DNA of 64,000 nt from positions 18,166,001 to 18,230,000 of the forward strand of contig OZ024756.1 in assembly GCA_964016885.1 (NCBI GenBank), written 5' to 3'. Position 1 is the stretch's first letter. Every line of letters begins with the position of its first letter. Under the pieces are notes generated by a model that worked only from the letters and a program-made list of their open reading frames with translations, had not been told where the DNA came from and did no database searches. The translations under genes were made by a program, and so were the position numbers. Positions 1 through 64,000 of the stretch are shown piece after piece. This DNA comes from Eledone cirrhosa. Taxonomy: Eukaryota.

Positions 1-10
1 CGTGTATATA

Positions 11-59
<49 letters not shown>

Positions 60-265
60 GGGGAATGTAATCCGAGCGCTGACGAAATCTTGATGCCTTT
101 GTCAGCAACTTTCTGGTGTCCTTTACGTCAATCTGCAGGAGGGTGTGGCTGCAAAATGGTACTTGATTTTCAGAGAAACTATTTTTAGAATCACCGTTCG
201 GGCACTCAAGTCATCTGTGCGCACGCGCAGCACTAGTTTTCTTTCCTTAGCTGGACTTCAAAGTG
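60..265 (+). promoter_or_regulatory. Candidate promoter / non-coding first exon (probably of the zinc-finger gene)
   Basis: CpG-containing unique island between microsatellites. Contains an NRF1/EWG-type site TGCGCACGCGCA (218-229), CRE-like TGACG/TTACGTCA (80-84, 123-130), YY1-like AAAATGG (~153-159) and a strong donor AAGTG|GTGAGT at 265/266. The link to the ZNF gene 18.5 kb downstream is inference. Confidence 0.4.
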
Positions 266-1402
266 GTGAGTGACTTTAAATTTAGTCAAATTCCAGTCGT
301 CCGTCCTCATTCGTCATTAGATTTTTTGTTTGTTTGTTGGGTCTTTTCCCCCATTCTTATTCGATATATACATTCATAATGGTGGCTGCAAACCTGCTTC
401 TTTCTATGAAGTGTCGTTGTGTATTTACTGTAGGGTGGTTTATCGGGGTGTCTGGCGCAATCCACAATTCCCACCCACTTCCACGAACCTGCTTACGGCC
501 ACTACAGACTGAATATGTCCTACTGTTTATTTCCTCTCCACCCCCCCGACCTATATATGTGTATATGTATATATATTTGAATATATATGTGTGTGTGCGT
601 CTCTGTGTCTGTTTATCTGTCCGCGTTTCTCTGGAGGTATTTTTTCTTTCACATCATCACACAAATATTTACATTACTCAATTGATAAAAGTAATTCTTC
701 GTTTTCTCCCTTTCTGCATCTTTGTCATCTTTTCTTCGTAATTTGTCGAATCTATTCTCAGAGATATTAAAAACTTTGGCGTGTCTCTGTGTGTTGGATT
801 AGAGGCGGGGAGTTTTAACGTAATTTCTACGTCTCTGTCTCACCTCGTCTCTCATCCAAACCGCCACCCTACCTCCACTGTAATATCCTTAAGCAGTCCA
901 CAAATATCAATTTTGGTTCTGCTATGAAGATATATATAGTTTAGGAAGGCAACTGTGATCATACGTAACATTAATGACGACAAAACAATAATAACAAGAA
1001 ACCACATCAAATACAAGACAAAATAAATCGAGAAGCACAGCAAAACAAAACAGAGAGAAAAGATTGAGTGAAGCAAACCCAGACAAAACATCACAACAAC
1101 AACAACAAATACACGATGCTAAATGGCAGACGTAGAGCGAACAACAATAAAGAAGGTGGGGCTGGTGTTTTAAAGGGACAGAGCTGTCCCTCGCATGGGT
1201 TGAGAGAAGACAAGCGATGACAACAGAAATACTTTCAGACAGACAGACACGCAATCACACATCGGGCATGTACAGTGATGTATGGCAGTCACACGTAGTC
1301 TACACAGATGTATCACACACACAGTTACATACACACACATTGATATAGACACAAATAAACACACGCACGCACGCACACACACACACACACACATATATAT
1401 AG

Positions 1403-1440
<38 letters not shown>

Positions 1441-1716
1441 ATGTGTGTGCGTACGTGTGCGTGTGTTTATTTGTGTCTATATCAATGTGTGTGTGTGATG
1501 TATATATATATATACACACACACACACTGGTATTATAGACAATACAATGTAAAAATCAAGTGTCGGCAGGAAATTCTTCCTTCAATTTCTGTTTGTCTTT
1601 CGCCTTATCTTTCTCTAATCCTTTATAAATATATATATATATATATATATATACACTATATATATATATGTATATATATAAACACACACATATATGTGTA
1701 TGTGTGTGTCTATATA

Positions 1717-1751
<35 letters not shown>

Positions 1752-1795
1752 GCGATGTGTGTGTATATATATATGTGTGTGTGTTGTAAAGAATA

Positions 1796-1853
<58 letters not shown>

Positions 1854-2245
1854 CTTATTCTTTACAACAATAAAGATTTCTTTATTAACTACAAGGGCGG
1901 GGAGGGGGGGGGGGTGACACGGAAAAAAACATAAGGACGGCACATGACAGTACAGTGTAGGGGGAGGGGTGGCTGTAAAAATTTAACAAATCCAAAATGT
2001 AAAATCAAAACAAAAGAGAATTCCCCAATAATTAATGATTTCTAAGTTAGGCAGAAGGCCAGCAATTTATGTATGGGGAGGTGGGGGAAATCGATTACAT
2101 CCACCTCCAGCTCTTGACTGGTACTTTATTGTATCGACCATTGAAGGATAAAAGGTAAAATAGATTCCTCAGCAAGATTTGAAATTAAAATCGTAACTGA
2201 ATACCGCAATGTATATGTGTGTGTGTGTATGTATGTATGTGTGTG

Positions 2246-2299
<54 letters not shown>

Positions 2300-2408
2300 T
2301 GTGTGAGTGTGTTAAGTATTTCTGTAGAAATGGTAAAGGAAAGAAGAGTGCTCTATGTATAGTACAGAGCTATTTAATTATATAATATAAATATAAATAA
2401 AAAATAAA

Positions 2409-2440
<32 letters not shown>

Positions 2441-2444
<4 letters not shown>

Positions 2445-2508
2445 GGCTTATACATCTTCCTGATGATTTCCTTCGAATTAAACAGTTCTAGTCCAGTAGA
2501 AGCCATTT
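2441..2508 (+). ncRNA. Degenerate hammerhead ribozyme (Penelope pLTR-like remnant)
   Basis: CTGATGA 2460-2466, stem II TTC-CTTC-GAA, TAAA in place of GAAA, GTC 2491-2493, distal stem I AAATGGCTT/AAGCCATTT. Followed by the CACTCTACTA..GTATTGAGTAC motif shared with hairpin family 1. Confidence 0.4.
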
Positions 2509-2595
2509 CTGTATTAAATTTTGTATACACTCTACTAATGTATTGAGTACATTACTTGCTGTGGTTACTCCCGATTGAAGCCGGGACACACACAC

Positions 2596-2654
<59 letters not shown>

Positions 2655-3080
2655 GTGTGTATATATATATAATAATATAATTATTAGGTGCACTACAACA
2701 ATATATATAGTCTGACGTTCCACTGATACTGTCAAAAAAATTATGATGATGATAGTAAAAAAAAAAAAACTCACTACGGCAGACTAAAGAATATAAATTC
2801 TTTAAATGGGATACAAGATTATTCTTGATCTTGCTTGGCAGACGTGTGTGAGACAAATGTCATTTTAGTAGCACTTTATTTAAGGACAGCGATTTGAGTT
2901 TCTTCGAACCATCACCTTTTATTAAAATTCTATATAATAATAACAATAGTAATAATAATTAATATTATTGTAAATAAATTATTTCGGCCCCTGTGGCCAA
3001 TAAATGAAATCACTATAGTTAGTATTAAGGACAACATACTTGACAGTGAAGTTGTCCGTTGTAGATATATGTATATATAT

Positions 3081-3182
3081 GTAGGAAAAAGTATGACCCC
3101 GACGGCAGAGCTCAAGCCGTTTCGAAGTATTGAGTACTCTGGTGCGTTATGGTCCATCTGGTTCCTTACCACATTTCCTTCG

Positions 3183-3185
<3 letters not shown>
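3081..3185 (+). mobile_element. Hairpin-plus-tail element family 1, internally deleted copy
   Basis: Left arm and tail nearly identical to 61683-61876; the right arm is deleted. Flanked by TA repeats. Confidence 0.7.
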
Positions 3186-3264
<79 letters not shown>

Positions 3265-3274
3265 ACAAATAAAT

Positions 3275-3368
3275 ACAGGGTGTCCAAAAATATGTATACA
3301 CACTTCAACAGCATTCTAATAAAAGTATGTATACATTTTTTTGGGGGGGTTGGGCGGGGGCACTCTAT
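3275..3368. mobile_element. Tiny Tc1/mariner-type MITE (CAGGGTGTC.. termini)
   Basis: TA-CAGGGTGTCC...GGGCACTCTA-TA; internal sequence is the reverse complement of the copies at 5778-6101. Confidence 0.55.
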
Positions 3369-3660
3369 ATACATATACACGTATGTATATCTATCTATCT
3401 CTCTCTCTATATATATATATACGGGATGGTCACACATGGAACGTCTATGATCATCATAAGTCAGCTCTGTTCAATCAGAACTGATCTGACAGACGATACC
3501 AAACAACCACAACACACCAGCACATGCATACCGCCTATATTTTAATACACTGTATAATTTGGGTAAAAATCTAACCACCACCACCAACGACGACCACAGC
3601 AGTCCATTCCTGTTTTTTTATTTTTTAATGTTCTTCGAGATTTTATTTATTTTTATAATC

Positions 3661-4998
3661 TACGCCACCACCACTATCACCATCATCACCACCACTATCA
3701 CTACCATCACAATCACCACCATCAACTCCACCACCATCATTATCACCATCATCATTATCACCACCATCACTATCACTACCACCATCACTACCACCATCAC
3801 CATCACCACCATCACCACTACCATCACAATCACCACCATCAACTCCATCACTATCACTATCACCATCATCACCACTCTCACCATCATCATCACCACCACT
3901 ATCACTACCATCACAATCATCAACTCCACCACAATCATCAACTCCACCACCATCATTACCACCACCATCACAATCACCACCATCAACTCCATCACTATCA
4001 CTACCACCATCACCACCACTATCACCATCATCACCACCACCACTATCACTACCATCACAATCACCGCCACCACCACGATCATCACCACCATCAACTCCAC
4101 CACTATCATTACCACCACCATCACTATCAGTACCATCATCACAATCACTATCACCACTCTCACCATCATCACCACCACCACCACCACTATCACTACCATT
4201 ATCAGCACCATCACCACCACCACCACCATCAACACCACCACCACCACCACCATCACCACCATCACCACCACCATCACCACCACCACCACCACCACCACCA
4301 TCACCACCATCACCATCACCATCAGTACCAGTCCTTTCAACATTTTTAGAATGCCATTTTATCTTCTGTTCACCAACGTTGGTTCTCTGCTGATGCTAGT
4401 GTCGTGGGTGGTGGTGACGGTGATGGTGGTGTCGTGGGTGGGGGTGGCGGTGATGGTGGTGTCGTGGGTGGGGGTGGCGGTGATGGTGGTGTCGTCGTGG
4501 GTGGGGGTGGCGGTGATGCTGGTGTCGTCGGTGGTGGTGGCGGTGATGCTGATGTCGTCGGTGGTGGTGACGGTGATGCTGATGATGGTGGTGGTGATGT
4601 TGGTGATGATGATGATGATGATGCTGTTGTTGTTGGTGGTGCTGCTGCCGCGGTCGTTGGTGTTAGTGTTGATGTTGATGTTCTTGGTGTTGTTGGTGAT
4701 GCCGCCGTTGTTGTTGTTATTGTTGCTGTTGTTGTTGTTAAGTGCTGCTGTTGTTGATGCTGCTAGTATTGCTTCTGTTGATGTTGTTTCTGCTAATGGT
4801 GTTGTTGATGTTATTTCTACTAGTGCTGCTGCTGTTGTTGTTGTTGTTTCTACTAGTGCTGCTGTTGTTGTTGATGCTGTTTCTACTAGTGCTGCAGTTG
4901 TTGTTGATGCTGTTTCTACTAGTGCTGCTGTTGTTGTTGTTGATGCTGTTTCTACTAGTGCTGTTGATGTTTATGCCAGTGCTGCCGATGCTGTTGTT
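3661..4998. repeat. Degenerate trinucleotide block: (ACC/ATC)n, then (GGT/GAT)n, then (GTT/GCT)n with 27-33 bp subrepeats
   Basis: Directly visible; produces the spurious Thr/Ile- and Val-rich ORFs. Confidence 0.9.
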
Positions 4999-5399
4999 TA
5001 ACAATAAAGCGAAGAAAAATAATCAATTTTTGCTGAGGTTGACAGACGATTTCGTCTTCTCACGCCAAACACACACACATACACACGCACGAACTCACAT
5101 ACAAACATAGACACATATACGCATACACACATTCAAACACGCATACACTCACAGACAGTCACACAGACACCCTCACACACCCTCACACACGTCAGTCGCA
5201 GAATTTCTTGGATGATAAGCTCCATTATTAATAGCTTCAGCTCTTCTCACTTTATTTCATAATTTATACTATCCAGTCAAACATCTTGGCCGAGTCTTTC
5301 AAAATTGCCCTGCTGTGTTATTTTTTTTAATTCTCATTTAGTTTTTTTTATAAATTGTGTGTATGTATGTTTATATATATATATATATATATATTTATA

Positions 5400-5536
5400 T
5401 AACGAAGGATGTGTGGTAAGGAACCAGATGGACCATAACGCACCAGAGTACTCAATACTTATGGTAGTAGAATGGGTAATAGGAAAATGTTTAACCCCGA
5501 CGGCTTGAGCTCTGCCGTCGGGGTTAAACATTTTCC

Positions 5537-5538
<2 letters not shown>
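5400..5538 (-). mobile_element. Hairpin-plus-tail element family 1, reverse copy with central deletion
   Basis: Reverse complement of the family tail, plus arms ATAGGAAAATGTTTAACCCCGACGGC / GCCGTCGGGGTTAAACATTTTCCTAT; sits in (TA)n. Confidence 0.75.
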
Positions 5539-5570
<32 letters not shown>

Positions 5571-5651
5571 GGTAATATATATGTATATGTATATATATAT
5601 ATAATATGTGTGTGTGTGTGCGTTTGTGAATAAGTCAGGGTTAAACATTTT

Positions 5652-5693
<42 letters not shown>

Positions 5694-5696
5694 GAT

Positions 5697-5728
<32 letters not shown>

Positions 5729-5777
5729 ATATGTGTGTGTTTGTGAATAAGTATGTGTGTACATATATATATGTATA

Positions 5778-6101
5778 CAGGGTGTCCCCCAAAAAATGTA
5801 TACATATATGTATTAGAATGCTGTTGAAGTCTGTATACTTTTTGGGGGACATCCTGTATTTATATGTGTGTGTGTATGAATATATATATATATATACATG
5901 GTGTCCCAAAAATTGTATACATATATTTATTAGAATACTGTTGAAGTCTGTATACTTTTTGGGGGACATCCTGTATTTGTATGTGTGTGTGTGTATGAAT
6001 ATATATATATATATATATATACATGGTGTCCCAAAAATTGTATACATATATTTATTAGAATACTGTTGAAGTGTGCATACATTTTGGGGGGGACATCCTG
6101 T
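5778..6101. mobile_element. Three tandem ~80-bp Tc1/mariner-type MITEs
   Basis: Units CA(G/T)GGTGTCCC...GGGACATCCTG flanked by TA at ~5778-5856, ~5897-5974 and ~6022-6100. Confidence 0.7.
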
Positions 6102-6132
6102 ATATATATATGTGTGTGTGTGTTATATATAT

Positions 6133-6323
6133 ATAGGAACAAGTAAGACCCCGACGGCTGAGCTCAAGCCGTTTCGACGGCTAATTCTGTCCTGAATTAG
6201 CCGTCGAAACGGCTTGAGCTCAGCCGTCGGGGTCTTACTTGTTCCTATTACCCACTCTACTACCCTAAGTATTGAGTACTTTGGTGCGTTATGGTCCACC
6301 TGGTTCCTTACCACATTTCCTTC

Positions 6324-6325
<2 letters not shown>
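6133..6325 (+). mobile_element. Hairpin-plus-tail element family 1, complete copy
   Basis: Perfect 55-bp inverted arms 6133-6187 / 6194-6248 with 6-nt loop TGTCCT, then a ~77-bp tail. Inserted in (TA)n. Contains GAAAC-stem-GTC, the 3' half of a hammerhead. Confidence 0.8.
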
Positions 6326-6381
<56 letters not shown>

Positions 6382-6532
6382 AAATTGAACAAGAGCAATT
6401 TTAAAATTATATTTTCATTTCTTTCTTGTTTCTCATTTCTGTCAGTTTTAGCAATGAATCTGTTTTTCTTTAATAATACCATCTTAATTTATTTTATATT
6501 TAATTCTAATTAATACTGTCTGTATTATTATT

Positions 6533-6720
6533 TGGTTTGGCAGTATCAGTAGAGCGTCAGACACCATGCTTTGCAGCATAGTTATGGCCCTTTACGTTCT
6601 GAGTTCAAATCCTGCTGAGGTTAACTTTGCCTTTCATCCTTACGGGGTCAATAAAATAAAGTACCAGTAATGCACTGGGGGTAATTGCTGGCCTTGTGCC
6701 GAAAGTAGAAACATTATTAT
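6533..6720 (+). mobile_element. tRNA-derived SINE with Meta-like central domain (family A)
   Basis: A/B-box-like head (GGCAGTATCAGTAGAG, GAGTTCAAATCC), GCCTTTCATCCTTACGGGGTC.ATAAAATAAAGTACCAG core, (TAT)n tail; more than ten copies in the window. Confidence 0.75.
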
Positions 6721-6859
6721 TATTATTATATTATGTTACAATCCCTCTGTTGTATAACATCTTTAAACCCCCCCCACACACGCACACCTGTATGGTATAT
6801 TTCTTCATTTCCAAATGTGTGTTTTGCATCTCTTGTCTTTGACTTGTTTATTCTTGAAC

Positions 6860-6919
<60 letters not shown>

Positions 6920-6937
6920 AATAGATATATAAATATG

Positions 6938-7272
6938 TCCGAAACGTTGAAACCTCCTCTACTTCCACCAAGCGTAAACCTAATATAACTGTGTACAATT
7001 GCCTCCTGTGTTTTGTTTGTTCATTTTCAACTATCATACACAAAACGCCAGCATCAACAGTTTTCCAAGAGAATGCAACATGAACGGACCTGTTATTTTT
7101 CCCTAAAAACATTTTTTCCAATTCCAGCCTGTTCCTTCAATCTATTTAATTTGTCATTCTTTTATGTGATGAAGGACTAGCATCCGAAACGTTAAGACCC
7201 TCTTCCTGCTATTTCAAGAGTTAACCTAATATATTCCTTCCATATACTGTACCAATTGTGTTGTTATTTCTG
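6938..7272 (+). mobile_element. Tandem Penelope pseudo-LTR-like remnants with a minimal hammerhead (7166-7193)
   Basis: GTGATGA-A-GGA-CTAGCA-TCC-GAAA-CG-TT matches the minimal PLE hammerhead pattern (C3 changed to G). A 5'-truncated related copy TCCGAAACGTT.. starts at ~6938. Confidence 0.55.
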
Positions 7273-7299
7273 TTTCCCTTTTATATATATATATACACA

Positions 7300-7382
7300 C
7301 AGGTACTTAAGTTTTGTTGGGTTATACACCCCAACAGGTTGAATGAGTTGGGGTGCATAACCTAACGAAACTTAAGTACCTG
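7300..7382. mobile_element. 83-bp palindromic MITE
   Basis: CAGGTACTTAAGTTT...AAACTTAAGTACCTG termini; arms pair over ~36 bp with few mismatches; TA on the right side. Confidence 0.7.
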
Positions 7383-7442
7383 TATATGTCACTGCTGTAA
7401 CTAATTTTATATATATATATATATATATATAGATATATATAG

Positions 7443-7595
7443 TTGGTGTTAGGAAGGGCATCCAGTCGTAGAAAACCTGCCAGATAGTCCTATATGAGCG
7501 AGACACGGTCACCTGAACAACCTTGCCTCAAGTAGGATAACTCCCGTCTAACCCATGCCAGCGTGGAAGATGGACGTTAAACGATGATGATGATG

Positions 7596-7597
<2 letters not shown>
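7443..7597 (+). mobile_element. RTE LINE 3' end fragment with (GAT)n tail
   Basis: Matches the 3' UTR of the RTE copies at 13717 (reverse) and 57600-57790. Many further short copies occur at ~36700, 37560, 40230, 44730, 47520, 47850, 58300 and 60630. Confidence 0.7.
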
Positions 7598-7663
<66 letters not shown>

Positions 7664-7830
7664 AATCAAATCAAATCAAAAGGTTTAGTTAAAAACTCTC
7701 AATAATCCCCTACAATCAAATAAGCTCAAGGAACAAACTCCGAGCTCTTTATAAAACATAGTGAGGAGAGAAATACCCATAATAATCGGACATGAATATA
7801 TGTTTATGTGTATTTCTCTTCTTCGTATAT

Positions 7831-7899
<69 letters not shown>

Positions 7900-8512
7900 A
7901 TATGTGTGTATATGTATGTATATGTGTGTATATGTATGTATATGTGTATGTATATATATATTTATATATATATATTTATATATATATGTATGTATGTATG
8001 TATATATATAATTTTGATTGTCCAACGCTCCTCTCCTCCCATGTATTGTAAACCCCTATGTTTAATAACATTTATTGTATTGTGTGTGCGGCCCCCTTGT
8101 GGCTAATAAATCATATTTCACATCCTCACACATACACACATCCTCCCACTCATATACACACACATCCTCCCACCCACACACACATCCTCCCACGCACACA
8201 CACATACATTCATGTACTGTGGTTTTTGTTAAGACATGTAGACTGGATTCATATTTTTTTGAGACAGAGAGAGAGTGGGGGGTGGAGATTGTTATAATGT
8301 ATGTGTATGTGAGTGTCTGTTTGTCTGTAATCTTATTGTTAGTAAGGTTATTGATCTTATATAGATGATTTCTTCAACAAGGAGATTAAATTCTTGCCTT
8401 AATCATAATAAATATTTCATAGTTAATGTTTTATTTCCAAAAATCTTTATTCTAAATTCCGGCCATTTTTCTTTCATTTTAAATATTGAAATAGTTACAT
8501 TGGAAAGTGTCT

Positions 8513-11500
8513 TTAAACCTCACTATATATATATTTAACCTTACTATCTATATATTAAACCTCACTATCTATATATTTAGCCTTACTATCTATATATTTA
8601 GCCTTACTATCTATATATTAAACCTCACTATCTATATATTAAACCTCACTATTTATATATTAAACCTCACTATCTATATATTAAACCTCACTATCTATAT
8701 ATATTAAACCTTACTATCTATATATTAAACCTCACTATCTATATATTAAACCTTACTATCTATATATTAAACCTCACTATCTATATATTAAACCTCACTA
8801 TCTATATATTAAACCTTACTATCTATATATTAAACCTCACTATCTATATATTAAACCTCACTATCTATATATTAAACCTCACTATCTATATATTAAACCT
8901 TACTATCTATATATTAAACCTCACTATCTATATATTAAACCTCACTATCTATATATTAAACCTCACTATCTATATATTAAACCTTACTATCTATATATTA
9001 AACCTCACTATCTATATATTAAACCTCACTATCTATATATTAAACGTCACTATCTATATATTAAACCTCACTATTTATATATTAAACCTCACTATCTATA
9101 TATTAAACTTCACTATTTATATATTAAACCTCACTATCTATATATTAAACCTTACTATCTATATATTAAACTTCACTATCTATATATTAAACCTCACTAT
9201 CTATATATTAAACCTCACTATCTATATATTAAACCTCACTATCTATATATTAAACCTCACTATCTATATATTAAACTTCACTATTTATATATTAAACCTC
9301 ACTATCTATATATTAAACCTCACTATCTATATATTAAACCTCACTATCTATATATTAAACCTCACTATCTATATATTAAACCTCACTATCTATATATTAA
9401 ACCTCACTATCTATATATTAAACCTCACTATCTATATATTAAACCTCACTATCTATATATTAAACCTCACTATCTATATATTAAACCTCACTATCTATAT
9501 ATTAAACCTTACTATCTATATATTAAACCTCACTATCTATATATTAAACTTCACTATTTATATATTAAACCTCACTATCTATATATTAAACTTCACTATA
9601 TATATATTAAACCTCACTATCTACATATTAAACTTCACTATCTATATATTAAACATCACTATCTATATATTAAACCTTACTATCTATATATTAAACCTCA
9701 CTATTTATATATTAAACCTTACTATCTATATATTAAACCTCACTATCGATATATTAAACCTTACTATCTATATATTAAACTTCACTATCTATATATTAAA
9801 CCTCACTATCGATATATTAAACCTCACTATCTATATATTAAACCTTACTATCTATATATTAAACCTTACTATCTATATATTAAACTTCACTATCTATATA
9901 TTAAACTTCACTATATATATATTAAACTTCACTATCTATATATTAAACCTCACTATCGATATATTAAACCTCACTATCTATATATTAAACTTCACTATCT
10001 ATATATTAAACCTCACTATCGATATATTAAACCTCACTATCTATATATTAAACTTCACTATCTATATATTAAACCTCACTATCGATATATTAAACTTCAC
10101 TATCTATATATTAAACCTCACTATATATATATTAAACCTCACTATCTATATATTAATCCTCACTATTTATATATTAAACCTCACTATCTATATATTAAAC
10201 CTCACTATCTATATATTAAATCTCACTATTTATATATTAAACCTCACTATCTATATATTAAACCTTACTATCTATATATTAAACCTCACTATCTATATAT
10301 TAAACCTCACTATCTATATATTAAACCTCACTATATATATATTAAACCTCACTATATATATATTAAACCTCACTATCGATATATTAAACCTCACTATATA
10401 TATATTAAACCTCACTATCTATATATTAAACCTCACTATTTATATATTAAACCTCACTATCTATATATTAAACCTTACTATCTATATATTAAACCTTACT
10501 ATATATATATTAAACCTTACTATCTATATATTAAACCTCACTATCTATATATTAAACCTCACTATATATATATTAAACCTCACTATCTATATATTAAACT
10601 TTACTATCTATATATTAAACCTCACAATCTATATATTAAACCTCACTATCTATATATTAAACCTCACTATCTATATATTAAACTTCACTATCTATATATT
10701 AAACCTCACTATCTATATATTAAACCTCACTATCTATATATTAAACCTCACTATCTATATATTTAGCCTTACTATCTATATATTAAACCTCACTATCTAT
10801 ATATTAAACTTCACTATCTATATATTAAACTTCACTATTTATATATTAAACCTCACTATCTATATATTAAACTTCACTATCTATATATTAAACCTCACTA
10901 TCTATATATTAAACCTCACTATTTATATATTAAACCTCACTATCTATATATTAAACTTCACTATTTATATATTAAACCTCACTATCTATATATTAAACTT
11001 CACTATCTATATATTAAACCTCACTATCTATATATTAAACTTCACTATCTATATATTAAACCTCACTATCTATATATTAAACCTCACTATTTATATATTA
11101 AACCTCACTATCTATATATTAAACTTCACTATATATATATTAAACCTCACTATTTATATATTAAACCACATTATATATATATTAAACCTCACTATCTATA
11201 TATTAAACTTCACTATCTATATATTAAACCTCACTATCTATATATTAAACCTCACTATCTATATATTAAACCTCACTATCTATATATTAAACTTCACTAT
11301 CTATATATTAAACTTCACTATATATATATTAAACCTCACTATCTATATATTAAACCTCACTATCTATATATTAAACTTCACTATCTATATATTAAACCTC
11401 ACTATCTATATATTAAACTTCACTATCTATATATTAAACCTCACTATCTATATATTAAACCTCACTATCTATATATTAAACCTCACTATCTATATATTAA

Positions 11501-13716
11501 ACTTCACTATTTATATATTAAACCTCACTATCTATATATTAAACCTCACTATCTATATATTTAGCCTTACTATCTATATATTAAACTTCACTATTTATAT
11601 ATTAAACCTCACTATCTATATATTAAACCTCACTATCTATATATTAAACCTCACTATCTATATATTAAACCTCACTATCTATATATTAAACTTCACTATC
11701 TATATATTAAACCTCACTATCTATATATTAAAACTCACTATCTATATATTAAACCTCACTATCTATATATTAAACCTCACTATCTATATATTAAACCTCA
11801 CTATCTATATATTAAACCTCACTATCTATATATTAAACCTCACTATCTATATATTAAACTTCACTATTTATATATTAAACCTCACTATCTATATATTAAA
11901 CCTCACTATCTATATATTAAACCTCACTATCTATATATTAAACCTTACTATCTATATATTAAACCTCACTATCTATATATTAAACCTCACTATCTATATA
12001 TTAAACTTCACTATCTATATATTAAACCTCACTATCTATATATTTAGCCTTACTATCTATATATTAAACCTCACTATCTATATATTTAGCCTTACTATCT
12101 ATATATTAAACCTCACTATCTATATATTAAACTTCACTATTTATATATTAAACCTCACTATCTATATATTAAACCTCACTATCTATATATTAAACCTCAC
12201 TATCTATATATTAAACTTCACTATCTATATATTAAACTTCACTATCTATATATTAAACCTCACTATCTATATATTAAACCTCACTATCTATATATTTAGC
12301 CTTACTATCTATATATTAAACCTCACTATCTATATATTAAACTTCACTATCTATATATTAAACCTCACTATCTATATATTAAACCTCACTATCTATATAT
12401 TAAACCTCACTATCTATATATTAAACCTCACTATCTATATATTAAACTTCACTATCTATATATTAAACCTCACTATATATATATTAAACCTCACTATCTA
12501 TATATTAAACCTCACTATTTATATATTAAACCTCACTATCTATATATTAAACCTCACTATCTATATATTAAACCTCACTATCTATATATTAAACCTCACT
12601 ATTTATATATTAAACATCAGTATCTATATATTAAACCTCACTATCTATATATTAAACCTAACTATTTATATATTAAACCTAACTATTTATATATTAAACC
12701 TCACTATCTATATATTAAACTTCACTATATATATATTAAACCTCACTATCTATATATTAAACCTCACTATCGATATATTAAACCTCACTATCTATATATT
12801 AAACCTTACTATCTATATATTAAACTTCACTATCTATATATTAAACCTCACTATCGATATATTAAACCTCACTATCTATATATTAAACTTCACTATCTAT
12901 ATATTAAACCTCACTATCTATATATTAAACCTCACTATTTATATATTAAACATCAGTATCTATATATTAAACCTCACTATCTATATATTAAACCTAACTA
13001 TTTATATATTAAACCTAACTATTTATATATTAAACCTCACTATCTATATTTTAAACCTCACTATTTATATATTAAACCTCACTATCTATATATTAAACCT
13101 CACTATCTATATATTAAACCTCACTATATATATATTAAACCTCACTATCTATATATTAAACCTCACTATATATATATTAAACCTCACTATCTATATATTA
13201 AACCTCACTATATATATATTAAACCTCACTATCTATATATTAAACCTCACTATATATATATTAAACCTCACTATCTATATATTAAACCTCACTATCTATA
13301 TATTAAACCTCACTATATATATATTAAACCTCACTATCTATATATTAAACCTCACTATATATATATTAAACCTCACTATCTATATATTAAACCTCACTAT
13401 ATATATATTAAACCTAACTATTTATATATTAAACCTCACTATCTATATATTAAACCTCACTATATATATATTAAACCTCACTATCTATATATTAAACCTC
13501 ACTATATATATATTAAACCTCACTATTTATATATTAAACCTCACTATCTATATATTAAACCTCACTATATATATATTAAACCTCACTATCTATATATTAA
13601 ACCTCACTATCTATATATTAAACCTCACTATTTATATATTAAACCTCACTATCTATATATTAAACCTCACTATATATATATTAAACTTCACTATCTATAT
13701 ATTAAACTTCACTATC
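8513..13716. repeat. 5.2-kb minisatellite, 21-bp unit AAACCTCACTATCTATATATT (~248 copies)
   Basis: Directly visible homogeneous tandem array with recurrent single-base variants. Confidence 0.97.
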
Positions 13717-15819
13717 ATAATCATCATTGTTTAACGTCCATCTTTCATGCTAGCATGGGTCTGGACGGGAATTTTCCCACTTGAGGCAAGATTGGTTGTC
13801 TTGCTCGTATAGGACTGTCTGGCGAGTTTTCTATGGCTGGACCCTTCCTAACAGCAACCACGTTTACAGTGTGGACTGGGAGGTTTTTACCGTGTTACCT
13901 ACACGGCCACATTACAGCGTGGACTGTGTGTTTTTTTGTCGTGACACCTACACGACCTCATTTATTTAGGACTGGATGTTGTGGTACCAACATAGCTTTA
14001 CATCGAAAGGGGTGGTGTAGATGGCGATGGGGGCAGGGGTAATGGGACGGGGGTGTATTTTGGTTAAGAGGTGCCTACTGACTGTAGGTTTCGCTTTGTA
14101 CTCAGGGAAGGCGGGTCTTCTGTATTACTACGTAGCGCCAATGATCTCGGTCCAGTGACATTGTCTTGGAGAGGTGTAAGTGTGTGAGGTCGGATTTTAT
14201 CAAGTTGTCCCAGGTTTTTCTGGGTCTGCCTGCTCCGTAGCTACCGTGTATTTTGATCGCCCTGCACTTTTTTATACAGCGGTCGTCTTTCATGCACATC
14301 ACGTGTCCATAACAACGTAGTCTTCTCTCGAGTCAACAGCATCTGATCCCTCTTATTCCTAATTTCTCACTTAGTTCATTTATGCTTTGCCATTCGCGTA
14401 TATTACTATTACACATCCAACGGAGCATGCAAGCTTCGTTCCTCGCCAGTCTGCATAGACCCTCTGCACACAAGGCCCATGTCTCACTGCCATGTAACAT
14501 CGCTGTTTGTATGCAGGCATCATACAGCCTGCCTTTTATTTTTAGAGAGAAACCTTTAGCGGCCAATAGTGGTATAAGCTCTCTGAACTTTTTCCATCCC
14601 GTTCGGACTCTAGCTACAGTACTTTCGGAGCACCCTCCACCACTGCTGATTTTGTCACCCAGGTAACAGAAGGTGTCCACTATTTCTATAGAACCATCTG
14701 GGCAATGGAATGAGCTAGTATTCTGTGGGCATTTTCTGCTACTTATTGCACCAGAGCACCAGCCACATATAAAATCTATATTCTTAGTTAGCTTACCTGT
14801 GATCCCACTACATCTTTTATGCACCCATACTTTGCATTTGGGACATAAAATGGAGTTTCTGCCTACCCCTTTCCTACACACTGAGCATGGCCATTTCCCA
14901 GATGGGACCAGTGCCCTATTCTCCTTCCTACATATTAGGACTTTAGTCTTAGACAAGTTAACTTTAAGGCCTTTTGATTCTAGGCCATGCTTCCATGTTT
15001 GGAATTTCTTCTCTAGTTCAGCCATTGATTCAGCTATGAGCATTAGATCATCTGTGTATAGAAGTTCCAATGGGCAGCCGGTCTTGAACTCCTCCGTTAT
15101 AGCTTGGAAGGCGATAATAAATAGGAGGGGGCTAAGGACTGAGCCCTGATGAACACCAACTTTTACGCTAAACTCTTCACTATATTCATTGTTAATTCTA
15201 ACCTTGCTGACTGTTTCTTTATACATGGCTTGTATAGCTCTCACAAGCCAACCATCTACACCTAGTTTTCTAAGAGCCCACCAGATAATGGAACGGGTGC
15301 TCTGTCAAAGGCTTTCTCCAGGTCTACAAAAGCTAAATAGAGGGGTTTACTTTTAGCTAGGTACTTCTCCTGTAGTTGTCGTACAATGAAAAGAGCGTCT
15401 GTGGTACTTTTACCTGACACAAACCCGAACTGCATTTCATCTAGATCAGTTCGCTCTCTGATTAGTTGCGCTATTACTTTTTCTGTGACCTTCATGACCT
15501 GGTCAGTTAATTTAATGCCTCTATAGTTTCCCCTATCTAGGGCATCTCCTTTACCCTTATAGCAGTTAATGATGATGCTGCTACGCCAGTCCTTTGGTAT
15601 GACCCCATTCTGTATAACTTGGTTTACTATCCGGGTGACCATAGTGTCTCCCACCGTTCCAGATGCTTTCAGCATTTCAGCAAATATTTCCAAAGGCCCA
15701 GCCGCCTTGCCCGTCTTCATATCTTTGATTGCCTTACTTATTATACTACCTTCAACTTGCACTGCTGGTCCCTCTATTAGATCGATGTGGGGGAGACTGT
15801 CTTTCTCCCATTTATTCTC
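13717..15819 (-). mobile_element. 5'-truncated RTE-clade LINE (RT, PHD-like finger, C-terminus, 3' UTR), frameshifted
   Basis: ORFs 15262-15762 (NYRGIKL, QFGF, FVDLEKAFD), 14333-15244 (GVHQGSVLSPLLF, YTDD, C4HC3-like finger) and 14102-14302 (GRPRKTW); (CAT)n tail at 13717. Confidence 0.93.
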
Positions 15820-15883
15820 CTATATATTAAACCTTACTATTTATATATTAAACCTCACTATCTATATATTAAACCTCACTATC
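15820..15883. repeat. Three more units of the 21-bp minisatellite beyond the LINE
   Basis: Same unit and orientation as 8513-13716. Confidence 0.9.
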
Positions 15884-15904
15884 CCCATTTCCATCATTCC
15901 TTTT

Positions 15905-16150
15905 ACCCAGTCACTTTCATCCTCCCTCAACACATGACCGAACCATCTCATTTCATTTCATCTCACAACATTCATCACAGACTCTATTTCCTCTCAACCA
16001 GTCACTTTCATCCTTCCTCGACACATGACCCAACCATCTCATTCCATTTCTCTTCACAACATTCATCACGGGCTCTATTTCCTCTCACCTAGTCACTTTC
16101 ATTCTTCCTCAACACATGACCCAACCATCTCATTGCATTTCACCTCCCAA
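15905..16150. repeat. ~90-bp tandem repeat, ~2.7 copies
   Basis: CCAGTCACTTTCATCC..CAACACATGACC.AACCATCTCATT recurs at ~15907, ~15998 and ~16088. Confidence 0.75.
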
Positions 16151-16284
16151 AATTCATCATTGATTCTATTTCAAACTTCCTATGAAATTCGTTTTGTCTT
16201 ACAATACCAAGGTGCTCTGTTGCCTATGAGAAAATGTACGCAATATGTTTTATAGTTGTCAAGATTGGGACATTTAGTTTTTTT

Positions 16285-16556
16285 ATCACCCACCAGGAGA
16301 TCCCTAATTTATGCAGCACCCACCATGAAATCCTTAATTTACACAACACCACCAGGAGATCCTAATTTATGCAGCACCCACCATGAAATCCCTAATTTAT
16401 GCAGCACCCGCCATGAAATCCCTAATTTATGCAGCACCCGCCATGAAATCCCTAATTTATGCATCACCCACCAGAAGATCCTTAATTAACACAACACCCA
16501 CCAAGAGATCCTTAACTTATGCAGCACCCACCCAGAGATCACTAATTTATGCACCA
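16285..16556. repeat. ~30-bp minisatellite CACCCACCATGAAATCCCTAATTTATGCAG (~9 copies)
   Basis: Directly visible. Confidence 0.85.
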
Positions 16557-16871
16557 CATACCAGCACACAAAAAAGTCTCATCGGGTCAGAATTTATTGC
16601 AGTTTTGTGGAGTGGAGAAGGCTATCCCTTTGAATTTTGTGGAGTGGAGTGACAGAAAGTACAAGGGAATCCCAGTCTCTCACAAAGTTCATCTCCAGTT
16701 GTTGCTGCTGGTACCTATTTTTCAGCTGAGTGGGCTGAAGCAATGTGAAATGAAGTCCCATGCTCAAGAACACAATGCTGTGTCCAGTTCAAGGTCAAAC
16801 CCATGACCTTATAATCATGAAACCAACACTCTACATGGATCTATTGTTGAGCCTATTTTGGTTGAAGTAGT

Positions 16872-17150
16872 GTGGACACGTGGCCTAGTTGTAAGGGTGT
16901 TGGACTTACGATCGTAATGTTGTGGGTTCAATTCCTGGGCTGGGTTGCATGTTGTGTTCTTAAGCAAAACACTTCATTTCACGTTGCTCCAGTATACTCA
17001 GTTGTAAATGAGTACCAGCAAAGCTGGGGGTTTAACTCTGTAATGGACTGGCGTCCTGTCCAGGGAGCAGTCTTGTACTCTCAGTCACTTTACGCCATGA
17101 AACTGGGATAAGCACCGGCTCAACATGCTGGCTCGCAGCACACAAGGGCA
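16872..17150 (+). mobile_element. tRNA-derived SINE (family B, long form)
   Basis: GTGGCCTAGTTGTAAGG A-box, GGTTCAATTCC B-box, GTGTTCTT.AGCAA.ACACTT core. Related copies lie at ~16690-16830 (-), 28740-28880 (-) and 38265-38535 (+). Confidence 0.65.
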
Positions 17151-17499
17151 TGCATGCATTTTGGCTGAGGCCACAGGTTGATGACGATGATGTGTATTTA
17201 GTTTAGAATAAGTACACCACAGTATCCCTGTATACCGTCAGAAGTGACTAAAAGGATTGTTGCTAGGAAGGGCATCCAGCCATAAAACTTTTCCTCAAAA
17301 AGACCCCATGCTGAGTATGACTAAAACCTGCCCATAGAACCCACAAGCGTAACCCCTGCTTTAGCAGATGAAATGATCTTTAAAATGCTCACTGTTGTGT
17401 TATCTCAAATAATTATTAATCTGAGAAATATTTGCAAATAGGGATCATGGGAGTTATTGATATAAAAGGATTCTGTGTAATAGGATATTGAGCTATTGG

Positions 17500-17775
17500 G
17501 ACATTAGAGAATAGTTAACCTTTGTATAGGACCACTACAGAAAACTTTACTTGTAGATAAGACACTAGAGAATAGTTTACTTGTAGATAAGACACTAGAG
17601 AATAGTTTACCTTTAGGTAAAACACTAGAGAAGACTACCTTTAGATAAGACACTACAGAAAACTTTACTTGAAGATAAGACACTAGAGAATACTGTACTT
17701 GTAGTTAAAAAGACATCATAGAATACTTTACTTGTAGAGAAGACACTAGAGGAAACATTACTTGTAGATAAGGTA
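17500..17775. repeat. Degenerate 30-bp minisatellite ACTTGTAGATAAGACACTAGAGAATAGTTT
   Basis: About nine diverged units. Confidence 0.75.
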
Positions 17776-17789
17776 CCATTGCTCTCTAA

Positions 17790-17977
17790 CCCTTTAACAT
17801 TTAAACCAGCTGTATCCAGCCAGAATTCACTCACCTCCTGTTTAAACTAGCCACTCATACTGATATTAAGGTATTATTCTCAAAATAAATAATATCAAAA
17901 TCTCATAGTCGATATTATGTGAGATAAAGCCTTTGCCATGAAAATACAATAATATATATAATGTAACTGCTAAAGGG
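17790..17977. mobile_element. TTAA-type (piggyBac-like) MITE, diverged copy
   Basis: CCCTTTAACATTTA...TGCTAAAGGG termini; internal similarity to 62767-62987. Confidence 0.6.
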
Positions 17978-18461
17978 TGAAACTGTTGATCATGAATAGA
18001 TTAATTGATGCAAAACTGGAATTTTTTGTTAATGTGAATGTATGATTCTTATGTATATAACTATGTAAGAGCATATAATAGTGTATATAATGATATGAGT
18101 ATATAATCTAGTGTATATAATGTGACTGTATAATATGGTGTTTATAAAGATGTGTGTGTATATTCTGTTGTATATAATGATGTGAATGTATAATATGGTG
18201 TTTGTAATTATGTAATAGTGTATAATCCGGTCTTTATAATGATGTAATACTGTTGTAAGTGTATATGCTAATGTATATATTATGTAAGAGCATATAATAT
18301 GGTGTATATAATAATGTGGATGTATAATATGCTCTATATAAAGATGTGGGTGTATAATATGATATATATACAGATGTGGGTGTATAATATGATGTATATA
18401 AAGATGTAGGTGTATATAATGGTGTATATAATGATGTATATAAAGATGTGGGTATATAATA

Positions 18462-18642
18462 ATTGTTTCTACTTTTGGCACAAGGCCAGCAATTAATCAG
18501 TACATTACTGGTACTTTATTTTATCGACCCCTGTAAGGATGAAAGGCAAAGTTAACCTCGATGGGATTTGAACTCAGAACGTAAAGGGCCGTAACTCTAT
18601 GCGTCAAAGCATGGCGTCCGGCACTCTACCGATACTGCCAAT
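18462..18642 (-). mobile_element. SINE family A (Meta-like)
   Basis: Reverse complement of the 6533-6720 family, interrupting a degenerate TATATAATGATGTG repeat (18035-18755). Confidence 0.75.
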
Positions 18643-18938
18643 ACACACAATAATGATGTATATAATGATGTGGGTGTATAATATGATATATATAAAGATG
18701 TGGGTATTTAATATGATGTATATATAGATGGGGTGTATAATAAGGTGTTTATAATGATTCTCTATTTCGTTACAGTTCTTCTGGATTATTAACAACAAAC
18801 AAGAACTTCACGGAACATTACTGCTACAACAACAACAATTACTACTACTACCATCACCATCACTACTACTAATACCAATACTACCACTACTACTACCACC
18901 ACCACTAACACCACCACCACTACTATTAGTACTACGTT

Positions 18939-18956
18939 ATGTCATTTTCACAGAAG
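18939..18956 (+). CDS. Probable first coding segment (MSFSQK) of the zinc-finger gene, at the end of exon 18776-18956
   Basis: Acceptor TCTCTATTTCGTTACAG| at 18775; ATG at 18939, then 6 codons and donor CAGAAG|GTTTGT. Phase 0 joins in frame to the acceptor TTTATAG| at 19601. Confidence 0.5.
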
Positions 18957-19601
18957 GTTTGTCGAAATATATAAAAAGCATCTCCACTGTTAAGAAACCA
19001 AGAATGTGGATGGGCTGAAACAAATGTTTACACGGGATGCAAAGCTTGCTATTTCTTTTCAGCTGCAGCTTTGCATCTTCTTATTGTGATTCACCGCAGG
19101 CAGCCATGACTGGCTGCGTCCAGTCGGACCTGTTGTCATGGATACACATGGCAATGTTGTCCCACTACCGTGCAGTCGAGCCTGAGCGACATCTGTTATG
19201 GTTGAGTTCAGAAAATATTCCCGCCGACAACCCCTCACCTAGTAAGCCCTGCAGCTCCATTGCTGTGAAGTTTTTCTACTCAAACTCTTACGACATATGG
19301 CGCCAACTGATCTGTTTTGTTTTGTTGGCCACGAAAACTATCGCTCTTCCAGTCGCTTAGTTATGATTTCCCCATATAATGTGGACCCCGTCCAAAGGGA
19401 ACGGACATTGATTCCACCCATTCTACAACCACCGATACCTGTTGCTAATCATCACATAAATTCTTCTTAAAATATCTCCCGTTTCTCCCCACCCTTTTTT
19501 TTTTTCTTCCTACAGAAGAAGGCCCATGTGAATTATACTTGCTATAGTATTTTCTCGCTGGTCCTTTAAACTAGTCAGGCTGTCACTGCAACTATTTATA
19601 G

Positions 19602-22600
19602 ACACACCCATCTACTCTGGGTGGCAATCTTTATCAGTGCTGGTCATGTGATAAGGACTGCTCAACAATGTCTGACATTAGCCGGCTCTCACGTATACAC
19701 ACCGGGGAAAGACCGTTTTCCTGCAAATGGTGTTCTCGTCGTTTCACTCGGAAAAATAATCTTGTTAGCCACATGCGCACCCATGCTGCCGAAAATGAAG
19801 AGAGCAGTACTGGCCACAGTTCATCGGCTACAAAAGAATACAGTTGCCAAAAATGCAAAAAAGCTTACGGCAGCGCCGAACTTCTCAGTTCGCATAAAAT
19901 GTCGCAGCACGGCGATAATAGCAAACGTGGTCACCATGAATGTAGCATTTGTGGCAAAGTATTTGTGAGTGGAGTTATGCTGACAATCCATGTCCGGATG
20001 CATACAGGGGAACGACCATACGGATGCATCTTTTGTGAAAAACGTTTTGCCACTTCGTCTGATCTTAACCGACACACTCGCATCCACACTGGAGAGAAGC
20101 CATTTCAGTGTCGTTTCTGTGGAAAGAGGTTTACACAGAACTCCAATCTCAAAGTCCATTTGCGCACCCATACGAAAGTCTATCCGCACCACTGTTCGCA
20201 GTGTAGTATTGGTTTCACAACGCGGGCTGCCCTTTCACAGCACATTCGTGTACACCACAATGACAATAACACCACCACCACAACCACCACTTCCCCTACC
20301 ACCACCAACAACAACAACAGCACCAGCAGTAGCAACAATAGCGACACTGCCAATAAGAACAACAACAACAACACAAGCAAGAGCCCAAACAGTGATACTA
20401 TCAACAATAACAACAGTACTACAGACAGAAATGATACTCAGGGACTGTTAAATATTGTTTCTAAACAAGTTGAGGCAAGCAAGCGAGAAGATAAAGTGAT
20501 CCCCCTTGATTTCTTCCCATCAAATGTTAATAACTGGGACAAACAACTGCTCTCTAGCCTCATGCCTGGTATCAATTCTTCTTCACTGCCAGCTGTGGCT
20601 AAAGAAACTACTGCTACGGCTGAAAGTTTCTCAATGGAAGGTCAAAATCCATTAATGTGTAGCCTTTGTTCCCGACAGTTTCTGGAAGTCAGCAACCTTG
20701 TACAACATCTCAAGGTGGAACATGATTTGTGCGACAGCAACATGGATGTTGGTCCACTACCTTTAGTAGTTACAAAAGATAGCGATGAAGGAGATCGCAA
20801 GTCCCTCCTTCAGGACTTGGCACCCGACAACCAATTTACTGTTAAAACAATGCTGCTTGATTTTAATGACAAAGTCGTTGCTGTGGAGCCGGCCGTTCAA
20901 CCATTGTCCGTTGATGCTGCAAGTTATTTCAACAAGGAAGGTTCATGTAGTAACAATGCCAGTAGCAGTAGCTCTGATGGTACAGTTGCATTAGCTGACA
21001 ACCTACAATCACTGTTGTATAAGAGCAGTAAACCTGCAGAAGGAGAAGAGGCAGAATACCCCAAAGAAGTTGCTGTCAGTGGCACCAAGTCAAATGGCAG
21101 AATATTAAAAAACATTATTAATCAAACTCTGAAAGAGACTGAATCCAACATAAAAGTTGAACTGGATTTGGAGAGCAGCCATAAATCAGAGGAGACTGCA
21201 AACGAGGCCGACTTAACAGGCGAGGATGGTATGCTGTTGTTAACTTCAGCTAACTCAGCGGATTCATCATCTTACTCAGGTATAGAACCAGTATCAATAT
21301 TAGGCAAGGAGATAGATGTGAACTCTGGCAGGGATTCATCAACAAGAGTTCATGAGATTCCAACTTGTTTGGTAACAAGTGAAGGGATTTTAGAAGATTG
21401 GGAAACTAGTAGCAGAGACATTGGTTCCACAAACTGCAATACTTTACCTATCTATGTCAGTGATGACAGTAGTGAACAGTCCTCAGGATGCAGCAGTCTT
21501 ATTCCAAATTCGTTTGCTGTGTCTGCACTGAACATTCCAAGTAGTAGCCCTTGTATATCCGAGGATATTCAATGCCAAATACCTGATGTGCAGACCCTAA
21601 CAAACCTGGAAGGATTTGCTTTCAACAGAGATTCTAATAACATAACTAACAGCAGTGAGTCTTCCTACATATGTGAAGAGTTTGTAGATATTAACACATT
21701 AAGCTGTAACTATTCTGAAAGGTCAGACAAAAAACTGAAAATTGAGCCTGAAATCACCTGTATTGATTTATCTGCTCCCCTCCAGGATAAACTTCAATGT
21801 AAAATTCGTGCTGCTGAAGAAACACATTTGTCATCCGAGTCACTTGTCAGTTGTAACAAAGTAGGGGCAAGTAAAGGCTACTCTCTTACTGATCCCAACA
21901 AAAATGAAATACAAAATGTTGTGTCGTTGGCTTTATCATCAGCAAATATTGTACATATTAGAGAAAGTGACTGTACAGATGACCAGATAACCACTGTAAA
22001 TAATGCTGAAGCTATAGAAGATGGCAGGGAGTTGAAGAAGAGTACAACTAGTGAGGCTGATGATAAACTATGTAGTCAAGAGAACCAGTATGCATGTATG
22101 ATGTGTAATAAGACATTCCAACAAGCCAATCACCTGACGTATCACATCAGGACACACACTGGTGACCGTCCGTATAAGTGTGTATATTGTGGCAAGGCGT
22201 TCGCTAAGCCGTCCGATTTGAATCGCCATACCCGCATTCATACTGGGGAAAAACCTTTCAAATGTGAGTTTTGTGCCAAGCGTTTTACACAGAATTCAAA
22301 TCTTGTGTCCCACTTACGCACCCACGCAACATCGCAGCGGCCATACAGATGTAGTTACTGCAATAAGTCTTTTTCGGACTTCCCTCTCCTCAGTAAACAT
22401 CTTGCATGTCACACAACCAAAAGCTACAAATGCAAACTCTGCCTGCGAACTTTCAGCAGCATCCACCTCCTTTCTAAGCATACGGCACATGCTCATAACC
22501 ATCTGAATGTCAGAAGTGGAATTACGAAACAGAGACGCCCCCATATTTGCAATACATGTGGTAAAGAGTTCCTTACATCATCGGATCTCAAACGCCATAC

Positions 22601-25600
22601 ACGTATACACACAGGTGAGAAACCGTTTGCCTGTGACTATTGTGGGAAAAAATTCAATCAGAGCTCCAACCTTATTTCCCATGTGAAAACACATTCAGGT
22701 GTAAAGCCGTACAAATGTGAGTTCTGTCCCCGTGAGTTCTTCTCAACGGCCATGCTGTATCGTCACCGGAGATTACATACAGGGGAAAAACCTAACAAAT
22801 GCGACATATGCCAGATGTGCTTTTCCCGAGCAAACTTCCTCAAGTATCATATGGCGACACACCGTGAAGCGGAGATTTCTTCTGAATCAGCTGTCGAAAT
22901 ACATGATAAAAAAACTGTAAAACCCCTTGAAACTACGGCAGGTTACTTACCTTCTTCTCCTCAGCCACAGTCCCATGTTGAGGAAGACCCTAATGAGATA
23001 GTTGAGGGGAACGATACCCTGGACGAGAGAGAAGTTTTAACTAACTCTTCATATGATGAAATAAAGGACAACAGTTTCAATGCTACCCCATCAAATAATG
23101 CAGAACCTTCAGAAACTGGTACATTAGATCTTGGTACCTATGTCAGCAATGACGGTAATATGTACCTCACTTCTTTGCCAACTTCTACTGTAGAGTCTGA
23201 GAATCCAGCTGATCCAAAGAAATTTGTTGGTTTGACTTCAACGTTACCGACTCAATTGCAATGTAGTGGTTTCCAATGTCCATTCTGTATAAAGTCCTTT
23301 GACCACTCCAGCCACTTAATTAACCACATCATGTCTCACAATGAACAGAAGCATTACTGTTGTAAAGTCTGTTCCAAATCCTTTTTCACTGCACCTGCTC
23401 TCAGACAACATTCTAGAAAACATAGTCGACGTAAACCTTTCAGGTGTGGCTACTGCTCATGCCGATTCTCTCTAAATGTCTTCTTGTTGCTACATTTGAA
23501 GAAACACACTTCGATCAGTGAGTACGTGTGCAATGTATGTTGCTGGGTAACGACCAGCCTTGTCCAGGTGAGGCATCACAAGAAACTCTACACTGGAAGA
23601 CAACATACGTTCAGTGTCAAACATTCTGCAGAGTCTGGTGTCAGTGATGTGGAGAACCAACACACAACACACTCCCCCAACAACAACAACAACAACAACA
23701 ACAACAACTTCACTTCTTCATTGTCTAAAAAGTTTTACCACAGAGAAAATATGGTGGATGATCCCGGCAATAAATTATTTCAGTGTAGTGTATGTTTAGA
23801 ACGCTTTAATAACCCTTCTAGTCTCAGTCAGCATGTTGTAGTGCATAAGAAGAGTGATATATGTAAACAAGAGAATACGGTTCAACCGATAACACTTCTG
23901 CAGGTTCGATCTGGTCACTGGCAACTTAACAAAGGAGGTAGAAAGTTTCAAGGTAATTCATCGGCCTATGTGATATCTTCATCACAACTTGATGGTAACT
24001 CTGTCCAACAGGAGAAAAAGAATGGTGCTAATGGTACTCATTCTAAAGAAGCAGATAGTTTCAACAGCTCCAAGTCTGAAAGATTAATTTCTAACACTTC
24101 ACACAACTGCAGGTCAAATGTTAAACCGCGAGAGGTCACTATAGCAGGGCACAGTTGGTCAACTGGTGACTCTGTATTTACTGAAGAGTCCTCAGCATAC
24201 AAAGGATGCAAAGAAAATACACAAAGTGTGGCTTATAATGCCACAAAACCAAAGGCTAATATAACTTCAAATCAGGTAAAATGTTTGCAAAGGCAGGTAA
24301 ATTTTCAAAATGCATCCAAAGAAAAAGACAGTACAATATCAGAAGATGCTGGGGATAGATCAGGAAATGAACCGAACACTGTTATAAGTCAATCTAAGAC
24401 TCCATCTAATCAAGATGGCAAAACAAGACCAAAATATCCAATAAACTCACCATCAAGTTTAGAAAATAATCGCAAACAACACCAGTGTGAAATATGTGGT
24501 CGTACTTTTGTCCAGGCTTGTCACTTAACTTATCACATACGGACACACACAGGTGAAAGGCCGTATGGCTGTAGACATTGTGGAAAAGCGTTCTTCACGT
24601 CATCCGATCTGAAACGTCACACACGTGTTCATACAGGTGAGAAACCATTCAAATGCAACCATTGTCGTAAAAGATTCACTCAGCGATCAAATTTACTCAT
24701 CCATACTCGCTCTCACACTGGTGACAGACCCTATCGATGTCGTCTATGTCCCAAGAAATTTTCTACTTCTTCCATGTTGGCCAGACACCAACAAACACAC
24801 AACACAACTACCGATCATTCTGAATTCAATTTCTGTTGTCCTGCTTGTCGACAGAAGTTTCCTAACTATTTCAGTCTCACCAACCATCTGAAAACTGCTC
24901 ATCCGAGTTTGGTGAAAAAGCCACCAGAGTACAAGAAACGAAAGAAAAGATCCACTTCTCCTGTATGTGAAAAGTCAGACCCATCATGGCTACCTGTGAA
25001 ATCTGGTACAATCCCTGTTCCTGATGAGTCGTCTGATATAACCACATATTTGTCAGCTACTCTCAGCTGTGCTTTGTGTGAAAGATCCTTCCCAGATAGC
25101 ATTCAGCTTTCTAAACATCAATGTAGCCAGCATTCACTGCAAGAAGACAACCTGAATTGGGCCACGACTATTAAAGCTTTTGACTCTACGGCATCCGTAT
25201 CTGTTTCTCAGATTGATTCATCAAGCAAAATTCCATCTCGGTCAGTGTTCACATCTAATGAAAGTTTCTATAAGAATAAAGGACACGACATAGCTTTGGG
25301 ACCCATGAAAGTAAACACTGGAAATGTTGGTTTACTAGAAGAGCAACCAGCTGATCTACAATCAACAGAGACCAGCAAGGAAACTAACAATCTTCTGTCT
25401 GATAAAGAGCTGGAAAATGTTACAATGGAGGAAAAAGAATGTGACTTGGTAGAGAAAAAATCTAATTTAGTTTTGGTTGAAAATCTGTTACCAGCTACCA
25501 AGACAAACGAGAAAGGACACTCCACGTCGTCTCAATCTACTGTGGCAGGGCATAAGAAATTCTCTGAGGAGAAGTCACCAAACCAGTGTGAGATCTGCTT

Positions 25601-26639
25601 CCGTACATTTTCACAGTCTTCCCACCTGCGTTACCATCTTCGCACACACACGGGTGAACGACCGTACCATTGCGATTACTGTGATAAAGCATTTTTCACG
25701 TCTTCTGATCGAAATCGACACACTCGAGTGCACACAGGGGAGAAGCCATATGGATGTGGTTTATGCCAGCGTACCTTTTCGCAGAAGTCTAATTTGATGG
25801 GACACCTTAAGACACATAACCGCCATGGTACAGCGCCAGTTTCTTACACATTTTCTAAAGGACAAAGATTTCTAAATGGAACACATCCATCAAGTCTTAA
25901 GGCTCAGCTTAAGAAGTCTTCTGAAAGAGACTCTTCTATTTCTAATATTCATTCCTCGTCTTCTTCCTCTTCCTCTTCCTCCTCCTCCTCCTCCTCTCCA
26001 TCATTGTCTTCTTCCATTTCTTATAGTTCCATTAGAAGAACAGAGAAAGTCTTTCAAGATTCTTCCAAATCCAGTTGGAATGTTCAGTTCAAAACAGGAT
26101 CTGTTTTAAGGCCAATCCTACAGTTCAACGCCAAAGAGTTAAACCACAACCAAGAAAGAAACTCCTCTCACAAGACTCAAGAATCCAATCCAGGCGCTGC
26201 TTCTTCCACTGAAGATGCGACGCCACTTACAAATTCCTTTGTGTTGGTCGGTGATAAACAGAGCAAAAGTGGATTTCCATGCTCGTTATGTTCTCGTACA
26301 TTTCTCCTGCAGAAACAGTTGTCTTCTCACATGCGCTACCACAATGGTGCACGTCGCTATCCCTGTTCTATCTGTGCCAAATCATTCCTTAAGATGTCCG
26401 ATCTGCGTCGACATTTGCGCGTTCATTCAGGTGAGAAGCCGTTTGCCTGCAAATGGTGTCCTCGTAAGTTTTCTCAGTCATCGAACCTCACTGCTCACAT
26501 GCGCACTCACTCAGGTGAGAAACCTTTCCAATGTGGACTCTGCAATAAGAAATTTTCACAGTCATCCTCGTTAAAAATGCATACAAAGATGCATCAACCT
26601 GTCTGCATTCCTGCTCGGTGCCGGTTTAGTCCAGTTTAG
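19602..26639 (+). CDS. Large multi-cluster C2H2 zinc-finger protein (~33-35 fingers), single ~7-kb coding exon
   Basis: Uninterrupted 2323-aa ORF from ATG 19668, with many C-x2-C-x12-H-x3-H fingers and TGEKP/TGERP linkers. The frame is open upstream to 19602 and encodes the first half of a degenerate finger (YQCWSCDKDCST-MSDISRLSRIH). AATAAA follows at ~26859. Confidence 0.95.
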   Translation, partial: THPSTLGGNLYQCWSCDKDCSTMSDISRLSRIHTGERPFSCKWCSRRFTRKNNLVSHMRTHAAENEESSTGHSSSATKEYSCQKCKKAYGSAELLSSHKMSQHGDNSKRGHHECSICGKVFVSGVMLTIHVRMHTGERPYGCIFCEKRFATSSDLNRHTRIHTGEKPFQCRFCGKRFTQNSNLKVHLRTHTKVYPHHCSQCSIGFTTRAALSQHIRVHHNDNNTTTTTTTSPTTTNNNNSTSSSNNSDTANKNNNNNTSKSPNSDTINNNNSTTDRNDTQGLLNIVSKQVEASKREDKVIPLDFFPSNVNNWDKQLLSSLMPGINSSSLPAVAKETTATAESFSMEGQNPLMCSLCSRQFLEVSNLVQHLKVEHDLCDSNMDVGPLPLVVTKDSDEGDRKSLLQDLAPDNQFTVKTMLLDFNDKVVAVEPAVQPLSVDAASYFNKEGSCSNNASSSSSDGTVALADNLQSLLYKSSKPAEGEEAEYPKEVAVSGTKSNGRILKNIINQTLKETESNIKVELDLESSHKSEETANEADLTGEDGMLLLTSANSADSSSYSGIEPVSILGKEIDVNSGRDSSTRVHEIPTCLVTSEGILEDWETSSRDIGSTNCNTLPIYVSDDSSEQSSGCSSLIPNSFAVSALNIPSSSPCISEDIQCQIPDVQTLTNLEGFAFNRDSNNITNSSESSYICEEFVDINTLSCNYSERSDKKLKIEPEITCIDLSAPLQDKLQCKIRAAEETHLSSESLVSCNKVGASKGYSLTDPNKNEIQNVVSLALSSANIVHIRESDCTDDQITTVNNAEAIEDGRELKKSTTSEADDKLCSQENQYACMMCNKTFQQANHLTYHIRTHTGDRPYKCVYCGKAFAKPSDLNRHTRIHTGEKPFKCEFCAKRFTQNSNLVSHLRTHATSQRPYRCSYCNKSFSDFPLLSKHLACHTTKSYKCKLCLRTFSSIHLLSKHTAHAHNHLNVRSGITKQRRPHICNTCGKEFLTSSDLKRHTRIHTGEKPFACDYCGKKFNQSSNLISHVKTHSGVKPYKCEFCPREFFSTAMLYRHRRLHTGEKPNKCDICQMCFSRANFLKYHMATHREAEISSESAVEIHDKKTVKPLETTAGYLPSSPQPQSHVEEDPNEIVEGNDTLDEREVLTNSSYDEIKDNSFNATPSNNAEPSETGTLDLGTYVSNDGNMYLTSLPTSTVESENPADPKKFVGLTSTLPTQLQCSGFQCPFCIKSFDHSSHLINHIMSHNEQKHYCCKVCSKSFFTAPALRQHSRKHSRRKPFRCGYCSCRFSLNVFLLLHLKKHTSISEYVCNVCCWVTTSLVQVRHHKKLYTGRQHTFSVKHSAESGVSDVENQHTTHSPNNNNNNNNNNFTSSLSKKFYHRENMVDDPGNKLFQCSVCLERFNNPSSLSQHVVVHKKSDICKQENTVQPITLLQVRSGHWQLNKGGRKFQGNSSAYVISSSQLDGNSVQQEKKNGANGTHSKEADSFNSSKSERLISNTSHNCRSNVKPREVTIAGHSWSTGDSVFTEESSAYKGCKENTQSVAYNATKPKANITSNQVKCLQRQVNFQNASKEKDSTISEDAGDRSGNEPNTVISQSKTPSNQDGKTRPKYPINSPSSLENNRKQHQCEICGRTFVQACHLTYHIRTHTGERPYGCRHCGKAFFTSSDLKRHTRVHTGEKPFKCNHCRKRFTQRSNLLIHTRSHTGDRPYRCRLCPKKFSTSSMLARHQQTHNTTTDHSEFNFCCPACRQKFPNYFSLTNHLKTAHPSLVKKPPEYKKRKKRSTSPVCEKSDPSWLPVKSGTIPVPDESSDITTYLSATLSCALCERSFPDSIQLSKHQCSQHSLQEDNLNWATTIKAFDSTASVSVSQIDSSSKIPSRSVFTSNESFYKNKGHDIALGPMKVNTGNVGLLEEQPADLQSTETSKETNNLLSDKELENVTMEEKECDLVEKKSNLVLVENLLPATKTNEKGHSTSSQSTVAGHKKFSEEKSPNQCEICFRTFSQSSHLRYHLRTHTGERPYHCDYCDKAFFTSSDRNRHTRVHTGEKPYGCGLCQRTFSQKSNLMGHLKTHNRHGTAPVSYTFSKGQRFLNGTHPSSLKAQLKKSSERDSSISNIHSSSSSSSSSSSSSSSPSLSSSISYSSIRRTEKVFQDSSKSSWNVQFKTGSVLRPILQFNAKELNHNQERNSSHKTQESNPGAASSTEDATPLTNSFVLVGDKQSKSGFPCSLCSRTFLLQKQLSSHMRYHNGARRYPCSICAKSFLKMSDLRRHLRVHSGEKPFACKWCPRKFSQSSNLTAHMRTHSGEKPFQCGLCNKKFSQSSSLKMHTKMHQPVCIPARCRFSPV

Positions 26640-27519
26640 TCCATTTTAACAATTTTGTTTGATTGTTCGTTTGTTTGTTTGTTTGTTTTTGTTTTTGTTA
26701 GTTTTTCTTTTGAAATCAATTATGCCAAAAATCTATTTATAGGTCAGCATTTGTTGATTCAGTGACCTCCACTTGCCAAGAAACTGAGAGATCTGAAGAA
26801 AAAAAACACAAAAAAAAACCTACACCAAATTAAAAAAAAAAAATATTAATCAATATAAAAATAAATAAATAACTACAAAAAAAAATAGATGAACCAAAAG
26901 GTGTTTGATGAAAAAGACACCTGCTCTGTAAAATACCAAAAAAAACTTACCTGTGAATATGTATAGAGTTATTGTTAATGAAAGGTTTAGCAAGACAGAA
27001 CTATGCACAGTTTAGTAACCCACACTGCATGTATGTAGAGATACATACACATCATATGTACATATATACATATATCAACACATATACATATATATATATA
27101 CCAACACATACACCAATACATACACATAACAACACATATTTATATAGACATACATTTCTCTCTCTCTCTCTCACGTGTGTGTATGTATATATATATGTGT
27201 GTGTATACTATATATATATGAACTGAAAACCCCTATATATATATATATAGGGGTTTTCAGTTCAGTGACAAATTCTTCATTTCACTTTTAGATAGAAATC
27301 ATCAGGAACTGGTTTTTATCCTAAAATTATATGCTTGTAATATGGTTTTAAGATAAATGCTAACTCCTAATGATCTCTACATTAGAATGAAATTAGGAAT
27401 TCGTTGTTGAGCTAAAAACCAAAATTAAAAATATATTCGCTACAGATAACCGTTTCCTTTTGTGTTTTCCACTAAGACAATACAAAATATACACACATAT
27501 TTGTATGTGTATGTGTATT

Positions 27520-28310
27520 CTCAGAAGACTGATTAACTCCTCTAAGAGTGAGATAGGTAGAATTAGTAAGTATATTCTTGATGGCATCAATTCTGAAATC
27601 AGAAGGCTGACTGGCTTAGTCTAATGCAACTCTAGAAATGCTTTCACCAACTAGTTTCACAGCATTGAGAGTAAAGCCATTTCTAGATTCACCCAGTTTG
27701 ATATGGTAGATTTTTACCCTTCTATATCAAAAGCCCTCCTACTGAAAGCTAAACTAGGATCAATGGACCTTGATATCTGAATAATTCTGGATGTCAAGAA
27801 GTTACTGTTCTTTGTTTACTTTCTGCATAAAAAAAGAAAAAGGGACTTATTGTTCAATGTTTCAATAAGATCCTATAATTGTTTCTACTTTAGGCACAAG
27901 GCCAGCAATTACCCAGTGCATTACTGGTACTTTATTTTATCGACCCCGTAAGGATAATGGGACTTAGTCAGTTTATTTATTTATTCTAAACACACAAAAA
28001 CTGAATGCATCCTCATAGCTCAGCCCTGTATAGAGACAATGGCGTGGTAATCTCAAGCCTTATGAATGACCATGCCATGGACAAGTTCAGAAAATATCTA
28101 ATAAGTATCTTCAAAGAGATCACTTTAACATCATGATTACTGCTAACTTAACCCTTTAGCATTTTCTGGACCTCGAAACAGATAAGCACTAGCACTATAG
28201 AATACCTAAAGAGAAAACTATGTTGTACATGCCTGGAAACTGTATAGTTCAAAACCTAGTGAAGGAAATTGACAGAAGAATTTCTAGCTTATCATCCAAC
28301 AGATACATGC
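27520..28310 (+). mobile_element. Decayed Penelope-like retroelement reverse transcriptase fragment
   Basis: Manual translation gives RLINSSKSEIGRISKYILDGINSEIR (~27527), FTQFDMVDFYPSISKALLLKA (~27688) and LYRDNGVV (~28027, RDDG-type catalytic motif), with many stops and frameshifts. Confidence 0.7.
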
Positions 28311-28404
28311 ACACACTCACACATTCAAACACACACACGGGTACATATATTAAAAGAAAGCTCATCCACCACCATCATGAAATGTAAGCAATGTTATTTA
28401 AATG

Positions 28405-28470
<66 letters not shown>

Positions 28471-29083
28471 TATTGTATCATGATACATTGTGGACTAAGA
28501 TCCCTATTGAAATTTCTCCAGTACAAAAGATTTTTCTGTTGTCAGAATTTTAATTTTATTTAACTGGGTACTGGTATTTATATTGCGTGGCTAGTTGTTG
28601 GGTATAATTGTATAAGGACTATATATAACTGTTGACCGACAAGATTGCAGACCTCATTCACTTAATGAATGGGGTGGAGCTCGTAAAATCGGGCTGAGGA
28701 AGCAATATTTCCATTGGTCTTTCTAATTGCTAATACTATCTACCGGCTGCAATCCAGATAGAAGGAACAACGTGAAATAAAGTGTCTTCCTTAAGGACAT
28801 AACACATCACCCGGTCCAGGAATTGAAGTCACAACCTCATGATTGTGAATCCAATTCTCTAACCACTCAGCCACACACTGTGTGGTCTAAGATACCCATT
28901 GAAAGGTGTCTGGTATACAGGGTTTTCTGTTGATAGGATTAAGTATTTAGTACACAAAGAATATAAGGTATTAATATATTTGTTAGCCACAGCACAAGAG
29001 AAACCAAATATTGCGAATGATAGTGACTTAATAAAGTTCATCCTCTTTCTACTTCTATAGTGGGTATAGTAGTTTGATTTTAA

Positions 29084-29300
29084 CCCTTTAGCATTTACAT
29101 TACTCTATATATACTATTGTATTTTCATGGTAAACATTTTATTTCACATATCTCACATTATAGCGAAACTACAAGATTTTGATATTATTTATTTTGAGAA
29201 CAATACCCTAACATAAGTATGAGCAGCCGGTTACGGCTGGTTTGAACAGAAAGAGGAAAGAGAATTCTGGCTGGATATGGCTGGTTTAAATGCTAAAGGG
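29084..29300. mobile_element. 217-bp piggyBac-type MITE
   Basis: TTAA duplication at 29080-83 and 29301-04; 14-bp TIR CCCTTTAGCATTTA / TAAATGCTAAAGGG. Confidence 0.85.
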
Positions 29301-29504
29301 TTAATTGTATTTTCTTTGGTATATTTTTTGTTAGTTAACATTTAGTTTTTAGGCAGGGTTGTGTAAGGAAACATGATATATATATATACACACACACATA
29401 GATATATATATATATATACACACACATACACATATATACCCACACACACACGGATATACATACATACTCATATATATATACCCACACACATATATATATA
29501 TACC

Positions 29505-29544
<40 letters not shown>

Positions 29545-30319
29545 TATATAAACCTAAAAAAACACACACACACACACACACCCCAAACACACATTTACAA
29601 CCTCAACGTTCCTAACCCCCCTATAATCTAAACTCCATCAAACCATTATTATTATTATCATCATCATTATAGATGGCGTCCAGTTCAAACTTTATAATGT
29701 AAGAATCAAGATATTCACTTTTTAGACTTCCTTGTTGTTGGTGGTGTTGTGGGCTTGTAATAAGTAGTTTCACTAGGAAATAGTCCTCAACTTACCAAGA
29801 TGAAGGACAGCAACCATTATGATGAAGAGGGGGGGTCAGGAAGGGTTTTGTTTTTGTGAATAGTTTTTTTTTTATTTTATTATTGTCAAATTGTAAAAAG
29901 ATCATCTCTATAGAAATTTCTGTATTTTGTCACCACACGTAAAGAGAGTAGTAGTTTGACTGCCTCATACTACTCCTCTCTCTTTACATCTGCTGCCTGC
30001 GTGAATGTATGTGTGTGTGTGTGTGTAAAAAGGAAGGCAGGGGTGTGTGTGTGTGTGTGAAAAAAAACTATATAGCAAAATAGCGGCTGGCGTTCCATTT
30101 GTTACGCTGTGTTTGTGTGAATGTATGCGTGTGTTTGTCTGAGTGTGTATTTTTGTAAGCGTGTCTGTGTTTGCATGTTTATATTTATATACTCACACAT
30201 ATAAATGTATGCATATGCACATACACACACGCACACACATATACATATTCCCGACAGCATGTTTATATTTATATACTTACACATATAAATGTATGCTTAT
30301 GCGTTAACATGTTGACACA

Positions 30320-30965
30320 AGGCCTGTAATATGGGAAAGGTGTGTGAGTGAGGGGGGGGGGGGGGGGGTTATTAAATCAACCCCAGTATTTGACTGGTAT
30401 TTTATTTTATCAACCACGGCAGGACTTCATCAGTGTTTTTCATCCTTTTGAGGTCGATAAATATATTGATTTCTAATTAAGGCACAAGGCCAACAATTTA
30501 GGGGTGTGGTGTGGTGTGGTGGGGTGAGGTGTGAAAAATTCAATTAAATCGACACTAGTACTTGACTGGTAATTTATTTTATCGACCGCGGAAGGATGAA
30601 AGGCAAAGCTGACTTTGGTGGGATTTGAACTCAGAACGTAAAGGGCCGTAACTAAAATACTACAAAAGCATTTTGTCCGACACTTTAACGATTCTGCCAA
30701 TCCACCACCCTTGGGTGTGGGGTGGGGTGGGGGTCGATTAAATTGGCCCCAATGTGTTACTGGTACAATAATAATAATAATAATAATAATAATAGTTTCT
30801 AATTTTGGCATAAAGCTTGTAATATGGGGGTGGGGTGGAATTTGATTAAATCAACACCAGTATTTTACTGGTATTTAAATGTATCAACTTCAGAAGAATG
30901 AAAGGCAAAGTTGACCTCGGCAGGATCTAAACTTTGTTCTTCACCTTTCCATGATCGATAAAATA
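30320..30965 (-). mobile_element. Cluster of SINE family A copies and fragments
   Basis: Repeated GGCACAAGGCC..ACTGGTA..TTTATCGACC..GGATGAAAGGCAAAG cores separated by (TAA)n. Confidence 0.65.
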
Positions 30966-30990
30966 ATAATAATAATAATAATAATAATAA

Positions 30991-31340
30991 TTTTTTGTCC
31001 GCAGAAGCCTATATATAGGGAACAATACAAAAGAACAAGGACAGTAGGGGTTTACAATAAAATCAAGTAAAAACAAATTAATAAAAATTCCCCAATAGGT
31101 GGGGGAGAATCACCCAGGGGGCGACTTAGGTGCCCCACAAACCCTGAACCGCCCAATGCTTTAAGTGCACCCAGGAAGAGCATCCCTCTCCTCCTCAGAT
31201 CAACCAGCCTACAGATGCTTGCTCAGAGTAGGCCCATTCACACGAGCCATTCTCGCCACATTCACCCAACTTTTAGCAAATGTTCTGGGGAGGATGAGCA
31301 GCACTTCTCTCTCCACCCTCGCCTCTCTTTCCAAATAGTG
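30991..31340 (-). mobile_element. Possible L1/Tx1-type LINE 3' end
   Basis: Minus strand reads ..REARVEREVL..FAKSWVNVARMARVNGPTLSKHL*, then a T-rich 3' UTR and short A tail. The family assignment is from recollection only. Confidence 0.35.
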
Positions 31341-31480
31341 GTTTCTACTTTAGGCACAAGGCCAGCAATTTGAAGGGGGAGAGGGATGAAAGTCAATTAA
31401 ATTGATCCCAGTGCTTAAATAGTAATAATAATCAACTAATATAATAGACTTGTGTATTTGTCCATCGCTCACTAGAGATA

Positions 31481-32845
31481 ACTGAGGAAGGAAGGGGTGA
31501 TTGCATGTCGACTGAGGGAGGAAGGAAGGGGTGATTGCATGTCGACTGAGGAAGGAAGGGGTGATTGCATGTCGACTGAGGGAGGAAGGAAGGGGTGATT
31601 GCATGTCGACTGAGGAAGGAAGGGGTGATTGTGTTGACTGAGGAAGGAAGGGGTGATTGCATGTCAACTGAGGAAGGAAGGGGTGATTGTGTTGACTGAG
31701 GAAGGAAGGGGTGATTGCATGTCAACTGAGGAAGGAAGGGGTGATTGCATGTCAACTGAGGAAGGAAGGGGTGATTGCATGTCAACTGAGGAAGGAAGGG
31801 GTGATTGCATGTCGACTGAGGAAGGAAGGGGTGATTGCATGTCAACTGAGGAAGGAAGGGGTGATTGCATGTCAACTGAGGAAGGAAGGGGTGATTGCAT
31901 GTCAACTGAGGAAGGAAGGGGTGATTGCATGTCAACTGAGGAAGGAAGGGGTGATTGCATGTCAACTGAGGAAGGAAGGGGTGATTGCATGTCAACTGAG
32001 GAAGGAAGGGATGATTGCATGTCGACTGAGGAAGGAAGGGGTGATTGCATGTCGACTGAGGAAGGAAGAGGTGGTTGCATGTCGACTGAGGAAGGAAGGG
32101 GTGATTGCATGTCGACTGAGGAAGGAAGGGGTGATTGCATGTCGACTGAGGAAGGAAGGGGTGATTGGTTGACTGAGGAAGGAAGGGGTGATTGCATGTC
32201 GACTGAGGAAGGAAGGGGTGATTGCATGTCAACTGAGGAAGGAAGGGGTGATTGCATGTCAACTGAGGAAGGAAGGGGTGATTGTGTTGACTGAGGAAGG
32301 AAGGGGTGATTGCATGTCGACTGAGGAAGGAAGGGGTGATTGCATGTCAACTGAGGAAGGAAGGGGTGATTGCATGTCAACTGAGGAAGGAAGGGGTGAT
32401 TGTGTTGACTGAGGAAGGAAGGGGTGATTGCATGTCGACTGAGGAAGGAAGGGGTGATTGCATGTCAACTGAGGAAGGAAGGGGTGATTGCATGTTGACT
32501 GAGGAAGGAAGGGGTGATTGCATGTCGACTGAGGAAGGAAGGGGTGATTGCATGTCAACTGAGGAAGGAAGGGGTGATTGTGTTGACTGAGGAAGGAAGG
32601 GGTGATTGCATGTCGACTGAGGAAGGAAGGGGTGATTGCATGTCAACTGAGAAAGGAAGAGGTGATTGCATGTCGACTGAGGAAGGAAGGGGTGATTGCA
32701 TGTCGACTGAGGAAGGAAGGGGTGATTGCATTGTCAACTGAGGAAGGAAGGGGTGATTGCATGTCAACTGAGGAAGGAAGGGGTGATTGCATGTCGACTG
32801 AGGAAGGAAGGGGTGATTGCATGTTGACTGAGGAAGGAAGGGGTG
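31481..32845. repeat. 30-bp purine-rich minisatellite ACTGAGGAAGGAAGGGGTGATTGCATGTC(A/G) (~46 copies, with 26-34 bp variants)
   Basis: Directly visible. Confidence 0.97.
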
Positions 32846-33479
32846 TCTAATACACACATCTATGTGATGACTGAGGAAGGTGGTGTGTGTGTGGGGGGGG
32901 GGGACTATAGAAGTCCAGCGCTCTAAGATTTGTCACAGCTGTGTGTTTGTATGTTTATATCACCTGTGTGAGTGAGTTCGAAGTAACCAACCAACAAGCA
33001 AACACCTCTTATTTATATTATGTATAGATATTACAATTAGTCCTGATTTTTGACCGCACAGAGCCAGCTAATAATAATTTCTAATTTTGGCACAAGGCCA
33101 AACTGTTTTGGAAGAAAAAAGGAAGTCAATTATATCGACACCAGTGTTTTACTGGTATTTTATTTTATCGACCTCGGAAGGATGAAAGACAAAATACAAT
33201 AATAATAATAATAATAACAAATACAACAAAAAAAAGGAAAGGAAAAAATGAAATTTAATATTATTGTAATGAGAAGTATTGTGTGTTTGTTGACTTTTTT
33301 GTTGTTTTAAAACAGTGGTGGAGGGGTGGGAGGTGGGATACCTTTGATTTTTTGTTTTTTTGTTTTTTTAAAACTCTTTGGGGGCCAGAAAACAACGCAT
33401 CCAGAAAACCGGGTTCTAATTCTCACTACACTTGTTACACTTTCACATGTTCTCTCTATCTCACTATCTTCTTGACCCA

Positions 33480-34445
33480 TTCCCACCACCTCCCTCTCTC
33501 TACCCTCTCATCCCGCCCCCTCTCTCTCTCTTCCCACCCCTCTCTCTCACTTCCCACCTCCCCTCTCTCTCTCTTCCCACCTCCCATCTCTTTTCTCACC
33601 TCCCTCTCATCCCCACCCCTCTCTTTTCTCACCTCCCTCTCTCTCTCTTCCCATCTCACCCCCTCTCTCTCTTCCCACTCCCTCTCTCTTCCCCCCCTCT
33701 CTCATCTTCACATCTCATCCCACCACCTCTCTCTCTCTCTCTCATACACTCTTTCTCTCTCTCCCGTCCTACTTCCTCTTTCTCTCTATCCCACTTCACT
33801 CTCTCTTTCACGTCCCATCCTGTTCAACTGTCTCTTACTCTCTCTCTTCTTCTTCCTTCACACTCCCTTTCCCCCCTCACTCACTCACTCTCTCTCTCTC
33901 TCTTATTCTTTCTACCTTATTCCACTCCCACTGCTCCTCCTTAGCATTACCTATATTTCTACCATTACCTGTAATTATTCCACAGGTATCCAGTTTACAG
34001 TTGTAGTTTTAATGACTCTTCTCTCTTATGTTTTTCTAAGAGCTGTACTCATCAGAAACAACCTACTCCTCTATTGAACCATCAATCCATCCAATCATTT
34101 AGTCATCTACCTGTCAGTGCCAGTGCATTCACCTATTTGTCAACCTGTCTATCTATCTATCTATCTATCTATCCCCCTTTGTATTTGTCCCCTTCTTTTG
34201 TGCCCCTGTGGCTAATAAAGAAATATATCTATCTATCTTTCCATCCATCCACCTATCTTTCCATCCATCTATCTATCTATCTATCTATCTCTCTATCTTT
34301 AATGTTAAAGTTATATTATTTGCATGTAAACCCCCCCCCCCCCCCGCTGTCACATCTTGTAATGTCCCATTTTTTTGTACGCCCTTGTGGCTAATAAAGA
34401 AAGATATCTATCTATCTATCTATCCATCTATCTTTCCATCCATCC

Positions 34446-34476
<31 letters not shown>

Positions 34477-34901
34477 CATCTATCTTTCCATCCAGCCATC
34501 CATCTATCTATCTATCTATCTTTCTATAGTATTTGTCCCCTTCTTTTGTGCCCCTGTGGCTAATAAAGAAACATATCTATCTATCTATAGATGTATTTAT
34601 ATATTTATCCTCTTTCTCCATCCATTTATCTATCTATATGTCCATCTATTTATCTCTCCACCTGTCTGTCTTTCTATCTATCCACCTATGTGTTTACCTA
34701 TCTATCTCTGTTCATCTATATCTATTGATCAGTCCAGCTAGCTGTCTGTCTGTCTATCTATCTATCTGTCTGTCTCTCTGTCTGTCTGTAGATGTATATA
34801 TTTATTCTCTTTGTCTATCAATGTATCTCTCTTTCTGTCCATCTATCTATTTATTCATCCCGTTCTGTCTGTGAGCCTACATATTTATCATAATCACCCT
34901 A

Positions 34902-34934
<33 letters not shown>

Positions 34935-34935
34935 T
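33480..34935. repeat. Polypyrimidine (CT) tract and (CTAT)n microsatellites with three ~180-bp spaced GCCCC/TTGTGGCTAATAAAGAAA units
   Basis: Directly visible; the GCCCC.TGTGGC(T/C)AATAAA motif also occurs at ~2987 and ~8091. Confidence 0.75.
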
Positions 34936-35026
34936 CATGTTCAAACCATATACATCCCATTCTTTATTCACTTACACTCTCAACACATACCTAGATATAC
35001 AAACACTCTACATGTATATCTACTTT

Positions 35027-35057
<31 letters not shown>

Positions 35058-35096
35058 TATACACATATAGATGTATTAGAAATATGTACTTTTCAG

Positions 35097-35146
<50 letters not shown>

Positions 35147-35403
35147 TATGCAAAGGTGTGTACTCTACAGAATATGTACTGGATTTAATTCTACTTGTAT
35201 ACCAAGCTGCAATCAGTTATGCATTCAACTCAATGTGTATATATTTATATAAAACTGTATCAATATATACCAATGGTTTCCACTATTTTCTTTCTCTCTC
35301 TGTTTGTATTTGTGAGATGAGTGAAGGCAAGTTCTTTTGTTTTTTAATCTCTGTTTTCATGTGTCGTATTACTAAATGTTTCAAGGATACTAGCAGACAT
35401 GTA

Positions 35404-35747
35404 TCATCATCATCTTCATTTCATTTTATGTCCGCTTTTTCCCTGCTTGCAAGGGTGGGACGGGAACTGATTCTGGCTGGATTTCTACAGCTGGATGCCC
35501 TTCCTAACACCAACCTCATTTACAGTGAGTGCTGGGTGCTTTTTGGCCGTGGCACCTCCACGACCACTTTGCAGTGGAATGATATGGACCCCAGTCCCTA
35601 TCATCTCATTTCTACAGCTGAGTAAACTGGAGCAATGTGAAATAAAGTGTCCTGCTCAAGGAAACAACACTTCACTCGGTCTGAGAATTGAACTCACAAC
35701 CTCTCGATTGCAAGGCCAATGCTCTAACCACTAAGCCATATGCCTCC
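35404..35747 (-). mobile_element. Composite SINE: family B tRNA head fused to the RTE 3' end
   Basis: Near-identical to 49351-49685 and 57820-58158. Confidence 0.8.
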
Positions 35748-35797
35748 ATAGCTATCCGTATATATATATATATATCCGTATATATATATATATATCC

Positions 35798-35830
<33 letters not shown>

Positions 35831-35833
<3 letters not shown>

Positions 35834-36693
35834 GGTGCGGACGATATCTGTTCGCAAGATTACTGTCTAGGAAAAATAACACAGTAGTTTTATTTTTTAA
35901 GATTTATTTATCAAACTTGGGTCAGTTTGTCTTCATGACTTGTTCTTTCGATCTCACTTGATAAACCCGCCATTGGCTTTGATGATGGCCTCAAGGCGGC
36001 CTCGGAACAGACTACAGGCCTTCGTCACTGTCCCCCGACTTAGGCCCCTAAAGGCACTTGTGATCCTGGCCTTCAGATCGTCTTTCGTATTGCAGCTAGA
36101 TCTGATGGTGTCTCGTTCCACTGCGCCCCACACAAAGAAGTCGAGGGGGTTGCAGTCAGGCGAGCTGGGAGGCCAGATGTCAGGTGAAGTGTGGTCGCCG
36201 AAGTTCTCTGACAGCCAGGCTTGGGTCTTTCAGCTGGTATGGCAGGGCGCTGAGTCTTGCTGCCACACGTACGGCCTACCTGGTCGATCCAGGGCTTTAC
36301 TACTTCGCTCAGAACAAGGATGTAGCCATCGGTGTTCAGCTTGAGGCCCACAGAGAAGAAGTGAGGTGGCATGACGACACCTAAGACCAATGTTGTCGCT
36401 GGAAACTTTGTCTGCATGACTCTGGGCACGTCTTTGGATGAGACAGCGAGCCACCTGTTGTTCTGGGAGTTGATCTTCTGGTCTTATTTGTCCTACCGGT
36501 GTGGATTCCAAGAAGAACTCCGTGTCTCTTCCACAAATTTTGGGGTTCAAAATTATTCATAATCAATTATTCTGAAAATTAATAATGGACATATAGTCAC
36601 TGTTTTTACGAAGACAAGAGTGACAACGGAAGTAAAAAAAATTTGCATAAAATTAGCAGTTGAAAATTGCGAACAAATATCGTCCGCACCCTG
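35831..36693 (-). mobile_element. Internally deleted Tc1/mariner (maT, DD37D) transposon
   Basis: 27-bp TIRs CAGGGTGCGGACGATAT(C/T)TGTTCGCAA with TA on both sides. Minus strand reads VWQQDSAPCHTS*...WPPSSPDCNPLDFFVWG, with 37 residues between the second and third D. Confidence 0.9.
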
Positions 36694-37164
36694 TATATGT
36701 ATATCATCATTTTGCGTCAATTTTTCCACGCTAACATAGGTTAGAGTTGTCCTGTTGTGGGCAATGCTATGTTTGAAAAGAAAGAAGTGAGAGAATTCTG
36801 GCTGGATACAGCCAGTTTAAATCAATGAGTCTGTCTCTGCCCAGTTGTTCGTACTTCTAGAAATAGCAGTTAACTACCTCAAATTTTACCCAAGGAATCT
36901 AAAAATTACACCACATACCTCTAACACATGACTGGTATCTTATTATACTTATACTATATTTATTTCTGAACAGTTCAAAAGTAAAGTTGACTGTGTTAGG
37001 ATTTTAACACAGAACATAAATGTCATTAACTAAATACTGTAAAGTAATTAATCTGATGTTCTAACGATGCTGCCAGTCCATCAGCTAATCCTGAATATAG
37101 AAAATTAGATTAGACGGTCATGGCTGGAATGTCATTGAGTATAGGTCTGATTCATTGTTTGACA

Positions 37165-37400
37165 CAACCACTTTACTGTGTGGGCTGGGTGCTTTTTGTC
37201 ATGATACCTACACGACCACTTTACAGTGTGGGCTGGGTGTTTTTGTCGTGACACCTACATGACCACTTTACAGTGTGGGCTGGGTGTTTTTGTTGTGACA
37301 CCTACATGACTACTTTACAGTGTGGGCTGGGTGTTTTTGTTGTGACACCTACATGAACACTTTACAGAGTAGACTGGGTGTTTTTGTCATGGTACCAACA
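37165..37400. repeat. 46-bp tandem repeat (5 copies) amplified from an RTE 3' UTR motif
   Basis: The unit ACCACTTTACAGTGTGGGCTGGGTGTTTTTGTCGTGACACCTACATG also occurs 1-2 times within RTE tails (e.g. 13906-13955). Confidence 0.8.
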
Positions 37401-37902
37401 CATCCATTTCAGTGCAGTCTTCTCTCTTGCATACTACATCTGATTCCTCTGCTAACCAGTTTTTCTCTTTCAGTTCATGTCCCATGACTTAGCAATTCAA
37501 TTAAAAGAGATTGATAAAATAAGTACCAGAATTGAAAAAAGACAGGTACTGGAATTTATATCATCATCATCATCACTATTTTATGTCCATTCTTACATGC
37601 TAGCATGGGTTAGACAAGTTGTCCTGTTATGGGCAATGCTGTGTCAGGTGACCATGCCTTGATTATATAGAACTGATTTTGGCTTGGTTTCTAAAGTTGG
37701 ATGCCCTTCCTAATGCCAACCTCATTTACAGTGAGTACTGGGTGCTTTTTGTTGTGATATCTCCACGACCACTTTACAGTGTGGACTTGGTGCTTTGATC
37801 GACTAAATTAAAATCGTGCCCGAGCATGGCCACGGGTCAATAGCTGAAACCAATAAAAGAATAAGAGAATAAAAATAAATAAAAAAAGCGACTCATAATT
37901 TT

Positions 37903-37939
<37 letters not shown>

Positions 37940-38934
37940 GTCAAACAAAGGAGGAGCAGTAACTATGACTGTTTTCAGGGTCTCTCTAACTGTTGGGAGA
38001 GAAGAGAACAAATGAGGAAGGGAGGATGGTGTCCATAAAACAGATATGATACAAATGTTTACAACAGAGTGGGCTCTGTTAAATACATCCAGTGGCCATG
38101 TGATGGTATCAAACCAGGCAGCAGATTAAATTTCTACCCACTGAGTATGTGCATGGCCATGTGTGGTTCTATGTTTGATCTCATAGTATATCACCCTCAT
38201 CTGGACCAAAGTTTTGCATGTGAAATATGACATTGGAAACTGTCAAAGCTAATCAAAATATGTGTGTTGCCTAGTGGTAAGGTTGTTGGACTTACGATCA
38301 TAATGTCGTGGGTTTCATTCCTGGGCTGGGTTGTGTGTTGTGTTCTTGCGCAAAACACTTCATTTCACATTGCTCCAGTATACTCAGTTGAAAATGACTA
38401 CCAGAAGCAATAGCTGTAGAGTTTAACCCTGTGATGGACTGGTGTCCTATCTAGAGTAAAGTCTTGTACTCTCAGTTGCTTCACGCCACGAAAGCAGGGA
38501 AAGCACCTGCCTGATGAACCTCCAGGCTTGAGAGAGTCTTTAGACTGAGTAAGCTGTCACAACAGGATTTGAACTCAGAACACAAAGAACTGTGAGCAGA
38601 ATAAATACTACAAGACATCTTGTCCAAAATGGCAACAATTCAGCCGATTTACTACCTTCGACTGGTGGTCTATTTTGTTGACAAAAAAGGCAAAGTTGAT
38701 CTTGGCTGTATTTGAACGCTGAGTGCAGAAAGCCAGAATAAATATCACAAAGCATTTCATGTGACGCTCTACCAATTCATCATGTCTCAGTCAGAAATGA
38801 AAGTGAACGTACTAATAGATAGATAAATAAAATGTCTCATAAAAGTGAGCAAACAAAAGAAAGTAAAAGTGGAATATGGTAGAGGAGGGTGAAAGGGTTC
38901 TTGATTATTTTCAAATTTATTGGAAAAACATAAG

Positions 38935-39570
38935 CAGTGCCTTTCATAAGAAATATGGTAATAGACACAGGTAGTGTCTTTCATTAGAAATATGGTAATA
39001 AAAAGGTTAATGACATAGGTAGTGTCTTTCATTAGAAATATGGTAATAAAAAGGTTAATGACATAGGTAGTGTCTTTCATTAGAAATATGGTAATAAAAA
39101 GGTTAATGACATAGGTAGTGTATTTCATTAGAAATATGGTAATAAAAAGGTTAATGACATAGTGTCTTTCATTAGAAATATGGTAATAAAAAGGTTAATG
39201 ACATAGGTAGTGTCTTTCATTAGAAATATGGTAATGAAAGGGTTAATGACATAGGTAGAGTCTTTCATTAGAAATATGGTAATGAAAAGGTTAATGACAG
39301 TGTCTTTCATTAGAAATATGGTAATAAAAAGGTTAATGATATAGGTAGTGTATTTCATTAGAAATATGGTAATGAAAGGGTTAAAAACATAGACAGTATC
39401 TTTCATTAGAAATATGGTAATGAAAGGGTTAATGACATAGACAGTATCTTTCATTAGAAAAATAGTAATGAAAGGGTCTTTAAGCAGTATCTTTCATTAA
39501 AATATGGTAATGGAAGTGTTAAAGACACAGGCAGTGTCTTTCATTAAAAATATAGTAAAGAAAAGGTTAA
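38935..39570. repeat. 48-bp minisatellite (~13 copies) in the 3' UTR of the death-domain gene
   Basis: Unit GTAGTGTCTTTCATTAGAAATATGGTAATAAAAAGGTTAATGACATAG; the last degenerate unit overlaps the stop codon. Confidence 0.92.
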
Positions 39571-39898
39571 GAGTTCTGATTTTCTTTGCCGAGTTCTTTG
39601 TTTTCAGCATGCAGTTCAACAATTTTTGAGGCCAATTTAGTGTGGCCTATCGCTCTAAGTCCATTTATTAACTGAGTAACTGCCTGCTCTGGTTTTTCTG
39701 GGATGTTCCTCTTCCAGAAGATTAGCAGTTTATAGTTCATGTCCCTAGTAGACAGGCCAGCAGCGAAAGCATCAAAAGTGATCCCGCTAATACAGCTTTC
39801 CGAAAGTCCAAGATGAACTGACAACTCTATAATGTCTGGTACAATGGAGGCGAGAAACATCAAGCTACGGCCTGACAACACATTCGGCTGATGCTCAA
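39567..39898 (-). CDS. ZU5-ZU5-UPA-death domain protein (DTHD1/PIDD-like), last coding exon: death domain
   Basis: Acceptor TTCTCTTTCCAG| at 39899. Peptide EHQPNVLSGRSLMFLASIV..LSVHLGLSESCI..KLLIFWKR..LINGLRAIGHTKLA shows the death-domain pattern; TAA at 39569-39567. Confidence 0.85.
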
Positions 39899-39939
39899 CT
39901 GGAAAGAGAAGTGAAATGAAGGTATAAAATAATAATAAT

Positions 39940-40230
39940 AATAGGAGAAAATCTCCAAATATAAAGATCTAGAGATAGAAATAACTCGAATGTGGAAAAT
40001 GAAAACAATATAATAATAATAGGTGCTCCGGGAATGATAAATACATAACCAAACCCCCAGGACTTACAAATATATACAGTGTACAAAAGATAGCACTACT
40101 AGGCACTGCACACATATTACAAAAAGTACTACCAATACAATAGAAACAACATCAGTAAAAACTACACTGCTTACACCCAAGGTGCATAGAGCTGTGCTCG
40201 GTAAAGCAGTAGTGGTACACAATAAAAATA
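39940..40230 (+). mobile_element. R4/Dong-clade LINE 3' fragment (RLE C-terminus)
   Basis: EKISKYKDLEIEITRMWKMKT..IIIGAPGMI..VQKIALLGTAHILQKVL; begins in a (TAA)n tract, the known Dong-type target. Confidence 0.75.
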
Positions 40231-40485
40231 ATCATCATCATTTAATATCTATCTTCCACGCAAGCATGGGTTAGATGGGTTTGTCCCATTTGAGGCAAGT
40301 TTGGTCGGGTGACTGTGGCGTGCTCATATAGGACTGTTTCTGGCTGGTTTTCTATGGCTGGATGCCCTTTCTAACGCCAACCACATTTATAGTGTGTGCT
40401 GGGTGCTTTTTGCCGTGACACCTGCACAACCACTTTACAGTGTGGGTTGGATGTTTTGTGGTATAAATAATAATAATAATAATAA

Positions 40486-41118
40486 TGTTTCTACTTTTTG
40501 CACAAGGCCAGCAATTACCTCAGTGCATTACTGGTGCTTTACTTTATCGACTCCTTAAGGATGAAAGGCAAAGCTAACATTGGTGGGATTTGAACTCAGA
40601 ACGTAAAGGGCCGTAACTATATGCCACAAACATTGTTGCCTGACGGCCTACCGATACTGCCAATCCACCACCTTATAATAATAATAATAATAATGGTTTC
40701 TCATTTAGGCACAAGGCCAGTAATTTTAGGGAAGGGTAAAGTCGATTAAATCAACGCCAGTGTATGACTGGTACTTTACTTTATCGACCTCGTAAGGATG
40801 AAAGGCAAAGCTAAGCTTAGTGGGATTTGAACTCAGAACGTAAAGAGACATAACTCTATGTTGTTAAGCATGTTGTCCAATGCTCTACTAATACTGCCGA
40901 TCCACCACCTTATAATAATAATAATAATAATTGTTTCTACTTTTGGCACAAGGCCAACAATTACCACAATACATTACTGGTACTTTATTTTATCGACCAT
41001 GTAAGGATGAAAGGCAAAGTTAACCTCGACGGGATTTGAACTCAGACTGTAAAGGGACATAACTATGCTAGAAAGCATGGCGTCCAACCCTCTACCAATA
41101 CTGCCAATTCACTGCCTT

Positions 41119-41120
<2 letters not shown>
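40486..41120 (-). mobile_element. Three head-to-tail SINE family A copies separated by (TAA)n
   Basis: Copies at ~40486-40675, ~40695-40912 and ~40931-41120. Confidence 0.8.
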
Positions 41121-41149
<29 letters not shown>

Positions 41150-41261
41150 TAATAACAATTATTAATTTTCCGATTTTCTGAATATCCTGCATATTCCAGG
41201 GTTCTTTGTTGAAGTGGAGGTTTTATAGAACTGTCGTATTCCTTTTGTGAAAGTATACGAC

Positions 41262-41944
41262 CAGCTTGAGATGTAGATTCCAGTTCTTTTGACTCTGCTC
41301 TACATAGCTCTGCTTGACGTAACTCCTCTTGTCGAAGCTCCTCCTGACGTATCGCCTTGATAATTTTTATTTTCTTCCAGAAGCTTTCCACTGCCTCTAC
41401 TGGGACTTCAAATTTAAAAACTGCAGTTATTTTTGACTTCAAATCCTCATCAGTTACATCAAAAGGATTAACATGTATTATTCCTTTTAGCGTTTTTATT
41501 TTTTCCTCGGTAGGTTGTATACAAAATATCGTGTTGTTCTCAGCAAGACCACAATAGTAGGTTAATCTCAAGAAGTCATCAAACTCTTCTTCAGAAAATT
41601 TCACTGAACCACTGACCGATATCGTCCACATCTGCTTGTCCTTCAGTTCAGGTAGAATAATCCGTTGGCTGAATGATCTCTCTTTTAGCTGGTTTTCACT
41701 CGAGGCCCTCCGTAATTTTATCGCTTCTGACGGGATTTCAATGAAGTTCCGTACCTTCCATTTCTTCTCGATAATATCCGTCATCTCCCTCGAATGACAT
41801 GCCACCACTATGTTCCATTGTAGATCTTCAAAGCGAACAAACAGGGCTAACTTTCCAAGTACTACACCTATTTTCTCTTCGATTAAGCGTATACCATCTT
41901 TTAGTTTTCGTGTTGAACCAGATGAAGATTCAGCCACACAGTAC
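41262..41944 (-). CDS. ZU5-ZU5-UPA-death domain protein, coding exon 5 (end of ZU5b, UPA-like region, helical linker)
   Basis: Acceptor TTTTGCAG| at 41945; phase 2 continues SHLS-K-YCVAESS in a long open frame. The donor is uncertain: phase-1 candidates end the exon at 41262 (GCTG|GTCGTA), 41232 or ~41157. Confidence 0.75.
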
Positions 41945-42155
41945 CTGCAAAAGCACCAATTAGAGATTAAACATTAGAGATTCAGCCACACAGTACCTGC
42001 AAATAAGGATTACATTTAGAGAGAGAAGAAAAAGCACCAATTAGAGATTAAACATTAGAACAGAGTTAAAAAATCTACATATCTCCCAACCTGACTTCTT
42101 TACGTAATATAACACACGGTTATCCCAAATCTTGACCAATATTCACAGTAAAAAT

Positions 42156-42487
42156 GGTTTCTTATATAGGCACAAAGCCAGCAATTTGGGGGGGGGGGGG
42201 GTTAAATAGACCCCAGTGCGTGACTGGTACTTTATTTTATCGACCCCATGAGGATGAAAGGCAAAGTTAACCTTGGCGAGATTTGAACTCAGATCATAAA
42301 GGGCTGTAACTCTATGCTGCAAAGCATGGCGTCCGACTCTCTATTGATACTGGCAATACACCGCCCTTTTATTCCCAGTAATAATTGTTTCTACTTTTGG
42401 CACAAGGCCAGCAATTATCCCAGTGTGTGACTGGTATATTATTTTATTGACCCCGAAAGGATGAAAGGCAAAGTTAACCTCGGCAGA
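42156..42487 (-). mobile_element. Two SINE family A copies (second truncated)
   Basis: Same cores as the other family A copies. Confidence 0.75.
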
Positions 42488-44447
42488 GTAATAATATATG
42501 ACAGTTATCCCATAGCTTGACAAATATTTCCAGTAACAATATATCACATACAGTTATCCCATAGCTTGACCAATATTCCCAGTAACAATATATCACATAC
42601 AGTTATCCCATAGCTTGACCAATATTCCCAGTAACAATATATCACATACAGTTATCCCATAGCTTGACCAATATTTCCAGTAACAATATATCACATACAG
42701 TTATCCCATAGCTTGACAAATATTCCCAGTAACAATATATCACATACAGTTATCCCATATCTTGACCAATATTCCCAGTAACAATATATCACATACAGTT
42801 ATCCCATAGCTTGACCAATATTCCCAGTAACAATATATCACATAGAGTTATCCCATAGCTTGACCTATATTCCCAGTAACAATATATCACATACAGTTAT
42901 CCCATAGCTTGACCAATATTCCCAGTAACAATATATCACATACAGTTATTCCATAGCTTGACAAATATTCCCAGTAACAATATATCACATACAGTTATCC
43001 CATAGCTTGACCAATATTCCCAGTAACAATATATCACATACAGTTATCCCATATCTTGACCAATAATCCCAGTAACAATATATCACATACAGTTATCCCA
43101 TAGCTTGACCAATATTCCCAGTAACAATATATCACATACAGTTATCCCATAGCTTGACCAATATTCCCAGTAACAATATATCATACAGTTATCCCATAGC
43201 TTGACCAATATTTCCAGTAACAATATATCACATACAGTTATCCCATAGCTTGACAAATATTCCCAGTAACAATATATCACATACAGTTATCCCATAGCTT
43301 GACCAATATTCCCAGTAACAATATATCACATACAGTTATCCCATAGCTTGACCAATATTCCCAGTAACAATATATCACATACAGTTATCCCATAGCTTGA
43401 CAAATATTCCCAGTAACAATATATCACATACAGTTATCCCATAGCTTGACCAATATTCCCAGTAACAATATATCACATAGAATAATCCCATATCTTGACC
43501 AATATTCCCAGTAACAATATATCACGTACAGTTATCCCATAGCTTGACCAATATTCCCAGTAACAATATATCACATACAGTTATCCCATATCTTGACCAA
43601 TATTCCCAGTAACAATATATCACATACAGTTATCCCATAGCTTGACCAATATTCCCAGTAACAATATATCACATAGATTAATCCCATATCTTGACCAATA
43701 TTCCCAGTAACAATATATCACGTACAGTTATCCCATAGCTTGACCAATATTCCCAGTAACAATATATCACATACAGTTATCCCATATCTTGACCAATATT
43801 CCCAGTAACAATATATCACATAGAATAATCCCATATCTTGACCAATATTCCCAGTAACAATATATCACATACAGTTATCCCATATCTTGACCAATATTCC
43901 CAGTAACAATATATCACATACAGTTATCCCATAGCTTGACAAATATTCCCAGTAACAATATATCACATACAGTTATCCCATAGCTTGACCAATATTGCCA
44001 GTAACAATATATCACATACAGTTATCCCATATCTTGACCAATATTCCCAGTAACAATATATCACATAGAATAATCCCATATCTTGACCAATATTCCCAGT
44101 AACAATATATCACATACAGTTATCCCATATCTTGACCAATATTCCCAGTAACAATATATCACATACAGTTATCCCATAGCTTGACAAATATTCCCAGTAA
44201 CAATATATCACATACAGTTATCCCATAGCTTGACCAATATTGCCAGTAACAATATATCACATACAGTTATCCCATATCTTGACCAATATTCCCAGTAACA
44301 ATATATCACATACAGTTATCCCATAGCTTGACCAATATTCCCAGTAACAATATATCACATACAGTTATCCCATATCTTGACCAATATTCCCAGTAACAAT
44401 ATATCACGTACAGTTATCCCATAGCTTGACCAATATTCTCAATAACA
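42488..44447. repeat. 49-bp minisatellite CAGTTATCCCATAGCTTGACCAATATTCCCAGTAACAATATATCACATA (~40 copies)
   Basis: Directly visible. One diverged unit lies at ~42113-42155, on the far side of two SINEs. Confidence 0.97.
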
Positions 44448-44978
44448 GCTACCCACTCCCTACCCACCACTGCCACAGCAATGTCATCTTTGCATGAATG
44501 GCCCTGTAACAACTCCTGGGGGAGTCATTGGGGCGCCGTATTGACATACAGGGTTTCCAGGGCATTTTAAAATCTGGCAGAGCCCCTGTCCTCTCTAGGT
44601 CTGAACACAGCAGATTTCTTCCAGAGAAGGATGGAGAGAGTGAGAGCATCTAAGTGAGAAAGAGATATGGAAGAAGAATTGACCCCAGTTTGGAAGAAGA
44701 ATTGACCTAGATTGGTACTTTATATATATCATCATCACCGTTTTACGTCCATTCTTCCACGCTAGCATGGGTTAGACGGGTTGTCCTGTTGTGGGCAGTG
44801 TCTGGTCGGCTGACCATGCTTTGCTCATACGGGAACTGATTCTGGCTTGATTTCTACAGCTGGATGCCCTTCCTAACACCAACCTCATTTACAGTGAGTG
44901 CTGGGTGCTTTTTTTCCATGGCACCTACACGTCCACTTTACAGTGTGGGCTGGTTGCTTTTTTCAATATGTCAATAAA

Positions 44979-45698
44979 CGCTTTAGCATTTGAACTGGCT
45001 GAATCTGGCCAGAATTCTCTCGCCTCTTTCTGTTCAAACTGACAGCAACTGGCCGCTCATGCAGATGTTAAGGTATTGTTCTCAAAATAAATAACAAAAT
45101 GTAGTTTCGATATAATGTGAGATAAAGCCTTTACCATGAAAATAAAATAGTAAATATAGAGTAATGTAAATGCCATGTGAGATATTATGTAAGATAATTA
45201 TGTAAGGTAAAGCCTTTACTGTGAAAATATAATAGTAAATATAGAGTAATGTAAATGCTATGTGAGATAATTATGTGAGGTAAAGCCTTTACGGTGAAAA
45301 TATAATAGTAAATATAGAGTAATGTAAATGCTATGTGAGATAATTATGTGAGGTAAAGCCTTTACGGTGAAAATATAACAGTAAATATAGATTAATGTAA
45401 ATGTTATGTGAGATATTATGAAAGGTAAAGCCTTTACTGTGAAAATACAGTAATAAATGTAGAGTAATGTAAATACTATGTGAGATATGTGAGATAAAGC
45501 CTTTACTGTGAAAATACAATAGTAAATATAGAGTAATGTAAATACTATGTGAGATAATTATGTGAGGTAAAGCCTTTACGGTGAAAATATAATAGTAAAT
45601 ATAGATTAATGTAAATGCTATGTGAGATAATTATGTGAGGTAAAGCCTTTACAGTGAAAATATAGTAGTAAATATAGAGTAATGTAAATGCTAAAGGC
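44979..45698. mobile_element. piggyBac-type MITE with an internal ~73-bp tandem amplification (~8 copies)
   Basis: Termini CGCTTTAGCATTT / AAATGCTAAAGGC-TTAA match the 29084 and 62767 family; 45115-45690 repeats the subterminal segment. Confidence 0.8.
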
Positions 45699-45708
45699 TT
45701 AAATTTAC

Positions 45709-46010
45709 TTTGATAAATGTGACACATCGAACGATATCGTATTCTTGGTGCATCGGATGTTATTGTCTATGAGATTCCAGTCACCATCTGGTAAATTCTT
45801 CACCAGTACACCTATATTTTCCTGATCTTTCTTACTTTGTCGGGTATCAGCCTTTGGCAAGGGCAATTTAATAGTAACAGGGCGTCGGAATTTATGATTC
45901 TGGTCGTCACATAATACCTCTACGATTTCTGAACAATCCAGAATGTCCTCACATCGGTATGAGTAAATGTCTTGGCAGTAGTTGAGTATATCTTGTGCTA
46001 ATGGCATCAT
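45709..46010 (-). CDS. ZU5-ZU5-UPA-death domain protein, coding exon 4 (ZU5b)
   Basis: Acceptor TTTCTTATTACAG|, donor AAA|GTAAAT; 302 nt, phase 0 to 2. Peptide ..SEIVEV..KFRRPVTIKLPLP..GDWNLI..ISFDVSHLS is a typical ZU5 motif set. Confidence 0.88.
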
Positions 46011-46045
46011 CTGTAATAAGAAACACCGTCAGAAGAAATCTACTG

Positions 46046-46363
46046 TCATTATCATCATCATCATCATCACGACCACCATCTCTATCAACACTACCATCAC
46101 CATCATCATCATCTCCATCATCACTACCATCATCATTATCATCATCATCACTATCACCACCATCATCACCATCATCATCTTCACCACCACCACCATCATC
46201 ATCGCCACCATCATCATCATCATCTCCATCATCACCATAATCATCAACATCACCACCACCACCATCACAGTCACTATCATCATCCTCACCATCACCACTA
46301 CCATCATCATCCCCATCACCACTATCACCACCACCACCACCACCACCGCCACCACCACCATCA
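46046..46363. repeat. (CAT/CAC)n degenerate trinucleotide tract
   Basis: Directly visible; intronic. Confidence 0.9.
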
Positions 46364-46838
46364 CAGACTGTATCAGTACTCAAGCGGAGCTATTGACCCT
46401 TAGGATGGGCAACAGGGACCTGCATCTTGCTTACATATGTTCCCACGTCTTTGACATGACAGAAGAGTCCTCCTGACACCTTGATTGCCAGGATTTCAAC
46501 AGCTAGATATCCTTTACAGAGTGTACTGGGTGTGTCTATTGTGTGTGGGTGTGCAGAGAGAGGGGGTAGGGAGTGAAAAGAGAGAGAGAGAGATAAAGAC
46601 CAGTACAGGTCTGTTTATCAATCTTTCAAGGATGAAAGGCAAAGTTGACTTTCGTGAGATTTGCACTCAGAAATTGCAAAGAACCAAAACGAATACCAAA
46701 TACCATAAAACATTCTATCTAATGTTCTAACATTGCCAAAATTATCTATCTATCTTCCTTCCTTCCTTCCTTCCTTCCTTCCTTCCTTCCTTCCTTCCTC
46801 CCTCCCTCCCTCCCGTCCTTCCTTCCTTCCTTCCTTCC

Positions 46839-46874
<36 letters not shown>

Positions 46875-47623
46875 TCTCCCTCCCTCGCTCCCTCCGTTCT
46901 TTCTTTCTTTCTTTCTTTCTTTCGTCAGATGGGTTGTCCTTGCGAGAGACAAGTCTGGCCAGGGTTTTTACAGCTGGATGCCCTTCCTAACACCAACCAC
47001 ATTTACTATGTGGGACAGGATGGCACCATTATGAGTGGGGACATGCCAGTTGGCTGCGGCAAACCCTTCTCATAGTTTGAGACCCGCACCCACAATTATT
47101 TGTTAAATAATAATGGAAATTATTGTGTAAAGTGCTGAGGTGCACTACAACTAATCGTAAAAGGTAGCCAAAAGTGCATGTATAGTACACAGAATAATGT
47201 ACAAATGTCAGGAAAGTGAACAGTGTTAAGTCATGATACATACACACCACGCATACATGCATACATACACACATACATATATACACACACACACGTGTGT
47301 GGTGGGGAATACCAGGTGTAGTGATGGCGAATTTTGAGAAGCATGGAAGTTTTGAAGGATGCAGTGTCTCGACAGCTAACAACTGATGCAGATAGTTTGG
47401 TTCCATGCTTCAGCAACTCTGGGTGTGAAAAATTGTTTTCCAAAGTCATGGGAGTTGTACTGTTTTCTGATTTTGTAAGTGTGTCCATCAAATTCAAATG
47501 AGGAAGACATGGACACCTGACCTAGCAATGCCCACAACAGGACAACTCGTCTAACCCATGCTAGCTAGCATGGAAAAATGGTCGTAAAATGATGATGTTG
47601 AGGATAGAAAGAAGCTATCTTAC

Positions 47624-47815
47624 CTTCAATGAACACTTTAACGTCTCACTGAGACTTGTTCGTGGACATCGCACACTGATGTAGCGGGAAAGGTGAGAAT
47701 AATAGAGGCAACCAGTGGGGGAAAGCTCAAAATTCTCCTGTTTGGGTTCACAGATCACTGTTACTAATCCAAACTTCTCCAGATTTATAACAGCAAAGTA
47801 ATTATTGTCAGATAT
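47624..47815 (-). CDS. ZU5-ZU5-UPA-death domain protein, coding exon 3 (missed by the ORF track)
   Basis: Acceptor TTCTCCTCTTACAG|, donor AAG|GTAAGA; 192 nt, phase 0-0, no stops: ISDNNYFAVINLEKFGLVTVICEPKQENFELSPTGCLYYSHLSRYISVRCPRTSLSETLKCSLK. Confidence 0.85.
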
Positions 47816-48321
47816 CTGTAAGAGGAGAACAGAAAAAAAAATATATATATATCATCATCATCAATTAACGTCTATCTTCCACACTTGCATGGGTTAGATG
47901 GGTACCATTTAGAGGCAAGTTAGGTCGGGTCACCGTGTCTCATATAGGGGAGTTTCTGGTCGGTTTTCTATCGCTGGATGCCCTTCCTAACACCAACCAT
48001 AAAATTATAAGTTTGAAGAACAGGCAAATAACATTTACCTAATTTTTCTTCTTAGTCCGGATAAATTAACTAAATAAATAATCAAATATATGGAGCTAAG
48101 TTTAAAATGTAAGTTTGAAGAAATAATAGATAAAGGTTTACCAATATTCTTCTAGCCGTGGCTGTCAACAGTTTCACTTGTGCTATGTGGAAATGTGTAA
48201 CTGCTGCATTGTCCATGCGGCTTCAAGCTTATCATGGGACTCCCTCAGTTAGGACCGATTTTTTTTTCCAAAGTGATCACTGCCAGTAACAAATTCGAAA
48301 AGGGTTGAAATTATCACGTGG

Positions 48322-48950
48322 CTAGCATCTCTTGTGTAACCAAGATCTGCATTGTGTACATTTTATAGAATTTATGCCAGTTCCTTTTCTGCATATCGAA
48401 CATGGCCATTTCCCTGACGGAATCAGAGTTTTGTCCTCTTTCCTACTTATCAACACTTTTGTCTTAGCTAGGTTCATTCTCAGTCTTCTTGCTTCCAACT
48501 GCTGTTTCCATAGCCAGAATTTATTCACCAGCTCCTCTACTGATTCTGCTAGAAGAACCAGATCATCAGCATAGAGAAGTTCTCATGGGCAGCCAGTCTT
48601 AAACTCCTCTGTTATGGCTTGGAGGACTATAATGAACAAGAGTGGGCTGAGGACCGAACCCTGATGTACTCCTACTTGTATCTGGAATTCCTCACTAAAC
48701 TCCATTCCTACTCTCACTTTACTGACAGCACCTCTGTACATAGCTTGCACTGTCCTCACAAGCCATTCATCTACACCTACTTTCCTTAGGGACCACCAGA
48801 TGACAGATCAGGGTACTCTATCAAAGGCCTTCTCTAGGTCAACAAAAGCTAAGTATAGTGGCTTATTCTTCTCTAAGAACCTCTCTTGTAGTTGTCTCAC
48901 TAAGAAGAGGGCTTCTGTTGTACTTTTCCCAGGCACAAAACCAAACTGCA
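48322..48950 (-). mobile_element. RTE LINE RT fragment (diverged subfamily)
   Basis: Colinear with 14810-15430 (FVDLEKAFDRVP, GVHQGSVLSPLLF, LYADD, WPCSICRKG). Confidence 0.85.
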
Positions 48951-49238
48951 TCTTACAATTCTAAATTTTTCCGTTATACACAAAGAATATTTCTGTTATA
49001 CACAAAGAACATATATATGTGTGTATTTGTATTTCCATGCAGACGCACATATGCTCATGTGTGAATGTATGTTTACGTACTATTACGTGTATGCGTGAGT
49101 TTCTGTATGTTTATGTATTTGGATATTTATATATTTTTTCCCCTCAATTTATGCACATTATTTTATTTCAGCCTCACTTTCATTTATCCAAAACTCTGTT
49201 TTCAAATCCATATCACTATTCCATATTAAATAAATAAA

Positions 49239-49305
49239 TATTTCTTCTGATGAATGAAGACAGACATAAGTATCTGCCTTCAAGAAACCATTGGTAAATG
49301 AAATA
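49239..49305 (+). ncRNA. Type I hammerhead ribozyme
   Basis: Stem I TATTTC-TT / AA(T)GAAATA; CTGATGA 49247-53; stem II TGAAG.CAGA / TCTG.CTTCA; GAAA 49284-87; stem III ACCA-T-TGGT; GUA triplet with cleavage after 49296. The 10.1-11.1 pair is an A.A mismatch. Confidence 0.75.
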
Positions 49306-49350
49306 ATTATCTTATGTTGTTTATTACATAACTATATATATATACAAATA

Positions 49351-49685
49351 TGGAGGCACATGGCTTAGTGGTTAGAGCATTGGCCTTGCAATCGAAAGGT
49401 TGTGAGTTCAATTCTCAGACCGGGTGATGTGTTGTTTCCTTGAGCAAGACACTTTATTTCACATTGCTCCAGTTTACTCAGCTGTAGAAATGAGATGATA
49501 GGGACTGGGTTCCCTATCATTCCACTGTAAGGAGGTACCATGGCAAAAAAGCACCCAGCACTCACTGTAAATGAGGTTGGTGTTAGGAAGGGCATCCAGC
49601 TGTAGAAATCAAGCCAGAATCAGTTCCCGTCCCACCCTTGCAAGCAGGGAAAAGCGGACGTAAAATGAAATGAAATGAAATGATG
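49351..49685 (+). mobile_element. Composite SINE: family B tRNA head fused to the RTE 3' end
   Basis: GGAGGCACATGGCTTAGTGGTTAGAGC head, GAGTTCAATTCTC B-box, and a 3' part matching the RTE tail. Confidence 0.8.
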
Positions 49686-49697
49686 AAATATATATAC

Positions 49698-49730
<33 letters not shown>

Positions 49731-49733
<3 letters not shown>

Positions 49734-49843
49734 ATAATAATAAATTTGAATACTAAAATCCAAAGAGGGCTCGATAAGGATAAATATATATCAAATATAT
49801 AAGAACCGTAGAGCAAATATTTAATCTGTTATTTTAATAAATA
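49731..49843 (-). mobile_element. Hairpin-plus-tail element family 2, internally deleted
   Basis: Reverse complement of 52100-52190 plus one arm; sits in (TA)n. Confidence 0.65.
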
Positions 49844-50271
49844 TATATATCATCATCACCGGGAGAGATGACCCCTTAGCCTTTGTCAAGGCAGAATTCT
49901 AGGAGAAGGAAAACTCTGATATAACACCTGCAACCCTGATGGTATCCAATGATGTTGACTTGTTCTTCTTTTTGGTAAATATCATCTTGGTTAAGAGAGT
50001 GGGACTGGCTTTGTGCAGTGCCTTTGCTCACTATAAAAGCTTCACGGCACAGGCATTGCTTTATATCTGGAGATCTCTCTGCACTTGTCGTCACATGGTA
50101 CCATGGGCCCAGCACTATGTGTCAATAATTGTCACAGGTGTAGTGTTTGTACCAGAGTTTTCAAGTCGCTGGCTGGACTAAAAAGTCACACTCGTTCAGC
50201 GCATCGGTAGGGGTTCTCCTACATGGATATAAAGTAGTGGCCGTACTCGAAAACAAGTTGGCAGCCACCAT

Positions 50272-50648
50272 ATCATCATCATCGTTTAACGTCCATCTTC
50301 CACGCTTGCATGGGTTTGGACCATTTAGGTCACCAGCGATAACTATGTAGTCACTGTCAGTTATTTGGGAGGTAGTAGTGAGCATTAACGTCTCATAGAA
50401 TCTGTCTTTTCTAACGCCAGGCAGTCCGGATTGTGGTGCATATGCAGATATTATCATCACAGTAGTTCTATTGAGGACAAGTCTTATTTTAATTATTCTG
50501 TCGTTCACTCTATTTACGTCTATTATCTTATCTGCCCACTTTTCTGCTACCATGATTCCTACTCCACCCAGCCCATTGTCCTTTCCCACCCAGAAAAGCT
50601 TATAGCATCGTTCTTTACCCACAATGAATCTAGCAGACCCACCCCTCC
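50272..50648 (-). mobile_element. RTE AP-endonuclease fragment joined directly to an RTE 3' tail
   Basis: [37 protein letters not shown], followed by the terminal ~50 bp and (GAT)n. Confidence 0.8.
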
Positions 50649-50650
50649 AA

Positions 50651-50687
<37 letters not shown>

Positions 50688-50694
50688 TTATATA

Positions 50695-50750
<56 letters not shown>

Positions 50751-50819
50751 CATATATATATACACACAGATGATCTAACTCTAAATACTAGAGTTAGATG
50801 ATCTGTTAGATCATCATAC

Positions 50820-51975
50820 TAGACTAAAGTTCTAGTATGTAGAAAGGAAAATAGGGCACAGGTGTCCTCTGGGAAATGGCCATGCTCAGTGTGTAGGAAA
50901 GGAGTAGGTAGCAATTCCATTTTAAGTCCCAAATGCAAACTATGGCTACATAAAAGATGTAGTGGGATCACAGGCAAGCTGTCTAAGAATGTAGATTTTA
51001 TATGTGGCCGATGCCCAGGTGCAATAAGTAGCAAGTGCCACAGGATACTAGCTCCTTCTATTGCCAAGATGGTTCTATAGAAATAGGGGACACTTTCCGT
51101 TACCTGGGTGACAAAATCCGCAATGGTGGAGGGTGCTTTGAAAGTACAGTAGCCAGAGTTAGAACGGGATGGAAAAAGTTCAGAGAGCTTATACCGCTGT
51201 TGGCCACAAAAGGTTTCTTTCTAAAAATGAAAGGCAGATTGTGTGATGCTTGTATACGAACAGCAATGTTACATGACAGTGAGACATGGGCATTGTGTGC
51301 AGAGGACCTGCACAGACTGGAAAGGAACGAAGCATACAAGCTCCGTTGGATGTGTAATATTAATATACATGAACAGCAAAACATAAATGTACTAAGTGAG
51401 AAATTAAGAATAACAGGGATCAGATGATGTTTACTTGAGAGAAGATTACGTTGTTATGGTCACGTGATGTGCATGAAAGACGACAGCTGTATAAAAATGT
51501 ATGCAGGGAGAAACCCTTCTTTATCAGCAGAGGAAGCAGCTCCCTAAACTTCTTCCAACCCGTCCTTATTCTGGAAACTATGGCCTCGGTGCACCCTCCT
51601 CCCTTGCTAATCTGATCACCTAGGTAATGGAAGCTATCAACCACCTCTATAGGTCCTACCCACATTTGAAAAATGTGACTATCACAGAACATTGGCAAAC
51701 CTCCTACTCTCAGCCTCCCTGCGTGCTAAGTACACCTGACATTTAGCTTCTCTCTTAGCGGCTGTGTATCCTTCTCTACTCCCGCCATTTTTCCAAGCCT
51801 TCCATGCCAGTCTTTTGTCTCTAATGGCCCTATCTACCGTGCTGTTCCACCACCAGGTCACTCTCTGTCTGGTTGGAGCTCTGCTCCAGCCACAAGTTTC
51901 TTCAGTAGCCTGAAGTAAGTTGTCATGTAAGAAATGCCAGTTATCATCTATGTCGTACGATTTTAACTCATCTAA
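50820..51975. mobile_element. Scrambled RTE fragments: + (50820-51500, PHD-like finger/C-term) and - (51500-51975)
   Basis: ORFs 50862, 51035 (+) and 51420 (-) are homologous to the 14333-15244 protein. Confidence 0.8.
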
Positions 51976-52028
<53 letters not shown>

Positions 52029-52029
52029 T

Positions 52030-52190
52030 TATTTATTAAAATAACACATTAAAGTTTAAGCAAAGACTTTGCTTAAACTTTAATCTGTTATTTTAATAAA
52101 TATTTGCTCTACGGTTCTTATATATCTGATATATATTTATCCTTATCGAGCCCTCTGTGGATTTTAGTCTTCAAATTTATTATTATTACT
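52030..52190 (+). mobile_element. Hairpin-plus-tail element family 2
   Basis: 36-bp arms 52030-52065 / 52067-52102 (1 mismatch), then a ~88-bp tail; TA repeats on both sides. Confidence 0.7.
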
Positions 52191-52309
52191 ATATATATAT
52201 ATATATATATGTTTATGTAAGTAAACCTCATTTTGAGATTCCATGGGAGAATCTTGCTCAGCCTATGAACTTCTCAGCCAACCCTTATAAAAGGGAAAAA
52301 AAGAATTAC

Positions 52310-52649
52310 CTGCATGTCAGTTTCCACATTGATCCAATCCTCATTTTTAGAGTAACGAACAAGAACATGTATTCCAAAATAATGGTAGTTTTTCTCAGTG
52401 TAAGGCACCCAGATTAAGAGGCCTTTCTTCAAGGTGTACGTACATGTGGAAGTGAAAAAAAATATCTCACTGATTAAGTTCTGTGCGGGCTTTAAAGGCG
52501 GAGCAACGTTTTCCCTGTTGGACGGAGAGATAATTTCACACCATACGTACTCCTTCTTTTTGAACACTCCTGCAGGAACTATTAGTTTCGCTTCTAGAGG
52601 CAGGTCAAATGTTTCCGCTGTACTACCCACGGTGATTTTTGCAATGAAA
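52310..52649 (-). CDS. ZU5-ZU5-UPA-death domain protein, coding exon 2 (ZU5a)
   Basis: Acceptor CTCTCCTTCCAATTTGTAG|, donor CAG|GTAATT; 340 nt, phase 2 to 0. Peptide AKLIVPAGVF..PPLKPAQNLISEIFFF..LLIWVPY..VLVRYSKNEDW fits a ZU5 pattern. Confidence 0.85.
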
Positions 52650-52736
52650 CTACAAATTGGAAGGAGAGAGCAAAGCATATTATGTATATATTCATGTATT
52701 TTACGCATTGGTGTTTGAATATAAATAAATAAATCA

Positions 52737-55320
<2,584 letters not shown>

Positions 55321-55695
55321 CATCATCATCATCATCACCGTTTTACGTCCGTTCTTCCACGCTAGCATGGGTTAGACAGGTTGTCCTGTTGTGGGCAGTG
55401 TCTGGTTGGCTGACCATGCCTTGCTCATACAGGAACTGATCTGGCTTGATTTCTACAGCTGGATGCCCTTCCTAACACCAACCTCATTTACAGTGAGTGG
55501 TGGGTGCTTTTTCGTGGCGCCTACACGTCCACTTTACAGTGTGGGCTGGGTGCTTTTTTGCCGTGGCACCTCCACGACCACCTTGCGGTGGGGGGGGGGG
55601 GGGCATATTGTTTATATGCTTCAGCATGTACCCATGGGAGGTCGGGTACCCTGTATTACTGCGTGACGCCAGAAGTCATGGTCGTGTGTCATTGA
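55321..55695 (-). mobile_element. RTE-tail-bearing element, near-identical inverted partner of 60860-61228
   Basis: The reverse complement aligns by eye over ~370 bp; the ORF-track peptides at 55497/55504 and 60736/60749/60882 are near-identical. Confidence 0.75.
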
Positions 55696-55981
55696 CTTTG
55701 AGAGGTGTAGTTGGGTAAGGTCGGCTTTTATCACCTCATCCTAAGTCATCTTGGGTCTCCCCACTCCGCGGTTTCCATCAACTTCTAGTGCTCTGCACCT
55801 TTTTATGCAGCTGTCATCCTTCATACGCATCACATGTCCATACCAGCGTAACCGCCTCTCCTGCACGCAGCATTTGATTCCTCTTATGCTCAGTCTCTCT
55901 CTCAATTCCTTTATGCTTTATATATATATATATATATAATATATATATATAATATATATATATAATATATATATATAATAT

Positions 55982-56015
<34 letters not shown>

Positions 56016-56254
56016 ATATATATATATAATATATATATATATAATATATATATATATAATATATATATATATAATATATATATATATAATATATATATAT
56101 ATTATATATATATAATATATATATATATAATATATATATATATTATATATATATAATATATATATATATAATATATATATATATAATATATATATATATA
56201 TATAATATATATATATATATTATATATATATATATATAAGTTGTAGTATAAGTT

Positions 56255-57790
56255 ATAGACATCTGATGCGCATGGTAGTGAGACATGGGCAGCAACTACA
56301 GAGGATATGCGACGGCTGGAGAGAAATGAAACAAGCATGTTCCGTTGAATGTGTAATGTCAATGTTTGTGAACGACCAAGCATAGATGAGATGAGAGAGA
56401 AACTGTGCATAAGAGGGATAAGTTGTAGTATGCGAGAGAGAAGACTGCAATAGTATAGACATGTGATGCGCATGGAGGATGACTGCTGGGTAAAGAAGTG
56501 CCAAGAAATCCCTGTAGAAGGAAGACCACGAAAAACATGGGTGGAGGTGGTGAGAGCAGACCTCAGATTGCTGAAGTTCACGGAGGAGATGACGAAGGAC
56601 CGTGACAAGTGGAGAGATGCTGTGCTGAATAGGACCCGTCCCACCCTTGCAATCAGGGAAAAGTGGATGTAAAATGATGATGATGATGATATATATATAT
56701 TCTATACCCTAAATGCAAACTATGGGTACATAAAAGATGTAGTGCAATCACAGGCAAGTTGTCTAAGAATGTAGATTTTATATGTGACCGATGCTCAGGT
56801 GCAGTAAGTAGCAAGTGCCCACTAGATACTATCTCCTTCAACTGCCCAGATGGTTCTATAGAAATAGTAGACACTTTCTGTTACCTGGGTGATAAAATCA
56901 GCAGTAGAGGAGGGTGTTCTGAAAGTACAGAAGCCAGAGTTAGAACGGGATGGAAAAAGTTCAGAGAGCTTATACCGCTGTTGGCCACAAGGGGTTTCTC
57001 TCTAAAAATGGAAGGCAGATTGTATGATGCTTGTATACAAACAGCAATTTTACATGGCAGTGAGACATGGGATTGTGTGCAGAGGAACTGTGCAGATTGG
57101 AAAGGAACGAAGCATGCTCCGTAGGATGTGTAATAGTAATATACACGAACGGCAAAACATGAACGAACTAAGTGAGAAATTAGGAATAAGAGGGATCAGA
57201 TGCAGTTTACTTGAGAGGAGAATATGTTGGTATGGTCATGTGATGTGCATGAAAGATGACAGCTGTATAAAAAAGTGCAGGGCGATTAAAATTTATGGAA
57301 GTTATGGAGTAACTAGACCCAGAAAAACCTGGATCGAGACCTTTGGCGCTACGCAGTAATACAGAAGAATTGCCTTCCCTTACGTACAAAGTTATACCTA
57401 CAGTCAGTAGGCACTTTTTAACCAAATATACACCCAACCCACTAACCTTACTCCATTCTCCCACTCCCACCCACACCACCCTTTCTCTATAAAGTTATGT
57501 TGGTACCACAGAATATCTAGTCTACACTAAAGTGGTCATGTAGGTGTCACGACAAAAAGCATCCAGTCCATACTGTAAAGTGGTTGTGTAGGAGACATGG
57601 TAAAAAGCTCTCAGTCCACGCTGTAAATGTGGTTGGTATTAGGAAGGGCATGCAGCCATAGAAAACCTGCCAGATACAGTTCTATGTGAGCGAGACACGG
57701 TCACCCGACCAATCTTGCCTCAAGTGGGACAATTCCTGTCTAACCCATGCTAGCGTGGAAGATAGATGTTAAACGATGATGATGATGATA
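56255..57790 (+). mobile_element. Two tandem RTE 3' fragments (56255-56690 and 56700-57790), each ending in (GAT)n
   Basis: GRPRKTW motif, PHD-like finger and GWKKFREL segments; the second copy is colinear with the reverse complement of 13717-14860. Confidence 0.85.
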
Positions 57791-57819
57791 TAATAATAAT
57801 AAAAAGGACGATTTGTATA

Positions 57820-58158
57820 GGAGGCACATGGCTTAGTGGTTAAAGCATTGGCCTTGCAATCAAAAGGTTGTGAGTTCAATTCTCAGACCGGGTGATGTGT
57901 TGTTTCCTTGAGCAAGAAACTTTATTTCACATTGCTCCAGTTTACTCAGCTGTAGAAATGAGATGATAGGGACTGGGGTCCATATCATTCCACTGCAAAG
58001 TGGTCGTGGAGGTGCCACGGGAAAAAAGCACCCAGCACTCACTGTAAATGAGGTTGGTGTTAGGAAGGGCATCCAGCTGTAGAAATCAAGCCAGAATCAG
58101 TTCCTGTCCCACCCTTGCAAGCAGGGAAAAGCGGACGTAAAATGATGATGATGATGAT
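57820..58158 (+). mobile_element. Composite SINE: family B tRNA head fused to the RTE 3' end
   Basis: Third near-identical copy. Confidence 0.8.
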
Positions 58159-58181
58159 GTTATGTTTTCATTACGTTTATT

Positions 58182-58272
58182 GAGTAGTGACGCGTGTTTC
58201 GCTATTGATCAGCTCAGGGTTTGATCTGTATCGATCTAGCCCAACTCTGGAATCAAAAGCTCGTCAGACCTC
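58182..58272 (-). ncRNA. Type I hammerhead ribozyme with canonical core and long stem II
   Basis: Minus strand: GAGGT-CTGACGA(58267-61)-GCTTTTGAT..60-nt hairpin..ATCAATAGC-GAAA(58200-197)-CACGCG-TC-ACTACTC-AATAAA. G10.1-C11.1 is intact; GUC triplet with cleavage at 58189/58188. Confidence 0.8.
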
Positions 58273-58634
58273 TGTTGTGGTTATGACAGATATATATATA
58301 ATCATCATCATCATCGTTTAACGTCCATTTTCCACGCTAGCATGGGTTAGACAGTTTTGTTCTATTTGATGCGGGAATGGTCAGGAGACCGTGTCTCACT
58401 CATACAGAAGTGTCTCTGGCAGGTTTCCTATGGCTGCATGCCCTTCCTAACACCAACCACCTTTGCAGTGTGGACTGGGAGCCTTTTTACCATGTCTCCT
58501 ACACGACAACTTACAGTGTGGACTGGGTGCTTTTTGTTGTGTCATCGACACAGTGGACGGAAATGGGAGGATAGGGTAGGGTGTGTGGGGTGGGGTGGGG
58601 TGTAATTTGGGTTAAGATGTGCCTACTGACTGTC

Positions 58635-59325
58635 GTAACTGTTTATAATTTTTTTATTTCATAATATTTTTCCTTTCTTTTCAGGAATTATATGAACTAG
58701 TCCTGGGAAATTAATTATGGAAAAATACACCACTGAGCAATGCATCTAAGTTGTGAAATTCTTCTACCAAAATCAGGGGTTGATAATTCAGACCCAGAGA
58801 GCATATCGGTGACACTATCGAGTGAGAGATGCTCCTAGGCCTGATACGTTGTTCCAGCAGGATGGAGCAACTGCTCATTCTGCAAGAGAGACAATGCAGT
58901 TGCTATGGCAGTGCTTTGGAGAGAGAATAATCTCCCATTACAGCAATGTCAACTGGTCATCGCGTTCCCCAGACTTGACTAGCCCTGACTTCTTCTTATA
59001 GGAGTACCTGAAGGAGAGGGTTTATATCAACAAACCGGAGAGACTCTGGAGCAACTAATTGAAGGAGAACATCAATAGAGAAATAAGGGAAGTGGTACCT
59101 GAAACCCTTGCAGCTGTTATGGAGCACGGTTGTGTGAAGCCAAAAATGGCCACCATTTGAAAGATGTAATTTGTCATAAGTAATGTAGAGGCATGACAAG
59201 GATTGATGAGTGTAAAATAATTTCCATTATGTCCTTTAAGTTGTATCAAAATTTCATACATCAATCTGTACAGTTCAGGAAGTTAATAAAAACTAAAACC
59301 CCTGTGTGACTTTTGGGCCACCCTG
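58635..59325 (+). mobile_element. Internally deleted Tc1/mariner (rosa, DD41D) relic
   Basis: MEKYTTEQ.. N-terminus at ~58717; FQQDGATAH..WSSRSPDLTSPDFFL* with 41 residues between the D residues; right end ..GGGCCACCCTG-TA. Left TIR not found. Confidence 0.8.
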
Positions 59326-59399
59326 TACATACATATAAATAAAAGATATCCATGCATGCACTCATACACATGCACACACACACATCCACACAGACATAC

Positions 59400-59588
59400 A
59401 TGGAGGGTTGTCATTCTCACAGAGATAGTGCTCTTCTCAGTACATGTGCAGTACCAGTCAAAACAATTTTTGCACCTCTTGCAGAGAGGGTAAACCAGGG
59501 ATCATTCTCAAATGCTGTTCTGTTCCTTTCTTGATCATTCCAAGTGCTCCCACAATCACAGGTATTGTAATGGCCTTGAGGTGCCACA

Positions 59589-59592
<4 letters not shown>
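59400..59592 (-). mobile_element. R4/Dong-clade LINE 3' fragment
   Basis: TIPVIVGALGMIKKG..KIVLTGTAHVLRRALSL* (with a frameshift), adjacent to (TAA)n. Confidence 0.7.
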
Positions 59593-59625
<33 letters not shown>

Positions 59626-59806
59626 GGATTAGCCGTATCGGTAGAAGGTCGGACGCCATGCTTTGCAGCATAGATTTATGGCCCTTTACAGTCTGAGTTC
59701 CAATCCCGCCGAGGTTAACTTTGCCTTTCATCCTTACGGGGTCGATAAAATAAAATACCAGTAATGCACTGTGGTAATTGCTGGCCTTGTGCCAAAAGTA
59801 GAAACA

Positions 59807-59860
<54 letters not shown>
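59626..59860 (+). mobile_element. SINE family A with long (TAT)n tail
   Basis: Same family as 6533-6720. Confidence 0.8.
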
Positions 59861-60436
59861 TCATACTTAATTAGTAAAGTGTAATTATACTTAATTAGTA
59901 GTGTAATTATACTTAATTAGTAAAGTCTAATTGTACTTAATTAGTAAAGTGTAATTGTACTTAATTATTAAAGTGTTAATTATACTAAACGAGATGAAGG
60001 TGACGTCTTCTCTCTCTTTCTGTCACACACTCTCTTTCTCTCTCTAAATAAATGACATTCCCTTTTTTCTCTCTTTATTCATGAACATATCTCTTGCTTG
60101 CATCTCCCCGTCTCTATATAAGGTGAATGTGATGGATGGATGAACAGACAGACACCATTCTTATTATAATACAGTGTACCCCAGCATTAGCTTTTTTTGT
60201 GACAATATATTTTTTTTCACGCTTTTTAATGCTAAGCTATTATTAACAATATACCGTGTTAGCTGGCCTATATTTTACATTATGATTTGACGTTTATAGG
60301 CAATTTTATGGACCACATTCTATATTTGCGGTTTTTCCCTCTTCACAGGTGCTCTAGGAATGTAAACCCCGCGAATACCGGGGAACAACTGTATAGATTA
60401 GTAGGTTGTCAATTATTTAATTAGTGAATTACTTAC

Positions 60437-60510
60437 TTTTTTCGTAGATGTGAAGCTTCTGTACTGTTCTCTGAAGATCTGCGACTCAGGCCTTTAGATT
60501 TAGTTGGCAT
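60437..60510 (-). CDS. ZU5-ZU5-UPA-death domain protein, probable first coding exon (MPTKSKGLSRRSSENSTEASHLRK)
   Basis: Acceptor TTGCAG| at 60518, AAAATG start at 60510, consensus donor |GTAAGT at 60436. 74 coding nt; phase 2 matches the exon starting at 52649. Confidence 0.65.
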
Positions 60511-61398
60511 TTTGGTACTGCAATTAATAGCAAAAGGAATAAGATTTCGAAAGTATATAAATATTTCAATTTTGGAATTAGGATTTAATGGAAAACGAAA
60601 ATCCCTCTGTCGTTCGAAGCGATTTGGTGTCAGGAAGGGCATCTGGCTGTAAAACACTGCCTCAAAACATTCCTGTCCAACCCATACCAGCATGGAAAAG
60701 TTAACATAAAAATTATGAAAGATGATATACATCTTTTAAAACAGAAAGTTATAGACCTGGGTGGGTTTCATCATCATCATCATTATCATCCCTGTAGCAA
60801 GGGTTGTATAGTATATATATATATATATATATATATACGACCGTGACCTCTGGCGATGACACACGACCGTGACCTCTGGCGTCACGCAGTAATACAGAGT
60901 ACCCGACCTCCCATGGGTACAAGCTGAAGCATATAGACAATATGCCCCCACACCCTCCCACTGCAAGGTGGTCGTGGGGGCGCCACGGCAAAAAAGCACC
61001 CAGCCCACACTGTATAGTGGACGTGTAGGTGCCACGGAAAAAAGCACCCAGCACTCACTGTAAATGAGGTTGGTGTTAGGAAGGGCATCCAGCTGTAGAA
61101 ATCAAGCCAGAATCAGTTCCTGTATGAGCAAGGCATGGTCAGCCAACCAGACACTGCCCACAACAGGACAACCCGTCTAACCCATGCTAGCATGGAAGAA
61201 CGGACGTAAAACGGTGATGATGATGATATATGGGATAACAAGTTTTCGTTATAGGTAATCCAGTTAAAGGTAATCCAGTTGAAGTACTCCGCGTCGTGGA
61301 TAGTTTTAACGTACGGCTTTGTTTGACTCGACAAGATGTTTCCATAGTTAGGCAGCAAGTTTGCGGTAATTACTATGCAGGTTATACTTGGAGTAATA

Positions 61399-61664
61399 AT
61401 AGTTAAAGAAAGAAGAGTAACATGGTTGGCTGTACAATAAGGGCTTTATTTAAAGTACTGACAATTGTTTCGTTGATCAGATGTGTCTAGAGTTCGCTAA
61501 TCGCTTTAGGCTGCGTCAATCGATCTCCAATACATTATTTACAACTGGTCCACACATCAGAGCACGTAGATATGAAAATAATTCACTCGAGGCAAGACTT
61601 GTCAGTACTTTAAATAAAGCCCTTATTGTACAGCCAACCATGTTACTCTTCTTTCTTTAACTAT
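61399..61664 (-). mobile_element. Element with perfect 66-bp inverted arms enclosing a hammerhead (Penelope inverted-pLTR-like)
   Basis: Arms 61399-61464 / 61599-61664 are exact reverse complements; the arm boundary lies within a few nt of the hammerhead cleavage site. Confidence 0.75.
61455..61565 (-). ncRNA. Type I hammerhead ribozyme, one core change (CUGAUGU)
   Basis: Minus strand: GTGCT-CTGATGT-GTGGACCAG..CTGATCAAC-GAAA-CAATTG-TC-AGTAC..AATAAA. Palindromic stem III ACAATTGT; cleavage at 61460/61459. Confidence 0.65.
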
Positions 61665-61682
61665 ATATATATATTTATATAT

Positions 61683-61876
61683 ATAGGAAAAAGTATGACC
61701 CCGACGGCAGAGCTCAAGCCGTTTCGACGGGTATTTCTAGACTGAAATAGCCATCGAAACGGCTTGAGCTCTGCCGTCGGGGTCATACTTTTTCCTATTA
61801 CCCACTCTACTACTCTAAGTATTGAGTACTCTCGTGCGTTATGGTCCATCTGGTTCCTTACCACAATTTCTTCGTT
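61683..61876 (+). mobile_element. Hairpin-plus-tail element family 1, complete copy
   Basis: 55-bp arms 61683-61737 / 61744-61798 (2 mismatches), 6-nt loop TAGACT, same tail as the 6133 copy. Confidence 0.8.
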
Positions 61877-61959
61877 TTATATATATATATATAGAGAGAG
61901 AGAGAGAAGGGAAGTAGGAGATAAAAAATTAAGCATCTTATGATACGTAAAGACAATAT

Positions 61960-62014
61960 AGTTCTTGTCTGATGACCCTGTGATAAACAGGCGTAACTTC
62001 AGAGTAACAAGACT
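61960..62014 (+). ncRNA. Type I hammerhead ribozyme, one core change (GUAA for GAAA)
   Basis: Stem I TCTTGT/ACAAGA; CTGATGA 61969-75; stem II CCTGT-GATAA-ACAGG; GTAA 61993-96; stem III ACT-TCAG-AGT; GUA triplet. AATAAA and (TA)n follow. Confidence 0.65.
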
Positions 62015-62092
62015 CACTATTTAGCCTTAATAAAATAAATATATATATATATATATGTGTGTGTGTCTCAATAGCCATTTGTATATAAATAA

Positions 62093-62277
62093 TTGTTTCT
62101 ACTTTTGGCACAAGGCCAGCAATTATCCAATGAATTACTGGTACTTTATTTTATCGACCTCGTAAGGATGAAAGGCAAAGTTAACCTCGGCGGGATTTGA
62201 ACTCAGAATGGCAAGGGCCGTAACTCTACGCGTCAAAGCATGGCGTCCGACCCTCTACCGATACTGCCAATTCACCA
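62093..62277 (-). mobile_element. SINE family A
   Basis: Near-identical to 18462-18642. Confidence 0.8.
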
Positions 62278-62766
62278 TGTATGTGTGAGCTTGTGAATAT
62301 GAGTGTGATGGTAGATAGACAGATAAATGCATAGATAGATAGATAGAGTGATAAACAAAGGCATGAATGAGAGAAAGAAAACAAAGAAGAAAAGAAAGAG
62401 AGAAAGAAAAGAAAGAAATGGTCAGCAATTGTTCTTTTCACTAAATTCTCTTGACACTTATATCTGCAAAAATAACATAAGATGGAGGAAGGGGGAAATC
62501 TTGGGGGGAGGGGGTTTAAATACATGTCAAGTTTGTTTTTATATTGCTTGTGGCATTAACAGTGTTGTAGAGGATTTTACCATTATTTACTCTATATATA
62601 CTATTGTATTTTCATGGTAAATTCTTTATCTAACATATTATCTCACAAAATATTGAATCTATGAGATTTTGATGTTATTTGTGTTGAGAACAATTACCTT
62701 AACATCAGTATAAATGGTTTGAACAGAATGAGGTGAGAGAATTCTGGCTGGATATAGCCGGTTTAA

Positions 62767-62987
62767 CCCTTTAGCATTCAAACCGGCCATATCCGGCTAG
62801 AAATTTCTCACCTCTTTCTGTTTAAACCAGCTGTAACTGACCGCTCATACTGATGTTAAGGTATTGTTCTCAAAATAAATATTATTAAAATCTCATATAT
62901 TCGATATTATGTGAGATAATTATGTGAAATAAAGCCTTTACTGTGAAAATATAATAGTAAATATAAAGTAATGTAAATGCTAAAGGG
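62767..62987. mobile_element. piggyBac-type MITE (with an adjacent inverted partial copy at 62575-62765)
   Basis: TTAA at 62763-66 and 62988-91; TIR CCCTTTAGCATT / AATGCTAAAGGG. Confidence 0.85.
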
Positions 62988-63034
62988 TTAAATGCTAAAA
63001 CAACAATGTTGAATTTCTGCACTGGTACTATAGG

Positions 63035-63435
63035 GTACCTAAAGAGAAAACTATGTTGTACATACCTTAGAATTTCAACCATCTTTCTTTCTCCCATTTT
63101 TCTCTATATTTCCCTATTCTTTCTTTCCTTTTGATAAATCAAATGTCCAAACTACTAAGAGATTTATAGAAAAACAACAACAATATGAACAAAGAAACTG
63201 GAGAGACAGAATTCTGTCAAACTTTAGAATTAACTAGAAAAATGTTTTCATATTCAACTCTTAACATCTTGTACCATGTGAAACGTATAGAAGAAAATCA
63301 CATGAAAAATTTAAGTGTTTACCTCCAATATACTGCAAAATTTGATAATGATCTGTCCACTAATAAAGGTATTATGTTAAAAACCTAGTGAAGGAAATTG
63401 ACAGAAGAATCTCTTGCTTATCATCCAATAGATAC
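63035..63435 (+). mobile_element. Rearranged Penelope-like fragment
   Basis: Shares CCTAAAGAGAAAACTATGTTGTACAT and AAAACCTAGTGAAGGAAATTGACAGAAGAAT..TATCATCCAA with 28204-28305. Confidence 0.55.
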
Positions 63436-63764
63436 ACACAAGCATGAGTGGCCAGTTACAGCTGGTTTGAACAGAAAGAGGTGAGAGAATTCTGGCTGGA
63501 TATGGTCGGTTTAAATGCTAAAGGGTTAAAGCTACTGAAATTGGCTGATACTTTACATGCGTGGCCAATTGACAGAGTTATTTGGAAGTTAGATGGGAAT
63601 ACTTGGCTGGATTTGTTCCGGATCTCTGCACTCCAGGAGTTCAAATCCAATGAAGGTCGACTCTACCTTTCAGGTAATCAAATAAAAAAAATAATAAACA
63701 CCAGCAGCAGCACCAGTCCAGTGCTGGGGATTGATTTTTCCTCCTCTCTCTCTCAAAATCACCT

Positions 63765-63839
<75 letters not shown>

Positions 63840-64000
63840 CGGAAGAAATCAGTTGTGTTCAGACCTGGAGATTTAATCTCTGGCTGACCACAGCATGACT
63901 ACAAGGCCATGATTTGGTCTTTGATGGACCATAACATGACAACAAAGCCATAATTCAATCTCTCACTGACCACAGCATAACCACAAAGCCACAATTCGAA

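Follow-up and report, generated by a model that had tools for sequence, protein, structure and literature searches.

The hammerhead motif at 58182–58272 is one member of a high-copy octopod repeat and not a unique intronic element. With a probability of roughly 0.7, it is read here as part of a decayed solo copy of this repeat, likely a Penelope-like pLTR or a non-autonomous derivative, which is predicted to lack activity in the intron. As a host-regulatory ribozyme, it is most likely of no consequence. The kind of hammerhead is already known, and only the long stem II and the altered core letter of the family look new: Penelope-type hammerheads are extended to an octopod, with stems II of 60 to 82 nt that are missed by standard models, and with a majority U4C exchange. 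A natural family of this abundance whose core is damped would also serve as an in vivo test of whether spread needs ribozyme cleavage.

Hammerhead motif and host gene

The window, i.e. the whole 64-kb stretch of DNA that was analysed, carries on its minus strand a type I hammerhead motif with all core letters in the order CUGANGA, GAAA and NUH (Table 1). The complete core described in an earlier note on this DNA (CUGACGA, GAAA, GUC and the G10.1-C11.1 pair) was located at 58267–58189; its designation as canonical holds for this copy, whereas the family majority carries C at position 4. A9 directly precedes G10.1, without an extra nucleotide. Stem I comprises only 3 contiguous pairs, a qualification missing from the earlier note, and its outer pair is G/C, A/U or G/U across the repeat family, as judged from column shares. 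The unusually long stem II of ~60 nt noted before was recovered at 60 nt and predicted to form an 18-bp irregular hairpin (z −2.96; equally good fold in 1 of 200 shuffles), and the family-majority letters at 58243, 58222 and 58217, compared by hand, kept or added stem II pairs. As a SECIS element, stem II was rejected by eye, its helix spacing being unsuitable. Stem III (58197–58190) consists of 2 bp, A15.1 and C15.2 with G16.2 and U16.1, and a 4-nt loop, followed by C17 at 58189. The earlier note called it short and near-palindromic; a second qualification missing there is that ACACGCGU of this copy shows two A.C mismatches in the dimer register. The AAUAAA was likewise found where it had been reported; it also occurs in the loose ends of the family and behind the motif of the relic at 61401–61662, and belongs to the repeat instead of serving as a signal specific to the host.

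Table 1 Positions of the hammerhead parts, the repeat copy and neighbouring features on the window
Feature	Position	Strand	Basis or remark
Five downstream coding exons, host gene	39591–52690	−	tblastn with Octopus homolog P0002
Displaced 3′ end of repeat copy and T/ATT-rich flank	57791–57816	−	11 nt match family loose ends exactly
SINE (tRNA-like head, (GAT)n tail)	57820–58158	+	tRNA match 57829–57886; interrupts the repeat copy in its 3′ tail
Repeat-copy body with hammerhead	58159–58290	−	24 listed pieces cover 117–128 nt, with 12–23 differences each
AAUAAA	58176–58181	−	7 nt past the cut site
GAAA, stem III and GUC cleavage triplet	58189–58200	−	GAAA 58200–58197; predicted cut 58189/58188
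Stem II, 60 nt	58201–58260	−	G10.1 (58260) pairs with C11.1 (58201)
Core box C3–A9, CUGACGA	58261–58267	−	C3 = 58267, A9 = 58261; position 4 = 58266
Stem I, 5′ arm	58268–58270	−	3 contiguous pairs with 58188–58186
(TA)n run, 5′ boundary of repeat copy	58291–58300		AT-rich flank
Second SINE copy	58301–58540	−	Inverted relative to the SINE at 57820–58158; 77–82% identity over 106 and 55 nt
Likely first coding exon, host ZU5/Death-domain gene	60437–60517	−	AG / ATG / GT context only; not aligned by tblastn
Related, distinct hammerhead relic	61401–61662	−	A9U core (C3 61560), 82-nt stem II, AAUU palindromic stem III, AAUAAA

Two computational checks had been proposed earlier, a search with Rfam hammerhead models and a descriptor search. 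The Rfam models gave no match in the whole window at the gathering score, nor in 57500–62500 up to E 10; the 60-nt stem II likely defeats these models. The descriptor search of the window returned the motif at 58182–58272 as its single site, and of 300 resampled windows the strict descriptor matched none, looser forms 1 and 2. Coincidental resemblance to a short consensus, for which the silence of the Rfam models could be cited, is left with negligible probability: it is refuted by the resampled-window scan together with the read-level family evidence, in which palindrome and stem are retained family-wide. A pattern scan of metagenome contigs gave 0 matches, and a 17-letter pattern gave 2 matches in viral contigs, both lacking the core upstream, which is at chance level.

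The five downstream exons of the host gene, whose protein has relatives with ZU5 and Death domains, share the minus strand with the motif, in line with the earlier assignment; the more precise placement, 2.2 kb into the first coding intron, is no more than plausible, with the upstream exon set by context. The only basis for exon 60517–60437 is its splice-site and ATG context, which leaves the intronic position in sense orientation likely but short of proven. For the largest host exon, a word-indexed protein search came back empty and an HMMER search was successful.

Elsewhere on the window, a single-exon C2H2 zinc-finger ORF of 2,345 codons was seen at 19602–26639 (+), residues 290–790 of which are 75% identical to an Octopus vulgaris protein; together with the host exons that align to an Octopus protein, this marks the source as an octopod. 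A tandem array of ~5 kb with a 21-nt unit and strong GC skew occupies 8600–13780. Broken LINE reverse-transcriptase fragments lie at 14100–15820, 48300–52030 and 56450–57360, and have a (GAT)n 3′ tail in common with the SINEs. Within (TA)n, a near-perfect hairpin element was found at 61684–61798; flank-like sequences recur at about 3000, 5400 and 6200, so the element is probably a MITE-like repeat.

Repeat family and boundaries of the copy

Four public runs were aligned onto 58130–58330 at 80% likeness, with the SINE tail included. This gave 6128, 6263 and 6000 aligned contigs for the three runs of one sample, and 3236 reads for another sample. Over stem II, depths sum to 170,000–208,000, as against values of 2–16 in 23 of the 24 pieces listed, depth being distinct from copy number; the family size is estimated at the order of 10,000 copies, a figure that the aligned depth itself does not give. 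No second copy of the repeat at 58159–58290 was found in the 64-kb window.

The loose ends of the family continue at 57816–57806, beyond the SINE at 57820–58158, and the SINE was therefore inserted within the tail of the repeat copy as a later event. On the other side, a contig of depth 498 (piece 6) extends 47 nt past 58285 with sequence unmatched on the stretch, so that the copy at 58159–58290 is likely 5′-truncated. The two inverted SINEs (57820–58158 and 58301–58540) are predicted to pair in the pre-mRNA as a long duplex that holds the motif within its loop, which would make a possible substrate for A-to-I editing.

Five joints were listed, of which 4 switch strand, 1 is a skip and 0 are tandem (15 joints of X4 were excluded at masked letters). 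The loose ends listed carry an identical T-rich 7-nt word at either end of the family. This word could mark the junction between ~147-nt units in tandem instead of a target site, and its presence in the loose-end consensus speaks for a dispersed non-LTR retrozyme monomer, in which case a tandem transcript would be cut to monomers and spread via circular RNA. Retrozymes of this kind are characterised by units of 150–450 bp in head-to-tail order, every one bearing a hammerhead, and by linear and circular RNA of unit length. A rod-like fold and the commonness of monomers among retrozymes fit as well, and the available part of 10.64898/2026.07.22.740005 describes an apparent derivation of retrozymes from pLTRs, which brings this origin close to a Penelope-type one. 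A retrozyme is nevertheless only a minor possibility, considering the single copy in the window, the 0 of 5 listed joints in tandem (with the X4 exclusion given above), the depth-498 contig running 47 nt upstream into unmatched sequence, and helix sizes unlike the canonical ones of invertebrate retrozymes. In the accessible sections of PMC7229834 and 10.64898/2026.07.22.740005, animal non-LTR retrozymes resemble the octopod repeat in being short, non-coding and high-copy, with a type I hammerhead and many solo monomers, but have tandem arrays, circular RNA and canonical helix sizes, whereas the helix sizes of the octopod repeat are non-canonical. The same portion of the preprint ties retrozymes to pLTRs and gives cleavage in 1 of 9 dimers; octopus is unmentioned in the accessible sections of PMC7229834.

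A SINE-like element mobilised by another retrotransposon, e.g. the RTE-type LINE of the window, would carry the hammerhead as a passenger. No Penelope ORF was tied to the repeat in the scan of the window, and the SINEs around it carry the same (GAT)n tail as the LINE; both points agree with such an element. The 3′ end of the repeat itself, however, lacks a (GAT)n tail, and inversions and a palindromic stem III are Penelope-type traits, so that this origin is quite unlikely.

Probable Penelope-type origin and decay of the copy

The tie to Penelope-type, dimer-dependent hammerheads that had been drawn before received support from the short stem I, the AT-rich targets, the inversions and the palindrome in stem III; the G10.1-C11.1 pair and solo, truncated copies dispersed in large numbers were also present. 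Three palindromic stem III loops favour the dimer type: GCGC where the family has G at 58195 (83% of depth, giving a perfect palindrome), GUAC in a loose end backed by 20 contigs, and AAUU in the motif at 61401–61662. The strand-switching joints, the 64-nt inversion described below and the (TA)n and ATT flanks support, by analogy, a Penelope-type structure. Simple motif patterns run over the six frames of the window revealed no RT or GIY-YIG gene connected with the family, and because no linked ORF was found, membership among the Penelope elements is likely, short of proof.

In the proposed course of events, two adjacent copies in the source element would pair their palindromic stems III and be cut at the GUC, a cleavage that may be weak or helped by the protein of the element. 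Reverse transcription, primed at an AT-rich target, would then insert a 5′-truncated end piece, the tail of which was later split by the SINE. CpG decay would have broken the palindrome and probably turned the family C4 into the canonical U4.

Compared to the family majority (79–98% support), six differences were counted among the rows listed (58166, 58195, 58217, 58222, 58243 and 58266), 4 of them CpG-type changes. Position 58160 (98% change) was left out of the count because longer SINE tails account for it, and positions near 50% (58238, 58275, 58184, 58186) were taken as subfamily differences, not decay. The single change at 58195 breaks the palindrome of this copy, and its in-register homoduplex has a predicted −2.5 kcal/mol. 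At core position 4 (58266), C makes up 79% of depth (X1, 34497 of 43535; X4, 120 of 182 reads and 142 of 301 reads). G5A reaches 7% of depth, compared to 3–11% at seven of eight listed CpG sites and 2–3% at three non-CpG sites, and is thus as frequent as expected for a CpG at C4-G5. The share agreeing with the window is 21% at 58266 and 12–21% at the other CpG changes; given this resemblance and the majority C4, the canonical U4 of the copy is probably a product of CpG decay. A true U4 subfamily is also present (loose end, 18 contigs), phase being unreadable from the variant table.

Predicted activity and comparison with known hammerheads

With stem I open, the three stems around the core (3 bp, 18 bp and 2 bp) are formable. 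In the minimum-energy fold, the core is paired with the cleavage site, and forcing the hammerhead fold costs 8.8–9.6 kcal/mol over the ensemble in four contexts, in a model that has no tertiary contacts and no positive control. A hand-built dimer came to −39.1 as against −51.8 for two monomers, under the same limits of the model.

Co-transcriptional cutting of the host pre-mRNA, which the earlier note had suggested, is not supported for this decayed member of a high-copy repeat. A copy that cuts during transcription, alone or in trans with a family transcript, would be compatible with the sense orientation and with core letters that are all canonical, every one of them intact in this copy, which is also the counterpoint to an inert relic; there are many possible genomic partners, and one Penelope-type hammerhead has gained activity with protein. 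It is nonetheless very unlikely, as the inactive fold is favoured by about 9 kcal/mol, stem I has 3 bp, the palindrome is broken and the differences resemble neutral CpG decay; moreover, RNA reads ending at the cut are absent from the results available in PMC11167929. By these predictions, the motif is likely an inert relic that does nothing to the host transcript. A broader combination, in which individual members of a family of ~10,000 octopod copies with a damped C4 core and a 60-nt rod-like stem II acquire the canonical U4 by CpG decay, some intronic copies cut pre-mRNA in trans or helped by protein, and the long-stem design is common to a second family in the same gene, is unlikely when taken jointly.

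The motif at 61460–61560 had been proposed as dimer partner. It lies on the same strand at a distance of 3.2 kb and is detectably related (alignment score 39 compared to a maximum of 30 in 500 shuffles), but a dimeric ribozyme formed by both in the same pre-mRNA is extremely improbable: the hetero-duplex of stems III has three central mismatches (+1.3 kcal/mol compared to −6.4 for the self-pairing of that motif), the partner carries U at core position 9, and its 3′ half is occupied by a perfect 64-nt inverted repeat. This motif is a second relic and no partner. The inverted copy of its 3′ end has its arms at 61401–61464 and 61599–61662.

The conserved intronic hammerheads of amniotes, a group mentioned in PMC6765202, form a further comparison. 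Hammerheads of this class are single-copy and conserved, with a stable monomeric fold. The octopod motif differs from them as a high-copy repeat with CpG-type differences and an unstable predicted fold, and has its likely sense-strand intronic position in common with them. As far as the accessible parts of PMC6765202 and PMC13725137 go, a "long helix II" is one of 6–8 bp.

The accessible part of PMC4209133 (Cervera and De la Pena 2014) describes type I hammerheads in metazoan Penelope-like pLTRs, with short helix I, palindromic stem III and mostly solo copies; some pairs lie on opposite strands, and single motifs gave no cleavage. Its mollusc examples, from Lottia and Crassostrea, have a helix II of 6–8 bp and an extra nucleotide past position 9. 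The octopod motif agrees with the metazoan pLTR hammerheads in its type, short stem I, G10.1-C11.1 pair, palindromic stem III, massive solo copies and AU-rich 3′ side, but differs in its stem II (60 nt, ~18 bp, versus 6–8 bp), in lacking the extra nucleotide between 9 and 10.1, in the majority C4, and in that no linked ORF was found in the window scan. Inverted truncated copies and microsatellite targets of Penelope-type elements are described in excerpts of PMC8557442. For Poseidon of Anolis (PAc), the available text of PMC11167929 (Frangieh et al. 2024) gives ATT targets and a protein-assisted hammerhead; catalytic mutants still inserted in vitro, and none of the RNA reads ended at the cut site. 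The octopod repeat resembles PAc in its AT-rich/ATT target and a fixed 3′ end shortly past the ribozyme, but has no ORF start in stem II. Insertion of PAc independent of ribozyme cleavage is consistent with amplification of a C4 core.

In the portion of PMC3088659 (Perreault et al. 2011) available, U4C is cited as a rare viroid variant with lower in vitro activity and retained infectivity, whereas it is the majority state of the high-copy octopod repeat. Penelope-like elements of O. vulgaris are treated in PMC13282606, the accessible part of which leaves ribozymes unmentioned. No published account of a 60-nt stem II or a majority C4 in an octopod family was found in the search; Lunse et al. 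on dimeric PLE hammerheads lies outside it and may include long stems or C4.

Two observations concern related end pieces. In the relic at 61401–61662, the inverted arm begins at 61464, exactly midway in the palindrome of stem III, and this start point hints at a template switch at the palindrome. A further hammerhead-like relic at 7296–7392 (+) has a 5-bp stem I, an altered core box, a 6-bp stem II, a palindromic UUAA stem III and a GUA triplet; it is preceded by an inverted copy of its own 3′ part, is flanked by (TA)n, and is likely another Penelope-type end piece.
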